A DNA stretch of 64,000 nt from Candidatus Cloacimonadales bacterium (GTDB lineage Bacteria > Cloacimonadota > Cloacimonadia > Cloacimonadales > JAFGVF01). The position numbers and the translations under genes were made by a program. Below, one piece after another: positions 1 to 64,000 of this stretch. How positions within the stretch are numbered: the first letter of the stretch is position 1; every line of letters starts with the position of its first letter. The stretch lies in NCBI GenBank assembly GCA_963678315.1, contig OY782781.1:928001-992000 (forward strand). The letters run 5' to 3'. Below the pieces are notes generated by a model. The model was given only the letters and a program-made list of their open reading frames with translations. It was not told the origin of the DNA and did not search any database.

Positions 1-1
1 A

Positions 2-157
2 ACAATCTTACCTGAATTTATCGGACTTACATTTGCTGTACATAACGGACACAAATTTGTACCAGTGTATATTTCTGAGAACGTAGTTGGCCATAAGCTT
101 GGCGAATTCGCTCCTACTAGAACATACCGTGGTCACAAAGAAAAGAAAAGTAGATAA
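2..157 (+). CDS. rpsS: 30S ribosomal protein S19, 3' part (truncated by window start)
   Basis: Manual translation [45 protein letters not shown]...*; S19 motif [11 protein letters not shown]; immediately upstream of rplV. Confidence 0.97.
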
Positions 158-169
158 TAGGAGTTAAGA

Positions 170-529
170 ATGGATGCTAAAGCTAAATTAAGATTCCATC
201 GTGGATCAGCACGAAAAGCTCGTTTGGTCCTAGATTTAATCAGAGGTAAATCAGTATCAGAAGCACGTAACATTCTTATGTTCTCAGAAAAGCGCGCATC
301 AGAAGCAATTTTAAAATTATTAAATTCTGCTGCTGCGAATGCTACAAACTTAGAGCCTAGAATAGATGCTGAAGGAATGAAAATTACCTACGCAACAGCT
401 GATGATGGCCCAATTATGAAAAGAATGAGACCTAGAGCTCAAGGTAGAGCTTTCATAATTAGAAAGAGAACATGTCATATCACCCTTGAAATTTCAGATT
501 TAGCTGATTCAAGCACTGAACAGGAATAG
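170..529 (+). CDS. rplV: 50S ribosomal protein L22
   Basis: SARKARLVLDLIRGK, RPRAQGRA...KRTCHIT motifs; operon order. Confidence 0.98.
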   Translation: MDAKAKLRFHRGSARKARLVLDLIRGKSVSEARNILMFSEKRASEAILKLLNSAAANATNLEPRIDAEGMKITYATADDGPIMKRMRPRAQGRAFIIRKRTCHITLEISDLADSSTEQE

Positions 530-538
530 GAGGAAAAT

Positions 539-1204
539 TTGGGACAAAAGATTAATCCGATTATATATCGTATAGGTGTTAATAAAGAATCAGACTCAAA
601 GTGGTTTGCAACAGGTCAACAATATATCAAAAATTTCCATGAAGATTTAAAAATCAGAAATTATATTGAAAAGAGACTTAGCCACAAGATGATTTCAAGA
701 GTTGATATTGCAAGAAAGACAAGTTCAATATATATAGATATTCATACTGCAAGACCTGGCCAAGTAATTGGACAAAAGGGTAAAGAAATTGAAATTCTTA
801 GAAACGAAATCAATCGTTTAGTTAACAAGCACAAAAACAGAAACATCAATGTTTTCATTAATATTAAAGAAATCAACAAGATGTGGTTAGATGCTAAGTT
901 AGTTGGAAATGAAATTGCTAAGCAGTTAGAACAAAGGGTATCTTTCAGAAGAGCTATGAAAATGGCTATGAGAAACACATTAAGAGACGGAGCATTAGGA
1001 ATCAAGGTTCAATGTGCTGGTCGTTTAGGTGGAGCAGAAATTGCTAGAACTGAGAGATATAAGAAAGGTAGAACACCTCTTCACACACTTAGAGCAGACA
1101 TTGATTATGCATTAATAGAAGCTCATACAACATACGGTGTTATTGGTATTAAAGTGTGGATTTATAAGGGTGATATTCTTAATAATAGTGTTGCTGAAGG
1201 GTAA
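539..1204 (+). CDS. rpsC: 30S ribosomal protein S3 (TTG start)
   Basis: MGQKINP, GRLGGAEIAR, PLHTLRADIDY; GGAGG RBS upstream. Confidence 0.98.
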   Translation: MGQKINPIIYRIGVNKESDSKWFATGQQYIKNFHEDLKIRNYIEKRLSHKMISRVDIARKTSSIYIDIHTARPGQVIGQKGKEIEILRNEINRLVNKHKNRNINVFINIKEINKMWLDAKLVGNEIAKQLEQRVSFRRAMKMAMRNTLRDGALGIKVQCAGRLGGAEIARTERYKKGRTPLHTLRADIDYALIEAHTTYGVIGIKVWIYKGDILNNSVAEG

Positions 1205-1225
1205 CATTAAGAAGAGGAGAAGATA

Positions 1226-1645
1226 ATGTTAGCACCAAAGAAAGTAAAATATAGAAAAAAGATGCGTGGCAGGAGAACAGGTTTAGCCTATCGTGGTTCA
1301 ACTGTTTCTTTTGGTGATTACGCATTAATGGCTGTGCAAGACGGATGGATAACAAGCCGTCAAATCGAGGCTACTCGTGTGGCTATAACTCGTACAATGA
1401 AACGTCAAGGTAAAGTTTGGATTAGAATTTTCCCTGACAAACCAATTACAAATAAACCTGCTGAAACTCGTATGGGTAAAGGTAAAGGTGCTCCAGAGTA
1501 CTGGGTAGCAGTTGTAAAACCTGGAAGAATAATGTTTGAAATTGATGGCGTAGACTTACCGATTGCTAAAGAAGCATTCAGATTAGCAGGCCACAAGCTT
1601 CCAATCAAGACAAAAATGATTGCACGTGAAGGAGTGGAACTATGA
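1226..1645 (+). CDS. rplP: 50S ribosomal protein L16
   Basis: RIFPDKP...RMGKGKG motif. Confidence 0.98.
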
Positions 1646-1836
1646 TAGCAAAAGAATTAAGAGAGTTATCAGTAGAAGAGTTAAATCAAAAGCTTCAAGA
1701 AAACAAAGAAGAGTTGTTTAATCTTCGTTTCCAACAAGTAAGAAATATGCTTGAAAATCCAGGAAGATTCAAACAGTTAAAAAGAGAAAATGCCCGAATC
1801 CATACTATCTTAACAGAAATGGCAAAAGGTAATTAA
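1642..1836 (+). CDS. rpmC: 50S ribosomal protein L29
   Basis: ELRELS...ELFNLRFQ; position after rplP. Confidence 0.96.
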
Positions 1837-1845
1837 GAGGTCAAA

Positions 1846-2100
1846 ATGCAGGAAAATAGAAAACTAACCAAAACTGGTGTGGTTGTAAGTGATAAGATGG
1901 ACAAAACAATCGTCGTTCGTGTAGAAAGACAGTTTACCCATCCTCTATACAAAAAGACTGTAAGAGTTCATAAGAAATTTATGGCTCATGACGAAAAAAA
2001 TGATGCTAAAATCGGTGATAAAGTTGTTATTGAAGAATTCAGACCTTTGAGTAGAAAGAAGAGATGGAATCTTAAGCTTATTACCGAGAGAGCTAAATAA
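1846..2100 (+). CDS. rpsQ: 30S ribosomal protein S17
   Basis: [29 protein letters not shown]. Confidence 0.98.
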
Positions 2101-2113
2101 GGAGTAGGAACAG

Positions 2114-2482
2114 ATGATTCAAGCACAAACAATATTAAACGTTGCTGACAACTCTGGTGCAAAGAAAGCTATGTGTATCAAGGTTCTTGGCGGTAGTAAA
2201 AGAAAATATGCTACAGTTGGTGATATTATTGTGGTAGCAATTAAATCAGCTACTCCTAATGGTAAAGTTAAGAAGGGAACAGTTGAAAAAGCAGTTATCG
2301 TTAGAACTGCTAAAGAGATCCGTCGTAAAGATGGTTCTTATATTCGTTTCCAAGATAATGCAGCTGTTATTCTTGACGCTAAAATGGAACCTAAAGGAAC
2401 TCGTATTTTTGGACCAGTGGCACGTGAATTACGTGAACATGAATTCATGAAGATTGTTTCTTTAGCACCTGAAGTGTTATAG
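2114..2482 (+). CDS. rplN: 50S ribosomal protein L14
   Basis: [27 protein letters not shown]. Confidence 0.99.
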
Positions 2483-2491
2483 GAGATTGAA

Positions 2492-2812
2492 ATGCAAAAT
2501 AAAATGAGAATTAAAAAAGGCGATACAGTTATCGTTGTTAGTGGAGCGGATAAAGGAACTAAAGGAAGAGTTTTAGTTGCTTTCCCAAAAAAACAAAGAG
2601 TAATTATTGAAAAAGTAAATATGATTAAAAAGCATGTTAAACCAAATCAATCAAATCCACAAGGTGGAATTATTGAGATGGAAGCTCCAATACACGTTTC
2701 AAATGTAATGCTTTATAATGAAAAAATAAAAGATGTAACTAGAGCTGTTTATAAGACTACTGCTGATGGTAAAAGAATCAGAGTATGTAAAAAAACAGGT
2801 GATGAGATCTAA
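2492..2812 (+). CDS. rplX: 50S ribosomal protein L24
   Basis: KOW motif [25 protein letters not shown]. Confidence 0.98.
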
Positions 2813-2822
2813 AGGAGAAGGG

Positions 2823-3377
2823 ATGAACAGAAAGCAAGAATTATATATTAACGAAGTGATTCCCGCACTGAAGAATAAATTCGAATATAAGAATATTCAT
2901 CAGGTACCTAAATTAGATAAAATAGTTGTTAGTATGGGTGTTGGACAAGCAACTCAAAACAAAGCTATTTTAGATAATGCTATAAAAGATATGGAGCTTA
3001 TTACTGGTCGTAAACCATTAGTAACTAAAGCTTCAAAATCAATCTCTAACTTCAAACTTCGTGCAGGAATGCCTATCGGATGTAAAGTTACATTACGTGG
3101 CGAAATCATGTATGAATTTTTAGATAGATTAGTATCAATCGTTATTCCTAGAATCAGAGACTTTAAAGGTGTTCCTACTAAGAATTTCGATGGTAGAGGT
3201 AACTACTCATTAGGTTTAACCGAACAAACAGTTTTCCCTGAAATTGAGTTCGATAAAATCGATATGATTAGAGGTCTAAATATTGCTATGGTAACAACAG
3301 CTAACACTGATGAGGAAGCTAGAGAGTTACTTAGATTAATTGGCGTACCTTTTAAGAAAACTGCGACAAAGGAGTAA
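2823..3377 (+). CDS. rplE: 50S ribosomal protein L5 (start moved to ATG 2823)
   Basis: [23 protein letters not shown] before 2823; the ORF-track start at 2766 overlaps rplX. Confidence 0.97.
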
Positions 3378-3380
3378 GTT

Positions 3381-3566
3381 TTGGCAAAGAAAGCGTTAGT
3401 TGTAAAACAACAAAAGAAAGCTAGGTTCTCTGTTCGTGAATATAATCGTTGTATGATTTGTGGCAGACCTAGAGCTTATATGAGAGATTTCGGCATATGC
3501 CGTCTCTGTTTCAGAAAATTAGCTGACCATGGTAAAATCCCTGGAATCACAAGAGCTAGTTGGTAA
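3381..3566 (+). CDS. rpsN: 30S ribosomal protein S14, short zinc-binding type
   Basis: 61 aa with CMICGR and CRLCFR zinc-ribbon motifs; ends ASW. Confidence 0.97.
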
Positions 3567-3581
3567 ATTACCGGAGGAAAA

Positions 3582-3992
3582 ATGATTACAGATCCGATAG
3601 CTGATGCAATAACAAAAGTAAGAAATGCATATCGTGCCGGACACACAAGAGTTGTGTTGAACCACAATAAAATTATTGAAGCGATTGTTACTCTTTTAGC
3701 TAAAGAGAACTTCATCAATAGTTTTCATGTATTAGAAAAAGATCCTGAAAGAGGTTTAAACTTCAAACAAATTAGTTTAAATCTTAGATATACAAATAAC
3801 GGAAAACCTGTTTTAACAGGAATCCAAAGAGTTTCAAGACCAGGTAGAAGAGTTTATGTAAAAGCTTCTGCAGTACCTAGAGTATTCAACAACACAGGTT
3901 GTGCAATCATTTCTACAAGCCATGGCGTAATGGTAGATAGAGATGCTCGTAACACTAATGTTGGTGGCGAATACGTATGCAAAGTGTGGTAG
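3582..3992 (+). CDS. rpsH: 30S ribosomal protein S8
   Basis: TDPIADAIT, SRPGRRVY, VGGE. Confidence 0.98.
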   Translation: MITDPIADAITKVRNAYRAGHTRVVLNHNKIIEAIVTLLAKENFINSFHVLEKDPERGLNFKQISLNLRYTNNGKPVLTGIQRVSRPGRRVYVKASAVPRVFNNTGCAIISTSHGVMVDRDARNTNVGGEYVCKVW

Positions 3993-4001
3993 GAGGAAAG
4001 A

Positions 4002-4571
4002 ATGTCTAGAATAGGTAAAAAACCAATTGTTCTTCCTGAAGGTGTAAAAGTTACTATTAACGGAAGCCACATTGAAGTAGAAGGTAAACTTGGAAAGCTC
4101 AGTCATGATTTAGTTGGTGGAATCACTATTTCTGAAGAAGAAGGTAAACTTGTTTTATTAAGACAAGATGATACTAGAGATCAGAAAGCATTTCACGGAC
4201 TTGGTAGAGCCTTAGTTAACAACTTAGTAGAAGGTGTATCTGAAGGTTATCAAAAACAATTACATGTAATTGGTACTGGTTATTCAGCTGAAGTAGTTGG
4301 CCCATGGTTAAAACTTAGTGTTGGATACTCACACGATATTCTTTTAGAAATCCCAGAAGGACTTGAAGTAAAAGCTGAATCTATCCCACGTGGTAAAGGT
4401 ATGCATGCAGAGCACCAAGCAAATGTATTCGTATCTGGTATCCATAAAGAAGATGTTGGCAAATTTGCTGCAGAAGTTAGAGCTTGCCGTAAACCTGAAA
4501 ACTATAAAGGTAAAGGTATACGCTACAGCACAGAACATGTTACTATCAAAGCTGGTAAAGCTGGAGCTTAA
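4002..4571 (+). CDS. rplF: 50S ribosomal protein L6
   Basis: MSRIGKKPI, PENYKGKGIRY. Confidence 0.98.
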   Translation: MSRIGKKPIVLPEGVKVTINGSHIEVEGKLGKLSHDLVGGITISEEEGKLVLLRQDDTRDQKAFHGLGRALVNNLVEGVSEGYQKQLHVIGTGYSAEVVGPWLKLSVGYSHDILLEIPEGLEVKAESIPRGKGMHAEHQANVFVSGIHKEDVGKFAAEVRACRKPENYKGKGIRYSTEHVTIKAGKAGA

Positions 4572-4583
4572 GCGAGGTAAATT

Positions 4584-4955
4584 ATGGTTAAACCAAGTAA
4601 TATAATTAGAAATCAAAAAAGAGCTAGACGTAGAAAAGCAATACGTAAGAACTTACATGGAACAGCTGCTAGACCTAGATTAGTTGTTTTCAGAAGTTTA
4701 AAGAATATATATGGTCAGATTATTGATGATAATGCTGGTAAAACATTAGTTTCATTATCAACAAAATCTAAAGATGCTCAAATAGAAGATGGAACAAAGA
4801 AAGTTGATGCTAGCTTCAAGATTGGACAACAATTGGCAGAGAGAGCTTTAAAAGCTGGTATTAAAAAAGTTTGCTTCGACAGAGCCGGTTACAAATATCA
4901 TGGCAGAGTAAAAGCACTAGCTGATGGTGCTAGAAAAGCTGGATTGGAACTATAA
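4584..4955 (+). CDS. rplR: 50S ribosomal protein L18
   Basis: RPRLVVFRS, FDRAGYKYHGRVKALA. Confidence 0.98.
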   Translation: MVKPSNIIRNQKRARRRKAIRKNLHGTAARPRLVVFRSLKNIYGQIIDDNAGKTLVSLSTKSKDAQIEDGTKKVDASFKIGQQLAERALKAGIKKVCFDRAGYKYHGRVKALADGARKAGLEL

Positions 4956-4964
4956 CGGGAGGAT

Positions 4965-5495
4965 ATGTTGAAACAGATTAATAATCAAGAAAACGAAAGC
5001 CAATTAGTTGAAAAAATCGTTGCAACAAATCGTGTAGCAAAAGTTACTAAGGGTGGTAAAAACTTTAGTTTCAGTGCTATTGTAGTTGTTGGTGACAAGC
5101 AAGGTAACGTTGGTGTTGGCAAAGGTAAAGCTATCGAGATTGTTGATGCAATCAGAAAAGCTAAAGAAAGAGCTAATAAATCAATGTTTAAAGTGCCAAT
5201 TATCAACGGTACAATTCCTCATGAAATGTTAGGAAGATACGGAGCTAGTAAAGTTCTTATGCGTCCTGCATCTCCTGGTACTGGTGTTATCGCTGGTGGT
5301 ACTACACGTGCTATTTTTGAAGCAGCTGGAATAGAAAACATTTTGTGTAAATCATTAGGTTCTAACACACCTACTAACGTTGTGAAAGCAACTGTTACTG
5401 GTCTTAAACAACTTAGAACAATCAATGACATTGCAAGACTTAGAAATAAGACTTTTGCTGAATTGACTGGTCAGGAGGTTAAAGATGAAAATTAA
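4965..5495 (+). CDS. rpsE: 30S ribosomal protein S5
   Basis: [21 protein letters not shown]. Confidence 0.98.
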
Positions 5496-5670
5496 GGTTA
5501 GTCAAGTTAGATCTGCTAATGGTAGAAAAGAACATCACAAGAGAATCTTAGCTTCACTTGGATTAGGTAGAATCGGCAAATCAAGAATTCATGATGACAA
5601 TCCTGTTATCAGAGGAATGATTAAAAAAGTTGACTACTTATTAAAAGTTGAATCTGTTGAAGAGAACTAA
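5485..5670 (+). CDS. rpmD: 50S ribosomal protein L30
   Basis: LASLGLGR...IRGMIKKV; between rpsE and rplO. Confidence 0.95.
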
Positions 5671-5680
5671 GGAGTAAGAG

Positions 5681-6151
5681 ATGTTAACTTTACATAATCT
5701 TAGCAAACCAAGCATTAAGAAAAACAAGAAAAGACTTGGTAAAGGTCAGGCTACTGGTACTGGTCAAACTGCTGGTAAAGGTCACAAAGGTCAAAAAGCA
5801 AGATCTGGTGGAAAAGTGCCAATCTGGTTTGAAGGTGGTCAAATGCCTATTCAAAGAAGACTTCCAAAAAGAGGCTTCAAGAATATCTTTAGAATACCTT
5901 TCAGAGTTGTTAATTTAAGAGATTTAGCAAAATTAGATGTAACTGATTTTGATATTAAAAATATGGAAGAATTAGGTTTATTACCGACTCGTGGTGCAAA
6001 ATCTAAATATCCAGTTAAAGTTCTAGCAGAACTTGGTGATGTTGAATTTTCAAAAGCAATTAATATAAAAGCCAACGCTTTTTCCAAAAAAGCAATCGAA
6101 CTGATTGAAAATAACGGTGGTAAAGCGGAGGTAATGAAAGTTGTTCGATAA
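5681..6151 (+). CDS. rplO: 50S ribosomal protein L15
   Basis: GKGHKGQKARSG, FEGGQMP, RLPKRGF. Confidence 0.98.
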   Translation: MLTLHNLSKPSIKKNKKRLGKGQATGTGQTAGKGHKGQKARSGGKVPIWFEGGQMPIQRRLPKRGFKNIFRIPFRVVNLRDLAKLDVTDFDIKNMEELGLLPTRGAKSKYPVKVLAELGDVEFSKAINIKANAFSKKAIELIENNGGKAEVMKVVR

Positions 6152-7445
6152 AATAGCAAATATATTTAGAGTTCCTGATTTAAAGAAGAAAGTATTATTT
6201 ACTGCCTTTATTCTTGTTTTATACAGATTAGGTAGTTTTATCCCAGTTCCTGGTGTTAATACTTCTGCTTTAGCTGACATGTTCAGTAGAAATTCTGATG
6301 GACTCTTAGGTTTGGTTGATTTGTTCGCTGGTGGTAATATGTCAAAGGCATCAGTATTTGCTTTAGGTATAATGCCGTATATTACAGCTTCAATTGTGGT
6401 CCAACTTCTTGGTAGTGTAGTTCCTTATTTCGAAAAATTAAGAAAAGAAGGTGCTGACGGCCAGAAGAAGATTACTCAAATCACCAGATATGGTACAGTC
6501 TTAGTTGCTGCCGTGAATTCAATAGGTATTTGTGCTATGCTTGTAGCACAAAATAATATAGTAACAATTAACCATTCATTCTTCTTTGTTTCTACAATTA
6601 TTACTTTAATTACAGGTGTTATGATCATCATGTGGTTAGGTGAACAGATTACAGAGAGAGGAATTGGTAACGGAATTTCATTAATCATCTTCGCAGGTAT
6701 TATTGCAAGATTACCTAATGAATTCTTTAATTTATTTAGCCAGACATTTGCTTCTGGTACAATAACAGATATCATTAAATTAGTATTTGTTTTAGCTGCT
6801 ATCATTGGTGTTACTGCTTCAGTTATCTTAGTAACAGAAGCTATCCGTAAGGTTCCTGTTCAATACGCAAAACGTGTTATTGGCAGAAAAGTATATGGTG
6901 GTCAATCAACATATATTCCTTTACGTGTTAACACTGCTGGTGTTATTCCAATTATCTTTGCACAATCTGTGTTAATGTTCCCATTAACAATTATCAGAAT
7001 GTTCAATGCTGATTCACAAATCGTGAATAATTGGTTTGCTCCTGGTACTGCAGTACACACAATATTATCAATGATTTTAATCATATTCTTTGCATATTTC
7101 TATACAGCTATGGTTATGAACCCTGTTGATATGGCAGACAATATGAAAAAATATGGCGGATTCATTCCTGGTGTTAAACAAGGAAAGAAAACTGCTGAAT
7201 ACATTAATCGAATTTTAGTAAGAATCACTCTTCCAGGTGCTATCTTCTACGCATTTATTGCAGTGCTTCCAAATATCCTATTCAGAACAATGAATGTTTC
7301 ATTATCTGTTTTAGGTGGAACTAGTATTATCATCGTTGTTGGTGTTGCTTTAGACACATTGCAACAAATTGAATCTCATCTAGTGGCAAGACATTATGAT
7401 GGCTTCATGAAACGTGGTAAGTTAAGAGGACGTAGCGGAAGATGA
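6141..7445 (+). CDS. secY: Preprotein translocase subunit SecY
   Basis: ALGIMPYITASI, GIGNGISLIIF, GVIPIIFA, GGTSIIIVVGV; multiple hydrophobic segments. Confidence 0.99.
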   Translation: MFDKIANIFRVPDLKKKVLFTAFILVLYRLGSFIPVPGVNTSALADMFSRNSDGLLGLVDLFAGGNMSKASVFALGIMPYITASIVVQLLGSVVPYFEKLRKEGADGQKKITQITRYGTVLVAAVNSIGICAMLVAQNNIVTINHSFFFVSTIITLITGVMIIMWLGEQITERGIGNGISLIIFAGIIARLPNEFFNLFSQTFASGTITDIIKLVFVLAAIIGVTASVILVTEAIRKVPVQYAKRVIGRKVYGGQSTYIPLRVNTAGVIPIIFAQSVLMFPLTIIRMFNADSQIVNNWFAPGTAVHTILSMILIIFFAYFYTAMVMNPVDMADNMKKYGGFIPGVKQGKKTAEYINRILVRITLPGAIFYAFIAVLPNILFRTMNVSLSVLGGTSIIIVVGVALDTLQQIESHLVARHYDGFMKRGKLRGRSGR

Positions 7446-8215
7446 TAAAGATTAAAAAGCAGCATGAGATTGAAAAAATGCGTTCAGCAGGTAAAATAAT
7501 AGGTCTTCTCTGGGAAGAAATGGGGAAGATTGTTAAGCCAGGTGTAAGTACTTGGGAATTAGATAAATTTGCTGATGATTTTATTCGCTCTCATGGTGCT
7601 TATCCTGCATTTAAGGGTTATTCAGTTCCTGGATTACCTCCATTCCCTGGAGCTATATGTGCTTCAGTTAATTCAACTATCGTTCATGGTATTCCTTCTA
7701 AGAATGTTATTCTTAAAGAAGGTGATATTATTGGAGTAGATGTTGGAACACGTAAGAATGGATACCATGGAGATTCAGCTTATACTTTTACAGTTGGAGA
7801 AATATCCAAAGAGACTCAGAAGTTACTTGATGTAACTAAAGAAGCTCTTGAAATTGGAATTTCAATGGCTGTTGAAGGTAACAGATTTGGAGATATCTCT
7901 CATGCTATTGGTACTTTTGTTAAAAAGTCTGGCTATTATTGTGCAGACGATTTAACAGGCCATGGTATTGGAAGGGATCTACATGAGGATCCTATGATTC
8001 CAAATATTGGAAAGGCTGGAACTGGAAAACTAATTAAAGAAGGAATGACCATAGCAATTGAGCCAATGGTCAACATTGGAACTAATAGAGTATCAGAAAG
8101 AGGCTGGGAATTCTTCGTTAAAGATGGTTCTTTATCAGCCCATTTCGAGCATACAATATTGGTGACTAAAAATAAACCAGAAATTTTAACCAAGGTAGGA
8201 AATAAGAATGGCTAA
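7442..8215 (+). CDS. map: Type I methionine aminopeptidase
   Basis: VHGIP, DVG, HGDSA, GHGIG, EPM, HFEHT metal-ligand motifs. Confidence 0.97.
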
Positions 8216-8426
8216 ATCAGGTGTTATTGAGGTAGAAGGAGTAGTTAAAGAATCCTTGCCAAATACGCAGTTTAAGGTAGAATTAGAGAATGGACATGTT
8301 ATTCATGCACATAGTTCTGGTAAGATGAGAATGCATTTCATCAGAATTTTACCAGGCGATAAAGTCAAAGTAGAACTGTCACCGTACGATTTAACAAAAG
8401 GAAGAATTACCTACCGCTATAAATAG
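8208..8426 (+). CDS. infA: Translation initiation factor IF-1
   Basis: [31 protein letters not shown]. Confidence 0.99.
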
Positions 8427-8450
8427 CGTTACAGATGTTAGGAGATAAAA

Positions 8451-8564
8451 ATGAAAGTAAGAGCTTCTGTTAAGAAAATCTGTAAAGATTGTAGAATCAT
8501 TAAAAGAAATGGTGTTGTACGTGTGATTTGTAAAAATCCAAAACACAAACAACGTCAAGGATAG
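8451..8564 (+). CDS. rpmJ: 50S ribosomal protein L36, zinc-binding type (below ORF-track cutoff)
   Basis: Manual translation [45 protein letters not shown]. Confidence 0.98.
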
Positions 8565-8599
8565 TAATTTTATATATATAAAACCTAAGGGAGGAAAGC

Positions 8600-8971
8600 T
8601 TGGCACATATAGCAGGTGTTGAGATTCCTAATAACAAAAGAGTTGTTATAGGATTAACTTATATTTATGGTATTGGAAGATCTATGTCTTCAGAAATCCT
8701 CAAGAAGGCAAACGTTGATGAAAGCATCAAGGTAAAAGATCTTTCTGTTGAACAAGAAAGACTTATTCGTGACATTATTCAGAATGAATACACTGTTGAA
8801 GGTACATTAAGAACTAAGATAGCATTAGATATCAAACGTCTTATGGAAATTAATTGTTATCGTGGACTCCGTCATAAGAGAGGACTTCCAGTACATGGAC
8901 AAAATACTCAAAACAACGCTAGAACTAGAAAAGGTCCAAAACCTGGTTCTATCAAGAAGAAGAAGAAATAG
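8600..8971 (+). CDS. rpsM: 30S ribosomal protein S13 (TTG start)
   Basis: [23 protein letters not shown]. Confidence 0.98.
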
Positions 8972-8977
8972 GAGTAG

Positions 8978-9373
8978 ATGATGGCAAAAAAGAACGTAAG
9001 AACTAAGAAGAAAAGAGTTCGTTTAGCTTTCGACGAAGGTGTAATGCACGTTCATTCAAGTTTTAATAATACTATTATTACTTTAGCTGATAAAGCTGGC
9101 AATGTACTTGCATGGTCTTCAGGTGGTAAAATTGGTAATAAAGGTTCAAGAAAATCAACTCCATACGCTGCTCAGATGGCAGCTAGTGAAGTTTCTAAAA
9201 CTGCATTAGATATGGGTATTACCAAAATTAGCGTTATAGTTCGTGGACCAGGTGGTGGAAGAGAAGCTTCTATTCGTTCAATGAATGCTGCTGGTTTAAG
9301 AGTATTATCTATTACTGATGCTACTCCAATTCCTCACAATGGTTGCCGTCCACCAAAAACAAGAAGAATTTAA
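8978..9373 (+). CDS. rpsK: 30S ribosomal protein S11
   Basis: FNNTIIT, KSTPYAAQ, TPIPHNGCRPPK. Confidence 0.98.
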   Translation: MMAKKNVRTKKKRVRLAFDEGVMHVHSSFNNTIITLADKAGNVLAWSSGGKIGNKGSRKSTPYAAQMAASEVSKTALDMGITKISVIVRGPGGGREASIRSMNAAGLRVLSITDATPIPHNGCRPPKTRRI

Positions 9374-9382
9374 GGGGGAATA

Positions 9383-9997
9383 ATGGCACGATATACAGGA
9401 CCTAAAGCAAAATTAGTACGTAAATTTGGTGAAAACATCTTTGGAACACCAAAATACGATAGAATATTAGAAAAAAGAAACTATCCTGCAGGTGATCATG
9501 GCAAAAGATTCCGCAAGAAGATGAGTGACTACGGTACTCACTTGATGGAAAAACAAAAGCTAAGACACACTTATTGCTTATTAGAAAAACAGTTCTACAA
9601 CTATTTCTTAAAAGCATCTAAGAAGGATGGTGTTACTGGTGATAACTTCTTACAACTTCTTGAAAGAAGATTAGATAACGTTGTTTATAGATTAGGTTTT
9701 GCTGTAACTAGAATGCAAGCACGCCAATTTGTAAATCACGGTCATATCTTTGTAAATGGAAGAAGAGTAAATATTGCTTCATTCCTTTGCAAACCAGGTG
9801 ATATTATTGAGATTAATGATAAAAGTAAAAGAGGTGCTATCACTGATGCTCTAGAAGTTACAAGTGCTACATCAAACTACTCATGGTTATCAGTTGATAA
9901 ACAAAACTTCAAAGGTGAATTTTTAGCTATACCTAATGCTGAAGAGATACCTACTAACGTAGATGTCCGTTTAATTGTTGAGTTCTATTCTAAATAA
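9383..9997 (+). CDS. rpsD: 30S ribosomal protein S4
   Basis: MARYTGP, LERRLDNVVYRLG, ARQFVNHGH, IVEFYSK. Confidence 0.98.
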   Translation: MARYTGPKAKLVRKFGENIFGTPKYDRILEKRNYPAGDHGKRFRKKMSDYGTHLMEKQKLRHTYCLLEKQFYNYFLKASKKDGVTGDNFLQLLERRLDNVVYRLGFAVTRMQARQFVNHGHIFVNGRRVNIASFLCKPGDIIEINDKSKRGAITDALEVTSATSNYSWLSVDKQNFKGEFLAIPNAEEIPTNVDVRLIVEFYSK

Positions 9998-10012
9998 ACT
10001 TTGGAGAAACAA

Positions 10013-11020
10013 ATGATGTTCTTAGAACCGTTGCAGATGCCTGATAAGGTAGATACTATTGAATTAAGTGATACTTTTGGAAAGTTTGAAATTGGTCCAT
10101 TAGAGCCAGGATTCGGAACTACTATTGGTAATACAATTAGAAGAGTATTACTATCATCTATTCAAGGTGCTGCAATCAAATATGTGAGAATTGAAGGCCT
10201 TCATCATGAGTTTAGTGCTATTCCTGGTGCTGATTCTGATTATGTTGACTTGATTCTTAAATTGAAAGAGTTGGTTCTTAAAATTGACGATATTAACGAA
10301 GTTGAGTTAGTTTTAGAACACAAAGGAAAAGGTGTAGTAACTGCAGCTGAAATCCAAACTCCAGGAAATGTTGAAATTCTTAATCCTGAATTAGAACTTC
10401 TTAACATGACTGAAGAATCTGAAATAAGAATTGAACTTTGGGCTGCTAATGGAAGAGGTTTTACCCCTTCTGATAAACAGGACATGGAAGATAAATCTAT
10501 TGGAGTTATTCCGATTGATTCTATCTATTCACCAATTAGAAAAGTAAATTTCTTTGTCTCTAACCAACGTGTTAAAGAAAAGATGAACTATGATAAACTT
10601 ACTGTTGAAGTTGAATCTGATGGTTCTATCAACCCTAAGAATGCACTTTTCTTATCAGCTAAGATACTTAAAGATTTATACTCAGGCATCTCTCAATTCG
10701 AGGTTGAACCTGAATATATTGAAGAAGTTCAAATGGACCCAGAATTAGAACGCTACGAAAAGCTATTTAACATGAATGTTAAAGAACTTGAATTAACTGT
10801 TCGTTCTGCTAACTGTCTTACTGCTGCTAAAATTGAAAAAATAGGTGAATTAGTTGGAAAGAGTGAAAGCGAAATGCTTAAATACCGTAACTTCGGTAAA
10901 AAATCACTTGATGAAATTAATGGATTACTCGAAAACTATGGCTTGTCTCTCGGTATGGACGTTGATTCATATATGAAACAAATCGAAGAGGCAAAAAATA
11001 GAGTAAAAATTAAAGAATAA
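10013..11020 (+). CDS. rpoA: RNA polymerase alpha subunit (likely start ATG 10013)
   Basis: PLEPGFGTTIGNTIRRVLLSSI, LTVRSANCL, RNFGKKSL; GGAG at 10003-10006. Confidence 0.98.
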   Translation: MMFLEPLQMPDKVDTIELSDTFGKFEIGPLEPGFGTTIGNTIRRVLLSSIQGAAIKYVRIEGLHHEFSAIPGADSDYVDLILKLKELVLKIDDINEVELVLEHKGKGVVTAAEIQTPGNVEILNPELELLNMTEESEIRIELWAANGRGFTPSDKQDMEDKSIGVIPIDSIYSPIRKVNFFVSNQRVKEKMNYDKLTVEVESDGSINPKNALFLSAKILKDLYSGISQFEVEPEYIEEVQMDPELERYEKLFNMNVKELELTVRSANCLTAAKIEKIGELVGKSESEMLKYRNFGKKSLDEINGLLENYGLSLGMDVDSYMKQIEEAKNRVKIKE

Positions 11021-11032
11021 GGAATTATAACC

Positions 11033-11416
11033 ATGAGACATAAAGTAAAAGGTAGAAAATTTGGCTTAGAAAGTGCTCATAGAAAAGCTATGCTTAACAA
11101 CTTAGTTAAATCTTTGATTGAGCACGGACGTATCAACACTACTCTTGCTAGAGCTAAAGAAATGCGCTCTCTCGCTGAAAGATGCGTTACTTATGGCAAG
11201 AAGAATGATGTGCATAATCGTCGCTTAGCTTATAAAGTTCTTCAAAATAGAGACCTTGTTAAAAGACTCTTCGAAGATATAGCTCCAAATTTCACTGATA
11301 GAAACGGTGGTTACACTCGTATCTATAAAGCTGGTAACCGTAGAGGTGATAACGCTCCTATGGCTATCATTGAATTTGTTGACTATGAACTTCCAAAAGA
11401 AGCTGACGCTGAATAA
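11033..11416 (+). CDS. rplQ: 50S ribosomal protein L17
   Basis: HRKAML, RNGGYTRI, RRGDNAPMA. Confidence 0.98.
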   Translation: MRHKVKGRKFGLESAHRKAMLNNLVKSLIEHGRINTTLARAKEMRSLAERCVTYGKKNDVHNRRLAYKVLQNRDLVKRLFEDIAPNFTDRNGGYTRIYKAGNRRGDNAPMAIIEFVDYELPKEADAE

Positions 11417-11440
11417 GTTAATAAATAGATTATATAAATT

Positions 11441-11469
11441 AAGGCTACCCTTGGGTAGCCTTTTTTTTT
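11441..11469 (+). terminator. Rho-independent terminator of the ribosomal protein cluster
   Basis: AAGGCTACCC-TT-GGGTAGCCTT followed by a T run. Confidence 0.9.
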
Positions 11470-11611
11470 GCTGTTAAGAAAATTTAATTAAGCTTGTAGA
11501 ATAGCTTAAAATAGTAGCTTATAGAACTTTAACAATAATTAATAAGAAAAACATTTGACAATTGTTCACTAGCTTCAATAATTCTATCATATATATAATT
11601 ATGGAGGAATA

Positions 11612-13789
11612 ATGAGAAAAACACTTTTCTTTTTTTTGTTAGTTTTTTTGACGTTTAGTTGTAATAATTTATTTGCTGATTCGTGGACTGAAGATTTTGA
11701 AGATACTCCTAGTACTTCATATTCTGCAACATCAATAATCATCAATGGTAGGACTTGGACAAAAAAAGAAGCAGGTAACTTTAGTTATGCTAATTCTAGT
11801 GCTGGTTCTTATGGCTTTACTATCAATGATGATAAAACTGGAGCACATATAACAACGCCTGCATTAAATACAATCGGAACCGTAAGTTTTAAATATGCAT
11901 ATATTTATGGAAGCTCTTCTAATGTTTTTGTCCTACAAAAATCTTATGATGGCACTGCATTTACTGACCTAGATACTCATACCTTAGGTTCTGAATCTAA
12001 CTCAACTTATGTTGATTACTCATTTGAAGTTAACGATTCAGCTTCAGCTGTATATATCAGAATCTTAAGTGATGATCAAAGTGGTCACTTATTTATAGAT
12101 GATTTTTCTGTTACAGATGCTACTGGTTCCTCAACAGTTGCAACACCAGTAATAACACCTGCGACTGGAACCTACTATAACACTCAATCAGTTACCATAT
12201 CATGTTCTACACCTGCTGCAAATATCTATTATACTTTGGATGGAAGTGCTCCAACAAGTAATTCTACTTCTTATACAGGAGAATTTAATGTTACTGCAAC
12301 AACAACAGTTAATGCAATTGCATATAAAACAGGTATGGATAGTAGTAGTGTAGTTACAGAAAATATTGAAATTCTACTAGCTACACCCGTGATAACACCT
12401 GTGACTGGAACTTATTATGAAGATCAAACAGTTACCATATCATGTGAGACAAGTGGTGCTACTATTCGTTACACTACAAATGGAGAAGACCCTGATGAAA
12501 ATTCTACAGAATATTCATCTGGAATTAGTATTTCAGAAACAACTACTGTTAAGGCAATTGCTTTTAAAGAGGGATTTATTAATAACGAAATAGTTACATC
12601 TGTAATTACTATTGAAGAAGCTCCTACAGGAGCTACAGATTTATTCTTCTCTGAATATATTGAAGGTAGCTCAAACAACAAAGCTATCGAAATCTATAAT
12701 GGTACTGGAAGTGATGTTAATTTAGCTAATTACGTTATCAAAATTGCGTTTAACGGTAGTAGTGAATGGAGTACTTCAACTTTAGATTTAACGGGTTCAT
12801 TAGCTAGTAACGCTGTTTATGTAGTAGCTAATAATAATGCAGCAGTTGATCTTAAAACTATTGCTAATATTACAAATGGAACTGTTTGCAATTTCAATGG
12901 TAATGATGTTATAGGACTTTTCAAAAGTGGAAATTTAATAGATGTTATTGGTGAGTTGGGTGTGGATACAGAGTGGACAGTTTCGGGTGTTGAAAATGCT
13001 GGTGCAGAACACTCACTTATTAGAAAGTCTAATATATTCCAAGGAAATACAAACTGGAGTCAATCTTCTGGTGCATCTAAAGCTGAATCTGAGTGGACAG
13101 TTACAGAATACTCTAGTGGAACTAATAATCTTGGAAACCACACATTTGCTGGACAAACCCTTCCAGTTGAACTTACAGGCTTCAATGCAACATACACAAA
13201 TGTAGCAGATGGTGCTTCTTTTGTATCAATCGAATGGACAACAGGATCTGAATCAAATATTCTTGGATACTATGTTTTAAGAAACGAATTTGAAGACCTT
13301 GAAACAGCATACAGAGTTAACTCTGGTGTTGAAACAGCTACTAACTCAGTAACTGGTTCAAGTTATTCATACATTGATGATGAAATAGATACAAACACAA
13401 CATATTATTATTGGTTAGAATCAGTTGAATTAAGTAATACAAATGAATTCTTTGGACCAGTAATGGTTAAAGTTGAAGATCATCATGATGTTGAGGACAT
13501 TGTTATTCCTCAGTTTACTTCTTTAAGAAGTGTTTATCCAAACCCATTCAATCCTTCTACATCTGTAAGATTCTATGTTAAAGAAGCTCAGAATGTTAAA
13601 ATTAATGTTTATAATGTTAAAGGACAATTGATTTCAGAACTTGCAAATGATAATTATGGTCAAGGTTTCCATGACCTTGTTTGGAATGGTAAAGATAATT
13701 CTGGTGCTGATTGTGCTTCTGGAATGTATTTCTTCAAGATGGAAGCAGCAGAAAAAACACAAATTAAAAAGGCTTTACTCGTAAAATAA
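11612..13789 (+). CDS. Secreted protein: signal peptide, two chitobiase/beta-hexosaminidase C-terminal-like repeats, lamin-tail domain, FlgD-Ig/T9SS-like C-terminal domain
   Basis: VATPVITP...IYYTLDGSAP and IRYTTNGEDP repeats (240 nt apart); DLFFSEYIEGSSNNKAIEIYNGTG (LTD); TLPVEL; YPNPFNPST...VYNVKGQ...WNGKD...SGMYF. Confidence 0.8.
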   Translation: MRKTLFFFLLVFLTFSCNNLFADSWTEDFEDTPSTSYSATSIIINGRTWTKKEAGNFSYANSSAGSYGFTINDDKTGAHITTPALNTIGTVSFKYAYIYGSSSNVFVLQKSYDGTAFTDLDTHTLGSESNSTYVDYSFEVNDSASAVYIRILSDDQSGHLFIDDFSVTDATGSSTVATPVITPATGTYYNTQSVTISCSTPAANIYYTLDGSAPTSNSTSYTGEFNVTATTTVNAIAYKTGMDSSSVVTENIEILLATPVITPVTGTYYEDQTVTISCETSGATIRYTTNGEDPDENSTEYSSGISISETTTVKAIAFKEGFINNEIVTSVITIEEAPTGATDLFFSEYIEGSSNNKAIEIYNGTGSDVNLANYVIKIAFNGSSEWSTSTLDLTGSLASNAVYVVANNNAAVDLKTIANITNGTVCNFNGNDVIGLFKSGNLIDVIGELGVDTEWTVSGVENAGAEHSLIRKSNIFQGNTNWSQSSGASKAESEWTVTEYSSGTNNLGNHTFAGQTLPVELTGFNATYTNVADGASFVSIEWTTGSESNILGYYVLRNEFEDLETAYRVNSGVETATNSVTGSSYSYIDDEIDTNTTYYYWLESVELSNTNEFFGPVMVKVEDHHDVEDIVIPQFTSLRSVYPNPFNPSTSVRFYVKEAQNVKINVYNVKGQLISELANDNYGQGFHDLVWNGKDNSGADCASGMYFFKMEAAEKTQIKKALLVK

Positions 13790-13820
13790 ACTAACTAATA
13801 TCGAAAAGTAAAATATATAC

Positions 13821-13851
13821 AGCGTGTAGATTTATTCTACACGCTTTTTTT
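13821..13851 (+). terminator. Rho-independent terminator
   Basis: AGCGTGTAGA-TTTAT-TCTACACGCT followed by T run. Confidence 0.85.
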
Positions 13852-14229
13852 GTTGAATTTGTATTGGGTTGTAAGCAATAGTCTTCGCCTGTTTCAGTCC
13901 TTGCTTGCAGTTGAGACGTTTTTCCAAACATCTCTACAGCATTCCCAGTTTTACACAAAAATTTTCTTCTATAGGTTTATTCAGCAAAGTCGGAACGCCA
14001 TCGTCCCTGATGGCCAAACCTACGAAAGTAGGTTGTATATGAGATTTAAATATATGTTTAGTATATATTTAAATACAAAAGCCGGCACGGAGGCCAGCGT
14101 TCCCAGTTTTAGATGTCTAGTAGCCAACTCCTCACTCCTAACTCCTTCCTTAAGGGTCTCATTGAAAAATCAACCTTTTTTCAAGGGGACCAGTAAGGAT
14201 GGCCTAATATATAAGAAAAGAACCCCTTT

Positions 14230-14745
14230 GGGACTAAATAACAAATAAGACATCAACCACGAATAACACAAATAATCACAAATCTAGACCCAAAACAATT
14301 AAACCTCTCAACAACTAAACATCTAAACATTTTTAATCTGTTTAATCTGCGTTATCTGTGTTCTATTTTATTTGAAAAGCCAGCTAGCAGCTGTGCGTTC
14401 CCAGTTATTATTCATTATGTCGTCCCTTCAGGACTCTATTCGTTTATATCATTGAACATGGGGTGCAAGACCCCATGCTAATACATGACGTCCTTTCAGG
14501 ACTAAAAACAAAATAAGATAACTATCCACGAATAGCAGAAATAAACGCGAATAAAAGAATACAAAATAACACTAAGCTACACAAATCCAGCCCCTCAACA
14601 ACTAAACTCCTCAACAACTCAACAACTAAACATCTAAACATTTTTAATCTGTTTAATCTGCGTTATCAGTGTTCTATTTTATTTGAAAGGCCAGCTAGCA
14701 GCTGTGCGTTCCCAGTTATTATTCATTATGTTGTCCATACAGGAT
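14230..14745. repeat. Intergenic duplication (about 115 bp near-identical copies at 14307-14425 and 14618-14736) among REP-like palindromes and short microsatellites
   Basis: CTCAACAACTAAACATCTAAACATTTTTAATCTGTTTAATCTGCGTTATC...GCCAGCTAGCAGCTGTGCGTTCCCAGTTATTATTCATTATGT occurs twice, offset 311 bp. Confidence 0.9.
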
Positions 14746-14868
14746 TAATACCTTGTAAGGGTGTGTAAATCTGTATTTTAGTCGGTGATAAATGTATTTT
14801 GTAGAGTAACATTGAGATACAAATAGAAAGGATTTGACAAAAAAATACTTCAATCAAATATATTATTT

Positions 14869-15573
14869 ATGAAATTAGAGAAAACAAAGAATAAGCATGT
14901 CTTTTACTGTTTTGGTAACAAAGAAAGTAGTTTAGCAAAGATTAAAAGACAGGAAGAAAGTATTTTCATTGGAGAAAACCCAATAGCTTTATCAGATATG
15001 GTGATGGCAGAACAAACGCATTCAAAATTAGTGTATGCAGTTACAGCTTCCGACAAGGGTCATGGATTTACTTATATTGATGATAGCATTAATCAGGTTG
15101 ATGGCTTTGTTACTTCTGAGCAAGGTATTCTATTAGTTATTAAGACGGCTGACTGTAGTCCAATTCTTTGTTATGATAAGAGGAAAAATGTTATCGGGGC
15201 ACTTCATTCAGGTAGAGAAGGGACTAGAAAAGGGATAATAAAGGTTCTGATTGAAAAAATGGTAAAGCAGTATAATTGTGAATTAGCAGACTTATATGTT
15301 ATGCTAGGTCCTGCAATCTCAGGTAAGCATTACCAAGTTGATATAGAGACTTATAATGATTTTATTGAATCCACGCACATAGAGCAAGAATACAGGCATA
15401 TTGACATGAGAAAAGTCTTGATGTCTGATTTGAAAGATATGGGCTTAAAAAGAGACCAAATTGAGGATATAAGAGAATGCACTTACTCATCGCAAGAGTA
15501 CTTTTCTTATAGAAGAGATAAAACAGCCGAGAGACAGCTTTCAGTAATAGGAATATTTAAAAATGAAGATTAG
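14869..15573 (+). CDS. pgeF: YfiH/PgeF family (purine nucleoside phosphorylase / laccase-domain) protein
   Basis: EQTHS, TADCSPI, ALHSGR, GPAI, YFSYRR motifs. Confidence 0.9.
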   Translation: MKLEKTKNKHVFYCFGNKESSLAKIKRQEESIFIGENPIALSDMVMAEQTHSKLVYAVTASDKGHGFTYIDDSINQVDGFVTSEQGILLVIKTADCSPILCYDKRKNVIGALHSGREGTRKGIIKVLIEKMVKQYNCELADLYVMLGPAISGKHYQVDIETYNDFIESTHIEQEYRHIDMRKVLMSDLKDMGLKRDQIEDIRECTYSSQEYFSYRRDKTAERQLSVIGIFKNED

Positions 15574-16831
15574 CAATGAAAGAAATGATATTTGGATAGA
15601 TATAGCTGATGATAAGCTATTAGCTACCATGACTATCAAGCGAGAGCAAGGTGTTATTGCTCAAGAAGAAATCTTAGAACTCATTAAAACATCTGGTATT
15701 AAAAGAGGATTTATAAGTAGCATAGATGATTCTCACAAAAAAGAGATTGGGGTAGCCTTTCCTATTGCTCAGATAGATAATGAGATAAGTGAACCTAAGT
15801 TCGAGCTATATTTCAATGATGATGAAGTCTATTATAGTAAATTAGTATTAAGTGAAGCGAATGTTTGCAAGCTAGTCTATTTGCATAAAGGTTCTGCCTT
15901 AGGGAAATTAAATATATCTGAAGATAATTTAGTTTTAAAGAATGTTCTTGGTGAATATATCTATAATATAGAGGGCGATGATAGCATTGTCGAAAAATTC
16001 AAAGGGACAAATGTTTCTTTCAATTATGAAAGCAAAGAATACATAGCAGATGTTAATGGCTATCTTTATCAAGATAAAAATGGTAGATTTGGAATACTAA
16101 CTAAGATTATTCTTGAACAGAACATAACCGAGAAATATGGGAATATCTATTTACTAGGTGATTTAGTAATCAAGGGTAGTATTGAGAATGTTAAGCATAT
16201 TCGAGTGATTGGAGAGCTAATTGTTGAAGGGAATATCATAAATAGTAATGTCTATGCAGAAAAATCCATATTTGTTACTGGTGAGATAAGGTCATGTAAT
16301 AATGGTGGAGTTTCCTGTAATGGAGATATTTCTTGTCATGATATAAGTAAATCGAAAGTCTTTTCAGGTAAGAAACTTGAAGTTTTTGGAAAAGTAACTT
16401 ATTCAAAGCTAGTTGGAGAGGATAAAGTTCTTGTAGCTCCAGAAAATGAAGTTATAGCTTCTGATCTTTATAGTGCTAAACAAATAGTAGTTCATGATGT
16501 AAAAAATGAAGGTGGAACTATCTCCAATTTAGATATAACTGTTAGCCCTTACACTAAAGAACAATTGCTCTTGCTTACAAGGGAATTAGTCTATTTAACA
16601 GAGAATAAGCCTGGAAATGAGAAGATAGCTTTAGTTGAAGATGAGATTAAAGAACTTGAGAGAAGGCTATCACAGAAAGTAGAAGAGACTATAGAACTTG
16701 AATACAATGAGGGGGCTTCTTTAGAGACTACTGGACAAATCTATCCAAAAGTATCTATTAGAATACTCAAGCATTCTACGATAGTTCGTGATAATGATTT
16801 TAAAAATAAAAGAATAAATAAACTTAATTGA
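15563..16831 (+). CDS. FapA/DUF342-like protein
   Basis: GIKRG N-terminal motif, YGNIYLLGDLVIKGSI followed by beta-helix repeats, coiled coil, GQIYPKVSIRI. Confidence 0.7.
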   Translation: MKISNERNDIWIDIADDKLLATMTIKREQGVIAQEEILELIKTSGIKRGFISSIDDSHKKEIGVAFPIAQIDNEISEPKFELYFNDDEVYYSKLVLSEANVCKLVYLHKGSALGKLNISEDNLVLKNVLGEYIYNIEGDDSIVEKFKGTNVSFNYESKEYIADVNGYLYQDKNGRFGILTKIILEQNITEKYGNIYLLGDLVIKGSIENVKHIRVIGELIVEGNIINSNVYAEKSIFVTGEIRSCNNGGVSCNGDISCHDISKSKVFSGKKLEVFGKVTYSKLVGEDKVLVAPENEVIASDLYSAKQIVVHDVKNEGGTISNLDITVSPYTKEQLLLLTRELVYLTENKPGNEKIALVEDEIKELERRLSQKVEETIELEYNEGASLETTGQIYPKVSIRILKHSTIVRDNDFKNKRINKLN

Positions 16832-16838
16832 GGAAAAG

Positions 16839-19800
16839 ATGTTAAAGAAACTTCTATTAGTAATGATGCTTTGTGCATTAATGGCAACTATGTGGGCATT
16901 TGAACCACACTTTATGAAAGATCCAGATATTTCTCCGGATGGAAGTCAAGTGTGTTTTGTGTATAATGGTGATTTATGGACTGTTCCATTTGAAGGCGGT
17001 CAAGCGACAAGATTAACTGATACTTACTATAACGAATATGAACCAAAATATTCACCTGATGGTAAGAAGATAGTCTTTCTCGGAAATGGAGAAGGAGTTT
17101 CTCAGATATACTCAATTGATGTTCAAGGTGGTGTTCCAGAGAAAATCTCAACTTCTGGATATGGATTATATGACTGGTTTCCAGATGGAAAATCACTTCT
17201 TGGTGGTAAATATAATCCACGCTTAGGATTAAGTTTTTCTGAAATCCCACTAAATGAAAACAGACCTAAAGATATTACTTTAAAAGGTGATTCTTTTGCT
17301 ACTGTGTCAAATGATGGTAAAAGAATTGTTTATTGTGACAGAGGAGACCCATTTAGAGAAGCTTATAGAGGTTCTACTAATGGAGAACTTTGGGAATACA
17401 ATATTAAGAAGGACAAATATACAAAGCTTACTAATAGTGATGTAACTGAACGTTATCCTGTGTTCTCTAAACAACACGATAACCGATTATATTATGCTAA
17501 ATCAGATGGAGAAATTCTTCAGCTGTTTGTAACTGAAAACTATGATTTTACTAATGAACAAAAGTTAACTAGCTTTAAGACTTGGTCAGTTCGTGACCTT
17601 TCTATTGCTAGAGAAAATGATAGATTAGTATTTGAGAAGTTTGATGAAATCTGGGCTTATGATGGTCAAGAAGCTAAGAAAATTAACATCGATATTAACG
17701 AACTTATTGTTCCTGTAACAGTTGAAAGAGAAAATGTTAAAAATGGCTTCGAAGATATTGAGATAACTTCTAATGATAAAGTGCTTGTTTTTACTTATAT
17801 GTATGACTTATTCATGATGCCAAAAGATGGTGGTCCTGTAAAACAAATAACTTTTGACCATGTTCCTATCTCAAAGATTCAAACTTTAGAAGATGACGAT
17901 ACGATTGTAATTTTAAGAAGAGACAGAGGTTATGGCCAATTATATAAGATTAAGATTAGTGAGCCTCAAGAATTAATCAAGATTGCTTGGTCTGAAGATA
18001 GAGATATTAATGATTTCGAAAAAACTGGTGCAGGTAACTTCTTAATTCATTATACAGTTAATAACAAAGAAATTAAAGCTGCATTGACTGATAAAACATT
18101 CTCGAATTTCGATAGACTTACCTTCGCTGATAAAAGAATCTATTCTTATGTAGAAAGAATTGATTCTGACTATGTAGCAATTACAGAGATTGACTTTGTG
18201 AAAAGCATTTATTATTTAAGTTTATACAATTCTAGATCTGGTCAAATATTCCCAATCTATAACTCATATAAGGGTATCTATGGATTAGTTTGGGGTAAAG
18301 ATGATAGAACTTTATTCTTCACTGAATCTGGCAATGTTAAGAGAGTTGATTTACATGCAGTTGATAAATTAGCAAAATACCAAGATCCATGGGATAAAAT
18401 CCTTAAAGAAGAGGACAAACTTTCAGAAGAAGACTCAGAAGAAACTGAAGTTGTAGATTACCCTGAGTTAAATATCGACTTTACTGAAATAGACAAAAGA
18501 ATCTATACTGTGTTTGAGAAACCTGGTTTCTGTAGAGTACTTTCAGTTATAAATGATACTACTATGGTTATTGAAAAGAATGATTCAGGAACTGTTTTCT
18601 ATAAAACTAACTACTATGGAGAACATGAAGAAGAGATAACTAAAATAGAAGAAAAAACTTATTACACATATAATGATAAGAGTAAGAATTATTACTATAA
18701 TGATGAAAATATGATTCGCTTTGTTAACCTTGAAAGCAGTGCGACAGGTAAGATAGAGAATAGCTTCTTCTATGAATACGATAAATCTAAAATAAGAAGA
18801 CAGCTTTTTAAAGAGGTATGGGGAAGGTTTGGAACAGAGTTTTATGACCCTCAAATGCATGGTGTAGACTGGAATAAGCTTTATGATAAGTATTTACCTT
18901 ATGTAGACTACTGCAAAAGTAACAATGATATCGCTTCTATTGTTGAAGAAATGATCGGGGAAGTAAATGCTTCACATACAGGATTCTATCCAAAGTCTGA
19001 TAAGTATATTTACTCTTACATAAAAGCAACTATTGGAGCAAGCCTAGATTATTCTGAAAGATTATCAAAAGGTATTAAATTCAGAACAGTTTATGATAAT
19101 ACTTCTCTAAAGGATGTTTATAATGTTCAAGCAGGAGATTTACTTCTTGCGGTTGATGGAGTTAAAATAGATAAAGAAACTGATATCCCTATGTTGTTTG
19201 CTAATAAAGTATTTAAGAATATTAAATTAGAGATTAAACGTCAAGGTGAAGATAAACAAGAAATCTGGGTTAAAGGAATTACTGGCTATGAACTATATGA
19301 CCTTGAATATAGAGATTGGGTGAATAAGAGAAGCGAAATAGTTAAACGTAACTCTGATGATAGAATCGCTTACCTTCATATAAAAGGGATGAACCAAACT
19401 GCCTTGAAGAAATTCATGGAAGACTTCTGGAATGATAACCTCAATAAAGAAGGATTTATTATTGATGTGCGTGGTAACGGTGGTGGTAATATATCTGATG
19501 AACTTATTGATATTATTGAAAGAGATTACCGTTCTGTAACTTCTAGTAGATATTATGGCGACATGAAGATTAAGCGTGATAGAAAGACTTTTGACAAGCC
19601 TATTGTTGTGCTTATTGATGAAGATTCTTTCTCAGATGCTGAAGTATTCCCTCATTTAATGAAGCAAGAAGAACTCGCTACCCTTATTGGTATGCCAACT
19701 AGTGGTTCAGTTATCGGTACTTATAATATAGACCTTTTTGAAGGTTCTAGCATGAGAATACCATCTAGTGGTTGGTGGACTCTTGACGGTACTAACATGG

Positions 19801-19910
19801 AAGGAAATGGGGCTCAACCAGACATTAAAGTTGAGATGACTCCTGAAGATTATATCAATGATAATGATGTTCAATTAGAAACAGCTATTGATTTCTTATT
19901 GAATAGATAA
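16839..19910 (+). CDS. Tricorn-like S41 peptidase (signal peptide, PD40 beta-propellers, PDZ, S41 domain)
   Basis: PDISPDG/YSPDG repeats, FYDPQMHGVDW, ASHTG, IDVRGNGGG, SFSDAE, EGNGAQPDI. Confidence 0.92.
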   Translation: MLKKLLLVMMLCALMATMWAFEPHFMKDPDISPDGSQVCFVYNGDLWTVPFEGGQATRLTDTYYNEYEPKYSPDGKKIVFLGNGEGVSQIYSIDVQGGVPEKISTSGYGLYDWFPDGKSLLGGKYNPRLGLSFSEIPLNENRPKDITLKGDSFATVSNDGKRIVYCDRGDPFREAYRGSTNGELWEYNIKKDKYTKLTNSDVTERYPVFSKQHDNRLYYAKSDGEILQLFVTENYDFTNEQKLTSFKTWSVRDLSIARENDRLVFEKFDEIWAYDGQEAKKINIDINELIVPVTVERENVKNGFEDIEITSNDKVLVFTYMYDLFMMPKDGGPVKQITFDHVPISKIQTLEDDDTIVILRRDRGYGQLYKIKISEPQELIKIAWSEDRDINDFEKTGAGNFLIHYTVNNKEIKAALTDKTFSNFDRLTFADKRIYSYVERIDSDYVAITEIDFVKSIYYLSLYNSRSGQIFPIYNSYKGIYGLVWGKDDRTLFFTESGNVKRVDLHAVDKLAKYQDPWDKILKEEDKLSEEDSEETEVVDYPELNIDFTEIDKRIYTVFEKPGFCRVLSVINDTTMVIEKNDSGTVFYKTNYYGEHEEEITKIEEKTYYTYNDKSKNYYYNDENMIRFVNLESSATGKIENSFFYEYDKSKIRRQLFKEVWGRFGTEFYDPQMHGVDWNKLYDKYLPYVDYCKSNNDIASIVEEMIGEVNASHTGFYPKSDKYIYSYIKATIGASLDYSERLSKGIKFRTVYDNTSLKDVYNVQAGDLLLAVDGVKIDKETDIPMLFANKVFKNIKLEIKRQGEDKQEIWVKGITGYELYDLEYRDWVNKRSEIVKRNSDDRIAYLHIKGMNQTALKKFMEDFWNDNLNKEGFIIDVRGNGGGNISDELIDIIERDYRSVTSSRYYGDMKIKRDRKTFDKPIVVLIDEDSFSDAEVFPHLMKQEELATLIGMPTSGSVIGTYNIDLFEGSSMRIPSSGWWTLDGTNMEGNGAQPDIKVEMTPEDYINDNDVQLETAIDFLLNR

Positions 19911-19996
19911 AACAGATAAGTTAAGAAAAGTCTTGACAGTTAGTTTTCTTACTATACTGTTGGTTTAATAATAAAATAAACAAAAGGAGATGCGGA

Positions 19997-20026
19997 ATGA
20001 TTAATGTATTATATCTTAATAATTAA
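19997..20026 (+). CDS. Putative leader peptide MINVLYLNN of the hflX attenuator
   Basis: AGGAG at 19985-19989, ATG 19997, TAA 20024-20026, directly before alternative hairpins. Confidence 0.6.
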   Translation: MINVLYLNN

Positions 20027-20030
20027 TTCT

Positions 20031-20157
20031 GCACTGACCCTTTAAATATAAACATTTAAGAGATGGGATCAGTGTGTAGTTAACATTGCTGATCCTATCG
20101 TTGCGTCTATTTTCCCGGATTGCAGTCCTTATAGGATTAGCAATCCGGTTCTTTTTT
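20031..20157 (+). promoter_or_regulatory. Transcription attenuator in the hflX leader (mutually exclusive hairpins plus intrinsic terminator)
   Basis: Segments 20031-20040, 20062-20074 and 20086-20099; terminator CCGGATTGC...GCAATCCGG (20115-20148) + TTCTTTTTT; pairings checked by eye. Confidence 0.75.
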
Positions 20158-20188
20158 AGGGGAAAAATAAGAATAATAAGGAGTTCAA

Positions 20189-21517
20189 ATGAATTTAGTA
20201 GGAAATGAAAGCAGTGATAGTATTATTCTTGACCCAAACAAAGTAGTTTTGGTAGGTATCTGTCTTCCTGACGAAAATATTGGTGATAAGGAAAAATCAC
20301 TTGATGAACTAGAGCTTCTTGCCAAGACAGCAGGGCTCAAAAGTGTTGATAAAATGATACAAAAGAGAAGCAGAATAAATGGTGCAACTTATGTTGGAAG
20401 TGGCTTCTTAGAAGAGATTAACTATGTTGCTAAGATAAATGGAGCTAGCCAAGTTATCTTCGATAATGAGCTTTCTCCAACGCAAGGAAAGAATGTCTCT
20501 GACCTGTTAGAAGTTGATGTTATAGATAGAACAGAAGTTATATTAAATATATTCCATCATCATGCTCAAACTAATGAAGCTCGTTTGCAGGTTCAGTTAG
20601 CAGAACTGCAATATCAACTTCCAAGACTTAAGAAACTTTGGTCTCACTTCGAAGGCGAAAGAGTTGCTGCTGGGGGAGCTAAAGGTTCTGGAACTGCTTC
20701 TAGAGGTATGGGTGAAACTCAGCTTGAAGTAGATAAAAGACTCATTAGGGAAGAGATATATAAGGTGCAGAGAAAGTTAAGCAATATTCTCAAACAGAAA
20801 GAGACTCAAAGTAAGCGCAGAGCAGGTATGAAGCGTATCTGTCTTGTCGGCTACACTAATGCCGGCAAGTCAACCCTCTTTAATCAGATTACAGACGCTG
20901 GAGTTTTGGCTGAGGATAAGCTATTTGCTACTCTTGGTAATACTGTCAGAATGGTGAAGCTAAATAGAGGAAGAGAGATGGTAATATCAGATACAGTGGG
21001 ATTTATATCTCAATTACCTCACCATTTAGTTGCATCATTTAGAGCAACTTTGAAAGAGGTTACAGAAGCTGATTTATTGCTTCATGTTATCGATGTTTCA
21101 GATGAAAGGTATGATTTTTATATAGATGAAGTGAATAAGGTTCTTGAATCAATCGGAGCTTCAGATGTTAATGTTCAGCTTGTTTTCAACAAGATAGACA
21201 GGCTTGATAAACAGCAGCTATTATTCTTGGAATCACGATTCCCAGGAGCTGTTTTTATCTCAGCTAAGAAGAATATTAATATTGATCTTTTGAAAGATAA
21301 AGTTGATAGAAGTCTTCATTCTCACGCTACATACAGGTTATTTATTCCTTTTACTGAACAAAAATCTGCTTCTAAATTAGAGAAACTAGGTGAAGTTGTT
21401 AATAAGGATTACCAGAATCAAGGAACAGAGTTTGTGGCAATTCTCAATGATGAGGATGTTAGATTCTTCCAAAGGTTCTTACGATTCACAATTGATGACT
21501 TTTATCCAAATATATAG
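20189..21517 (+). CDS. hflX: Ribosome-splitting GTPase HflX
   Basis: GETQLEVDKR, VGYTNAGKSTL, DKLFATL, DTVGFI, NKID. Confidence 0.97.
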   Translation: MNLVGNESSDSIILDPNKVVLVGICLPDENIGDKEKSLDELELLAKTAGLKSVDKMIQKRSRINGATYVGSGFLEEINYVAKINGASQVIFDNELSPTQGKNVSDLLEVDVIDRTEVILNIFHHHAQTNEARLQVQLAELQYQLPRLKKLWSHFEGERVAAGGAKGSGTASRGMGETQLEVDKRLIREEIYKVQRKLSNILKQKETQSKRRAGMKRICLVGYTNAGKSTLFNQITDAGVLAEDKLFATLGNTVRMVKLNRGREMVISDTVGFISQLPHHLVASFRATLKEVTEADLLLHVIDVSDERYDFYIDEVNKVLESIGASDVNVQLVFNKIDRLDKQQLLFLESRFPGAVFISAKKNINIDLLKDKVDRSLHSHATYRLFIPFTEQKSASKLEKLGEVVNKDYQNQGTEFVAILNDEDVRFFQRFLRFTIDDFYPNI

Positions 21518-21548
21518 TTTTTTATAACGTCGAAATCAATCTACATTT

Positions 21549-21590
21549 AACTTCTTATGACTAATGTTTCTTAGTTATAAGAAGTTTTAT
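21549..21590. terminator. AT-rich hairpin between convergent genes, probable bidirectional terminator
   Basis: AACTTCTTATGACTAA...TTAGTTATAAGAAGTT. Confidence 0.6.
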
Positions 21591-21736
21591 TTATTTATAG
21601 ATAGACTACTAATCATAAAATTCTTAGCTAGGAGATGATTCTGGTGACTTATATTTCCTTGCTCTGTTGTGTCTTGTACTTGTCTTGCTGTCATTCTACT
21701 ATTTTAATCAATTTCAATATCTTTTAGCTTGTTCTC

Positions 21737-22123
21737 CTACAAAGTTATAGGCTTTGACATTCTCTGTTTCATAGTGATAGTCTGCCAGTTAGATATAACT
21801 TGATCAAATGTAATAGTAGATAAATCAATGCCTGAATTTTGTTTTGAGAAGGCAAACATAAGCTTATAGAAAACTATATATAGACTTCGTAACTTTAACT
21901 TCTTATTTATTTTAGTTAAATCATATTTTTGATTTGGAGATAGTAAATTATACAATTTAGCAATGTTTTTGGCATATCCTCCCATCTTTTTGTTTTGCTC
22001 GGATGTTTTAGGCTTAACATACTTCCTAGCCAATAAATAGGGTAAGTTTTTTACTTGATACACCACTAAATCTTTGTCAGAATGATGTTTTGAATAATAC
22101 TTCATGTCTAAATATAGTTTCAT
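21737..22123 (-). CDS. Basic hypothetical protein
   Basis: 128-aa ORF with AGGAG RBS on the minus strand; lysine-rich; ARKYVKPKTSEQN motif; family not confidently recognised. Confidence 0.65.
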   Translation of the reverse strand: MKLYLDMKYYSKHHSDKDLVVYQVKNLPYLLARKYVKPKTSEQNKKMGGYAKNIAKLYNLLSPNQKYDLTKINKKLKLRSLYIVFYKLMFAFSKQNSGIDLSTITFDQVISNWQTITMKQRMSKPITL

Positions 22124-22458
22124 TTTTTACTCCTATTCTCATAAATATTTTAGTTAATAAGACTAGCCTTCATAAATACTATGGGCACACTTTTGTTGAA
22201 AAAGGCACACTTACAGAAAAAAACTCACTGTTTTTTGAATGCAGTATGCTAGATTGCTAAGTTTTGGGAATTGAAAGACAGCAAAAACATGTAATTTTAG
22301 TGAATTTGTAGATATTTAATTCTCTACAAAAAGATTTTTAATATGCTCCTTGGTCACTTGCCACCCGCATTAAAAGGCAATTTAATGCAGGTGGCAAGCA
22401 AGGATAGCTAGAAAAACAATAAAAACAATTGACAAGCTGAATTATTAAATTAAAAATG

Positions 22459-22475
22459 ACTTTGTATTTCAAAGT
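22459..22475. promoter_or_regulatory. Palindromic operator candidate ACTTTG-N5-CAAAGT
   Basis: Perfect 6-bp inverted repeat just downstream of a TTGACA (22429) promoter and upstream of an operon encoding a wHTH regulator. Confidence 0.55.
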
Positions 22476-22500
22476 ACTATTTATTTGATAAGGAGATATT

Positions 22501-23106
22501 ATGAATGATGCAAAAGAAAGTTTAGATTTTATAAAGTCATTGATTAATGATAACAGAAAGATGGCTTTATCAAGTGGTATGCCGTCGATTATCTGGGGAA
22601 TAGTTGTAATAACAGCTTTATTATTAACTTATTACGGTTCTGTTAAGGGGATTGGAAATGGTTGGTATTACATGGGAGTTTGGGGTGGAATCTGTTTTTT
22701 CGGCTGGCTAATAACTATTTTAGTGGAAAGCAAGAGAGAGAAGTTTCAGGTTTCAACATATTCTCAAAGAGTTCTGGGAATGATGTGGTTAGGTCATGGA
22801 ATAGTAATGATGCTTCTTTCTTTCGTAGGTACAGTATCTGGAACTATTCCACCTTGGGCTGTTGCACCAATGATGGGAACAATTCTTGGTTCTGCATATC
22901 TGTTAAATGGCTTCATGAACAAGTATAAATGGTTAATGTGGATTGGAATATTATGGTGGATTACTTCTGGTGTCCTATTTTTTCTTGTTCCAATGCAAGG
23001 AATTGGTGGAGCTAAAACTTTATTGTACTTTTGTGGAATGATGTTTTTCCTTCAGATTGTTCCTGGAATCAAGCTAGAAATGCTGTGGAGAAAGGAGAAT
23101 AAGTAG
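22501..23106 (+). CDS. Hypothetical polytopic membrane protein (about 6 TM)
   Basis: Several hydrophobic segments; N-terminal ESLDFIKSLI; precedes a wHTH gene. Confidence 0.8.
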   Translation: MNDAKESLDFIKSLINDNRKMALSSGMPSIIWGIVVITALLLTYYGSVKGIGNGWYYMGVWGGICFFGWLITILVESKREKFQVSTYSQRVLGMMWLGHGIVMMLLSFVGTVSGTIPPWAVAPMMGTILGSAYLLNGFMNKYKWLMWIGILWWITSGVLFFLVPMQGIGGAKTLLYFCGMMFFLQIVPGIKLEMLWRKENK

Positions 23107-23107
23107 T

Positions 23108-23419
23108 ATGTCTGATAATGTAGAGGCCAGTTTTGATTATAAAGAAATTGATGATATTATCCACGCTAGAATAAGATTGGCGATTATGACAATCCTGATT
23201 ACTAGGGGGAAAAGTGACTTTAAAAAGTTAAAGAGATTAACTAATACCACTGATGGAAATTTATCTACCCATCTCAGGAAGTTAGAGAATGCTGAATATA
23301 TCCTAGTTGAAAAATGCTTTATTGATAGGAAACCAGTAACTTCTTATGAAGTTAGTGAAAAAGGAAAAAAATCATACTTAGAATACTTAAAAAAGTTAGA
23401 AGACTTAGTTAAACTATAA
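23108..23419 (+). CDS. Winged-helix transcriptional regulator (HTH_34-like)
   Basis: IIHARIRLAIM...TDGNLSTHLRKLENAEYI. Confidence 0.9.
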   Translation: MSDNVEASFDYKEIDDIIHARIRLAIMTILITRGKSDFKKLKRLTNTTDGNLSTHLRKLENAEYILVEKCFIDRKPVTSYEVSEKGKKSYLEYLKKLEDLVKL

Positions 23420-23429
23420 GGAGTAAAAG

Positions 23430-24971
23430 ATGAAAAAGATGTTAATGTTGCTAGTGTTCATACTGCTGACTAGCATGGTTCTTGGCGATAATGTTAATGA
23501 TAAAATCAAGCAAGCAAAGCAAATAGAGAATGAAGATATATTTAAAGCTATTGATATGATGGAGGATTTATATGAATCTAATCCTAAGAATATTGCGCTT
23601 TTAAGTTATTATGGTTTAATACTTAGTAAGGGAGCTGGTCAAGCTAATATGATGAAAGCGGCTAGTTTGGCATCTAAAGCAGAAAAAGTTTTAGACCAAG
23701 CTCTAGAAATTGATCCAGAATATGTAGATGCACGTTTAAATAGAGGAATACTCAAGGTTAATATGCCTAAATTCTTAGGCAAACTAGATGCTGGAATTGA
23801 AGACTTGCAAAAGGTTATTTCAACAAAATCTATTCCCAATGAAGTATTTGTAGCAGGGTGTTACTTTTTAGCAATGGGATATGAAAAGAATGATGAAAAT
23901 TCCAAAGCAATTGAGATGTATAAGAATGTTGTTAGATATGGTTCAGAAACACAATTTATTAAAACTGCTAAGAATAAATTAAAAGAATTAGAAGGTCCTG
24001 CAAAAGATGTTAAAAATAACATAGATTTTGAAAAGAAGGGAGATAAGTATTTCTTTGAGAAGGATTATGTTGGAGCTTATAAAGCTTATATTGAGGCAGT
24101 CGCAAATGATACAACTTCTGTGGAACTTTATCTAAAATATCTGAAGGCAATGGAATATATTTCTAGTGGAGGTTACCCTGAAGAAGTAAACAAAGATGTA
24201 GCTTTCATGACAGATCTTGCCTTCAATGTTGCTGATGCACTTAGACATATTGTACGACTTCAACCACAGGTTGAAGAGTACAGGATTATAAAGGCTGAGG
24301 TTCTTGTTCAATTGCCATTCTTTGTTCAATCTGTTGAAGAGGGAGTAAAGGAAGCACTTTGGATAAGCAAAAATAGTAAGGATAGATCTATTGTTACACG
24401 AGCTAACGATGTGATTAAGCATGGAAAAGCTAAAGCAGAAAGAAAAATACTTACTGACAAGTATGTGGCTAGCGAGAGTGAGGAAGAAAAGACTCAAATT
24501 ATAGCTTCGATGCAGACTTCTGAGACTAGTCAAGCACAAGAATTAGGCTATTCTACAAAGATTATCATGTCACTCGGTTTTGGCGATTACATAGCTCCAC
24601 AAAGTGCAGTTTGGATTGAAGATACTAAAGGAAACTATGTAGCAACTGTCTATATATCAGGATTCAGTGCTAAAGCTAAGGATAAGCAAGTTCATCTACC
24701 TAAATGGGCTAAAAGCTCAAAGTTTGAGGACAGTATTGTGCAAGTTACAGGTGCAAGTATAGATAGTGGGGTACATACATTTTATTGGAATAACAAAGAT
24801 TCTAAAGGTAAAGAATTAAGAAGTGGAGACTATTTTGTTTGCACTGAAGTGGCTCATTGGCCTCATGTTGGTTATTCAATGCAGAAAATAAAGCTTAGTT
24901 TAGGTGGTAAAAGCTACTATCAAAAAGTTAAAGGAGATAATATTATAACAGGTCTTACTGTTGCTTATTAA
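23430..24971 (+). CDS. Exported TPR protein with C-terminal DUF2271-like domain
   Basis: Signal peptide; ALEIDPEYVDARLNRG TPR; PQSAVWIED...YVAT, VTGAS, WNNKD...GDY. Confidence 0.65.
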   Translation: MKKMLMLLVFILLTSMVLGDNVNDKIKQAKQIENEDIFKAIDMMEDLYESNPKNIALLSYYGLILSKGAGQANMMKAASLASKAEKVLDQALEIDPEYVDARLNRGILKVNMPKFLGKLDAGIEDLQKVISTKSIPNEVFVAGCYFLAMGYEKNDENSKAIEMYKNVVRYGSETQFIKTAKNKLKELEGPAKDVKNNIDFEKKGDKYFFEKDYVGAYKAYIEAVANDTTSVELYLKYLKAMEYISSGGYPEEVNKDVAFMTDLAFNVADALRHIVRLQPQVEEYRIIKAEVLVQLPFFVQSVEEGVKEALWISKNSKDRSIVTRANDVIKHGKAKAERKILTDKYVASESEEEKTQIIASMQTSETSQAQELGYSTKIIMSLGFGDYIAPQSAVWIEDTKGNYVATVYISGFSAKAKDKQVHLPKWAKSSKFEDSIVQVTGASIDSGVHTFYWNNKDSKGKELRSGDYFVCTEVAHWPHVGYSMQKIKLSLGGKSYYQKVKGDNIITGLTVAY

Positions 24972-25222
24972 TTAAATCCCAATACTGCACTTAGAATTAA
25001 GGATAAGCAAAAGAGTTGCTTTTCTATCACTTACGATGTTTTGTATAGGTCGCTACATTAATACTTCATGCCTTCTTTAACCTTTAAGAATATTGATCTT
25101 TTCTTAAAGCTTGCAGTAAGGAGGAACTTAGAACCACTATTAGTAGGCTTCCATAGATTTTGTTCTAATTATTTAATAAAATGGGCGTATTTCTACGCCC
25201 ACAAAATTAAGCCTTAACTATA

Positions 25223-25702
25223 CTAATCAAAATCCCAATTAATAAAAGGCATTATCGGTAAAACTCCTCCTTCGCTGATAAAGTTCAACAATCCAAGTTG
25301 AACTCCATGAATTGAATCTGAGAAGTTAATAAGTCCAAACTGTAAGCCTTCCATATCATTAGAAATATTAATAGCACTAATTTGTGCTCCAGATAAAGAA
25401 CTGCTTGAATAATTAAATAAATCAGCATACTGAACGCCTTCAAAGTCACCTTCAACAATGTTTCCTAGCCAGCCAATTTGCAATGCTTTTGATGAACCCG
25501 TTCCAAGATGATTAACTATTCCAAAATCAAATCCTGTAAGAGACTTATTTTTACCGTAGATGTTTAATCTTGCTCCTTTAATAGAAACTTCTTCAGAGTG
25601 AATCTGAACAGGATTAAAGAGAGCCAACTGGAATTTAAAAGTTTCAGATGCCAATGAGCTAGCCATGGCAAGAACTAAAATTACTAGTATCTTAAATTTC
25701 AT
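25223..25702 (-). CDS. Exported protein with GxQ-type short repeats (LA_2272/VC2662-like)
   Basis: Signal peptide; repeats GVQYA, GAQIS, GLQFG, GVQLG; ends PFINWDFD. Confidence 0.7.
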   Translation of the reverse strand: MKFKILVILVLAMASSLASETFKFQLALFNPVQIHSEEVSIKGARLNIYGKNKSLTGFDFGIVNHLGTGSSKALQIGWLGNIVEGDFEGVQYADLFNYSSSSLSGAQISAINISNDMEGLQFGLINFSDSIHGVQLGLLNFISEGGVLPIMPFINWDFD

Positions 25703-25822
25703 TATTCCTCCATATTATTTAATTTATCTTTATTTTACTAAATAATAAATAGAATATTGTATAAAGCAAGAAGTAGCTAGCTAAAGTAATCTTATATTAA
25801 GTAATAATTAAGTAGTGGACTG

Positions 25823-26296
25823 CTATTTTATAGGAATATAGATATCAATTTCAGAATTAGACTCATCTTGAGGATTGAATCTATCATCATATAATTCAAA
25901 TTCTTCGTGGTCTTTTCTTACTTCATATTTACTATTAGGTAACCATTCTTTGTAGATATAATCAAAGCTATTGCTAAGTGTCATAACTGACCCTTTATGA
26001 GTGAATACAGCATACTTAGAAGGACTTATAGTAATAGCGTCAAAGCCTTGATTGTCTGCAAATTCTTCTTTAGATGCATAACCGGCCATATAGATGAATG
26101 TTGACGAATCTGAACACCCTTCTGGCATAGAACAGATACCTAGGCAGGCTAAATCTTCATTTTCGTCGAAGTGTTTAGCTTTTTGCATAAATTTACCCCA
26201 CAAAGCAGGGCACTTTTCATTTGTTTCTTCAATGCTCATAGTCTCTTTAAAACCAAGTACATACAAGGTTGGTAGTTCAACAAATTTTGCTTCCAT
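25823..26296 (-). CDS. GyrI-like small-molecule-binding domain protein
   Basis: PALWGKF, YAVFTHKG, YIYKEWLPNS, FELYDDRF, IYIPI. Confidence 0.88.
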   Translation of the reverse strand: MEAKFVELPTLYVLGFKETMSIEETNEKCPALWGKFMQKAKHFDENEDLACLGICSMPEGCSDSSTFIYMAGYASKEEFADNQGFDAITISPSKYAVFTHKGSVMTLSNSFDYIYKEWLPNSKYEVRKDHEEFELYDDRFNPQDESNSEIDIYIPIK

Positions 26297-26434
26297 AATA
26301 TACTCCTCTTTATTAGGTATAAAGCAATAAATATCAGAGATTTTAAAAGTGTCAAGAAAAAATTAAGCAATACTTAAAAAATAGTAGGGTTAGTATGGTT
26401 CTCACATGATTTCTGCTTGCGAAAGTATGTATTG

Positions 26435-26552
26435 GGATTGTAGCCATCCCTGGCTACGAAAAAGCAAACTGGATTGTAGCCATCCCTGGCTACGAAAAAG
26501 CAAACTGGATTGTAGCCATCCCTGGCTACGAAAAAGCAAACTGGATTGTAGC
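26435..26552. repeat. Tandem array of a 36-bp unit, three identical copies plus a partial fourth
   Basis: GGATTGTAGCCATCCCTGGCTACGAAAAAGCAAACT at 26435, 26471, 26507; internal palindrome GTAGCCA-TCCC-TGGCTAC. Confidence 0.95.
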
Positions 26553-26605
26553 AATCAGTCTTCGCCTGAAACGGTCCCTAGCTACTAAGCTATCTTTGGA
26601 TTACA

Positions 26606-27006
26606 AGCATCTTGCTGGCTTCACTTAGAACATAGTGATATTTGAATTTGTAGGGGTGTATGGCATACGCCCATTTTGCGTAAGCATGAACAAGTTCAAC
26701 CTTTGGTGGATGCTTACACTCCAGAGTAAAATTAGTCGGAACGCCAGCATCTTGCTGGCTTCACTTAGAACATAGTGATATTTGAATTTGTAGGGGTGTA
26801 TGGCATACGCCCATTTTGCGTAAGCATGAACAAGTTCAACCTTTGGTGGATGCTTACACTCCAGAGTAAAATTAGTCGGAACGCCAGCAGCTTGCTGGCT
26901 TCACTTAGAAAATAGTGATATTTGAATTTGTAGGGGCGTATGGCATACGCCCATTTTACATAAGCATGAACAAGTTCAACCTTTGGTGGATGCTTATATT
27001 CCAGAG
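26606..27006. repeat. Tandem array of a 140-bp composite REP/BIME-like unit, about three copies
   Basis: CTTGCTGGCT at 26611, 26751, 26891; each unit has three different hairpins. Confidence 0.93.
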
Positions 27007-27097
27007 CTTTATCCTTAATTTTATAAAAGAATTTGACAGGCCTTTAGAGATAAATAAAATCACATTAGAAAAAATTAAATTAGAATAAGGATCGATA

Positions 27098-30000
27098 ATG
27101 TCTTTTGTACATCTTCACAATCATACACAGTATAGTCTTTTAGATGGCGCTTGCCGAATAGATAGAATGATAGCTAAGGCTAAAGAATTGAACATGAATG
27201 CAGTAGCGATGACTGATCATGGAAATATGTTTGGAACAATTGAGTTTTACAACAAGGCAAAGGATGCAGGGATAAAGCCATTAGTTGGCACCGAAGCCTA
27301 TGTAATCAATGGGACTTACGATGACCCAAACAATAAATCACAAAGAAGATATCACTTAGTATTACTAGCAAAGAACCTAAATGGTTACAAGAACTTAATG
27401 AAGCTATCATCGAGGTCATTCACTGAGGGATATTACTACAAGCCAAGAATGATTAAAGACGACTTAAGGAAATATAGCAGTGATTTAATTGCTTTGTCGG
27501 CATGTATTCAAGGTGAGATTCCCAGAAAACTATTAGATGATGACAAGCAAGGTGCTATTGATGCCCTCAATGAATATAAAGAGATTTTTGGAGATGATTT
27601 CTATATAGAATTACAAGACCATGGCTTATCTTTAGAACATGAGGTAATGCCTCAACTTATCCAACTTGCCAAAGAAACTAATACCCCAATGGTAGTAACA
27701 AATGACTGCCATTATCTTAACAAAGAAGATGCTGTCGCTCATGATGTTTTGCTATGCATTCAAACAGGTAAGAAATACGATGATACAGAAAGAATGCGTT
27801 ATGAAACAAGTGATTTATATTTCAAGAGTGAAGAAGAGATGCGTAAGCTCTTTCCAGACGTCCCTGAAGCTTATGAAAATACACAGAAGATTGCAGATGA
27901 AATTGATTTAGAACTTGATTATAATAACTTCCTTTTCCCAAAGGTTGATGTGCCTGAGAAATATAAGGATATGGAAGATTATCTTCGAGGTCTTTGTGAG
28001 GACGGTGCTAAACGTAAATATGGTGAGATTACCGCTGAGGTCAAAGATAGGATGGATTTTGAGCTAGGAGTTATTCATAAAATGGGTTATGATGGATATT
28101 TCCTAATAGTGAAAGACTTTATGGATGCAGCAAGAGAAATGGATATTCCTGTTGGACCTGGTCGTGGTTCAGCTGCTGGATCTATTGTTGCTTACACGCT
28201 TGATATTACCCAGTTAGACCCACTCAAATATGGACTACTGTTTGAAAGATTCTTGGATTTAAAACGTGTAGGAATGCCTGATATTGATATTGACTTCTGT
28301 GGTAAAGGTAGAAGTAAGGTTATTGACTATGTGGTTGAAAAGTATGGTAGAGAAAGTGTAACACAGATTATCACTTATGGTAAGTTAGGAGCTAAGTCAA
28401 TCATAAAAGATGTAGCTAGGGTTATGGACGTCTCTCCTCAAGATGCTAATAAAATGACTAAGTTAATTCCATCTTCTCCTAAGATGAATTTGGAGAAAGC
28501 TCAAAAAGAATCTGATGATTTTAGAATGTTGATGCAGTCAAACGATACATACAAGAAGATTCTAGAAATATCAACAGTTCTAGAAGGACTTATAAGACAG
28601 ACAGGTATTCACGCTGCTGGTGTGGTTATTGGTCCTGGAGATCTAAGTGATTATGTTCCTTTGGCTACTACTCCCCAGAAGAATGGAGAAAATGCTGTAT
28701 TAGTTCAATATGAGGGTAAATGGTTAGATGATTTGAAGCTTCTTAAGATGGACTTCTTGGGATTAAAAACACTTACTATAATAAAACAAGCTATAGATTA
28801 TATTAAGCAGTCACACGGGGTTGATGTAGATATAGAAAATGTAGATTTAACAGACAAGAAGACTTTTGAGCTTCTTTCTGAAGGGCTGACAGATGGTGTC
28901 TTCCAGTTTGAATCTGCTGGTATGAAGAAGTATCTTTCTAAGTTAAAACCTAACCAATTTGAAGATTTAATTGCTATGGTAGCACTCTATAGACCAGGTC
29001 CAATGCAATTTATTGATACTTATATCAATAGAAAGCATGGACGAGAAGAGATTGTCTATGATCATGAACTTACCAAAAGTTCTTTAGCTGAGACTTATGG
29101 TGTTACTGTTTATCAAGAACAGGTCATGCAGATATCCAAGGTAATGGGTAAGTTTTCTAGTGCTGATGCTGGTGTTTTGAGAAAGGCAATCAGTAAGAAA
29201 AAGCTAGATATGATGGAAAAGATGTTTGTTAAGTTTGAGCAAGGTTCTATGGAGAATGGAGTTCCTAAAGATACAGTTAAGAAGATATGGGATAACTGGC
29301 TTGAGTTCGCGAACTATGCTTTTAACAAGAGTCATGCTGCTTGTTATGCATTTATATCATTCCAAACAGCCTATTTAAAAGCTCACTACCCTGTTGAATT
29401 TATGGCTTCAATTCTGTCAGTTGAAGAAGATCCAGCTAAGATACCCTATTTTATTGAAGAGTGTAAGGCCATGAATATTGAGGTTCTTCCTCCAGATATT
29501 AACCATTCGGAAAAAGAATTTACTGTTCATGATTGCAAGATTCAGTTTGGCATGCGAGGAATCAAGAATGTAGGCGATGCAGCTATTGATGAGATTCTCA
29601 CAGAAAGAAGTAAGGGTGGACATTATAATTCTATCTTTGATTTAAGCAAAAGATTGAATAGTACAGCTGTAAATAAGACAACCTTGGAAAGTCTTATTAT
29701 GTCAGGAACTCTTGACCATCTAGAAGGAAACAGGGCACAGAAGTGGGAAGCTATACCGGATGCCATTAACCTGTCTTCTAGTCAAAGAGATAGCAATCAA
29801 ATGACTTTATTTGATTTAATGGGCGATGAAGAGGATGAAGCTGAATATTACCCTGATTTAAAGGATGTAGAAGACTGGAGTGATAGCCTTAAGCTAGAAA
29901 ATGAGAAGGCTGTGCTAGGTTTTTATGTTTCAGGTCATCCTTTAATGGAGTATCGTTCTATAATAGAGGGAATTTCAACTGTTGATTCTCAGTTCCCAAG

Positions 30001-30526
30001 TGTTGGGATTGGAGTCCCTAAGAATGCTTCAATTGTGGGCATAGTTGCTGGATCTTCAAAGAAGAAAAATAAACGTGGTGAATACTATGGGGTTGTTCAA
30101 ATGGAAGATATGAAAGGTAAGTTTGAATTGACTCTTTATAAAGATAAGTTTGAAAAATATTTTCCTTTATTAACTATTGGCGATATATTCTATATAAAGG
30201 GCAATCAAAATAGCTTCAATAATGATGATAGTCTATTGAGAATGAGCCCAATGCTTGTGAAGAGTTTTGATGAGTTCTTAGAAGAAATGAGTGGAGAAGT
30301 AACACTTAGGTTCAATGAAGAACAGATCGAAAAGTTTATGGAGAATGATTATCTCGGTTTGATAAGTAGTTCAAAAGGCAAGCATGATTTAAAACTTATA
30401 GTAGAAACTAAGGACTTCGGAATTCTAACCTTGCAGGCTCAGACCCTGAAAGTTGAGCCTAACAATAAGTTCCTGAAGTTCTGGGATGATTTAGGTGTAT
30501 CTTACCATATAGAAGGGAGAATATGA
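27098..30526 (+). CDS. dnaE: DNA polymerase III alpha subunit
   Basis: FVHLHNHT, GPGRGSAAGS, PDIDIDF, KMDFLGL, YAFNKSH. Confidence 0.98.
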   Translation: MSFVHLHNHTQYSLLDGACRIDRMIAKAKELNMNAVAMTDHGNMFGTIEFYNKAKDAGIKPLVGTEAYVINGTYDDPNNKSQRRYHLVLLAKNLNGYKNLMKLSSRSFTEGYYYKPRMIKDDLRKYSSDLIALSACIQGEIPRKLLDDDKQGAIDALNEYKEIFGDDFYIELQDHGLSLEHEVMPQLIQLAKETNTPMVVTNDCHYLNKEDAVAHDVLLCIQTGKKYDDTERMRYETSDLYFKSEEEMRKLFPDVPEAYENTQKIADEIDLELDYNNFLFPKVDVPEKYKDMEDYLRGLCEDGAKRKYGEITAEVKDRMDFELGVIHKMGYDGYFLIVKDFMDAAREMDIPVGPGRGSAAGSIVAYTLDITQLDPLKYGLLFERFLDLKRVGMPDIDIDFCGKGRSKVIDYVVEKYGRESVTQIITYGKLGAKSIIKDVARVMDVSPQDANKMTKLIPSSPKMNLEKAQKESDDFRMLMQSNDTYKKILEISTVLEGLIRQTGIHAAGVVIGPGDLSDYVPLATTPQKNGENAVLVQYEGKWLDDLKLLKMDFLGLKTLTIIKQAIDYIKQSHGVDVDIENVDLTDKKTFELLSEGLTDGVFQFESAGMKKYLSKLKPNQFEDLIAMVALYRPGPMQFIDTYINRKHGREEIVYDHELTKSSLAETYGVTVYQEQVMQISKVMGKFSSADAGVLRKAISKKKLDMMEKMFVKFEQGSMENGVPKDTVKKIWDNWLEFANYAFNKSHAACYAFISFQTAYLKAHYPVEFMASILSVEEDPAKIPYFIEECKAMNIEVLPPDINHSEKEFTVHDCKIQFGMRGIKNVGDAAIDEILTERSKGGHYNSIFDLSKRLNSTAVNKTTLESLIMSGTLDHLEGNRAQKWEAIPDAINLSSSQRDSNQMTLFDLMGDEEDEAEYYPDLKDVEDWSDSLKLENEKAVLGFYVSGHPLMEYRSIIEGISTVDSQFPSVGIGVPKNASIVGIVAGSSKKKNKRGEYYGVVQMEDMKGKFELTLYKDKFEKYFPLLTIGDIFYIKGNQNSFNNDDSLLRMSPMLVKSFDEFLEEMSGEVTLRFNEEQIEKFMENDYLGLISSSKGKHDLKLIVETKDFGILTLQAQTLKVEPNNKFLKFWDDLGVSYHIEGRI

Positions 30527-31632
30527 AGAAACTTTTAATTTTACTTGTCTTTTTGTTTAGTATGAATCTAATATTAGGAGCGAACTTAACTTCTGAAAAG
30601 ATAGGAGCTGACAGCTTTCTTTCTTTTAGGTTAGATTCCAGAAGACTACAAGAAAAGAAAGGTAAGATTGATTATGTTGTTATCCTAGAAGTTCTAGATT
30701 CTGAGGACAAAATATCTTATTTCGGAAGAAAAGAGATAGTCTATAAAACTGAGGAAGTAGCAGAAGATAGTCAGTTACTAATGATATTCAAGACTGATTT
30801 AGAACTTGGAGATTATACTGCTTATCTGAAAGTTAAGAGTAGATCTAGAGGGGATAAGATAGAAGAGAAGTTTGATTTTGAACTTAAGGAAGAACATAGT
30901 GCTTCAAATGTACTCTTAGTAAAAGAAAAAGGAGATGTCTATATAGAACCTAATTCTATCTCCGACATAGACCAAGATTTCTATCTATTGCAATACTTTA
31001 AACTTCCTCCAAGTGAGATTAAGATAATTACTTCTGACAAGAAAAAGCAATTGGAAAGTAGTCTACCGATAGATTCAACTATGTATGTCAAACTTAAAGA
31101 TATTGAATATATCCCTAAATTCACTAATCTTTTCACAGAATTTAAGATTGATGGTAAGGTCTATCAATATCAGCTACGTAAGATTGATAATCTACACAAA
31201 TTCCAGAGACTATACAGCTGGAAGGACCAGTTAAGGCAGATTAGGTACATTGTTGACGAGAATGAATGGCGGAAGGTGCAAGATGATAGATACGAAAGCG
31301 ATAAAGCAAGAGTATTAGATTTTTGGGCTAGGAATGGTCTGGATAAAACTAGCAGTGGAAATTCTCTGCAAGATATTTTCTATGATAGAATAATTGAAGT
31401 TGACAGGAAATTCTCTGTTAATAAGTATAAAAGTGGTTGGGAAACTGACCGTGGAAGAATATATATCAAATTTGGCGAGCCAGACGAAATAGATGTGAAT
31501 AATTATCCAATTGGACGTTATCCAACTCAAACATGGACATATTATTACAGGCAGAAAACATTCTATTTCTACGATAGGTCTCGTACCGAAGATTATAAAT
31601 TATATAACAAAGAAGAAGAGTATGATTATTAA
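30523..31632 (+). CDS. GWxTD domain-containing exported protein
   Basis: Signal peptide; GWETDRGRIYIKFGEPD. Confidence 0.88.
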   Translation: MKKLLILLVFLFSMNLILGANLTSEKIGADSFLSFRLDSRRLQEKKGKIDYVVILEVLDSEDKISYFGRKEIVYKTEEVAEDSQLLMIFKTDLELGDYTAYLKVKSRSRGDKIEEKFDFELKEEHSASNVLLVKEKGDVYIEPNSISDIDQDFYLLQYFKLPPSEIKIITSDKKKQLESSLPIDSTMYVKLKDIEYIPKFTNLFTEFKIDGKVYQYQLRKIDNLHKFQRLYSWKDQLRQIRYIVDENEWRKVQDDRYESDKARVLDFWARNGLDKTSSGNSLQDIFYDRIIEVDRKFSVNKYKSGWETDRGRIYIKFGEPDEIDVNNYPIGRYPTQTWTYYYRQKTFYFYDRSRTEDYKLYNKEEEYDY

Positions 31633-33010
31633 ACGTTTATTTCTATTGTTTGTAGCCTTGGCTACAACACTTGTTGCATGGGCTGATGATTTGAGAATTA
31701 GTGTGGAAGGGCTGAATTTCTTTGAAAAAAGCGGTAGAACTATTATTGATGTTAATTATTCTATAAAATACAAGAATTTAGGCTTTAAATTCAATGAGAA
31801 GAATAAGATTGCAGTGGCTAATTTAAAAGTTGAATGCGCTGTATATAACAAATCAGGAGTCCTATTAAGAGAAGATTTTTCAGACAAGATAGTTGTTACT
31901 AATGAAAAAGATATCAAATCTGATAGCAAAGTGCATAACAGTCGTTATAGTTTCGATTATGAAGGTGGAGGAAACAATATTCTTCTTAGGTTTACTGATC
32001 TTGTTTCTGGCGATAGCTATGTTTATAAAGAAGTCTTAAAATCTATTTCACAGAATAAGATTTCAAGCATTGAACTTAATAATTTTGTTCAGGATAAGAA
32101 AACAAATACAAGTCCTCAGCTCTATAGGGGAGAGATTCTTTATAATTCTAATCCTGAGAGAGTATTCTATAAAGAACTTTCAGACAGTCTATATTGCTAC
32201 TTCCAACTTAATGATTTAAAAAAGGCTTCTAGATCAGAGTGGTCTTATAACTATACAATCACAGTCCGTGATTCTAATGGCGAAAAGCTTTTTACAGAAG
32301 ATAGACTTTCTGAGTCTAACAGTGAAATAGCTTCTATTGTGCATGGAATAGGAATCCAAAATCTCGACAATGGATTATATACAATTACTGTTGAAAATAC
32401 TGAATATGCAGAAAATAATATCAGCAGAACCGATTTCTCAATATCTGATTTTGCAGGAGAAATGATTTCCATGCTGAATGACCCAGAAGAAGAGTTCTTC
32501 TTAATTAAGTACTTCGGCTATGATGAAACTTCAAGAAGATGGGAAAACTTTCCTAGAAGTAGAAAGATTAAAGAGATAAATAAGTTCTGGAATATCTATT
32601 CAACTAAAATGAATATGTCAGTAAATTCATTAGACGAAATTCTAAAAGAAAGAATTGAATATGCTAACCTTAAATTCTCTTCAAAAACACCTGGTTGGAA
32701 GTCTGACAGAGGTAAAGTCTATATTCTATATGGCGCTCCAGATGATATAGATAAGTATCTTGTTGGTGAAATGGATGCAACAGATCAAAGTGACCTTGAT
32801 TCACAAATCAATAGAGCTGCAGTCTTTAACGATAGAGAATATGAAATTTGGCGATATACTTCTAGTAGAATTGCTAGCTATACTTTCTTTGATACACGAC
32901 TAGATAATAGCCACAAATTAATCTACATCTATAATGACCCAAATATGGAAACTTCGGCTGATTATAAGTTCTATCTGGGACAAGACTTTGATGAGGATGT
33001 GCTAAAGTAG
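31622..33010 (+). CDS. GWxTD domain-containing exported protein (likely start ATG 31622)
   Basis: MIIKRLFLLF signal peptide; GWKSDRGKVYILYGAPD. Confidence 0.85.
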   Translation: MIIKRLFLLFVALATTLVAWADDLRISVEGLNFFEKSGRTIIDVNYSIKYKNLGFKFNEKNKIAVANLKVECAVYNKSGVLLREDFSDKIVVTNEKDIKSDSKVHNSRYSFDYEGGGNNILLRFTDLVSGDSYVYKEVLKSISQNKISSIELNNFVQDKKTNTSPQLYRGEILYNSNPERVFYKELSDSLYCYFQLNDLKKASRSEWSYNYTITVRDSNGEKLFTEDRLSESNSEIASIVHGIGIQNLDNGLYTITVENTEYAENNISRTDFSISDFAGEMISMLNDPEEEFFLIKYFGYDETSRRWENFPRSRKIKEINKFWNIYSTKMNMSVNSLDEILKERIEYANLKFSSKTPGWKSDRGKVYILYGAPDDIDKYLVGEMDATDQSDLDSQINRAAVFNDREYEIWRYTSSRIASYTFFDTRLDNSHKLIYIYNDPNMETSADYKFYLGQDFDEDVLK

Positions 33011-33042
33011 TAGCATATAATTGGCAGTTGTCAATATTTTTC

Positions 33043-33249
33043 GTAGGGCGTAATGCATACGCCCATAAGTGTGGAATGTTGTCTTCGTAGGGGCGTATGG
33101 TATACTCCGACAAGGGTGCCAGCATCACACCCCTACTTTGGGTTTTTAAGGATAACATTAAGGTCTATATATATTATTTGTTACTCCCAAGTCTATCAAT
33201 CCTTTCTTGCTTCTTGCATTAAATTACGATTTAATGCAGGAGGGGCAAG
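33043..33249. repeat. Cluster of REP-like palindromes (GTAG-type and GCATTAAA-type)
   Basis: GTAGGGCGTAATGCATACGCCC (33043), GTAGGGGCGTATGG (33087), inverted copy ending CCCCTAC (33136); TGCATTAAAT...ATTTAATGCA (33215-33238). Confidence 0.75.
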
Positions 33250-33386
33250 GGCAATAAGGCTGTTAGGAGTTATAAATCTTAATTTTTCCACAACTATTCA
33301 CTAATAAAATCACAAACAAAAAATCAAAAAAAACTTGACCTTTCTATCTACAATTTGAATATTAAAAAAAGATTCAAGGAAGAGGT

Positions 33387-33731
33387 ATGCGAAAATTTCT
33401 AATATTTCTGTTATTTTTATCAATAACAATAAGTTTGGTTGGAAACGAATTTCAAGTAACAGCTAAAGCTAAATTAAATCTTGCCCACATGGGCTTACAA
33501 ATGCTAGATGATAGTCAGAAATATGATAACAATGGAGACTTATGTGCTTTGCTAATCGTACGTTGTGGCTTGGAAGAAATAAATTTCTCAAACACTGCTA
33601 GCAAAGTTGCCCAGATAGACAAAGAAGGTGAATACTATATCACTATGAAAAAGGGTGCTCGCTACATAGTGATGAAAAAGGCTGGCTTTGGTTCTTTTAA
33701 AGAATACTTTGAAAGCCCTCTTAAAAGTTGA
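33387..33731 (+). CDS. Exported protein, apparently only the N-terminal domain of a PEGA-type protein (possibly truncated)
   Basis: Signal peptide; YDNNGDLCALLIV motif; ends abruptly at LKS*. Confidence 0.5.
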   Translation: MRKFLIFLLFLSITISLVGNEFQVTAKAKLNLAHMGLQMLDDSQKYDNNGDLCALLIVRCGLEEINFSNTASKVAQIDKEGEYYITMKKGARYIVMKKAGFGSFKEYFESPLKS

Positions 33732-33792
33732 ATAAGTATTTAAGCCCAAGAGTATTATGAGGGATAGGGGAAATTACTCGCTAATCTAGTAC

Positions 33793-34194
33793 TTACTGAA
33801 TATATTCATGACCAAACACAGGGTCGAAAACATCTATGTAGTGATTAATAGAATATTCATCGAAATATTTATGTTTAGTTATAGTTATAGCATCGAATCT
33901 TTTGGGGTAGATATCATATTCGGGATATGTGTTAAGAAAATTTAATGTAGCTTTTGTTATTCTTGCTCTTTTTTTATAAGTAATAGTTTCAAGAGCTTGG
34001 TCTGTATCTAGTTTGTTGCGTAGTTTTACTTCAACAATAACCAATTCATCCCTGTCTAAAGCAATTATATCAATTTCACCTTGCCGACATAGGTAATTTG
34101 TTTGCACAATTTTATAGCCTTTCTTACACAAATAGGAAGCGGCTAATTGCTCTCCAAGACTACCTAATTCAATGTTTTTTTGTTTTTTATTCAT
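33793..34194 (-). CDS. yraN: YraN/UPF0102 family protein
   Basis: LGEQLAASYL, GEIDIIA, VEVK, RFDAI. Confidence 0.92.
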   Translation of the reverse strand: MNKKQKNIELGSLGEQLAASYLCKKGYKIVQTNYLCRQGEIDIIALDRDELVIVEVKLRNKLDTDQALETITYKKRARITKATLNFLNTYPEYDIYPKRFDAITITKHKYFDEYSINHYIDVFDPVFGHEYIQ

Positions 34195-34296
34195 AAATTT
34201 AAAGAAAAAACTTGACTAGTAGCTGTCAACGTCTAAAATTAGAAAGGTATAGAAAATAAAAAAAACTAACATAAGTATACTTAATAAGGAGAGGGA

Positions 34297-35310
34297 ATGC
34301 GAAAAGTTAAGTTATTGTTTTTGATTTTAATGTTGTTATTGGTTAATGTTATAAGTGCATTACCGTTTGGAACTTTGGGTAATATAGATGTTCCTGATGG
34401 TTTTGTTAGTCCTGCAAATAGAATTCAAGTGAACTTTGCCTCATATTTAAGAGATGGTAAAGTTGATTTTAATGATGAAAATGCAGATTATGAATATAAC
34501 TATGTTATTCAAGCTCGCTATGGTTTATTTGATAGAGCTGATATTGGTTTTGTATATACTGGAGATGAAGTATTTTACGCTAATTTAAAATTCAAGTTAA
34601 TTGAAGAAAATGATGAATATCCTGGTATTTGTATTGGTGTTGATAACTTATTCTCAAAAGTTGATACTGATTATAAAAAACAATTAGAAGAACATCCAGA
34701 AGAATTGGAAGATATCCAAGATGCTGATACTTATGAAAGAAATTCTTTCTATGTTACTGCTTCTAAAGCATGGGCATTTACTGGTGTACCTGTCTTTGAT
34801 GAAATGCAAACATATGTAACATTAGGTATGGGTGTTAACCGTTTTGTAGGCCAAAGAGATTTAGCTAAAGATTTTAACGGTTTATTCGGTTCTGTTGAAT
34901 TCCGTCCAAACGATTCATATAGTTTCTTTACTGAACAATCAGGTCACGCTATAAATATTGGTGCTCGTTATTCTTGGAATAATTTTGATTTCCAATACTC
35001 AATATTAGAAATAGAAGAATTTATTAAAGAGAATGATGATAACCTCAAAATGGCTTTAAATATCAACTTTAACATTAATAACTGGGTTAAAGAAGATACT
35101 GGTAAAAGATTTGATAATCGTACAGGTGCAAGATCTGTTGGTAGAAGAACTTCTGAATTTAAGGATAGTCAATTACGTGGCCAAAGCATCTTAGATAGAA
35201 TTAATGCCTTGAAACAACAAGAACAATCTTTAGATAAAGCAAATGATGTAGATACTATTGTCGATGAAGAGGATATTGATGATTTAATCAATGAAATGAT
35301 TGAAGAATAG
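34297..35310 (+). CDS. YjbH-like exported/outer-membrane beta-barrel protein with acidic coiled-coil tail
   Basis: Signal peptide; FGTLGNIDVP, alternating amphipathic strands, PGICIGVDNL, FYVTASK. Confidence 0.55.
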   Translation: MRKVKLLFLILMLLLVNVISALPFGTLGNIDVPDGFVSPANRIQVNFASYLRDGKVDFNDENADYEYNYVIQARYGLFDRADIGFVYTGDEVFYANLKFKLIEENDEYPGICIGVDNLFSKVDTDYKKQLEEHPEELEDIQDADTYERNSFYVTASKAWAFTGVPVFDEMQTYVTLGMGVNRFVGQRDLAKDFNGLFGSVEFRPNDSYSFFTEQSGHAINIGARYSWNNFDFQYSILEIEEFIKENDDNLKMALNINFNINNWVKEDTGKRFDNRTGARSVGRRTSEFKDSQLRGQSILDRINALKQQEQSLDKANDVDTIVDEEDIDDLINEMIEE

Positions 35311-35337
35311 ATTGTAATATAAAAATAAGTAGGAAAT

Positions 35338-38300
35338 ATGTATAATAAAAAGAAGATTATTCTTGTTCTTCTTGCAGTAGTCTCTATTATATTTTTATAT
35401 TCTCAAGATAACCAAGCTTCTGATATAAATGTTGATTCTGAACTACAACAGAAGAAAAAAATAGAAAAAGATAGAATAGAAAAAGTTAATCAGCTATTAA
35501 ATTCAAGCCAGATTGCTGAAGTAGATTCTTTATATAAAGAAGATGAAAGAATATACTTTAGTTTAATAAGAAGTGGAGATAAACAATTAGCAAATTTCTA
35601 TAAAGATATGATGAATAAAGCATATCGTAATGTTAGAGCTTTGCAAGATGATCTATATTATCTTGACTGTTTTTCATATATTCTTACTAAAAAATGGGAA
35701 TTGGCTGAAGTAAAAACTGCTGATTTTCTAAAGCAATATCCACAGAGTAATGTAACAACAAATATTTTGAAGTTTAGAAAGAAAGCTCTTTTTGAATTAG
35801 GAAGATATGAAGATTATGTTACCCTAGTTGAAGCATCATCATTAGCAACATCTGCGGGTGCAAAGTTTGAATATGCTCAAGCTTTATATAATCTTGAGCG
35901 TTATGATGCTGCTCAACAATTATTAGAAGCGGTAGTAGCTGCTGACGATGTTAAGTATAAATTACGAGCTTTAGCTACTATGGGTTTAATCTCTGCTGCT
36001 AAAGGTAAGTACCAAGAAGCTATTGGAATTTTCACCGTTATTGAACAAGAATTCCCTATAGATACAAAGTATATGGACTTTGTGATTTTATCACAAGCAC
36101 GTCTACATGCACAGATTGGTGAAAATACTTTTGCGACTGAGTATTATAGAGCATATAACGAGCTTACTCAAGGTCAAGATGCAAAAGTTTTATACGAACT
36201 GGCAGTTCTACAAAGAAAAAATGGCAATTTAGATAAGGCTAAAGCTGCGTTTGAAAAAGTTTTAACTCTAAATACAGGTAAAGCTTATTATACTCCTGCT
36301 ATATACAATTTAGTTTTAATTGATCAAGAGCTTAATAATGGGGCTCAATCCTCTAATATTATTTCTAGTTATCAAACAAGAGTTGATAATTACTTTAATT
36401 TAGTAATTCAAAATAGAAACTTAGTTAGCGAAATCCAATCACTAAGGAATAAAGCTTTAGCTGAAGCTGATACTTTACAACTTAAGAATTTAAAGGATAA
36501 GATTGCTGAAAAAAGTATCGCATTGATGGAGAATCAAGATCAGCTTGTTGCTCAAAAAGGTTATGTCTCAAATAGAGATCTTGTATTAATCAAGAGAATT
36601 GAAGAAAAGTTTATTACTCGCAACAGTATATATGTTGAAAGAAAAGAACTAAATGAGCTTATCAGAGACTTCCCTAAAGATGAATTAATCCTAAAGGCAG
36701 ATTATAATCGCGAAAAAGCTGAGATATTTAATATTGCTGAACTTGCAGAAATATTCTTATCAGATATAGAAGAGCCAACTATACAACAGGAAGATAGTGC
36801 ATTATACTTCTCGGAAGAACTATATAATTATATGGTAACTATTGCATTTTTAGAAGAAGATTTACTTGATAACACTCTCTCTAGTAATGAAAAAGCTCAA
36901 ATTAGTAATTTAGTAAAAACTAATAGTGATAGTCTTGTAACATTAAAACTTCGAGGTAAGGTAGAATTAGCTGATATCCCAAATATGGAAGAGAAGTTAG
37001 CTCAGTTCGAAACAAGAGCGGAAGAACTAATTTTCCAAGAAATGGATAAAGAAGAAAAGCGCCAAATTGTTATTGACGGGTATTATGATTTCAAGGCTAA
37101 CAAAGAAAATACTAGCTTATTGGCAAGTGTAGATAACTATGACGAAAAACGTGTAAATAAGTTTAAAAGAGCTTTTAATAAATACAATAAGCAAAAACTT
37201 AATATTGAAGAATATCTCCAATTTGTTTCATTAGAATCAGAATTCCAAAAAATTACAAAATCCTATAATGATAAATTTGCCCAAATGCAAATTGACACGA
37301 CAATTGTAATAAATCGTGAACAAGAGTATGCTATTAGGGAAAATCTATATAATAGAATAAATAGATTTATTTACCAGCATGAAGATTTTGAGAATAACTA
37401 TAAACTATATTTCAATATGGCAGAATTAAGTGCTTTCTTTGATGTTAATAATTACCAATTAAATTACAACAATTATAAAAAAGTGTTAGATCTTAAACCT
37501 GATTTTGCTCTCAAAGATGTTGTTATTTATAACTTAGCATTTAACAAACAAGCCTTGATTGATAGAGAAATAGGAAGAAAAAAAGAAGAGTTGATGAAAA
37601 GTCCAAATTACTTCACATCTGCTCTACCAAATGAGGTAAAGAAAACAGCTGAAAAATATAGCGAAGTAATCAAAAATTATTCTGAAATAGTTAAGGATAA
37701 AGATTCTACATACCGAGTAGAGGCAGTTTTCAGACTAGCAGACTTGTATTATGATTTAGCTGTTGACTCAGACGATATTCTTAAGTATATAGACAAATCA
37801 ATAACTTTGTTTACTATAGCAATGAAAATTGGTGACCAAAAACAACAATTAGAAGCATTATATCAAAGAGCTTGGCATTATATGGCCAAAAGTGAATATG
37901 ATAATGCTATGCTAGATTTAAGAGTATTGCTAGAAAACAAAGACCTATATTCTGAAGATGAAGAGTACAAATATACTTCAGCTTATGATGTTGCGGCATA
38001 TTCATTGAATCAAATTGGGATGTATAATGATACTTTAAGAACAGTTTCATCATATATGAAAGATAAACTTTTTCCAAATTTCGACAAGAACGATGCTTCA
38101 ATAATTTATAATAAAGTTCTTAACTCAAAGAAAAGTACAGACGAGTTCCTACAGGTTATTGACCTTTATAAACTCTATACAGAAGTTCATCCTTTAGATA
38201 TTGTTAACCCTACTTTCTGTGATTCTATAGTTTATGAATACCAAACTCACACACCTGAGATTGGAGGAATCGATTCCTTAAAAGCTAAAAGTAGATTGGT

Positions 38301-41300
38301 TTATCTTGAATCTGTCGAAAGATATGGTTATAATTCAGAATGGTATGATTTTAACAAAGAAGATCCTAAAATAGTTGATTACACAAAATCTGTTAAAAAA
38401 GGATATGAAGGTTATATTTTCCCTGAACTGATTAAACTTATTCAAGAAAATCCTTCTCAAGAAGATATTAGTCAGTATAATGATATGATAGAAGAATATG
38501 CTAATTATCAAGGTGTTACCATTGAGGAAAGAAATAAGTTCTTACCTCTTGTAAAAGAAAATAGTATGGCCTTAGTTAATACTTATGTTGCTAGTAAGAA
38601 CGATACATTAGCTTACGCATGGGGTCAGAATGAAATATACAAATATTTAGAAGTTAATCCTGAAGACAAGCAAAGAGATGTTCTGGAACAAAATGCTTAT
38701 TCTTACGCTGCTAAATATAGGGCTTATGTAGATACAGTAGCTTTTGATAGCTTGCAATATAGTCCACAAGATGTGGAAAATATTAAACTTAATACCAAAA
38801 GAAATTATATTTTAGCTGCTAATAGATATATTGAATATAACACTAAAAACAATATTACTCAAAAAGATGATAAAATATATAACATTTTGTATTTCAGAGG
38901 TCTTGCTAAAGTTGATATTGGAGATATTGAGGGAGCTAGAAATGATTTTCTTAAATGTGATAGCTTAAATATCTCAAATGAAGATAAAAAGAATATTTAT
39001 ACTCAGTTGGCTTTAATATACAAAGATAGAGATGAAATAGATACATCTAATGATTATTTTGCTAGAGCATCTAGATATGCTTCTCTTGAAGAGAAAGAAG
39101 AATATGAAAAAGCAATCTATTCTAATAGAAAAGAAAAAGTTAAGCTTCTAGAAGAAAAGGGTGATCAAGTTGCTGCAGCGAAAGAGTTAGAAATTATGGC
39201 TAATTCAAGTGTTGCTACAGAAGAAGATAAATCCCTAATCAAGCAGGCTGCTAGATCAAAATATCTTGAGGCTGGTGATTATGAAACAGCCATTACCAGA
39301 TTAGTCGAAGAATTTAACAAACAAAATGAAGTAGATGGTGCTTGGGAATATATGGGACAAGCTATTTATATAGCCGACTCTCTTAAGGTTATGGACAAAA
39401 AAATAGAACTTGAAGATATGTTTATCTCTAAGTTCCCATACGATTTACAAACATTTGTTTTCAAACAAAATAGAATCAATGAAGTAAAAGAGGAAGGATC
39501 TACAAAATATAACCCTGATTTAGTGGCTTCAAGATACATGGAACTATATGATCTTGCTACTAAGGATGGTGATAAATTAGATATAGGGGAAAATAAAGCC
39601 CTTGATTTCTATTATTTCTCAATTTCTTATAAAGTCAAGTCTATGTCTGATGAAGATAAGGCTGAAGAATGGCTTAGATTCATTGATAGATTCCCTAACT
39701 ACACCTACACAACATCAACTGGTGCTCTTGTAAATAGTATTGCAATACAAAGTTTAGTATGCAAATTATACAAAGATAGTGGGAATACTGAGAAATATAT
39801 TGAAAATGCGAAGAAGCTATTTGAAATGGACCCTACATCAATTCTATATCTTCAATATGCTGCTGAGCAAATTCAAAAAGTTGATACTGATATCAGAAAG
39901 CTATATAGAAAAAGAGATTGGCAGCCAATGCTAGCTAAGATTGAAGAGTTTAACACTCTTTCTGACAAGTTCATTAATGAAGGTATCAAAGCAGATGATT
40001 TAACTATCAGTCAATTAGATGATGCTTATAATGGATTTGAAACTGACTACAGGAATGAACAGAAGAAAAAAGCTCTATTAGCTGAAATAGAAAGTAATTA
40101 TGAAGAATTTTTAACCTTTACAGATGTTGATTTTAATGAAAGAGTTAGAGTGTCAAATTTAACTACTTGGAATAGGCATCTTTATAAAGGAGAGAAGCGG
40201 ATTCCAACGTTTATTGAGCTTGTTGATTCTGAAATTGCCAAGATTACTGACGAAGTTTCTAAAATCGCTCAATCAGAACTATTAGATCCAGCTGAAAAGA
40301 AAGAAGCATTTTATAAATATTTCTATAACATATTTAATATTGAAAAATATGCATCTGAATTAATTAAAGCACAAGTCAATAAGTATGTCAACTTACCAGA
40401 AGGTCAGTTTAAGAAATATCAATTGAAGCTGGCTACAGACCCAACTACTACAATTGAAGAAAAAAGACAAAAGATCTTTGATTATCAGCAGAGTATAATT
40501 CCTTATGGTGACCAACTTTCATCTACATATTTTAGCAGATCTGTAGAAGATGCTAGATCAATATATACTAAATTTATTGATGGTTTTAGCTCAAAGTATC
40601 CAAAATCGGATGATATTGTTGATTACTTAGCTTCATTGAATGCTTATGAAGTTCAACCAAAGGAAATTGAAAGTTTGCTTCCAGATAGTTCATGGAGAAA
40701 AGACTATTCTGCTATAACTGAATCTACTTATAATGATTCTCTTAGAACATTTGCTGTTTATGGCATTGCTTCAATGGATACTTTAGTTGTTGAAAATGAT
40801 ATAAATTGTCCTATAGCTCCACTATTTGTGAGATATAGAATAATTACAGATGATGTTGATTTGATGGGGCAAAATATTGCAGATTTCCAAATATTTATTA
40901 ATGATAATCTTATCCAGTTTAATGAACCAGAATATGATGGTTTTATTGAAGATACCTTAGCTACTGTCCAATACTTAGACAGGTATTTAATTAATCATGC
41001 TAATATCAATCCTCAAAGCTATAGACCTGGCATCAATAAGATGAAAATAAAAGTACTAAATAGTAAAATGAGTAGTTTTAATGTTGGACTCCAGATGGAA
41101 GTAGTATATAACGAAGAAGAATTATTTATATATAATAACTCTCAATTAGTATCAATAGTTTCTGATGAAAGTTGGGTAGTATCAGATTCTGTATCTGCTT
41201 TAAACCCTGGATCAAATCTTTTTGAGAATGCTCAAGTAAGTAACTTTGAAGAGGATTATTACCAAATAGCATCCTTTAGTTCTTCAGTAGCTTTACCTAT

Positions 41301-41757
41301 TTGGAGTGCTAAGAAGATTGAAGAAGCTGCTTTAGATACACTATATGTTGTAAATGATTCTCTTAATGTCATGGCTGATTCACTTGTAGTTAATGTTGTT
41401 TCGGATTCTTTAATTGCACAAACTGATAGTCTGCAAGCAGATGAGACTGAGGACTTAACAGAAGAAGAAAAAACTTATGTAAAGATTTTCAAGAAAGAAT
41501 TTGATTTAACTGGTGAAGTTATTGAAGCAAATCTTTACTTCTTAGCTAAAAACATAGCTGACATTTATTTGAACGGTGAGCAGATTGGTTTTGAAGAATA
41601 CTATTATTGGGATGAAAACGAAGCTCCGTCTGTCTACATAGATCCAGCTCAACTTCTCGAAGGCAAAAATGAATTAATCTTTATTGTATATAGTCCTACT
41701 AAAGATAATGGGTTAGTTGTAGACTTCAAAATCAAAACAATAACTAATAGGAGATAA
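35338..41757 (+). CDS. Giant exported TPR/coiled-coil protein with C-terminal jelly-roll-like domain(s); GltD/E-like by context
   Basis: N-terminal signal/TM; TPR motifs (FEYAQALYNLERY, EALYQRAWHYM); C-terminal SDESW...IW...FKKEF...IYLNGEQIG...LLEGKNELI. Confidence 0.75.
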   Translation: MYNKKKIILVLLAVVSIIFLYSQDNQASDINVDSELQQKKKIEKDRIEKVNQLLNSSQIAEVDSLYKEDERIYFSLIRSGDKQLANFYKDMMNKAYRNVRALQDDLYYLDCFSYILTKKWELAEVKTADFLKQYPQSNVTTNILKFRKKALFELGRYEDYVTLVEASSLATSAGAKFEYAQALYNLERYDAAQQLLEAVVAADDVKYKLRALATMGLISAAKGKYQEAIGIFTVIEQEFPIDTKYMDFVILSQARLHAQIGENTFATEYYRAYNELTQGQDAKVLYELAVLQRKNGNLDKAKAAFEKVLTLNTGKAYYTPAIYNLVLIDQELNNGAQSSNIISSYQTRVDNYFNLVIQNRNLVSEIQSLRNKALAEADTLQLKNLKDKIAEKSIALMENQDQLVAQKGYVSNRDLVLIKRIEEKFITRNSIYVERKELNELIRDFPKDELILKADYNREKAEIFNIAELAEIFLSDIEEPTIQQEDSALYFSEELYNYMVTIAFLEEDLLDNTLSSNEKAQISNLVKTNSDSLVTLKLRGKVELADIPNMEEKLAQFETRAEELIFQEMDKEEKRQIVIDGYYDFKANKENTSLLASVDNYDEKRVNKFKRAFNKYNKQKLNIEEYLQFVSLESEFQKITKSYNDKFAQMQIDTTIVINREQEYAIRENLYNRINRFIYQHEDFENNYKLYFNMAELSAFFDVNNYQLNYNNYKKVLDLKPDFALKDVVIYNLAFNKQALIDREIGRKKEELMKSPNYFTSALPNEVKKTAEKYSEVIKNYSEIVKDKDSTYRVEAVFRLADLYYDLAVDSDDILKYIDKSITLFTIAMKIGDQKQQLEALYQRAWHYMAKSEYDNAMLDLRVLLENKDLYSEDEEYKYTSAYDVAAYSLNQIGMYNDTLRTVSSYMKDKLFPNFDKNDASIIYNKVLNSKKSTDEFLQVIDLYKLYTEVHPLDIVNPTFCDSIVYEYQTHTPEIGGIDSLKAKSRLVYLESVERYGYNSEWYDFNKEDPKIVDYTKSVKKGYEGYIFPELIKLIQENPSQEDISQYNDMIEEYANYQGVTIEERNKFLPLVKENSMALVNTYVASKNDTLAYAWGQNEIYKYLEVNPEDKQRDVLEQNAYSYAAKYRAYVDTVAFDSLQYSPQDVENIKLNTKRNYILAANRYIEYNTKNNITQKDDKIYNILYFRGLAKVDIGDIEGARNDFLKCDSLNISNEDKKNIYTQLALIYKDRDEIDTSNDYFARASRYASLEEKEEYEKAIYSNRKEKVKLLEEKGDQVAAAKELEIMANSSVATEEDKSLIKQAARSKYLEAGDYETAITRLVEEFNKQNEVDGAWEYMGQAIYIADSLKVMDKKIELEDMFISKFPYDLQTFVFKQNRINEVKEEGSTKYNPDLVASRYMELYDLATKDGDKLDIGENKALDFYYFSISYKVKSMSDEDKAEEWLRFIDRFPNYTYTTSTGALVNSIAIQSLVCKLYKDSGNTEKYIENAKKLFEMDPTSILYLQYAAEQIQKVDTDIRKLYRKRDWQPMLAKIEEFNTLSDKFINEGIKADDLTISQLDDAYNGFETDYRNEQKKKALLAEIESNYEEFLTFTDVDFNERVRVSNLTTWNRHLYKGEKRIPTFIELVDSEIAKITDEVSKIAQSELLDPAEKKEAFYKYFYNIFNIEKYASELIKAQVNKYVNLPEGQFKKYQLKLATDPTTTIEEKRQKIFDYQQSIIPYGDQLSSTYFSRSVEDARSIYTKFIDGFSSKYPKSDDIVDYLASLNAYEVQPKEIESLLPDSSWRKDYSAITESTYNDSLRTFAVYGIASMDTLVVENDINCPIAPLFVRYRIITDDVDLMGQNIADFQIFINDNLIQFNEPEYDGFIEDTLATVQYLDRYLINHANINPQSYRPGINKMKIKVLNSKMSSFNVGLQMEVVYNEEELFIYNNSQLVSIVSDESWVVSDSVSALNPGSNLFENAQVSNFEEDYYQIASFSSSVALPIWSAKKIEEAALDTLYVVNDSLNVMADSLVVNVVSDSLIAQTDSLQADETEDLTEEEKTYVKIFKKEFDLTGEVIEANLYFLAKNIADIYLNGEQIGFEEYYYWDENEAPSVYIDPAQLLEGKNELIFIVYSPTKDNGLVVDFKIKTITNRR

Positions 41758-41758
41758 T

Positions 41759-42022
41759 ATGAAAAAGTCAATTTTAATCTTACTTTTATTAACTATCTTA
41801 GCTATTTCATTTCTTAATGCACAGACAACAGACAATGATAATGAAGGAAATACTAATGATGGAAGATATATTGTACAGACATCTGATGATGATATAATTA
41901 GATTTGGATTATTTTTCCCTGACAACGATATTGTTAGAGATAGAACACTTACCAAAGATGAATACATTTTCAAAACATACTTTTTAGATAAATTATTGAA
42001 ATCAAATAGAATTTTATATTAA
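41759..42022 (+). CDS. Small exported protein, GltF/CglF-like by size, position and C-terminus
   Basis: 87 aa, signal peptide, C-terminal FLDKLLKS; lies between the TPR gene and the ExbB-like gene. Confidence 0.5.
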   Translation: MKKSILILLLLTILAISFLNAQTTDNDNEGNTNDGRYIVQTSDDDIIRFGLFFPDNDIVRDRTLTKDEYIFKTYFLDKLLKSNRILY

Positions 42023-42036
42023 TATTAGGAGAAAAC

Positions 42037-42870
42037 ATGAAAAAACAAGCATTTTTAATTTTGTTGTTGGTTTTATTCAGTTTTAGTTTTTTGTTAGCTC
42101 AAACTGATGATGCAAAAGTAGGTAATGATACCGAAGAGGTTGTTGTTGGAACAGAACAAGGCGCTACTGATACTGCTAGTGAAAAAGTTGAAGGACAAGA
42201 TAAAGATGAAACTAGTCCTACAAACCTATTTAGAATTTATGATAATTCTGGTGTTTACGCTCACTTTATTTTAGCTGTATTCTTATTGGCTGTATTCTAT
42301 GGTCTGTATAGATTCTATATTCTATATATCAAAGAAAAATTAGATGTGGAAGCTTTCCATTTGAAACTTAAAGGACTTGTTAAGTCAGGTTCTATCAAAG
42401 AAGCTATTAATGCTGCTACACTTGTTAAAAGAACTACTTTAGGTCAAGTTTACCGCATTGGTTTGTTTGGATACAGAGATGCAAAAGAATCAGGTAAAAC
42501 TGGTGAAAGCTTGAAAGAAGAAGTTCAAAGAGCATTTAATGAAGCTGCTTATCAAACAATTCCTGTTATTGATAGAGGTTTAGGTTGGTTTGACTTGTTA
42601 GCTCAGGTTTCTACTTATCTTGGTCTACTTGGTACAATTATGGGTCTTATTGAAGCTTTCGGTGGCTTAGGTGGCGGAAACTCAGATAGTAATGCTTTGA
42701 CTGACGGTATTCAAAAATCAATGGGAACAACAGCGCTAGGTCTTATTGGTGCTATTATTATTCAATTTATCAAAGGTGCTCTAAGTGCACGTGCAGAAAA
42801 AATAATTAATGAAGTTGATGAAAAAAGCGTTAAAATAATGAACGTTATCAATAACCAAATCCAGGACTAG
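42037..42870 (+). CDS. MotA/TolQ/ExbB proton-channel protein (AglR-like)
   Basis: TYLGLLGTIMGLIEAF and GIQKSMGTTALGL TM motifs. Confidence 0.93.
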   Translation: MKKQAFLILLLVLFSFSFLLAQTDDAKVGNDTEEVVVGTEQGATDTASEKVEGQDKDETSPTNLFRIYDNSGVYAHFILAVFLLAVFYGLYRFYILYIKEKLDVEAFHLKLKGLVKSGSIKEAINAATLVKRTTLGQVYRIGLFGYRDAKESGKTGESLKEEVQRAFNEAAYQTIPVIDRGLGWFDLLAQVSTYLGLLGTIMGLIEAFGGLGGGNSDSNALTDGIQKSMGTTALGLIGAIIIQFIKGALSARAEKIINEVDEKSVKIMNVINNQIQD

Positions 42871-42874
42871 TACT

Positions 42875-43447
42875 ATGAGACGAACTCCTGCTGTTGGAAC
42901 AAAAAAGAAAACATATAGTCCTTCAGAAGGTAGAGCTAGACAAGGTGATCATGGTCATAAAGAAGTTGATTTAGTGCCAATAATGAACCTGTTTGTAACA
43001 ATAATTCCATTATTGCTACAGATGGTTGTTTTGGTAACCATTGCTTATGTTACACTAGATTTAACAACCCCTCAAGCTGGAGGTGGTACTGGCAGTGAAA
43101 GCAATGAAGAAGAGACTCCAAAAGAGATTACTGATCTGGAGCTAGTAATAAACGTTGGTGAAGATAACAAAGAGTTTTACAACTTTGTAAAAAATGGTGA
43201 AATTGATACTGACGTTGCTAATATACCTGTAGAAAATATGGATAAGTTAGCTGATGCATTAAGAAATTATAGAAGTATAATGTTCAATGATCTTTTTAAT
43301 GATAATGATGTTGATAAACATAAAGATAAACAGCTAACAATACAAGTTTTCCCGAAAGATTATGTGGAATTTGGAACATTCGTTAAAACAATGGACTTAT
43401 GTAAGAAATTGAATTTTGGCGATATTATTCTCAAAGAGATTAAATAA
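42875..43447 (+). CDS. ExbD/TolR-family protein with Asn at the canonical TM Asp position
   Basis: DLVPIMNLFVTIIPLLL TM; C-terminal VEFGTFVKTMDLC. Confidence 0.85.
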   Translation: MRRTPAVGTKKKTYSPSEGRARQGDHGHKEVDLVPIMNLFVTIIPLLLQMVVLVTIAYVTLDLTTPQAGGGTGSESNEEETPKEITDLELVINVGEDNKEFYNFVKNGEIDTDVANIPVENMDKLADALRNYRSIMFNDLFNDNDVDKHKDKQLTIQVFPKDYVEFGTFVKTMDLCKKLNFGDIILKEIK

Positions 43448-43459
43448 GGAGTGTGATAA

Positions 43460-44059
43460 ATGAGTGTAACTAGAAGACATAAAGGCTCTGCACAAATGAG
43501 TATCACCTCTTTGATAGATATTCTTACTATTCTATTGTTATTTGTTATGGTTAACGTTTCTTCTGACCCTGATTTTACACCTGATGATGTGGAGCTAGAA
43601 GAATCCATAATTAACGAAGAAATAGATGCAGAAAGCGAAGTGATTACTTTAAATGTAAGTTACACAGGCCTTGACAAAGGAGTTATAACTTACACAAATA
43701 AGGCAACTGGTGAGCCAATTGAGATTATGAGATTGGAAGAAATTAACAATACAAATGATGAAGAGTTTAAAAACTTGTTAAGCTCTAGTGTTATTGCTTT
43801 GGACGAGCAAATATATGCTGTTTTAGGTGATAATAATGAAAAACCAATTGTTGTGAAAATCAAAGCTCATAAGAAAGTTCCTTTCAAATATATAAATGTT
43901 GTAAAAACACTACTATTAGGTGTATGGAATGGTAGTGAAAACAAAGTACCAAACCTTTCTAAGGCTAATAACTTTGTTTTATATTTTGCTACTTCATTTA
44001 TTAAAGCAGAAACAGATCAGTACAGATCCGTTCTTTCTGATTATGGATTAGGAGGTTAG
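43460..44059 (+). CDS. ExbD/TolR-family protein (AglS-like), TM Asp present
   Basis: ITSLIDILTILLLF; IKAHKKVPFKYI. Confidence 0.85.
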   Translation: MSVTRRHKGSAQMSITSLIDILTILLLFVMVNVSSDPDFTPDDVELEESIINEEIDAESEVITLNVSYTGLDKGVITYTNKATGEPIEIMRLEEINNTNDEEFKNLLSSSVIALDEQIYAVLGDNNEKPIVVKIKAHKKVPFKYINVVKTLLLGVWNGSENKVPNLSKANNFVLYFATSFIKAETDQYRSVLSDYGLGG

Positions 44060-44060
44060 A

Positions 44061-45566
44061 ATGCGATCAGATTTATTCTTAATTTATAATTATCGGGGTA
44101 AACAATTTGTTATCGCAAAAGACGATCCTGAAATTCACAGACTGTTTCGCTTAGGAAAGAAGCTTGTAATAGGCTCAGATGCCAAGAACTTATGGCAAAT
44201 TTATGATAATAAGTTCCCAAAGAAGTATGTTTTTGTAGAGAAAGGTCAAGATTCCTATTTTGTAAATCTACAAAAAAATATGTCTATTGTTGTCAGTGAT
44301 GGCAATAAGGAACTAACATTAGAAGAATTAAAATCTAAAGGCTTATTAAAGAATAACAAGCTATATCTTAAAGAAGGATATAGTGGTTCAGTTCATATAA
44401 ATGAAAACACTGAGATTAAATTTAGATTTGTTAGAGGAAGTGTTGCATTAACTGAAGACCAGAAGAGAATGGTAGCTAACTTTACCAAGAGACCTCCATT
44501 AGCCTCTGACCAAAAGATTACAAGAAGTCTTATCTTTATTGTGCTTATACTTGTTATTGCTTTTGCTTCATATATGAACTATGTTTATGAACCAGTGGTA
44601 AAAAAATCTGTTTTTGAACAAACAAGAGATAATCTAAAGCGTGAGATGACAGTTTCTGCTGAAGTTAAAGTTAATACTCCTACTAATGTTGCGACAGTTG
44701 AAAAAACAGGTGGTGAGGGAGAAAAGATTGACGAAACTCCTCAAGAAGTTACACCAACTGATGATCAAACTACTAATGCCAATACTATGAGTAATGCAGA
44801 TGCTTTAGCACTAATTAGTGCTACCCAAGTAGATTTAGTGAATCAAACAATGAGCACACAGAATACTCAAGTTGCGGGAATGCCTTCAGGAGGTGGAGGT
44901 GGTGGAGCAATTAGTGGAAGCCTTATTTCGAGTACAATGAGTGGACTTAAAGGTAACAATAATAGAAAAACCACAATTAACATTGGAAATGTTAGTACTT
45001 CAACAAGTATCGACGATAGAATTAATGCTCTAGCTGCAGGACGTGGTTTGGACACCGGTTTAGCTGCAGTGGGCGCAGGTGGAGAATCTGTTACAACTGT
45101 TGCTGAAGGTCGTGCAACTAATCTAATAGCATCTACAGACATAAATGCTATAAAAGATTATAATGCAAATGTTGGTAAGAATCCAGGTGGTGGTATTGAA
45201 GATACTGGAACTGCAAATGTTGCTGTGTCAGGACTTCCTAAGACAGTTGATCCTAAAGCTATTATTGAAGAACCTACTGTAACAGGTGAAACTGCACAGC
45301 AAAGTAGAGTTAAACAATGGTTCACAGGAACAATGGGACCTCAAATATCTGGTTTATACAATACTTATAAGTTAACTAAGCCGATACGTGGTTACTTAGA
45401 TTTTACATTTAAAATTGTGAAAGGAAAAGTTGTGAAAGTAACTATTACTGGTTCTATTAAAGATAAAAAATTCATTAATGAGTTAAGGAAAATTCTAAAT
45501 AAAAAAACTATCACAGGTTTAGTCGATTATGACAGTAAGCCAATTCGAAAGAACTTTGGTAATTAA
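44061..45566 (+). CDS. GltG/AgmX-PglI-like TonB-type energy transducer (cytoplasmic beta domain, one TM, Gly/Thr-rich linker, TonB-C-like end)
   Basis: KLVIGSD...FPKKYVF...GSVHINENTEIKFRFV; TM SLIFIVLILVIAF; C-terminal YNTYKLTKPIRGYLDFTFKIVKGKVVKV. Confidence 0.65.
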   Translation: MRSDLFLIYNYRGKQFVIAKDDPEIHRLFRLGKKLVIGSDAKNLWQIYDNKFPKKYVFVEKGQDSYFVNLQKNMSIVVSDGNKELTLEELKSKGLLKNNKLYLKEGYSGSVHINENTEIKFRFVRGSVALTEDQKRMVANFTKRPPLASDQKITRSLIFIVLILVIAFASYMNYVYEPVVKKSVFEQTRDNLKREMTVSAEVKVNTPTNVATVEKTGGEGEKIDETPQEVTPTDDQTTNANTMSNADALALISATQVDLVNQTMSTQNTQVAGMPSGGGGGGAISGSLISSTMSGLKGNNNRKTTINIGNVSTSTSIDDRINALAAGRGLDTGLAAVGAGGESVTTVAEGRATNLIASTDINAIKDYNANVGKNPGGGIEDTGTANVAVSGLPKTVDPKAIIEEPTVTGETAQQSRVKQWFTGTMGPQISGLYNTYKLTKPIRGYLDFTFKIVKGKVVKVTITGSIKDKKFINELRKILNKKTITGLVDYDSKPIRKNFGN

Positions 45567-45600
45567 ACTTATTAATCAATAATAACAATATAACTTAACT

Positions 45601-45640
45601 AAGGGGATTTACTCGCAAGAGTAATCCCCTTTCCCTTTTG
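45601..45640 (+). terminator. Rho-independent terminator of the TPR-ExbBD operon
   Basis: AAGGGGATTTACTC-GCAA-GAGTAATCCCCTT followed by pyrimidine/T run. Confidence 0.8.
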
Positions 45641-45695
45641 ATATTTCAAATCTTTTTTCTTGCCAATTATAATTAACTTTTGAATATACAATTCT

Positions 45696-48062
45696 ATGAA
45701 GCATTATATAATTAGTTTAAACATGGAGCTCGATAGAGAGTTCATCTATACTTCTAAAAAGGAATTAACATTAGGTTTACGGTGCATTGTTCCTTTTAGG
45801 AATTCTATACGTACAGGAATTGTTCAAAGTGAAGCAGTATCTGTTGATAATTCAATACAGTATAAAGAGATTTTAGAAGTTGTAGAAGACAAGCCTTTAC
45901 TCACTTTTGATTTGTGGAAATTAAGTTTCTGGATAGCTAATTATTATGCAACAAGTATTGGTAAGGTTTTATTTTCTATGCTACCTAAAGGTCTGTCCTT
46001 AGAAATATTTACTGATATTAGATTGAAAGGAGACCATAAAGAGCTAGGAAATAAGCTAGATTTATATGAGATGCTTAAAGATGAAGAATGGCATGAACTA
46101 AATTATATATTCAATCAGTTAGGAAGTAGGATTAGTTACAAATTAATTGAGGAGCTAGAGAAAGCAGGGATAATTGAAGTAAAAAGGCACTATGACAAGA
46201 AAGTAAAGGTAAAGAAAGCAAATTTTATTTTTGTAGAAGGCAATGATAAAGATGTGAAGTTATCTCCTAAGCAAAAAGAAGCCTTTGAACTTATAAGAAG
46301 CAGTGAAAAGATTCTCGCATTAACAGATATTGCTAAAGCTTTTTCATATTCAATTATTAGAGCCTTGCAGGAAAAGGGCTTAATCAAGATAATTCCCCTT
46401 GAAGTTAGTGATAATATTGATTTACTTCCTACAAGGAAAGAACGCAAAATCGTTACGTTAACAGATGAACAAGCTAGGGTAATCTCCAATATCGAAAAGG
46501 ATTTAGAATCATACAAGGTTCATTTACTTTACGGGATAACTGGTTCAGGTAAAACAGAAGTCTATATTAGGATAATGGAAAAAGTCTTGGCTAATGGTAA
46601 GAATGCCCTTTTGTTAGTCCCTGAAATATCCCTTACTCCTCAAACCGTTGACCGTTTCTACAGTGCTTTCGGAGAGAATATAGCCATTCTACATAGTAAT
46701 CTAACGGATAGAGAGCGTTTCCATGAATGGAAAAGAATCAAAGCTAATGAATGTAGAATAATCATCGGGGCTAGATCTGCTATATTTGCTCCCTTGCAAG
46801 ATATTGGACTTATCATAGTTGATGAAGAGCATGAGGGTTCTTATAAGCAGGAGAATAGTCCACGCTACAATGCTAGAGACTTAGCTGTTATGAGGGGAAA
46901 AATAAATGTATGCCCTGTTATTCTAGGTTCAGCTACTCCTTCCCTGGAATCTTGGTTAAACGCTTTAAATGGACGTTATATCCTCAATAAAATGTTAAAA
47001 CGACCTACAGGAATAACTCTTCCCACAGTTAAAATCATTGACTTGAAGAAAGAAAAGAATGACCTTTTACTATCGGAAGACCTGTTGAAAGCTATAAAGG
47101 ATAAACTAGAAAAGAAAGAACAGGTTATCCTCTTTCAAAATCGAAGAGGATATTCTAATTTTATGCAATGTAAAAGTTGTGGTGAGCTGATTAAATGTCC
47201 GCATTGTGATGTTAGCCTGCATTATCATAGTTATACAGAAGAAGTCATCTGTCATTATTGTGGTTATAAGAAACCTACTCCAAGAAAGTGTCCTTCCTGT
47301 GGAGGATATTCTTTCATGTATGGAGTAGGGGGAACTCAAAAGCTTGAAGAACAGGTTAGATCATGTTTTCCAACTGCTAAAGTTATGAGAATGGACTCTG
47401 ATACCACAAGCAAGAAGAGTTCTTATAATGACATGTTTGAAGCAATGTCGTCTAATTCTGTAGACATACTTCTAGGAACTCAGATGATATCTAAAGGCTT
47501 AGATTTCCCTAATGTGACCCTAGTTGGAGTTATCTTGGCTGATATATCTTTAGGCCTAGCTGATTTTAGAGCATCGGAAAGAACCTTCCAATTGTTAACG
47601 CAAGTGGCTGGACGTTCAGGAAGAGGTGATAAAGTTGGACAAGTTATAATACAGACTTATATGCCTGAGCACTATGCTATAGTTAATTCATCTAATCAAG
47701 ATTTCCTTAAAATGGCTGAAATGGAATTACACATGCGGGAAAGTTTATTTTATCCACCTCATTTTAGATTAGCTCGAATCTTATTCTCTCATCATACAGA
47801 GAAAACTTTATTAGAATCTTTTAATAAAAATAGAGAGTTCTTTCAGCAACTAAGCTCTATTTATTCATTCCAAGAATTAAAAGTATTGGGACCAGCTCCT
47901 GCCCCAATTCCTAGAATTAGTAATAAATTCCGCTATCACTTAATCTTCAAAGGTAAGGATGTAAGTGTTATCTCTTCTGTGATTAAATTCTTCAAATCAA
48001 ATTATAAGGCTAAATCCTCAATTAAAGTTGCTATCGATATTGACCCTATATCTCTCTTATAG
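45696..48062 (+). CDS. priA: Primosomal protein N'
   Basis: GITGSGKTEVY, VDEEHE, LGSATPS, four CxxC pairs, KGLDFP, QVAGRSGR. Confidence 0.98.
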   Translation: MKHYIISLNMELDREFIYTSKKELTLGLRCIVPFRNSIRTGIVQSEAVSVDNSIQYKEILEVVEDKPLLTFDLWKLSFWIANYYATSIGKVLFSMLPKGLSLEIFTDIRLKGDHKELGNKLDLYEMLKDEEWHELNYIFNQLGSRISYKLIEELEKAGIIEVKRHYDKKVKVKKANFIFVEGNDKDVKLSPKQKEAFELIRSSEKILALTDIAKAFSYSIIRALQEKGLIKIIPLEVSDNIDLLPTRKERKIVTLTDEQARVISNIEKDLESYKVHLLYGITGSGKTEVYIRIMEKVLANGKNALLLVPEISLTPQTVDRFYSAFGENIAILHSNLTDRERFHEWKRIKANECRIIIGARSAIFAPLQDIGLIIVDEEHEGSYKQENSPRYNARDLAVMRGKINVCPVILGSATPSLESWLNALNGRYILNKMLKRPTGITLPTVKIIDLKKEKNDLLLSEDLLKAIKDKLEKKEQVILFQNRRGYSNFMQCKSCGELIKCPHCDVSLHYHSYTEEVICHYCGYKKPTPRKCPSCGGYSFMYGVGGTQKLEEQVRSCFPTAKVMRMDSDTTSKKSSYNDMFEAMSSNSVDILLGTQMISKGLDFPNVTLVGVILADISLGLADFRASERTFQLLTQVAGRSGRGDKVGQVIIQTYMPEHYAIVNSSNQDFLKMAEMELHMRESLFYPPHFRLARILFSHHTEKTLLESFNKNREFFQQLSSIYSFQELKVLGPAPAPIPRISNKFRYHLIFKGKDVSVISSVIKFFKSNYKAKSSIKVAIDIDPISLL

Positions 48063-49170
48063 TGACAAATTCTCTAAAGTTATTCCTATCAATGAATTTT
48101 GCTTGAACATTATATGTATCTGTGAAGGTGGAAGGAACTTTTTGTTTTTTTGTTTGCCATTTAAATTCATAACCAGATATTTTACCTGCGCTTTCTTCTA
48201 CAAAATCAACCTCCTGTTGTTGTTTTGTTCTCCAGAAGTAGATGTTTGCAAATGTTTTTTTATAGATGTTTTGTTTTTTGCGTTCGGAAACTAGAAAGTT
48301 CTCCCATAAAGCACCTTTATCAGGTCTTAAATCAATTCCTGTGAAGTTCCCAATAATTGTGTTTCTGATACCATTGTCATAGAAGTAGATCTTCCTACTT
48401 TGTTTAATCTCATTTCTTAGATTTCTACTAAAACTATTTAGCCTAAAAATCACATATCCATCTTCAAGAATTTGGATATACTTTTGGACAGTAGTCTTGT
48501 TGATTCCGACCAATGAAGAAAGCTCATTGTAGTTTACTTCATTACCTACTTGAAAGGCTAGAGCTTGCAATAATTTTTCTAATACTTCAGGTTTCCTGAT
48601 ATCTGAGAATGCTAGAAGGTCTTTATATAGATAACTATTAACTAAATTACTTAAAATTTCTTTTTCATCACCAGTATTATTCAAAACATCTGGGTAAAAT
48701 CCATAGATTAATCTATTATCTAATTGTTGCTCAGATTTAACATATCCAATACTAGTCTCAAATTCTTCCCAAGTTATTGGGTACAGCTGATATTCCCATT
48801 TCCTACCAGTTAAAGGCTCATTTATTTCGTTTGCTAGATTGAAAGCTGAAGAACCACTAACTAGCAATTGTACTCCTTTTAATTGATCAGTAACTATTTT
48901 TAAGGTTAATCCAATATTCTTTATACGTTGAGCTTCATCAATGAATACAATTTTATTAGATGCAATGATTGATTTTATTTTTTCAGTAGATGGATTAGTT
49001 AATAAACTTCTTGTTGTTGGATCATCTCCATCAAGAAAGAGATATTCTTCTTTATCTAAAATTTGTTTTATAAGAGTAGTTTTTCCAACCTGTCTTGCCC
49101 CATTTACTATTATTGCTTTGCCTGAAAATAGTCTTTTTTTTATCTTCTTTTCTAAATAACGTTTGAACAT
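48046..49170 (-). CDS. AAA_14 ATPase with DUF4143 domain
   Basis: GARQVGKTT, FIDEAQ, SGSS, LTGR, KIYFYDNG, EVDFV...EFK. Confidence 0.9.
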   Translation of the reverse strand: MFKRYLEKKIKKRLFSGKAIIVNGARQVGKTTLIKQILDKEEYLFLDGDDPTTRSLLTNPSTEKIKSIIASNKIVFIDEAQRIKNIGLTLKIVTDQLKGVQLLVSGSSAFNLANEINEPLTGRKWEYQLYPITWEEFETSIGYVKSEQQLDNRLIYGFYPDVLNNTGDEKEILSNLVNSYLYKDLLAFSDIRKPEVLEKLLQALAFQVGNEVNYNELSSLVGINKTTVQKYIQILEDGYVIFRLNSFSRNLRNEIKQSRKIYFYDNGIRNTIIGNFTGIDLRPDKGALWENFLVSERKKQNIYKKTFANIYFWRTKQQQEVDFVEESAGKISGYEFKWQTKKQKVPSTFTDTYNVQAKFIDRNNFREFVTIREI

Positions 49171-49256
49171 TTTCCATCTCCAATTTGTTTTAAAATCTTT
49201 TATCTACTGTTATATATAATGTTAACGCTTGATTTGTCAAGATAAAAGTAAATCCT

Positions 49257-49350
49257 AATGACCAAAAGTTATAACTATTGGTCATTATAATGGCTAAAAG
49301 TTATAACTATTGGTCATTATAATAGCGAGAAGTTATAAATAAGGTTCATT
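49257..49350. repeat. Three tandem 30-bp palindromes, 32-bp period
   Basis: AATGACCAAAAGTTATAACTATTGGTCATT at 49257, variant at 49289, degenerate copy at 49321. Confidence 0.85.
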
Positions 49351-49494
49351 CGTATGATCTTTTTCTTTGGAATATAATCTTGATTATTCTTCAACTTACA
49401 TCATCTTAACAAATGAAATAAAATTTATTTGACATTATAGCCCTATATCAAAATCTGTAAAAAAGATTATGTTAATAATATATTAGGAGATAAA

Positions 49495-50712
49495 ATGAAA
49501 ATACTTGTACTAAATTGTGGTTCATCTTCAATCAAATTTCAGTTAATTAATAGAGAAACTGAAATAGTTTTAGCAGAAGGTTCAATTGAACGTATTGGAG
49601 AAGAAATTTCTCTATTTACTTATAAGAGTGAAAGATATACAACTAAGAAACAAGAGTTGTTAATCCCAAATCATGAAGAAGGTTTAAAAGATGTAATTAA
49701 TCTTTTATTAGATTCAGAAAAAGGCTGTATTGCTTCTGCTGATGAAATTGATGCAGTTGGACACAGAGTTGTTCACGCTGGTGAATACTACTCAGGTTCA
49801 GTATATATCGATGATGCTGTTGTTCATGCTTTAAAAGAATGTACTCACCTTGCACCTCTTCACAATCCTGCTAATATCAAAGGTATTGAAGCTGTTGAAA
49901 AGTATCTCCCTGGTACTCCTCAATGTGGTGTGTTTGATACAGCTTTCCACCAAACAATGCCTGAAAAAGCATATCTATATGCAATTCCTTACGAACTTTA
50001 TGTTGAAAACAAAATCAGAAGATATGGTTTCCACGGAACTTCTCACAAGTATGTTTCATTAAAAGCTGCTGAATTCTTAGGTAAAGACGTAACTGAATTA
50101 AAAATGATTTCATGTCACATTGGTAATGGTGCTTCTATCACTGCTATCAATAAAGGTGAATCAGTTGATACTTCAATGGGTTTAACTCCTCTTGAAGGTC
50201 TTGTAATGGGAACACGTTGTGGCGATCTTGATCCTGCTATCCCTATCTTCTTACAAGAAAATCTAAAGATGTCTTCAGCAGAAGTTAATACTCTTCTTAA
50301 CAAAAAATCAGGTATGCTTGGTCTTTCTCAATTGTCAAATGATATGAGAGCTATCGAAGATGGTATCGTAAAAGATCATGACCACCGTGCTATCAGAGCT
50401 CACGATGTTTATGCTTATAGAATCAAGAAATACATCGGTGCTTATGCTGCAGCTATGAATGGGGTAGATGTAATCATCTTTACTGGTGGTGTTGGTGAAA
50501 ACATGCCTATCCTTCGTGAATTAGTATGTTCAGATATGGACTACTTAGGTGTTAAAATTGATCCTAAAGAAAACAACCAATGGGTTGGTGGAACTTTAGA
50601 TATTACTGCTAAAGATGGTAAAGTTAAAGTTCTTAAAGTTCAAACTAATGAAGAACTTATGATTGCTATCGAAACTCAAAAGATTATCAATAGCCGAAAG
50701 ATAGAAGACTAA
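49495..50712 (+). CDS. ackA: Acetate kinase
   Basis: NCGSSS, GHRVVH, APLHNP, FDTAFH, YGFHGTSH, GTRCGDLDP, TNEE. Confidence 0.98.
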   Translation: MKILVLNCGSSSIKFQLINRETEIVLAEGSIERIGEEISLFTYKSERYTTKKQELLIPNHEEGLKDVINLLLDSEKGCIASADEIDAVGHRVVHAGEYYSGSVYIDDAVVHALKECTHLAPLHNPANIKGIEAVEKYLPGTPQCGVFDTAFHQTMPEKAYLYAIPYELYVENKIRRYGFHGTSHKYVSLKAAEFLGKDVTELKMISCHIGNGASITAINKGESVDTSMGLTPLEGLVMGTRCGDLDPAIPIFLQENLKMSSAEVNTLLNKKSGMLGLSQLSNDMRAIEDGIVKDHDHRAIRAHDVYAYRIKKYIGAYAAAMNGVDVIIFTGGVGENMPILRELVCSDMDYLGVKIDPKENNQWVGGTLDITAKDGKVKVLKVQTNEELMIAIETQKIINSRKIED

Positions 50713-50737
50713 ATCTTACTATTGACCAAATATATTG

Positions 50738-50765
50738 AAGCCTGCAGATTTTCTGTAGGCTTTGC
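50738..50765. terminator. Terminator hairpin between ackA and the convergent gene
   Basis: AAGCCTGCAGA-TTT-TCTGTAGGCTT followed by T-rich tract. Confidence 0.75.
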
Positions 50766-50779
50766 TTTATATTGTAATT

Positions 50780-52177
50780 CTATTTATCTCTATTTAGAAT
50801 GTAATGAGTCTTAGGACCATTACCTTTTTTAATAATCTGTCCCTTTGATATCATTTCTGCAATTAACTCAGCAGCTCTAGAAGTTTTAATACCAAGCAAT
50901 TGTTCAGATTTCTTTCTAGTTATAGATTTGTTTATTTCTAAGTAGCTAATTACCTTTTTGTATTCTTCTGTGATAGAATCAAATTTATCTTCCGGTATCT
51001 TCCGGTACCTTCCGGTATCTTCCGGTATCTTCCATTTTGCTTCCGTTTTTTTTCTAAAAAGATTGACCTCAACAAAATCGTTCTTTTCTATGATTTCAGG
51101 TCTTCTTAAATCCATCTCTTGGCATGAATCAAGAATTCGATTTATTCCACTACCCCATTTTTCAATTAAATCAAGCTCTTTCATAACTTTGGCAACAACC
51201 TTGTTACGAATTTCACTTCTACCACTAAATAAATCTTCGTAAGATAGCTTAGGAGGTAATGAGCCAGGTGAAAGAATTCTTACATAGTCGTCAAAAACAC
51301 TTACCTTAATATCTCTACCAGAATTAGTATAATCTCTATGAATCAAAGCATTGGTTATAGCTTCTCTTATAGCTACTATTGGGATTTCTGGGATGTCTTT
51401 TCTTTGAAGTCCTTTAATCTCTGCTGAAATATTGATGTGGTTTAGAATAAAACCTTCAACATTCTCTAATTGAGAGAATATATTACTAGTATACTCTTTC
51501 TTATCACTGAAAGTCGCCATGCTTGAACCTCTAAATCTTGCACATTTAACCTCACAATGATCATAGATACCTAAAAGAATTAAGAGCCCTCTAGTTGGGA
51601 CTATCTTGTCATTTATTTTAAATACAAGCTTCAAATTGAGCATTTTGTTTAAAGTAAGTTCTTTATTTACTTTCTTGAACATATTTTTTAATGGGATTAT
51701 ATCAATATCTTCAAAACCATAATCATAGTCGGGTTCTTCATCAAAGCTAAGGTTATGATTTTGTCGTTCTAAATCAACTATAGTTTGAAAGTCGGCTAGT
51801 CTATTGGTTGCTCCTAGCCTAAAGTAAACTCCCTTATCTCTACCTAAACTTTTAAGATAATAAGGTAGTCTTCTTCCTCTAGGAACATCTATTACTAAAA
51901 CAGTTTTATCATCAATATTAACAGTATATATATCAAAAAAAATTATTGGTGCTATCGTATCATAAATAATTGAACTTACTTGGTCTTTAGTATTAAATAT
52001 ATCTAAGTCATTTATACCAATAACATTTAGATTATCTGTAACTCCAATAATAAGTTTTCCTCCAGAAGTGTTAGCAAAAGCACATATAGCTTTAGCTAGC
52101 TTCTTGTTAGAAGGAATTTTTTCTTTTAATTCAAGAGTTTTACTTTCTCCATTTTCTATTAGTTTTTTGTAATCCAT
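50780..52177 (-). CDS. AlbA_2 (Schlafen-like) + HATPase_c_4 + HTH protein
   Basis: GESKTLELK, CAFANTSGGKLIIGV, REAITNALIHRDY, SPG, RNKVVA, EKWGSGI; C-terminal GNGPKTHY. Confidence 0.88.
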   Translation of the reverse strand: MDYKKLIENGESKTLELKEKIPSNKKLAKAICAFANTSGGKLIIGVTDNLNVIGINDLDIFNTKDQVSSIIYDTIAPIIFFDIYTVNIDDKTVLVIDVPRGRRLPYYLKSLGRDKGVYFRLGATNRLADFQTIVDLERQNHNLSFDEEPDYDYGFEDIDIIPLKNMFKKVNKELTLNKMLNLKLVFKINDKIVPTRGLLILLGIYDHCEVKCARFRGSSMATFSDKKEYTSNIFSQLENVEGFILNHINISAEIKGLQRKDIPEIPIVAIREAITNALIHRDYTNSGRDIKVSVFDDYVRILSPGSLPPKLSYEDLFSGRSEIRNKVVAKVMKELDLIEKWGSGINRILDSCQEMDLRRPEIIEKNDFVEVNLFRKKTEAKWKIPEDTGRYRKIPEDKFDSITEEYKKVISYLEINKSITRKKSEQLLGIKTSRAAELIAEMISKGQIIKKGNGPKTHYILNRDK

Positions 52178-52437
52178 GATAACTCCAAATTAATTCTAGC
52201 TATACTTATTACATCATGGAAGTCTCATTCTATTTGTCAAGAAGCTTCCCCAAAAAAATATTACCAACTACCACCCTCTTGTTTTCTTCATTTGCTCTTG
52301 ATTAAATTTCTCTCTTCTTTCTGCTTCTCCTTTTCTGTTAACAGCACTTTTTTATCTCCTCACCTAGGTTTGAAAACCTAGGCTTGGAAAATAAATACAT
52401 TTGGGATAGATATTGAGAGATGGTTCAACTTGCTTCC

Positions 52438-53292
52438 TTATTTCTCAGAATAGATTTGATTATAGATATGATCAAGAGAGATTTTATTCTCTGATATAGA
52501 AAGAATATGATTATTCTCAAGTTCTTTTAATTTACTGTAAAGCTCTTTTTCATCCTTTACTACAATCATTTTCTCATGAGAATTATCTAAATATGAAATA
52601 TTGAAACTCTTATCAATCTTATATTTTTCAACTAAGTTTTTTAGGGAGTCAGAAAGAATCAATTTACCATCTTTCATAATGGTTATCTTTTCTGAAACAG
52701 CTTCTATTTCACTTAGATTATGAGATGAGAGAATAATAGTTTTATTTCCTTGGTGAATATAATTCTTCATGATAGTTGAAATCTCTTTTACAATAACTGG
52801 ATCTAAACCTGCAAAAGGCTCATCTAAAAAGAGAATATCTGGATCATTCAGGAAGGTAGTACAAATCACAGTTTTCTTATACATACCTGTTGAAAGTTTT
52901 GATATTTTTTTCTTGAGAAATTCTCCTAAATCAAACTGTTCAATTAAGCTAGCTATCTTTTTCTTTTTGTCTTTTATTCCGTAAATATCAGCAAAAAAAG
53001 ATAGTGTTTCTATAACATTTAACTCATCGTATAGTTTTAATTTTTCTGTGAGAAAACCTGTTTTCTGAATTTGACTTTTAGACATCTTCTTTATATCTTT
53101 ATCTCTAAAAAATACCTTTCCATCATTAAAGGGAATAACCTTGTTAGCAATCATAAATGCAGTAGTTTTTCCTGCCCCATTATGTCCTAAAAGAGCTTGA
53201 ATTTTACCTTCTTCTATCTCCCATGAAAAATCATCTAAAGCTTTCTGTTTCTTATAGGATTTAGTAACATTTTCAAATTTAAATAAAGCCAT
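52438..53292 (-). CDS. ABC transporter ATP-binding protein
   Basis: GHNGAGKTT, LSTG, FLDEP, SSH. Confidence 0.95.
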   Translation of the reverse strand: MALFKFENVTKSYKKQKALDDFSWEIEEGKIQALLGHNGAGKTTAFMIANKVIPFNDGKVFFRDKDIKKMSKSQIQKTGFLTEKLKLYDELNVIETLSFFADIYGIKDKKKKIASLIEQFDLGEFLKKKISKLSTGMYKKTVICTTFLNDPDILFLDEPFAGLDPVIVKEISTIMKNYIHQGNKTIILSSHNLSEIEAVSEKITIMKDGKLILSDSLKNLVEKYKIDKSFNISYLDNSHEKMIVVKDEKELYSKLKELENNHILSISENKISLDHIYNQIYSEK

Positions 53293-53300
53293 AATACCTC

Positions 53301-54305
53301 CTACATTGACCTAATAATTGTTCTCTTCATGAAGAAAATACTCAAGAAGAAAAACACGATACTTATAGCTGAAATAGTAGCTAATAATTGCATTGAAACA
53401 TCATTTCTAATAATCTGCTCTATCAGTTCTGTGACTAATATAAGAGGATTAATCTTTAGAATATTTGCAGTTATAGGTGAAATACTATCTTTTATTGCTC
53501 CATAAAAAATCGATGGAAACCAGAATATCATTGGTAAAATACTCTTCAAACTTTCATTAGCTGTCATTGAAGAGAAGAATATCCCTAGCATAGCTGTTGG
53601 AAAAATAATGAAAGGTAAGTAGCAAATCATAGTAATATTTAAGCTTAACTGCTTTGTTAAAATAGCAACTATATAAAAGACAGTGAATGTAAGAATCTGC
53701 ATTACAAATACACCAAGCAATTTACTAACTATTAATTCTGCTTTACTTATGCCTGATTTTAACAAAATCAAAATATTATGCTTTTTAATCTCAAGATTTA
53801 ACAAGGCTGAACCGTAATTTAAAGAAGAAAAAACTAAAAGGAAGTTGAAAACCATCGACAGGAGAGCATAATTCATTGAGAATTTTTTCTTTAGGTTAAA
53901 ATGTTTGCTTACAATAGGATTAAACTTATTTCTGATTAAATGATAAACTAAAGTAGATTTGTTTTTGTTCATATTCAAATATAGGGTTTTCTGACCATCT
54001 TCTAGGTAATAGATGACTGGTAGTTGTCCCTTGTCAAAATCCACTAGCATGTCTTCTTTATCCATATACTCAATATTAACGGGTATCTTTTCTTCTAAGT
54101 ATTCGAAATAATCAACATCTTTGTCTTCAAATTCGTAAGCCAACTCTTTATCAACCCACACCTTTAGATTATTGGATGAAGACTTTTCCATATAACCAAA
54201 AAGGAACAAGTATAGTAGTGGTAAGCCTAAGGAAAATATCAGCATAATTGGACTTTTGTACTGAATCTTAAAATCTTTGATTATCAAGGCAAAAAACTTT
54301 TTCAT
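53301..54305 (-). CDS. ABC-2-type transporter permease
   Basis: One N-terminal TM, extracellular loop, further TMs, INPL motif; directly upstream of the ATPase. Confidence 0.85.
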   Translation of the reverse strand: MKKFFALIIKDFKIQYKSPIMLIFSLGLPLLYLFLFGYMEKSSSNNLKVWVDKELAYEFEDKDVDYFEYLEEKIPVNIEYMDKEDMLVDFDKGQLPVIYYLEDGQKTLYLNMNKNKSTLVYHLIRNKFNPIVSKHFNLKKKFSMNYALLSMVFNFLLVFSSLNYGSALLNLEIKKHNILILLKSGISKAELIVSKLLGVFVMQILTFTVFYIVAILTKQLSLNITMICYLPFIIFPTAMLGIFFSSMTANESLKSILPMIFWFPSIFYGAIKDSISPITANILKINPLILVTELIEQIIRNDVSMQLLATISAISIVFFFLSIFFMKRTIIRSM

Positions 54306-54660
54306 CTCTCCTCACAATATATTAATCATTAAGATATATAGTCTGTAATTTTGTCTTACAAATAACTTAATATCCATAATTCATTTTTAATAAATCAATC
54401 TTGTCATGACCTCTTCTATTTACAGGATGTTCATGTACTCAAGATGCTTACAATTTAAATATTGACAAGGCAAAAGTCAACATTTTTAATTAGAGTTAAG
54501 AAAGGAGCTTATATGGATTAACACAGATAAAAAGAAAAAATGGCCACAAATGACACGAATCTTCACGAATAAGATTTAAAGCAAGATTGTTACTTTCTTC
54601 ATGCTCGCTTAAAGCTTTAATATAGTGTGCTTTTTCTTAAAGCTTAATGCATCATCCGGG

Positions 54661-56567
54661 GTGCGTCACGAGGTGGTGTGCCGTCAACTGGTGAAAATCC
54701 AGTCTGGTTAATTTTCTGTTCAACCAGAAGTGAAAAAGACAAACTAATACAGTAATGTTTAGTTTGAAGCTCTTTGAATCGGTAAGTAAGCCGTAGCGTA
54801 AGCGAACAGGTAGCTTCGTTAGGCAATTGTAATCGGTTAATCTTTCCCAGAGGATGAAACCTGCTATTTGATAGGAAGAAACAGAAGTATGCACTATCAA
54901 AGATTACCGGAGTTATAACTGGTGGCGTGCTTATAAACGATTGCACATTAAACGTGAGAGAGCCTATTTAATAAGAGGTGACAACCCTAAATGGATTTCT
55001 ATAAGACGGTGTCGAAGTGAAATCCAGTTATTTAGGCAGTCGGAGATGCCCATAGTAGTGATGATATTTGAGACAACATAACTCAAAAGTAGCGAAGGGG
55101 CATTACTTCAAAGAAATTTACAAGATAAGGAGAAAGTTGTGATTGATGAAAATCTAACAAGCAAACGAAAGGCTGATTTAACAGCTGAAGAAAGAGTTCG
55201 AATTTTTCAACGTAAATTATATTCTAAAGCCAAACATGAAAAGGATTTTCGTTTTTATGTATTGTATGATAAGTTAACAGTGGGATATTTTCTAACAGAA
55301 GCTTGGAGAAGGGTGAAGTTGAACAATGGGATTGCAGGATATGATAAGAAGAGTTTCTCTGATATTGAAGAATATGGAGTAACAGACTTTCTCTTTGAAA
55401 TTCAACAAGAACTAAAAGATGCAACTTATAAACCATCTCCAATACTTCGAGTATATATTCCAAAAGCAAATGGTAAAATGAGACCATTAGGAATTCCAAC
55501 TATCAAAGATAGAGTTGTTCAGATGTGTTGTAAACTAATAATAGAACCAATCTTTGAAGCAGACTTTGAAGATTGTTCTCATGGTTTCAGACCAAAGCGT
55601 TCAGCACATGGAGCTATAAAGGAAATTAAGTCTAATCTAAAGGCTGGAAAAACAGAAGTATATGATGCTGATTTATCAGGTTATTTCGATAATATTCCAC
55701 ACGATAAACTGATGTATCTTGTTGAAAGAAGAATAACAGATAAAAGAGTATTAAAACTTATTAAAATGTGGTTAAAAGCACCATACTTTGAAAAGAATAA
55801 ATTGCACAAGAGTAAAAAGGGAACACCTCAAGGAGGCGTTATTTCTCCTTTACTAGCAAATATATACTTAAATCTTGTTGATAAAGCTGTCAATAGAGAA
55901 GATGGATTTTTTCGCTAAAAGAGGCATAAAAATAGTTCGTTATGCTGATGACTTTATCCTAATGGGAAATAAAATACCTAAAGAATGCTTATCGTATTTA
56001 CACAGAATACTAGAGAAAATGGAATTAACCATTAACATGGAAAAAACGAAACACTTGAATGCAACAAAGCTATCCTTTGACTTTTTAGGTTTTACTTTTA
56101 GGTTTGATAAATCTTTTTACAATTGGTATGGTTATTACTGGAATGTTATTCCAAGTAAAAAGAGTGTCAAAAAGTTCAAGGCAAATATAAAACATTGTCT
56201 TATGAATAATGGACACTCATCTAATTATACTTTAGTAAAGAAACTCAATCCCATATTAAGAGGTTGGGTTAACTACTTCACAATACCAAAAGTAAGCTAC
56301 CCAGCTAAAGCCAAAGATAGTGTTAATACATATCTCTTTTTTAGTTTAAAGAGGTATTACAAACGCAAGAGTCAGAAGAGCTGTAAGCTTTATCGTCAAA
56401 ATGCTCATGCCAAGTTAATTAGGTATTATGGTCTATATAACTTAGCATACAGAACACCCTGACAAACTTGTGAAAGCTTAGAAAGAACTTTGTCGGTAAG
56501 CCGTGTGCGGGAAAACCGCATGCACGGTTTGAAGAGGGGGGCAGGTGAAAACCTGTCTCTACTCTAC
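54661..56567 (+). mobile_element. Group II intron, about 1.9 kb
   Basis: 5' GTGCG at 54661; domain V AAGCCGTGTGCGGGAAAACCGCATGCACGGTTT (56498-56530); domain VI ending CTCTACTCTAC (56567); RT ORF inside. Confidence 0.92.
55139..56462 (+). pseudogene. ltrA: Group II intron reverse transcriptase/maturase split by one extra base in a T6 run (55907-55912)
   Basis: ORF1 has RPLGIPTIKDR, SHGFRP, GTPQGGVISPLLAN; ORF2 has RYADDF, FDFLGF, LNPILRGWVNYF; removing one T fuses them as DGFFAKRGIKIVRYADD; no En domain seen. Confidence 0.88.
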
Positions 56568-56789
56568 TTTAACAGTTAGTTTATCTTCGATTGCATGTAT
56601 TCTAAGCTTGGTCAATAAATCGTCTGGTAGTTCTACAGTAAGTCTTGCAAAAGTGAACTTTTCTCAGTTTTCATCAAATTACTCCATAGACTTGCTTTTT
56701 ATTGACAAAAAGCATATTTTTCTTGACTTAATGAGATATTGACAACTAATTAGTAAATAATTGATCATACATAAATATTGAGGTTTTTG

Positions 56790-59700
56790 ATGAACGTTAA
56801 GGTTATAGATAATAAACAAAATGGTTTACTTGGACATGAATTAAATAATATCATAAATGATGATGCAACTATTTCTATTACAACATCATACTTGACTATA
56901 TATGCACTAGAAGAACTGCATAAAAAACTAGCTAAGTCATCTAAATTAAGATTACTATTAGACAAGAATCCTTTTGTAGATAATGATAAATTAATTTCAC
57001 CAACCATTTACTTTGGTGACAATTCAGAGCTTTCATTGAAGAATAAACTAAACATTGCCTATCTTTCAAAGAAATGTTCCGAGTTACTGGAAAACAAAGC
57101 TGATATAAAAGCTATTAATCCTGGTATTGCTGGAAGCCCAATAACTCATATTATTGATAAGCAAGGTTCTCATACACTTTTACCATCTCCAACATTCTAT
57201 AATTCTCAATCTTTAGGTTATCTACCATCTAAACAACTCTCAATATTCAACCTTACATCTTTTAACAAGGATGAAGAAAACCCTTACAGTACATATTTTG
57301 AGACTTTGTGGTCAGATAAGAATAACACTGTCGATATTAAGAATGATATTCTAAAGCAATTAGATAGAGGATACAAAGACTATACTCCCCAAGAATTATA
57401 CTATTTTACATTGTACCATATATTCAAAGATAGTCTAGATGGTGTTGATGAAGATAAAGTAGTTAAATCAAAGACTGGTTTTAAAGATACAATTGTCTGG
57501 AATAAACTTTATAACTTTCAGAAGGATGGTGTACTTGGTGCTATTGATAAAATTGAAAAGCACAACGGCTGCATCATAGCTGATAGTGTAGGACTAGGTA
57601 AAACTTTCGAAGCACTTGCTGTGATAAAATACTACGAACTAAGAAATCATAGAGTACTTGTTTTATGTCCTAAGAAGCTGAGAGATAATTGGACTGTTTA
57701 TACTTTAAATGACACTCGTAATACTCTTTTGAAAGATAGATTTAATTATGATGTTTTGAATCATACTGATTTAACCAGAGAGTCTGGTTTTTCTGGTGAA
57801 ATGAACCTTGAAACTATCAACTGGAGTAATTATGATTTGGTTGTTATTGATGAATCCCACAACTTCAGGAATGGCTTCGCTAGATCTTCAGCAATAAAGA
57901 TAACAAGATATAGTCGATTAATGGACCAAATTATTAAATCAGGTGTTAGAACTAAAGTACTAATGCTGTCAGCAACACCCGTAAATAGTCGAATGAATGA
58001 TTTAAAAAACCAAGTAGCTTTCATTACTGAAGGTGATGAATTAGCTTTTGAAGACTATGGAGTTAATAATATTTCCTCTGTTATGAAACAAGCTCAAGGT
58101 CAGTTCAATAAATGGCTGAAGGAAAAGAAAGATAATAAGGATGTAGCTTCTAGTAAGTCTTTGCTTGAATCTATTGATGCACGCTACTTCAAATTGCTAG
58201 ATCTACTAACTATTGCTCGTTCACGTAAACATATAGAAAAATACTATGATGTTACTCGAATAGGTAAGTTTCCTGAAAGATTGAAGCCAATAAACATAAA
58301 ATCTGATATTGATTTAGATAATAGTTTTCCAGAATTAAAAGAGATTAATCGTAAAATTAGAAAGTTGAATTTATCGGCTTACTCTCCGATTAAATATGTT
58401 AGACCAGAAAAGCAAGATGAGTATAAAAGAAGATATGACCTAAAACTTGCAAAAGGTAGTGTATTTAGGCAAATCGACCGTGAACAGAGTCTTATTCAGT
58501 TAATGCGTGTGAACATGTTCAAACGTATGGAAAGCTCTATAAATTCATTTACTTTAACTCTCAAGAAGTTCTTAAAACAGGTAAATGCTATGTTAGAAAA
58601 GATTGATAATCATGCTGAGTTATACCAATCTGACCTAAACATAGAAGAGATTGATTTTGATGATACAAGTGTTGAGAGTTATCTGATAGGAAACAAGGTT
58701 AAAGTACTTATCCAAGATATGGATATTATCAAATGGAAACAGGATCTTAGAGAAGATAAAGAAAAACTATCTCATCTACTAAATGAAGCTCAAAAAATAA
58801 CATCTGCTAGAGATGCTAAACTAGGAGATTTAAAAGACATTATTCGCAATAAAATCAAAAACCCTATTAATGCTTCAAATAGAAAGATAATAGTCTTTAC
58901 TGCTTTTGCTGATACAGCTTCTTATCTTTACGATAATCTTGCTGAATGGGCACTTTCTGAGCTTGATATCAACTCAGCTGTAGTTAGTGGTTCAAAAGCT
59001 CTAAAAACTAATCTACAGGGTGTTAAATCAAGATATAATGATATTCTAACAAACTTCTCTCCTATTTCTAAAGAGAGGGTATTAAAAAACTCTGAGACAG
59101 ATAAAGAAATAGATCTACTTATTGCTACTGATTGTATTTCTGAAGGACAAAACTTACAGGATTGTGACTACCTTATAAACTATGATATTCACTGGAATCC
59201 AGTAAGGATTATCCAGAGATTTGGTCGTATTGATAGAATTGGTTCTAAGAACAATCAGATTCAATTAGTTAATTTCTGGGCTAATATGGAACTGGATGAA
59301 TACATAAACCTAGAAGCTAGGGTTAGTGGTAGAATGAAGCTTTTAGATATTTCAGCTACAGGCGAAGAAAATGTAATAGAGTCGAATCCTGAAATGAATG
59401 ATTTAGCTTACAGAAGAAAGCAACTTGAACAGCTTCAGAGTAAAGTCATAGATTTAGAAGATATTCAAGGTGGAATATCTATAACAGACTTAACATTCAA
59501 TGATTTTAAGGTTGAGCTTTTGGACTATCTGAGACATAATCAAGATGAGTTAGAAAGAACCCCTACTTCAATTCATGCTATTACTAAATTAAATAGCTCC
59601 GAGATTCCTCCAGGTGCAATATTCTGTTTGAAACAGATAACAGGTTCAACTGATAAAAACAAAGCTTATAATGCTCTTGAACCATACTACTTAGTCTATA

Positions 59701-60026
59701 TAGATTATGATGGTAATATCAAGTTCACTCTAGCACAGAGTAAGCAGATACTAGACTATTTCCAGAAGCTATGTTCAGGAAGTAAGGAAATTTACCAGGA
59801 CTTACTTAAAAGCTTCTCGAGAGATACGAAAAAGGGAAAGGATATGTCTTGTTACACTGAGATGCTAGAGTATGCGGTAGATAATATATTAGGAATTAAA
59901 CGTGAAAAAGGATTGGCAAGCTTGTTTAAGACAGGAGGAATAAATCTAACTAAAAAAGATAATTCATGGATAAAAGACTTTGAAGTAATATCGTTTCTCG
60001 TCATCGAGAAAGAAATTACTAATTGA
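56790..60026 (+). CDS. SNF2-like/DEAD helicase with degenerate N-terminal PLD-like region (likely start ATG 56790)
   Basis: ADSVGLGKT, VIDESHNFRN, LSATP, SEGQNLQ, WNPVRIIQRFGRIDR. Confidence 0.9.
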   Translation: MNVKVIDNKQNGLLGHELNNIINDDATISITTSYLTIYALEELHKKLAKSSKLRLLLDKNPFVDNDKLISPTIYFGDNSELSLKNKLNIAYLSKKCSELLENKADIKAINPGIAGSPITHIIDKQGSHTLLPSPTFYNSQSLGYLPSKQLSIFNLTSFNKDEENPYSTYFETLWSDKNNTVDIKNDILKQLDRGYKDYTPQELYYFTLYHIFKDSLDGVDEDKVVKSKTGFKDTIVWNKLYNFQKDGVLGAIDKIEKHNGCIIADSVGLGKTFEALAVIKYYELRNHRVLVLCPKKLRDNWTVYTLNDTRNTLLKDRFNYDVLNHTDLTRESGFSGEMNLETINWSNYDLVVIDESHNFRNGFARSSAIKITRYSRLMDQIIKSGVRTKVLMLSATPVNSRMNDLKNQVAFITEGDELAFEDYGVNNISSVMKQAQGQFNKWLKEKKDNKDVASSKSLLESIDARYFKLLDLLTIARSRKHIEKYYDVTRIGKFPERLKPINIKSDIDLDNSFPELKEINRKIRKLNLSAYSPIKYVRPEKQDEYKRRYDLKLAKGSVFRQIDREQSLIQLMRVNMFKRMESSINSFTLTLKKFLKQVNAMLEKIDNHAELYQSDLNIEEIDFDDTSVESYLIGNKVKVLIQDMDIIKWKQDLREDKEKLSHLLNEAQKITSARDAKLGDLKDIIRNKIKNPINASNRKIIVFTAFADTASYLYDNLAEWALSELDINSAVVSGSKALKTNLQGVKSRYNDILTNFSPISKERVLKNSETDKEIDLLIATDCISEGQNLQDCDYLINYDIHWNPVRIIQRFGRIDRIGSKNNQIQLVNFWANMELDEYINLEARVSGRMKLLDISATGEENVIESNPEMNDLAYRRKQLEQLQSKVIDLEDIQGGISITDLTFNDFKVELLDYLRHNQDELERTPTSIHAITKLNSSEIPPGAIFCLKQITGSTDKNKAYNALEPYYLVYIDYDGNIKFTLAQSKQILDYFQKLCSGSKEIYQDLLKSFSRDTKKGKDMSCYTEMLEYAVDNILGIKREKGLASLFKTGGINLTKKDNSWIKDFEVISFLVIEKEITN

Positions 60027-60108
60027 GAATTGATAATAACCTGTTTGCCGACCGGCAGGGAATGGATAATGGATAATTTCTTGCTTAAAAGATATTAAGG
60101 AAGTGTTG

Positions 60109-60939
60109 ATGAAAATAAATAAACAGATAAGTGTTGAGGGTATAACAGTATCAATGTTTAATAATAACAACAATGATTACATATCATTGACTGATATTGC
60201 TAAGAGTAAAGAGGGAGATTCAAGGGCTGCAGATATTATTAAAAACTGGATTAGAAATAGAAGCACTTTGGAGTTTATAGGTACTTGGGAGCTTATTCAT
60301 AATCCTGAATTTAAAGTGGTAGAATTCGACCACTTTAGATTAAATTCTGGTTTAACCTCTTTTGTACTTAGTCCAGGTAAATGGATTGAGTCAACTAATG
60401 CCATAGGAATAGTTGTTAAAAAAGGAAGATATGGTGGAACTTATGCTCATAAAGATATAGCATTAGAATTTTGTTCTGCTATTAGTCCTATTTTTAAGTT
60501 ATATTTGATTAAAGAGTTTCAGCGCTTAAAAGATGAAGAGCAAAAACTATTAGGCTGGACTACTAAACGACTTCTAACAAAAGTTAATTATCAGATTCAT
60601 ACAGATGCAATAAAAGAAAAATTGATACCTGATTATCTAACACCAAAGCAAGTATCATTTGTTTATGCTTCTGAAGCTGATGTTTTGAACATGGCTCTTT
60701 ATGGCAAAACAGCAAAACAATGGAAATTGGAAAACCCAGATAGTAAAGGTAACTTACGTGACTTTTCAAGTATTGAGCAATTAGTATGTTTGGCTAATCT
60801 AGAAAATTTGAATGCACTATTTATAAAAGAAGGTCTTACTCAAGCTCAAAGATTGATAAAACTAAATCATATTGCTATCCAACAGCTACACATCTTATCA
60901 AAAAATAAGAAGAGACTAGTTGAAATTAATAAAGAATAG
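60109..60939 (+). CDS. KilA-N domain DNA-binding protein
   Basis: DYISLTDIAK, IKNWIRNRSTLEFIG, GRYGGTYAHKDIALEF, YASEADVLN. Confidence 0.9.
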   Translation: MKINKQISVEGITVSMFNNNNNDYISLTDIAKSKEGDSRAADIIKNWIRNRSTLEFIGTWELIHNPEFKVVEFDHFRLNSGLTSFVLSPGKWIESTNAIGIVVKKGRYGGTYAHKDIALEFCSAISPIFKLYLIKEFQRLKDEEQKLLGWTTKRLLTKVNYQIHTDAIKEKLIPDYLTPKQVSFVYASEADVLNMALYGKTAKQWKLENPDSKGNLRDFSSIEQLVCLANLENLNALFIKEGLTQAQRLIKLNHIAIQQLHILSKNKKRLVEINKE

Positions 60940-60976
60940 TTTCGTGTTTTTTGTGGTTAAATAATAGGAGTTATTA

Positions 60977-61744
60977 TTGAATTCTGAATTATCAATTATC
61001 AATTTACTAAAGATCCCGGAAAGATCAATTCAAAATCAAAAGCTTACTAAGAAAAGTATTCTAGAGAATGCTAATCTTAAAGCTTCATCTAAGAAAGTAA
61101 TTAGAGATGATATAGACGAGATGCTAATAGTAGCTTTAGTAGACCCTAAGTCTTCTAACATTAATGCTTATGAAGATGATAACTATAGCATTGATGCTAT
61201 TCTACTGATTCAAGTTCTTCTTAAGAAGAGAGAGTCCTTGACCAAAGTTGCAGAGATTCTTCACACAGTTATTCCCTATCAGTTGCTAATTGTATTTTCT
61301 TACCAAGATGAGCTAAGCTTCAATATTGCCGATAAGAGAATTAATCAAGTAGATAAAGATAAGCGTATTATAGGTAATTATACTTTTACTGAATGGTTAA
61401 AAACAGGAGATGATAAGCTTAACAAGTTTATTGATAGTATTGCCTTTTCAAACTTGTCTCACCTTAATCTGAAGGCTTTCTATGATGATATAAGAACCAG
61501 GATATATAATCTAAAGACATCATTGATTAATGGAGAATTTCAAGCAAAGTCTATTGAGGAAAGTCAAGATGATATTATATTATTACGAAAGATAAAAGAA
61601 ATTAATGCTGAAATATTAAAACTAAAGAATACTTATAAGAAAGAGATTAACTTTAATGCTAAAGTTAAGTTAAATGTAGAAATAAAGAAGTTAGAAAAAG
61701 AAAAAGAATTTTTATTCAGTAACTTTAAATATTCAGAACACTAG
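60977..61744 (+). CDS. DUF4391 family protein
   Basis: LHTVIPY, ADKRINQ, C-terminal KKEINFNAKVKLNVEIK; typical position after this helicase family. Confidence 0.78.
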   Translation: MNSELSIINLLKIPERSIQNQKLTKKSILENANLKASSKKVIRDDIDEMLIVALVDPKSSNINAYEDDNYSIDAILLIQVLLKKRESLTKVAEILHTVIPYQLLIVFSYQDELSFNIADKRINQVDKDKRIIGNYTFTEWLKTGDDKLNKFIDSIAFSNLSHLNLKAFYDDIRTRIYNLKTSLINGEFQAKSIEESQDDIILLRKIKEINAEILKLKNTYKKEINFNAKVKLNVEIKKLEKEKEFLFSNFKYSEH

Positions 61745-61766
61745 CAATTATACATTTGGAGATAAA

Positions 61767-63152
61767 ATGCAATACATAACAAATGGCATTGAACATAGTC
61801 TAAGGTTATCAAAAGAAGAGCTTGAAGAATTATTAGGTTCTAAAGAAAAAATATCTGATACTTCAGAATTTAGGGTTGTTAAATTACTAAAATACATACT
61901 TCATAGCACTAAAGAAGATATTTACCAATGGGAAGAGGGGGATTTGAAGCAAGATTTATTGAGCTTCTTTGAAGATCATGATATATCGACCATAAACAAA
62001 GCTTTTATCAATCACAAATTACGGAAATTTTATTCAGATATAAGGGAAAAGATTGCACCACTAATATATTCGGACAATCTTAGTATTCTTATGAGCAATG
62101 GATGTTCAATGGTTGCGGGTTCAAAAGGTATTAATTGTGGAATAAATAATGAGCTATCTGAGATTTTAGAAAAATTTAAACATCGAAGTAATAAACTCAG
62201 TAATAACATTAAGTCCTTCAAAAATTTATCCCCTGAAAAAGTTCTAGATAAACTATACCAGATAAAATCATATTTTGAGATTATTCTTCAGAATGACAAA
62301 GATACCTATAAAATAAATAATTTGATTAATGAATATCGGGAAGTATTATTAAAAAGTTATGTTTTAGGTATTGATTATAGTAAAATAGACATTCACAAGA
62401 ATTTATTAATGAAATTAATGGGAATTAAAAACAAAAGAACTACACTGTTTACATTAAATTATGATTTGCTTATTGAGAAGGCATCCGAAGAACTAAATAT
62501 ACAATTAAATAATGGTTTTAGAGGTTTTCATTTTCGTAAGTTCAACCCATCAAATTTTAATTATCAAAATTATATTGAGACTTCCAGCCATGAAAAACTT
62601 TCAACAAAATCTTTCAACTTAGTAAAACTACATGGTTCTCTATCTTGGCAATATTCTGAAGATGAGCCTGTATATAGTATTGTTGAGAAACAGCTATGTT
62701 TCAATAACGACAATAAGATATCTTTTGAAAGTATCTCTAATGAAGCAATTATTTATCCTGTGCAAACTAAGAAATCACAATCTTTAGATTTACCTTATAG
62801 TGAAATGTTTAGGCAACTAAATGAAACATTAAACAAAAGAAATACAACACTAATTGTTGTAGGATATAGCTTTTTAGATGAACATGTTAATGATATTATA
62901 AATAATGCTTTATCAAATCCATACTTTAACTTAGTTATATTTTCATACACTTCTTTAGACGAAATCAAAGAAGATGATAAATCTGAATTGTATAAATATT
63001 ATAACCAAGCCAAGAATGATAATAGAATTTCGATTTTTTCCGGTAATATATTAGGAGATTTTGCTACTGTTACGAATGATTTAATCCCAACAGAGCCCCC
63101 TAAGAATATTCTTAGAGAACTTGAAACAATTATTAAAAAAAATAGGACGTAA
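61767..63152 (+). CDS. SIR2-like (SIR2_2) NADase effector
   Basis: FTLNYDLLIE, KLHGSLSW, IIYP...K, PYSEMFR, VVGYSFLDEHVN. Confidence 0.9.
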   Translation: MQYITNGIEHSLRLSKEELEELLGSKEKISDTSEFRVVKLLKYILHSTKEDIYQWEEGDLKQDLLSFFEDHDISTINKAFINHKLRKFYSDIREKIAPLIYSDNLSILMSNGCSMVAGSKGINCGINNELSEILEKFKHRSNKLSNNIKSFKNLSPEKVLDKLYQIKSYFEIILQNDKDTYKINNLINEYREVLLKSYVLGIDYSKIDIHKNLLMKLMGIKNKRTTLFTLNYDLLIEKASEELNIQLNNGFRGFHFRKFNPSNFNYQNYIETSSHEKLSTKSFNLVKLHGSLSWQYSEDEPVYSIVEKQLCFNNDNKISFESISNEAIIYPVQTKKSQSLDLPYSEMFRQLNETLNKRNTTLIVVGYSFLDEHVNDIINNALSNPYFNLVIFSYTSLDEIKEDDKSELYKYYNQAKNDNRISIFSGNILGDFATVTNDLIPTEPPKNILRELETIIKKNRT

Positions 63153-63154
63153 AG

Positions 63155-64000
63155 ATGGAAAGAGTTAGAATTGGTAAAGTAGTTCAAATGGATGCTGATT
63201 CAGTTATTGTTGAGGTTATAGATAATTCATATGTAGACAAAGTAAATTTTAGTATAGGTATTTCAGTTGTTCCTGTGGTAATAAATAAGCTTATATCAGT
63301 AAAACTACTAAATAGTAAAGAAGTAGTATTAAAAATCAACAAGATATACGATAAAAATCACTTTATTAATAGAGATGATTTTAAAGTACATAATAGTAAA
63401 ATATTTCTAGAAGCAACTCCTTTAGGTATTTATGATAGTTATTTATATAAATTTGACGAAGGAATCAACAATTACCCATTAATCAATACAGAAGTTTACT
63501 CTATCTCAAGTGAAACAAAAAAGAGTATTATTAATATTTCATCCACATACAAGTTACAGGTTGGAAATTCTTTTGGAAATGATGATTTAGTAAATGAAGC
63601 AAATCCTGATATTCTTTTAGGTAAACATCTAGGCGTTTTTGGAAATACTGGATCAGGTAAAAGTTGTACTGTGACTTCTATCATACAGGGATTAAAGAGA
63701 AGGTTATATACCAGTTCAGGTACAGATGTAAGTATAAAACCTAAAATTATAATATTTGATTCAAATGATGAATATGCTCAAGCTTTTAATGATACAGAAT
63801 TTCGTTATAAGAAAATATCTAAGTCAAAATTGAAATTGTCACATACTAAATTATCTGATAGTGAATACTTTAAATTTTTTGGTGCAAGTCAAGGGGTACA
63901 AGCTCCATTATTAAAACAAGCTCTTACCAAACTAAGACCTAATGGATTCTTTTCGCTGCAAGATATAATAAACATGATAAACGACCTAATATCAACGAAC
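63155..64000 (+). CDS. HerA/DUF87 ATPase, 5' part (runs off window; absent from ORF track)
   Basis: Manual translation MERVRIGKVVQ...FDEGINNYP...LLGKHLGVFGNTGSGKSCTV...IIIFDSNDEY; starts 2 nt after the SIR2 stop. Confidence 0.9.
   Translation, partial: MERVRIGKVVQMDADSVIVEVIDNSYVDKVNFSIGISVVPVVINKLISVKLLNSKEVVLKINKIYDKNHFINRDDFKVHNSKIFLEATPLGIYDSYLYKFDEGINNYPLINTEVYSISSETKKSIINISSTYKLQVGNSFGNDDLVNEANPDILLGKHLGVFGNTGSGKSCTVTSIIQGLKRRLYTSSGTDVSIKPKIIIFDSNDEYAQAFNDTEFRYKKISKSKLKLSHTKLSDSEYFKFFGASQGVQAPLLKQALTKLRPNGFFSLQDIINMINDLISTN

Follow-up and report, generated by a model that had tools for sequence, protein, structure and literature searches.

What decides whether transcription reaches an hflX gene that lies behind a short uORF and an intrinsic terminator in Candidatus Cloacimonadales? 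This question is raised by a stretch of 64,000 nucleotides (GCA_963678315.1 OY782781.1:928001-992000, hereafter the window) from a single-contig genome of 2.99 Mb that has a G+C content of 32.8%. An earlier note on this DNA had read the leader of hflX as an attenuator that senses ribosomes, and had named as its precedent Listeria hflXr, which is induced by ribosome-targeting antibiotics through a uORF attenuator. The precedent is real, as described in PMC6310831, and the lineage of the window, Candidatus Cloacimonadales, is indeed distant from Listeria. Here, we analyzed the leader, its relatives, its computed folds and the protein encoded downstream.

Results

Elements of the hflX leader

The leader lies between a gene for an S41/tricorn-like protease and hflX. 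When the window was read from 19500 to 20500, the SD, the nine-codon uORF, the terminator and all the pairings quoted in the earlier note were found exactly at the positions it had given. The elements used below are as follows.

19933..19938, + strand: promoter-like -35 box TTGACA; CTTGACA is invariant in the eight aligned leaders (window and L006-L012)
19984-19989, + strand: SD of the uORF, AAGGAG, with a spacer of 7 nt to the ATG
19997..20026, + strand: uORF from ATG to TAA, nine codons plus stop, MINVLYLNN (window sequence read)
19983..19998, + strand: segment 0, the 5′ arm of helix P0 (consensus alifold and window fold)
20026..20043, + strand: 3′ arm of P0, overlapping segment 1 at 20031-40 (consensus and window folds)
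20031-40, + strand: segment 1, GCACTGACCC (confirmed by sequence)
20065-74, + strand: segment 2, GGGATCAGTG (confirmed by sequence)
20088-99, + strand: segment 3 in the form that pairs with segment 2, GCTGATCCTATC (confirmed by sequence)
20086-98, + strand: segment 3 in the form that pairs with the terminator 3′ arm (T3′), TTGCTGATCCTAT (confirmed by sequence)
20131-43, + strand: stretch of the terminator 3′ arm that is the partner of segment 3, ATAGGATTAGCAA (confirmed by sequence)
20031..20075, + strand: hairpin 1:2, the anti-anti-antiterminator, 20031-47 with 20054-75, -15.2 kcal/mol
20062..20099, + strand: hairpin 2:3, the anti-antiterminator, 20062-77 with 20083-99, -20.3 kcal/mol
20085..20144, + strand: antiterminator, segment 3 (20085-98) with the terminator 3′ arm (20131-44)
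20115..20157, + strand: intrinsic terminator, stem 20115-29 with 20133-48, loop UAU, U tract 20149-57
20189..21517, + strand: hflX, clade A copy, 442 aa, with an extended NTD2 (PTC) loop (TIGR03156, Pfam)

The CTTGACA box is found in the leader L045 too. It is a candidate -35 box of a promoter whose -10 box and transcription start can be placed only by guess. A consensus scan of the leader for promoters and terminators flagged neither this box, which was missed because of the spacer length, nor the terminator, which a simple scan misses because of the bulge in its stem. As DNA, the terminator reads CCGGATTGCAGTCCT / TAT / AGGATT-A-GCAATCCGG at 20115-20148, followed by TTCTTTTTT at 20149-57, and the corresponding RNA is CCGGAUUGCAGUCCU / UAU / AGGAUU-A-GCAAUCCGG at 20115-48, followed by UUCUUUUUU at 20149-57. 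Its bulged stem of 15 bp has a stability of about -22 kcal/mol and is present in 9/9 of the leaders described below. In the antiterminator fold, the linker at 20100-08 is weakly paired to the terminator 5′ arm (T5′). Segment 0 covers the SD (19984-89) and the spacer and extends two bases into the uORF AUG (19997-98); hflX has its own SD, which is also AAGGAG, with a spacer of 5 nt as against the 7 nt of the uORF. We also considered whether the terminator is the mere end of the protease gene. This reading was rejected, since the terminator lies ~240 nt beyond the stop of that gene, sits behind the conserved TTGACA box and travels with hflX in a sister genus.

Further complementarities were noted around these elements. 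Directly 5′ of the terminator, AUUUUCCC (20109-20116) is complementary to GGGGAAAAAU directly 3′ of the U tract (20158-20167), and in the sister genus CCGGGG(A) after the U tract is complementary to ACCCGG at the terminator foot. The AUUUUCCC/GGGGAAAAAU match could provide another alternative pairing in read-through transcripts. In addition, the invariant linker UUGCGUC (20101-20107) can pair with GAUGCRG between the SD and the uORF AUG (19988-19994), and this helix is part of the MFE structure with a ribosome at the uORF stop codon.

The leader and its uORF are conserved in a sister genus

The whole leader is kept in all seven genomes of the sister genus and in one metagenome contig (L045), which with the window gives nine distinct leaders, all of them close relatives. 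An exact-pattern scan of genome contigs returned nine matches, of which seven were the sister-genus leaders and two (L036 and L040) were chance matches within coding DNA and were rejected as leaders. A metagenome scan with the protein returned only two close relatives, and one of these, L044, with masked bases within its leader, was dropped. When the whole genome of the window was searched with the leader by nhmmer, the leader itself was the sole match. A search of Rfam at permissive thresholds gave only unrelated families, with best E values of 0.22-9, far below the gathering score.

The earlier note had staked its reading on the presence of the uORF and the alternative pairings in relatives, and both sets of pairings are kept in 9/9 leaders. 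Over the nine leaders, 97.0% of 299 cells are paired in the ON set and 97.4% of 389 in the OFF set; sliding the partners as a control lowers the figure to 25-47%. By helix, the paired cells amount to 96.7% for hairpin 1:2, 99.1% for hairpin 2:3 and 100% for the 9-bp core of the antiterminator. Conservation is concentrated in blocks, namely the TTGACA box, the SD, the uORF start, the last uORF codons with the stop, segments 1-3, the terminator and the linker UUGCGUC before it; variable parts are the uORF middle and the 1:2 loop. Double-sided changes number 0 in the ON helices and 1 in the OFF helices (in P0 of L012), and 60/500 shuffles equal this. Covariation in the nine leaders is thus uninformative, and the helices are conserved without covariation proof.

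The uORF has 9, 12, 13 or 15 codons in the nine leaders, every indel is a multiple of 3, and the stop lies 4-5 nt upstream of CACUGA in 9/9 leaders. The SD spacing, the in-frame indels and the fixed distance from the stop to segment 1 are evidence that the uORF is probably translated. The peptide starts with MIN in 7/9 leaders, and because this conserved start overlaps a strand of P0, the conservation of MI(N) may reflect the RNA rather than the peptide. The uORF of the window, MINVLYLNN, contains no RLR or +x+ arrest motif; K/R-x-R stands three codons before the stop in 6/8 sister leaders.

Other differences among related leaders were observed. In L007 (genome G001), the terminator and hflX are separated by an additional insert of ~220 nt, which carries long inverted repeats and resembles a small mobile or palindromic element. 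In L020 and L025 (family f2), a leader with the uORF MIRTERLRK, GGGUCAGUC, GGCUGGUCCUG and a CCCGGAC terminator appears to be a homologue of the leader of the window that has an RLR peptide and a shorter terminator.

A helix at the uORF completes a chain of exclusive pairings

The MFE structure of 19965-20165 (201 nt) consists of the 2:3 helix and the terminator at -58.5 kcal/mol. Its z-score is -4.6, and 0/200 shuffles were equally stable. As isolated hairpins, P0, 1:2, 2:3 and the terminator have energies of -14.2, -15.2, -20.3 and -22.1 kcal/mol, respectively. When the stretch from segment 3 through T3′ was folded in isolation, the antiterminator was preferred (-22.9 kcal/mol), and with segment 3 free, the antiterminator (-23.4 kcal/mol) is favored over the terminator (-21.4 kcal/mol) by 2 kcal/mol. 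The first statistic of chance, the number of ungapped stems of at least 9 bp, was not significant (4 observed, P=0.22). The occurrence of two ungapped stems of at least 13 bp with a common strand (2:3 and 3:T3′), a statistic chosen post hoc after the first had failed, was found in 1/3000 dinucleotide shuffles.

The earlier note had missed the helix P0, which the consensus fold computed from the nine leaders contains along with 2:3 and the terminator. Through the pairs AAGG/CCUU, AG/CU, UGCRGA/UCUGCA and UGAUUA/UAAUUA, P0 joins one strand with the SD, the spacer and the first uORF codons to another with the last uORF codons, the stop and segment 1. In L012, P0 is preserved despite changes on both strands (GUGAAA with UUUCAC), and has -7.4 kcal/mol there. 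With P0 added, the alternative pairings line up as a chain, 0:1, 1:2, 2:3, 3:T3′ and T5′:T3′. As heuristic upper bounds, of which only the window values were used, findpath gave barriers from 1:2 to 2:3 of ~11 kcal/mol with segment 0 masked and 6.6 kcal/mol with segment 0 free to pair again in P0, and a barrier of >20 kcal/mol between the formed antiterminator and the terminator. Several of the sister-leader barriers were not interpretable because their end states still contained 1:2.

Ribosome position and the fate of the terminator

The earlier note had proposed to fold the leader with segment 1 constrained and free, and this comparison gave no flip, because with the whole terminator present 2:3 plus the terminator is the MFE structure under every mask; the terminator forms in 9/9 leaders in all ribosome states. 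Since the terminator always wins at equilibrium, the ON state rests on assumed co-transcriptional kinetics and footprints and on the heuristic barriers given above. Co-transcriptional snapshots were obtained by masked folding of the nine leaders 6 nt before the terminator is complete, with an assumed ribosome footprint of ~-15 to +15 nt. With the P site on the AUG, 1:2 plus 3:T3′ was the MFE structure in 9/9 leaders. With the ribosome on the last sense codon, it was 2:3 plus the partial terminator in 9/9 leaders. Without a ribosome, the OFF fold was the MFE structure in 7/9 leaders, and L010 and L045 were ON.

The computed folds agree with the earlier note in that a leader with a uORF and a terminator lies 5′ of hflX and that 1:2, 2:3, 3:T3′ and the terminator are mutually exclusive, and a ribosome at the stop codon that covers segment 1 led to the terminator state in 9/9 leaders in the masked folding, as it had claimed. 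What has to be revised is its state without translation, since it had overlooked P0, and P0 is predicted to make the untranslated leader OFF in 7/9 cases; the leader would therefore sense arrested, not missing, ribosomes.

In the version of the earlier note, the hairpins are the same and P0 has no role, a ribosome-free leader is ON, the leader is OFF solely when ribosomes reach the stop in time, and the whole would sense translation capacity in general. Indeed, 1:2 is in the MFE structure without a ribosome when just segments 1 and 2 exist (prefix 20078), but the barrier from 1:2 to 2:3 falls to 6.6 kcal/mol as soon as segment 0 is free. The outer part of P0 is weak (-14.2 kcal/mol in total, and only -7.4 kcal/mol in L012), yet P0 is in the consensus fold of nine leaders and L012 retains it via changes in two strands. 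The snapshot without a ribosome is ON in 2/9 leaders, against 7/9 that are OFF, and start-codon mutants are described as OFF in both tested precedents, rli80 (PMC6310831) and cplR (PMC10201436). We consider it unlikely that P0 is dispensable in this way, and we prefer a leader that is held OFF by P0 and is turned ON by an arrested ribosome.

The downstream gene encodes a long-loop HflX

The ORF downstream of the leader encodes HflX, with a score of 404.6 bits to TIGR03156 against a cut-off of 216.75 (3e-121) and with the Pfam domains GTP-bdg_N, GTP-bdg_M and MMR_HSR1. A second HflX is encoded in the same genome (L002, G000:C1:2255325-2256521); it is 41% identical, has a short loop and belongs to clade B (see below), and no leader was found upstream of it. 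This copy begins right after a small gene (product start MKIKFRDVSQG).

Extended HflX loops have been tied to macrolide and lincosamide resistance, with an extension of +2 for the Listeria HflXr loop and of +8 for the mycobacterial one, as described in Koller 2022 (PMC9638945). In the alignment with solved structures, the loop of the window HflX exceeds the E. coli HflX loop by 8 residues and aligns without gaps with mycobacterial HflX, and the clade B copy L002 aligns without gaps with E. coli HflX. Among PDB entries, the window protein scores 274.9 bits with the Mycobacterium protein, 262 bits with E. coli HflX and 246 bits with Listeria HflXr. When the length of the NTD2 loop was counted in the alignment between PRL and RGxGE, it was 20-26 aa in 39/39 clade A sequences (24 in the window) and 16 aa in 39/45 clade B sequences. 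It was also 16 aa in 25/27 of the sampled Bacillota_A sequences plus one Balneolales sequence.

HflX was found in 59/61 genomes, that of the window and 60 from its order. In a quick ML tree of 112 sequences, Cloacimonadales HflX fall into two clades, clade A (39 rows, support 99), which contains the window copy, and clade B (45 rows, support 100), which contains the other copy of the window genome. The two clades group as sisters with a support of 93 in this tree, and form part of an unrooted three-way split in a tree of 64 rows. No HflX with more than 47% identity to the window protein was found in 301 Bacillota_A genomes. Four Bacillota_A HflX from genomes with two copies have a +2 loop and a terminator just upstream; in the 64-row quick ML tree, which contains no Bacilli sequences, these four join the other Bacillota_A (93), not clade A (100).

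The earlier note had asked for the phylogeny of HflX versus HflXr, and in this 64-row quick tree, built without Bacilli rows, the window gene falls outside the HflXr-like group. Neither this grouping nor the PDB scores, among which that of Listeria HflXr does not stand out, support a place for the window protein in the HflXr clade. The window HflX shares traits with HflXr, namely the domain architecture, an NTD2 loop that is longer than that of housekeeping HflX and a second, short-loop copy in the genome.

uORF leaders accompany clade A across the order

An SD and a short uORF were found upstream of 29/40 clade A genes; 10 genes have none and 1 has no upstream DNA. Examples of these 29 uORFs are MIRTERLRK, MMITIRLRNN, MKKYIRLRK, MINKLRLRW, MKILKLRF, MMINN and MFIIYN, and a K/R-x-K/R motif occurs in 16/29. 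When the genes were scanned automatically for a uORF plus terminator, 18/39 in clade A, 0/42 in clade B and 1/28 in Bacillota_A scored as positive; the clade A hit L018 seems to be spurious. The genomes of family f4 have a single HflX, of clade A, and 7/9 are leaderless. Clade A would thus not always be inducible, because 10 of its genes are leaderless, 7 of them in these single-HflX genomes.

Some clade A genes have other surroundings. In L019, L024 and L032 (family f12), clade A hflX lies directly after a gene for an ABC-transporter ATPase/permease, with no leader, and this arrangement may be an operon of an efflux pump and a long-loop HflX. In L032 (genome G040), long tandem GATGGAC-like units lie between the ABC-transporter gene and hflX. 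Genome G056 has two near-identical clade A hflX genes with near-identical RLR leaders on two contigs (L034 and L050), a pair that is either a duplication or an assembly split.

These data also bear on whether the structure is real and yet no ribosome switch. In that case, the uORF would be incidental, and the leader would serve as a structured 5′ UTR with a constitutive or leaky terminator, or as an attenuator that responds to a protein or a small ligand. Such a reading gains from the helices being without covariation proof and from the regulation being predicted from sequence. P0 alone could explain why both uORF ends are conserved, and the peptide lacks conservation in its middle, but the SD spacing is good and all uORF indels are in frame. 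Moreover, an SD and a short uORF, often with RLR, stand before clade A hflX, and not before clade B hflX, in leaders that are unrelated to each other, and the leader of the window matches no Rfam family. We regard an incidental uORF as quite unlikely, and retain the arrested ribosome as the probable signal. With the inverted polarity, 1:2 and the antiterminator would keep the leader ON by default, and ribosomes that pile up at the end or stop of the uORF would turn it OFF. This would agree with the OFF fold given by a ribosome on the last sense codon in 9/9 leaders, but it is highly improbable. Such a polarity would hardly suit the physiology of a factor for ribosome rescue or resistance, the leader is OFF in its thermodynamic ground state as it stands, and, by footprint arithmetic, a ribosome arrested at K/R-x-R in the sister genus would stop short of segment 1.

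Discussion

Proposed mechanism

The leader is a real and conserved feature, and for its function we think, on balance, that a ribosome-dependent transcription attenuator is probable, in which a five-step pairing relay would control a resistance-type, long-loop paralogue of HflX. Segment 0 is here the SD, spacer and AUG of the uORF, segment 1 lies just past the uORF stop, segments 2 and 3 are the next two, and T5′ and T3′ are the arms of the terminator. In the ground state, there would be no ribosome, or a ribosome at the stop that covers segment 1 as segments 2 and 3 are transcribed. P0 and 2:3 would then form, the terminator would form, transcription would end at ~20150-57 and hflX would be OFF. 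In the induced state, a ribosome would be arrested on the start or the early codons of the uORF, and in the sister genus the arrest may instead fall at K/R-x-R three codons before the stop. Footprint arithmetic predicts that an arrest at this motif would also leave CACUGA free. The arrested ribosome would occupy or break P0 and leave segment 1 free, so that 1:2 could form once segment 2 is made and sequester segment 2. The free segment 3 would then capture the emerging terminator 3′ arm, and RNA polymerase would read into hflX (ON). By the same scheme, any ribosome held within the body of the uORF would give the ON state.

The elements, their conservation, their energetics and the long loop are observations, and we infer the ribosome positions and the kinetics in this scheme. 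The likely natural inducers would be drugs that act at the PTC or the exit tunnel (lincosamides, pleuromutilins, streptogramins and macrolides), and the resistance function of the protein is likewise presumed. The mechanism is plausible and consistent with the folds, and draws on kinetics and on analogy with known systems.

Relation to known attenuators

In the trp and his attenuators, the position of the leader ribosome relative to segment 1 selects the hairpins, and the signal is scarce charged tRNA at runs of codons. The leader of the window shares this logic of ribosome position, but has no codon runs and one more layer of helices. Among solved structures, the best-scoring relative of the window protein is mycobacterial HflX (PDB 8vkw and 8vio), with the same NTD2 loop length; it is encoded by a single-copy gene. 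Mycobacterial HflX is under the control of WhiB7, and we know of no uORF-terminator leader for it. A role in resistance is ascribed to mycobacterial HflX in the work cited in Koller 2022 (PMC9638945).

A close parallel in gene and arrangement is rli80-hflXr of Listeria monocytogenes. As described by Duval et al. 2018 (PMC6310831), it has a uORF of 14 aa with RLR that overlaps the anti-antiterminator, its logic has three levels, and the start-codon mutant is OFF. On that description, both leaders have a short uORF, alternative hairpins and an intrinsic terminator before a second copy of HflX, both genomes have a housekeeping HflX paralogue elsewhere, and arrested ribosomes are the proposed inducer in both. 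In contrast to Listeria, the uORF of the window has nine codons, lies wholly within P0 and has no RLR, and two extra relay helices (1:2 and 2:3) stand between the uORF and the antiterminator. There is also no similarity in sequence or in Rfam, the protein falls outside the HflXr-like group, and the loop is extended by 8 residues, not 2.

The leaders of ARE-ABCF genes are also similar in several respects. In B. subtilis, the vmlR uORF is MIN, and its identity matters for induction by lincomycin, as reported by Obana et al. 2023 (PMC10201436). In the same account, a 5′ hairpin in the C. difficile cplR leader sequesters the uORF. As in these leaders, a very short uORF that starts with M-I-N is found in the window, a 5′ hairpin of the repressed state hides the uORF and its SD (anti-SD), a terminator lies downstream, and ribosomes arrested at the start are the presumed signal. 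The window differs from them in that the regulated gene encodes a GTPase, not an ABCF protein, the uORF is longer, and the freed strand would act via two intermediate helices and not directly on the terminator. The uORFC-6-1 motif of Bacillales (PMC8632094) likewise has a uORF and a structured leader before hflX; its description, with a conserved RLR and an occurrence in Bacillales, sets it apart from the leader of the window.

A literature search returned no paper that mentions both Cloacimonadota and hflX. This kind of attenuator is known, and the leader of the window would be a new form of it, with two relay helices, with no arrest motif in its uORF, and in a phylum and an HflX clade for which we found no such description.

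Implications

In the accounts cited here, HflX under uORF attenuation is reported from Bacillota, namely Listeria and Bacillales (PMC6310831, PMC8632094), and the discussion of long-loop HflX has centered on Bacillota and Actinomycetota (PMC9638945). The data presented here add an uncultured phylum with a separate long-loop clade and widespread RLR-type leader peptides, which may not descend from HflXr. We suggest, tentatively, that Cloacimonadota may have evolved their own inducible resistance of the HflXr type, independently of Firmicutes and Actinobacteria, with a long-loop clade under uORF attenuators, a five-helix 'domino' relay and, in the sister genus, dual arrest sites. If this is true, the sister-genus uORF would carry a MIN start for PTC drugs and K/R-x-R near its end for macrolides, and one leader would sense both classes of drugs that are countered by HflXr-type factors. 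As an unusually readable case, the relay would also help to ask how long a series of alternative helices can become in a co-transcriptional switch. If the clade did arise separately, inducible HflX protection against macrolides, lincosamides and pleuromutilins would be a recurrent, convergent answer to natural antibiotics, and the environmental reservoir of HflX-based protection genes would be wider.

Follow-up and report, generated by a model that had tools for sequence, protein, structure and literature searches.

The gliding machine of Myxococcus was built on an ion-driven core complex; what does this complex do outside gliding bacteria? This question has been standing since 2011, when a core complex of non-gliders, one Fibrobacteres member included, came into print (PMC3169522, in the excerpts available); the same excerpts of Luciano et al. 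give its group B genes as aglR, aglQ, aglS, gltC, gltD, gltE and gltG. The operon described here, which lies in a stretch of 64,000 nucleotides (the window) from a Candidatus Cloacimonadales bacterium, adds material to the question: a whole lineage with a compact, nearly universal core cluster bearing a predicted outer-membrane part of its own. An earlier reading made from the letters of the window (the sequence-only reading) took the operon for an Agl-Glt-like envelope motor of undescribed function in this lineage, and overrated its novelty because the Glt/Agl core complex of non-gliders had been published in 2011 (PMC3169522, as excerpted). Cloacimonadota are not among the lineages listed in the excerpts of that paper, and among the literature matches listed no paper links Cloacimonadota with the Agl-Glt system.

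In our view the seven genes probably specify a complete force transducer that spans the envelope and runs on ion-motive force, and that would be an FCB-type variant distantly homologous to the Agl-Glt core complex. Judged by sequence comparison, the operon is a divergent relative of that ion-driven complex, and the homology proposed in the sequence-only reading is borne out by the ExbB tree, the paired ExbDs, and the profile alignments of p7 with GltG-like proteins and of the p2 scaffold with GltD-like proteins, which are presented in turn below.

Layout, signals and conservation of the operon

Seven open reading frames, p1 to p7, follow one another co-directionally on the + strand from 34297 to 45566, with intergenic gaps of 27, 1, 14, 4, 12 and 1 nt (Table 1), exactly where the sequence-only reading had placed them. 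The domains matched by Pfam are MotA_ExbB, ExbD in two proteins, and TPR models; no TonB-dependent receptor, TolB or Pal domain is matched in the seven proteins, as had been noticed before. Signal peptides were read from the translations of p1, p2, p3 and p4.

Table 1. Predicted features of the seven-gene operon, in positions of the window
Feature	Positions	Strand	Evidence
Promoter-like site, TTGACT-16-TAAAAT	34212..34239	+	10/12 match; within the 102-nt gap upstream of p1
p1, exported outer-membrane beta-barrel, 337 aa	34297..35310	+	AF2 model, Foldseek
p2, exported TPR protein, 2139 aa	35338-41757	+	Pfam TPR at residues 172-316
p2, N-terminal third, TPR module TPR_A, about aa 1-660	35338..37317	+	hhalign; split gene in relatives
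p2, C-terminal two thirds, aa 661-2139, GltD-like TPR scaffold and extension	37318..41757	+	hhalign
p3, exported protein, 87 aa	41759..42022	+	found in 18/18 loci
p4, ExbB/TolQ/AglR-type stator subunit, 277 aa, N-terminal signal peptide	42037..42870	+	PF01618, trees
p5, first ExbD/TolR paralogue, 190 aa, Asn for transmembrane Asp	42875..43447	+	PF02472, 2.9e-07
p6, second ExbD/TolR paralogue, 199 aa, transmembrane Asp kept	43460..44059	+	PF02472, 3.9e-07
p7, GltG-like transducer, 501 aa	44061..45566	+	predicted folds, hhalign, NF033768
Intrinsic-terminator-like hairpin and U-rich tail	45601..45640	+	direct folding

A promoter and a terminator of its own had also been ascribed to the unit. The terminator is well founded as a structure: the hairpin at 45601-45631 folds with a dG of -18.2 kcal/mol (z -4.2), none of 200 shuffles folds equally well, and a U-rich tail follows it. 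The consensus terminator scan did not pick it up, presumably because of a one-base bulge in the stem. The promoter box does exist, but it counts for little as evidence, since promoter-like sites across the region (58 observed against 62.9 +/- 9.3 expected) are not in excess over chance. In a wastewater library, whose RNA nature is a guess, contigs of 151-368 nt cover portions of p2, p4 and p7 as well as the p4/p5 junction; three RNA runs of an organism labelled C gave no coverage.

The operon sits among conserved housekeeping genes, with UPF0102 on one side, priA on the other and dnaE near, and Pfam on the window found neither a TonB-dependent receptor within or adjoining the operon nor polysaccharide genes flanking it in this genome. 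The sequence-only reading had made its proposal depend on a gene order kept in relatives, and the order is identical in all 18 relatives examined. Within the order almost every genome has the operon, in a single copy, and the p7 family is present in 117 of the 151 genomes of the phylum, with few or no matches to the p7 query in three phylum families (f7, 0/6; f14, 0/6; f15, 1/13).

Stator genes and transducer

That the operon encodes one ExbB/TolQ and two ExbD/TolR proteins, as had been proposed, is confirmed by the matches of p4 to PF01618 MotA_ExbB (E 2.9e-21) and of p5 and p6 to PF02472; scores fall far short of the tolQ and tolR equivalog cut-offs. The nearest relatives of p4 outside Cloacimonadota belong to Gemmatimonadota, Bdellovibrionota, Myxococcota (including Anaeromyxobacter), Fibrobacterota, KSB1, Caldithrix, Cytophagia and some Gammaproteobacteria. 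Related loci were retrieved with two peptide patterns derived from the Cloacimonadota ExbB alignment, so the retrieved ExbB set is biased. In the related loci that were checked, TPR proteins matching GltC and GltE precede ExbB-ExbD-ExbD, which are followed by matches to NF033760 GltG (4.4e-21 to 9.1e-43; 75-147 bits against an equivalog cut-off of 650) and NF033768 AgmX/PglI. The GltG-like, GltD-like and AglR-like sets were defined by neighbourhood and by NCBIfam scores far below the equivalog cut-offs, and consist of proteins other than the Agl and Glt proteins of M. xanthus.

In a careful tree of 54 rows the Cloacimonadota ExbBs form a clade with full support (UFBoot/SH-aLRT 100/100), which is nested with all 24 pattern-retrieved ExbBs of core loci (UFBoot 95/SH-aLRT 92); the AglR-type set is here defined by locus neighbourhood and M. 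xanthus AglR itself is absent. A quick tree of 99 rows gives the same picture (SH-aLRT 91). The genome has three ExbB paralogues of its own, in a Ton system adjoining a TonB-dependent receptor, a Tol-like system and MotAB, all of which fall outside the AglR-type clade; branching with canonical Ton or Tol systems had been named beforehand as an outcome that would speak against the proposal. The Cloacimonadota branch is long, with 1.0-1.6 changes per column. These trees assign p4 to the AglR-type branch of the ExbB/TolQ family.

By profile comparison p5 and p6 are ExbD paralogues of ancient divergence: across 60 related loci, the profile of the first ExbD always scores best on the first ExbD gene, and in 56 loci the profile of the second prefers the second gene. 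In the first paralogue, Asn replaces the transmembrane Asp in 18/18 Cloacimonadota rows and in 30 of the 52 remaining rows. All 73 rows of the second paralogue keep the Asp, and the canonical ExbDs of this genome keep it in every case. As far as the alignments go, the Asn is a derived trait common to the Cloacimonadota operon and related core loci, unlike the situation in M. xanthus, where AglQ and AglS are both reported to keep the membrane Asp (PMC9389320). Such an Asn in one of two paralogues is a simple sequence trait which predicts a heteromeric stator, and an obligate p5/p6 heterodimer, if true, would settle hetero- versus homodimer pairing of the AglQ/AglS type for this family.

The last gene, p7, is according to its model a GltG-type protein, with an FHA fold (aa 1-125; Z 8.8 in structure comparison) next to a transmembrane helix (aa 149-175), a disordered linker of about 210 residues rich in Gly, Thr and Ser (aa 199-407), and a TonB-type C-terminal domain (aa 409-499). 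The model of residues 409-501 compares with the E. coli TonB-CTD at Z 6.5 (rmsd 2.6 over 81 residues), and the TonB-CTD comparisons as a group give Z 6.5, 6.4 and 6.0. This is the arrangement that the sequence-only reading had drawn, including the TonB-C or AgmX/PglI fold whose absence it would have taken as a refutation; NF033768 (AgmX/PglI) is matched by 9/16 p7 orthologues. The p7 of the window itself does not reach NF033768 or NF033760 and has no match to Pfam TonB_C. Alignment of the p7 family with GltG-like proteins by hhalign yields 99.6% and E 2e-24 over 406 columns, and a p7-type protein is found by profile in 29 of the 60 related loci. A word-index homologue search with p7 returned p7 as its sole match, for which the low-complexity linker is the probable cause. 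M. xanthus GltG has two FHA domains according to the excerpts of PMC11761067, whereas p7 has one.

Periplasmic and outer-membrane parts

The relation of the giant TPR protein p2 to GltD, suggested earlier, gains strong support from profile alignment: TPR_B against 20 GltD-like proteins from core loci gives prob 100 and E 3.8e-44 over 763 collinear columns (1-856 against 1-834). By this measure p2 is a fusion, the C-terminal two thirds of which are collinear with GltD-like proteins; the GltC-like and GltD-like parts are fused in 6/18 relatives and form two genes in the other 12, with an N-terminal gene of ~670-690 aa. TPR_A aligns collinearly with GltC-like proteins at E 1.4e-19, which is hardly above generic TPR likeness because it still gives 2.4e-15 against GltD-like proteins; the N-terminal module is possibly GltC-like, and the GltC model NF033756 matches none of the seven operon proteins.

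The GltD-like scaffold takes up the first ~850 positions of TPR_B, and an extension of ~560 aa lies beyond it. For this extension there are weak PDB profile matches to beta-galactosidase and GH modules (E 0.005-0.5) and Protein Atlas feature scores of 0.83-0.86, which are leads from entries with no stored model. Support for the jelly-roll end seen in the sequence-only reading is weak; the extension probably ends in a beta domain of galactose-binding-like type. Beyond Cloacimonadota, one Fibrobacteres locus (L054) was the sole one seen to have the extension.

The small protein p3 carries conserved ..P(D/E).. and C-terminal ..SN(K/R)xLY motifs. It was rightly described as exported, and it is conserved; its earlier link to GltF is fainter. 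In position and size it corresponds to the GltF-like genes of other core loci, where such small proteins are present in many cases outside Myxococcota and Bdellovibrionota, and hhalign against the GltF-like family (8/24 members of which match NF033764) gives a weak match (prob 50, E 1.6e-04, 28 columns). The CglF model NF033764 touches p3 of the window faintly (E 0.087), the one match that any gliding NCBIfam model gives on the window proteins; with 18 of 19 p3 family members free of it, we put it down to chance or a signal-peptide effect. A complex prediction that paired mature p3 with the C-terminal domain of p7 (score 0.00, mark 0.32) speaks neither for nor against binding.

On its AF2 model (pLDDT 69.1), p1 is an outer-membrane beta-barrel of 12 strands with a disordered stretch and then a long C-terminal helix behind it, and Foldseek with this model matches barrel proteins throughout (best FapF, E 6.5e-07, TM about 0.35). 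The barrel is small, lacks a plug domain and is co-inherited with the motor genes. Of the YjbH-like barrel announced in the sequence-only reading, the barrel stands, while the family label is tentative: p1 of the window has no Pfam match, PF06082 YjbH included, 5/16 of its orthologues match PF06082 at E <= 0.05 (best E 3.8e-04), and the homologue in a Gemmatimonadota locus (L048) scores 27.4 bits (cut-off 24), with 65 of the 658 model positions aligned. YjbH/GfcD-type outer-membrane proteins are linked to exopolysaccharide and group 4 capsule loci. The likeness of p1 to them lies in this weak sequence match and the barrel fold; unlike them, p1 has about half the length of the Pfam model and ends in a long helix. 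No stretch of the barrel alignment is conserved enough for a pattern-based search of related loci. The same barrel occurs also in related loci of Gemmatimonadota and Cytophagia, which may be easier to work with.

Proposed mechanism and possible output of the predicted machine

Set beside the core complex of 2011, the operon has in common with it one TolQ-like and two TolR-like proteins, a GltG-type protein of FHA, TM and TonB-like parts, and long periplasmic TPR proteins, all in one operon and one genomic cluster. It differs in starting with a 12-stranded, weakly YjbH-like barrel, in the fusion of the GltC-like and GltD-like parts in this genome, in the C-terminal extension of its GltD-like protein, and in GltE. 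A counterpart of GltE, which the sequence-only reading had counted among the TPR parts of the Myxococcus machineries, was found neither in the operon (ORF list, NCBIfam) nor in the genome, where NF033758 gives one generic TPR match (32.6 bits, cut-off 225); the same model matches in 12/14 control genomes. With the Myxococcus Agl-Glt gliding machine and its spore-coat relative Agl-Nfs, the motor, GltG and GltD parts would be of common ancestry.

The mechanism that we propose is drawn by analogy with ExbB5-ExbD2, TolQRA and the published AglR5QS-GltG model. The M. xanthus model, in the excerpts of PMC11761067, has an AglR5-AglQ-AglS stator to which GltG is fastened through its FHA domain and TM helix, a long GltG linker, the TonB-like domain on GltD, and GltF as a bridge. 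In Cloacimonadota, p4 would form a pentameric ring around one p5/p6 heterodimer, in which p6 alone would carry the protonatable Asp, and ion flow would turn or cycle the stator. The FHA domain and TM helix may tether p7 to the stator, the linker would carry work across the periplasm to the TonB-like domain, and this domain, with the p2 scaffold and p3 as a small adaptor, would act on the p1 barrel at the outer membrane.

The putative output is most likely the handling or organising of a surface or outer-membrane-linked glycan or polymer, over nutrient uptake or locomotion, and outer-membrane tethering is the main alternative. The hints of a glycan are the weakly YjbH-like barrel, the signs of a GH-type jelly-roll at the end of p2, and the Wza/Wzc/glycosyltransferase genes directly downstream of two related core loci (L054 and L093).

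Tethering would mean the same machine with a Tol-Pal-like output, in which the motor tethers the outer membrane or pulls it inwards and so serves envelope integrity and division; we hold this improbable. Tol-Pal (TolQRA-TolB-Pal-CpoB) may be the closest functional analogue of the operon, with a motor, a long periplasm-spanning transducer and CpoB-like TPR parts in common; GltG has been likened to TolA (PMC11761067 and PMC9946355, as excerpted), and the CpoB/YbgF model TIGR02795 matches part of p2 (E 5.6e-05). The near-universal, single-copy occurrence in the UPF0102-priA-dnaE setting and the lack of any TolB or Pal above curated cut-off in this 97.9%-complete genome fit such a role. However, the operon itself encodes no TolB or Pal, YbgF likeness is commonplace among TPR proteins, OmpA-family proteins and a separate ExbB-ExbD-TolA-like trio (L140) are found elsewhere in the genome, and some families of the phylum have few p7 matches or none. 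About as improbable is the broader idea that we have here an old housekeeping machine, kept vertically in FCB and Gemmatimonadota, which would do Tol-Pal-like work or move surface glycans with an obligate single-Asp heterodimer stator.

A true gliding or adhesion machine, moving the cell or its adhesins as in Myxococcus, is quite unlikely. Homology to the Agl-Glt machine core argues for it, as do a motor, a transducer and an outer-membrane part that are all there; yet according to the excerpts of Luciano et al. (PMC3169522) motility takes more than the core genes, and most carriers are not known gliders. The operon also has no counterpart of the Myxococcus-specific GltA/B/H/I/J/K and CglB, all NCBIfam equivalog cut-offs being missed, and the GltJ, GltE and GltC models match none of its seven proteins at E <= 0.1.

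Very improbable, finally, is an ordinary but divergent Ton system energising outer-membrane uptake: the operon has an ExbB, two ExbDs and a protein with a TonB-fold end, the gene count of the genome's canonical Ton locus with its two ExbD genes, and a stator family of 5:2 type, but its ExbB branches away from that locus, no TonB-dependent receptor lies in or beside it, p7 starts with a cytoplasmic FHA domain and is not matched by Pfam TonB_C, the first ExbD has Asn where both canonical ExbDs have Asp, and a giant TPR scaffold and a small plug-less barrel are co-inherited with the motor genes.

Layout and conservation of the operon

Seven open reading frames, p1 to p7, with intergenic gaps of 1 to 27 nt, constitute the operon, which is flanked by a divergent UPF0102 gene upstream and by priA downstream. 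Pfam recognizes p4 as its single MotA/ExbB protein (E 2.9e-21), p5 and p6 as ExbD proteins and TPR repeats in p2, and no domain of a TonB-dependent receptor, TolB or Pal is found by it in p1-p7, in agreement with the gene content given by the sequence-only reading; that the operon drives TonB-type uptake is unlikely. Against NCBIfam, the operon proteins gave tolQ/exbB matches, sub-threshold only, and a faint CglF match of p3 (E 0.087). Regarding the signals, the terminator proposed behind p7 is confirmed as a strong hairpin, and the proposed promoter box does exist, but such boxes are not above shuffle frequency, with 58 matches in the region versus 62.9 +/- 9.3 in shuffles.

Features of the window and of the loci compared with it
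Feature	Position	Strand	Details
Operon, p1-p7	34297-45566	+	seven ORFs
p1, barrel		+	337 aa
p2, TPR protein		+	2139 aa
p3, small exported protein		+	87 aa
p4, ExbB		+	277 aa
p5, first ExbD		+	190 aa
p6, second ExbD		+	199 aa
p7, GltG-like		+	501 aa
Promoter-like box	34212		TTGACT-16-TAAAAT, 10/12 match
Terminator-like hairpin	45601-45631		dG -18.2 kcal/mol, z -4.2
Best 'TolB' match of the genome	about 16920-17195 (G000:C1:944920-945195)		1030-aa frame
GWxTD-domain gene pair	30523-33010		369 and 499 aa
AAA_14/DUF4143 ATPase gene	48046-49170	-	convergent to priA
GC skew sign change	around 48-54 kb
STAS gene, Fibrobacteres MAG	L054:11165-11488		108 aa
Second frames with p7-C-terminal-like end, close relatives	G003:C1:2515676-2515948; G005:C1:1534463-1534714; G009:C1:2161453-2161683		~730-760 aa, E about 1e-08
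Canonical Ton locus, window's genome	L139, G000:C1:310000-322000
MotA-MotB locus, window's genome	L141, G000:C1:1595000-1607000		outside the window

Of 41 genomes, counting the window's own with 40 relatives, 33 contain a match to p7, and 18 of these loci, hand-picked to cover 10 families, were fetched. The order barrel-TPR-small gene-ExbB-ExbD-ExbD-p7 is identical in all 18, which answers the call for a synteny survey, and UPF0102 and priA flank the operon in most of them. A single gene encodes the TPR protein in 6 of these loci; in the other 12 it is split into two, of ~670-690 aa and ~1290-1510 aa. Sampled across the phylum, the p7-family profile matches 117 of 151 genomes, the counts by family being 68/69 in f4, 23/31 in f12, 1/13 in f15 and 0/6 in each of f7 and f14, where absences are valid for this query only. 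The nearest named relatives in the ExbB locus search are Candidatus Cloacimonadales or Cloacimonadota MAGs.

Relation to the Agl-Glt core complex

This type of system is already known as the core complex, whose description in 2011 included one Fibrobacteres member (PMC3169522, excerpt). What is new is Cloacimonadota as a lineage, the fixed pairing with a small barrel, shared with some loci of Gemmatimonadota and Cytophagia, the fused and extended TPR protein, a system lacking GltE, the ExbD bearing Asn, and the wide occurrence of GltF-like small genes; among the literature matches listed, none deals with an Agl-Glt-type system in Cloacimonadota.

A pattern-seeded search from the ExbB alignment retrieved 80 loci, 60 of them non-Cloacimonadota. 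The best ExbB loci after those of Cloacimonadota belong to Gemmatimonadota, Bdellovibrionota, Myxococcota (including Anaeromyxobacter), Fibrobacterota, KSB1, Caldithrix, Cytophagia and some Gammaproteobacteria, a spread close to the distribution of the core complex in the same excerpt. When 71 ORFs from 10 of the retrieved loci were scanned with NCBIfam, the protein 3' of ExbB-ExbD-ExbD in L085, L093, L101, L065, L054 and L052 matched GltG NF033760 (4.4e-21 to 9.1e-43) and AgmX/PglI NF033768, and upstream TPR proteins matched GltC (L085, L093) and GltE (L085), in all cases far under the equivalog cut-offs. Moreover, the Cloacimonadota first-ExbD profile has the first ExbD gene as its top match in every one of the 60 non-Cloacimonadota loci, and the second-ExbD profile the second ExbD gene in 56. 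A p7-type protein is seen by profile in 29 of the 60, many of these contigs ending early, and the profile of TPR_B (p2 residues 661-2139) matches GltD-sized TPR proteins.

Profile-profile comparison, made like the ExbB trees from sequences other than M. xanthus Agl/Glt and E. coli ExbB/ExbD/TolQ/TolR, aligns the p7 family with 9 GltG-like proteins over 406 columns (prob 99.6%, E 2e-24), spanning the N-terminal domain, TM helix and C-terminal domain, and TPR_B with 20 GltD-like proteins over 763 collinear columns (prob 100%, E 3.8e-44). TPR_A (about residues 1-660) matches 11 GltC-like proteins (E 1.4e-19); with 2.4e-15 against the GltD-like ones, the link lacks specificity.

The predicted model of p7 (mean pLDDT 63.6, folded parts about 90) consists of a beta domain of FHA fold (1-125), a TM helix (149-175), a disordered stretch (199-407) and a TonB-like end, which bears out the layout read from the sequence. 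The first domain resembles ArnA FHA (Foldseek E 3e-04; VIA-align FHA Z 8.8, rmsd 2.8 over 91 residues), and residues 409-499 resemble the E. coli TonB-CTD (Z 6.5, rmsd 2.6, 81 residues), N. meningitidis TonB (Z 6.4), FusB (6.0) and TolA-C (5.7), Z values that are middling by themselves. NF033768 is matched by 9 of 16 p7 orthologues (best E 3.6e-08), with no match for the window's p7. In the description of GltG, a central FHA sits beside the TM helix, the linker has ~124 residues and the end resembles a TonB-CTD (PMC11761067, excerpt); p7 agrees in layout, but the extra N-terminal FHA of GltG is missing from it. In close relatives there is also a second frame with a p7-C-terminal-like end, none being found in the window's genome by the same search, and ~130-200-aa frames carrying this domain occur in several other relatives.

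A quick-mode ExbB tree of 99 rows took p4 with 9 of 18 relatives' ExbBs (10 rows), all pattern-search ExbBs below 320 aa, the window genome's 3 other paralogues and 26 paralogues below 341 aa from five genomes carrying core loci, where 30 of 46 PF01618 matches had loci. Cloacimonadota form a clade (SH-aLRT 100) nested in one of 76 rows (SH-aLRT 91), which holds every pattern-search ExbB in the tree and 6 'paralogue' rows, 3 of them duplicating locus rows; outside it fall the remaining 20 paralogues, together with all 3 of the window's genome. A careful-mode tree of 54 rows, with p4 and 6 relatives (7 of 19 family rows), 24 of the 60 pattern-search loci and 23 paralogues, and with 3 duplicate rows, 3 very long branches and 4 paralogues above 340 aa excluded, supports the clade of Cloacimonadota and pattern-search ExbBs at 95/92 (UFBoot/SH-aLRT) and places Gemmatimonadota as sister of Cloacimonadota at 87/79. 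In both trees p4 branches apart from its genome's own Ton, Tol-like and MotA paralogues.

These paralogues belong to a canonical TonB-dependent receptor-ExbB-ExbD-ExbD-TonB locus, an ExbB-ExbD-TolA-like trio and a MotA-MotB locus. The first is followed by a 1036-aa protein without Pfam match and by one that is PorV-like (PF19572, E 1.1e-09), a hint of components of type IX secretion. In the last, the MotA-MotB(OmpA) pair adjoins a 461-aa protein with a FliG C-terminal domain, and an AAA_22 ATPase, a 925-aa Wzz/ParA-type chain-length or tyrosine-kinase-like protein and a LytR_cpsA_psr protein are also present; it looks like a stator-plus-FliG_C module linked to polysaccharide genes.

Stator residue, barrel and accessory proteins

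The first ExbD has Asn at the essential transmembrane Asp position in 18 of 18 Cloacimonadota rows. In 52 further rows, the residue is N in 13, S in 4, A in 1, G in 1, D in 3 and a gap in 1 for loci with a GltG-like protein, and N in 17 and D in 12 where this protein was not seen; most D rows are of Anaeromyxobacter or Bdellovibrionota type. The second ExbD keeps Asp in 73 of 73 rows, as do all three canonical ExbDs of the window's genome. In M. xanthus, by contrast, both AglQ and AglS are reported with the membrane Asp (PMC9389320, excerpt). We infer that here p5 and p6 must pair as a heterodimer to form the stator plug, with one protonatable site only. A gene for an anti-sigma-factor antagonist (STAS) lies between the two ExbD genes of the Fibrobacteres locus L054, and L062 and L087 have a gap of about its size.

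The model of p1 (pLDDT 69.1) has 12 strands forming a barrel, then about 40 residues of disorder and a helix spanning 298-336. Its Foldseek matches are barrels only (FapF, E 6.5e-07, TM about 0.35; KdgM/NanC-type barrels). Of the proposed YjbH-like barrel, the barrel stands and the YjbH likeness is weak. Core loci with an adjoining homologous barrel occur in Gemmatimonadota (L048, L076) and in a single unclassified MAG (L067), and iterating the profile once adds two Cytophagia MAGs (L094, L101). Within Cloacimonadota the C-terminal ~560 residues of p2 are conserved, and outside the phylum the profile of this extension matches only the GltD-like protein of L054 (domain E 1.5e-04). For the proposed jelly-roll end, the final ~90 positions give weak matches to beta modules of beta-galactosidase, rhamnosidase, GH2 and esterase type (E 0.005-0.5); leads from the Atlas are likewise of beta-galactosidase/GH-module kind.

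The exported p3 carries a ..P(D/E).. motif in 18 of 18 loci and a C-terminal ..SN(K/R)xLY in most. Many non-Cloacimonadota core loci have at its place a small exported protein with a KP(E/Q) motif, often ending in ..PF, and 8 of 24 of these match CglF NF033764 (best E 4.4e-06), CglF being GltF (PMC4488436, excerpt). The two families align over 28 columns on the P-containing motif (prob 50%, E 1.6e-04), which is only suggestive of a relationship.

Proposed mechanism and output

Beyond the homologies and folds, which are shown, the mechanism may be drawn by analogy with ExbBD-TonB, TolQRA and the published AglR5QS-GltG model. Ions flowing through p4(5)-p5/p6 would do work on p7, whose linker would bridge the periplasm, and the TonB-like domain of p7, with the p2 scaffold and p3, might pass this work to the p1 barrel. 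The output favoured is handling of a surface or outer-membrane-linked glycan, because the barrel is YjbH-like, the beta module is of GH type, and Wza, Wzc and glycosyltransferase genes stand immediately downstream of L054 and L093: Wza-like export genes come after the GltG-like gene in both loci, and in L054 so do Wzc-like and glycosyltransferase genes. In Myxococcus, spore-coat polysaccharide is transported by the same motor in combination with Nfs proteins (PMC3858216, excerpt). A Tol-Pal-like role is the main rival, since no TolB or Pal scores above cut-off in the window's genome. That the operon drives locomotion is unlikely.

The best 'TolB' match of the genome is a frame with TolB-like beta-propeller repeats, at 49.7 bits with TIGR02800, far under cut-off. 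Elsewhere in the window, the two adjacent GWxTD-domain genes (PF20094, E 4.2e-14 and 3.2e-11) lie between dnaE and the upstream neighbour of the operon.
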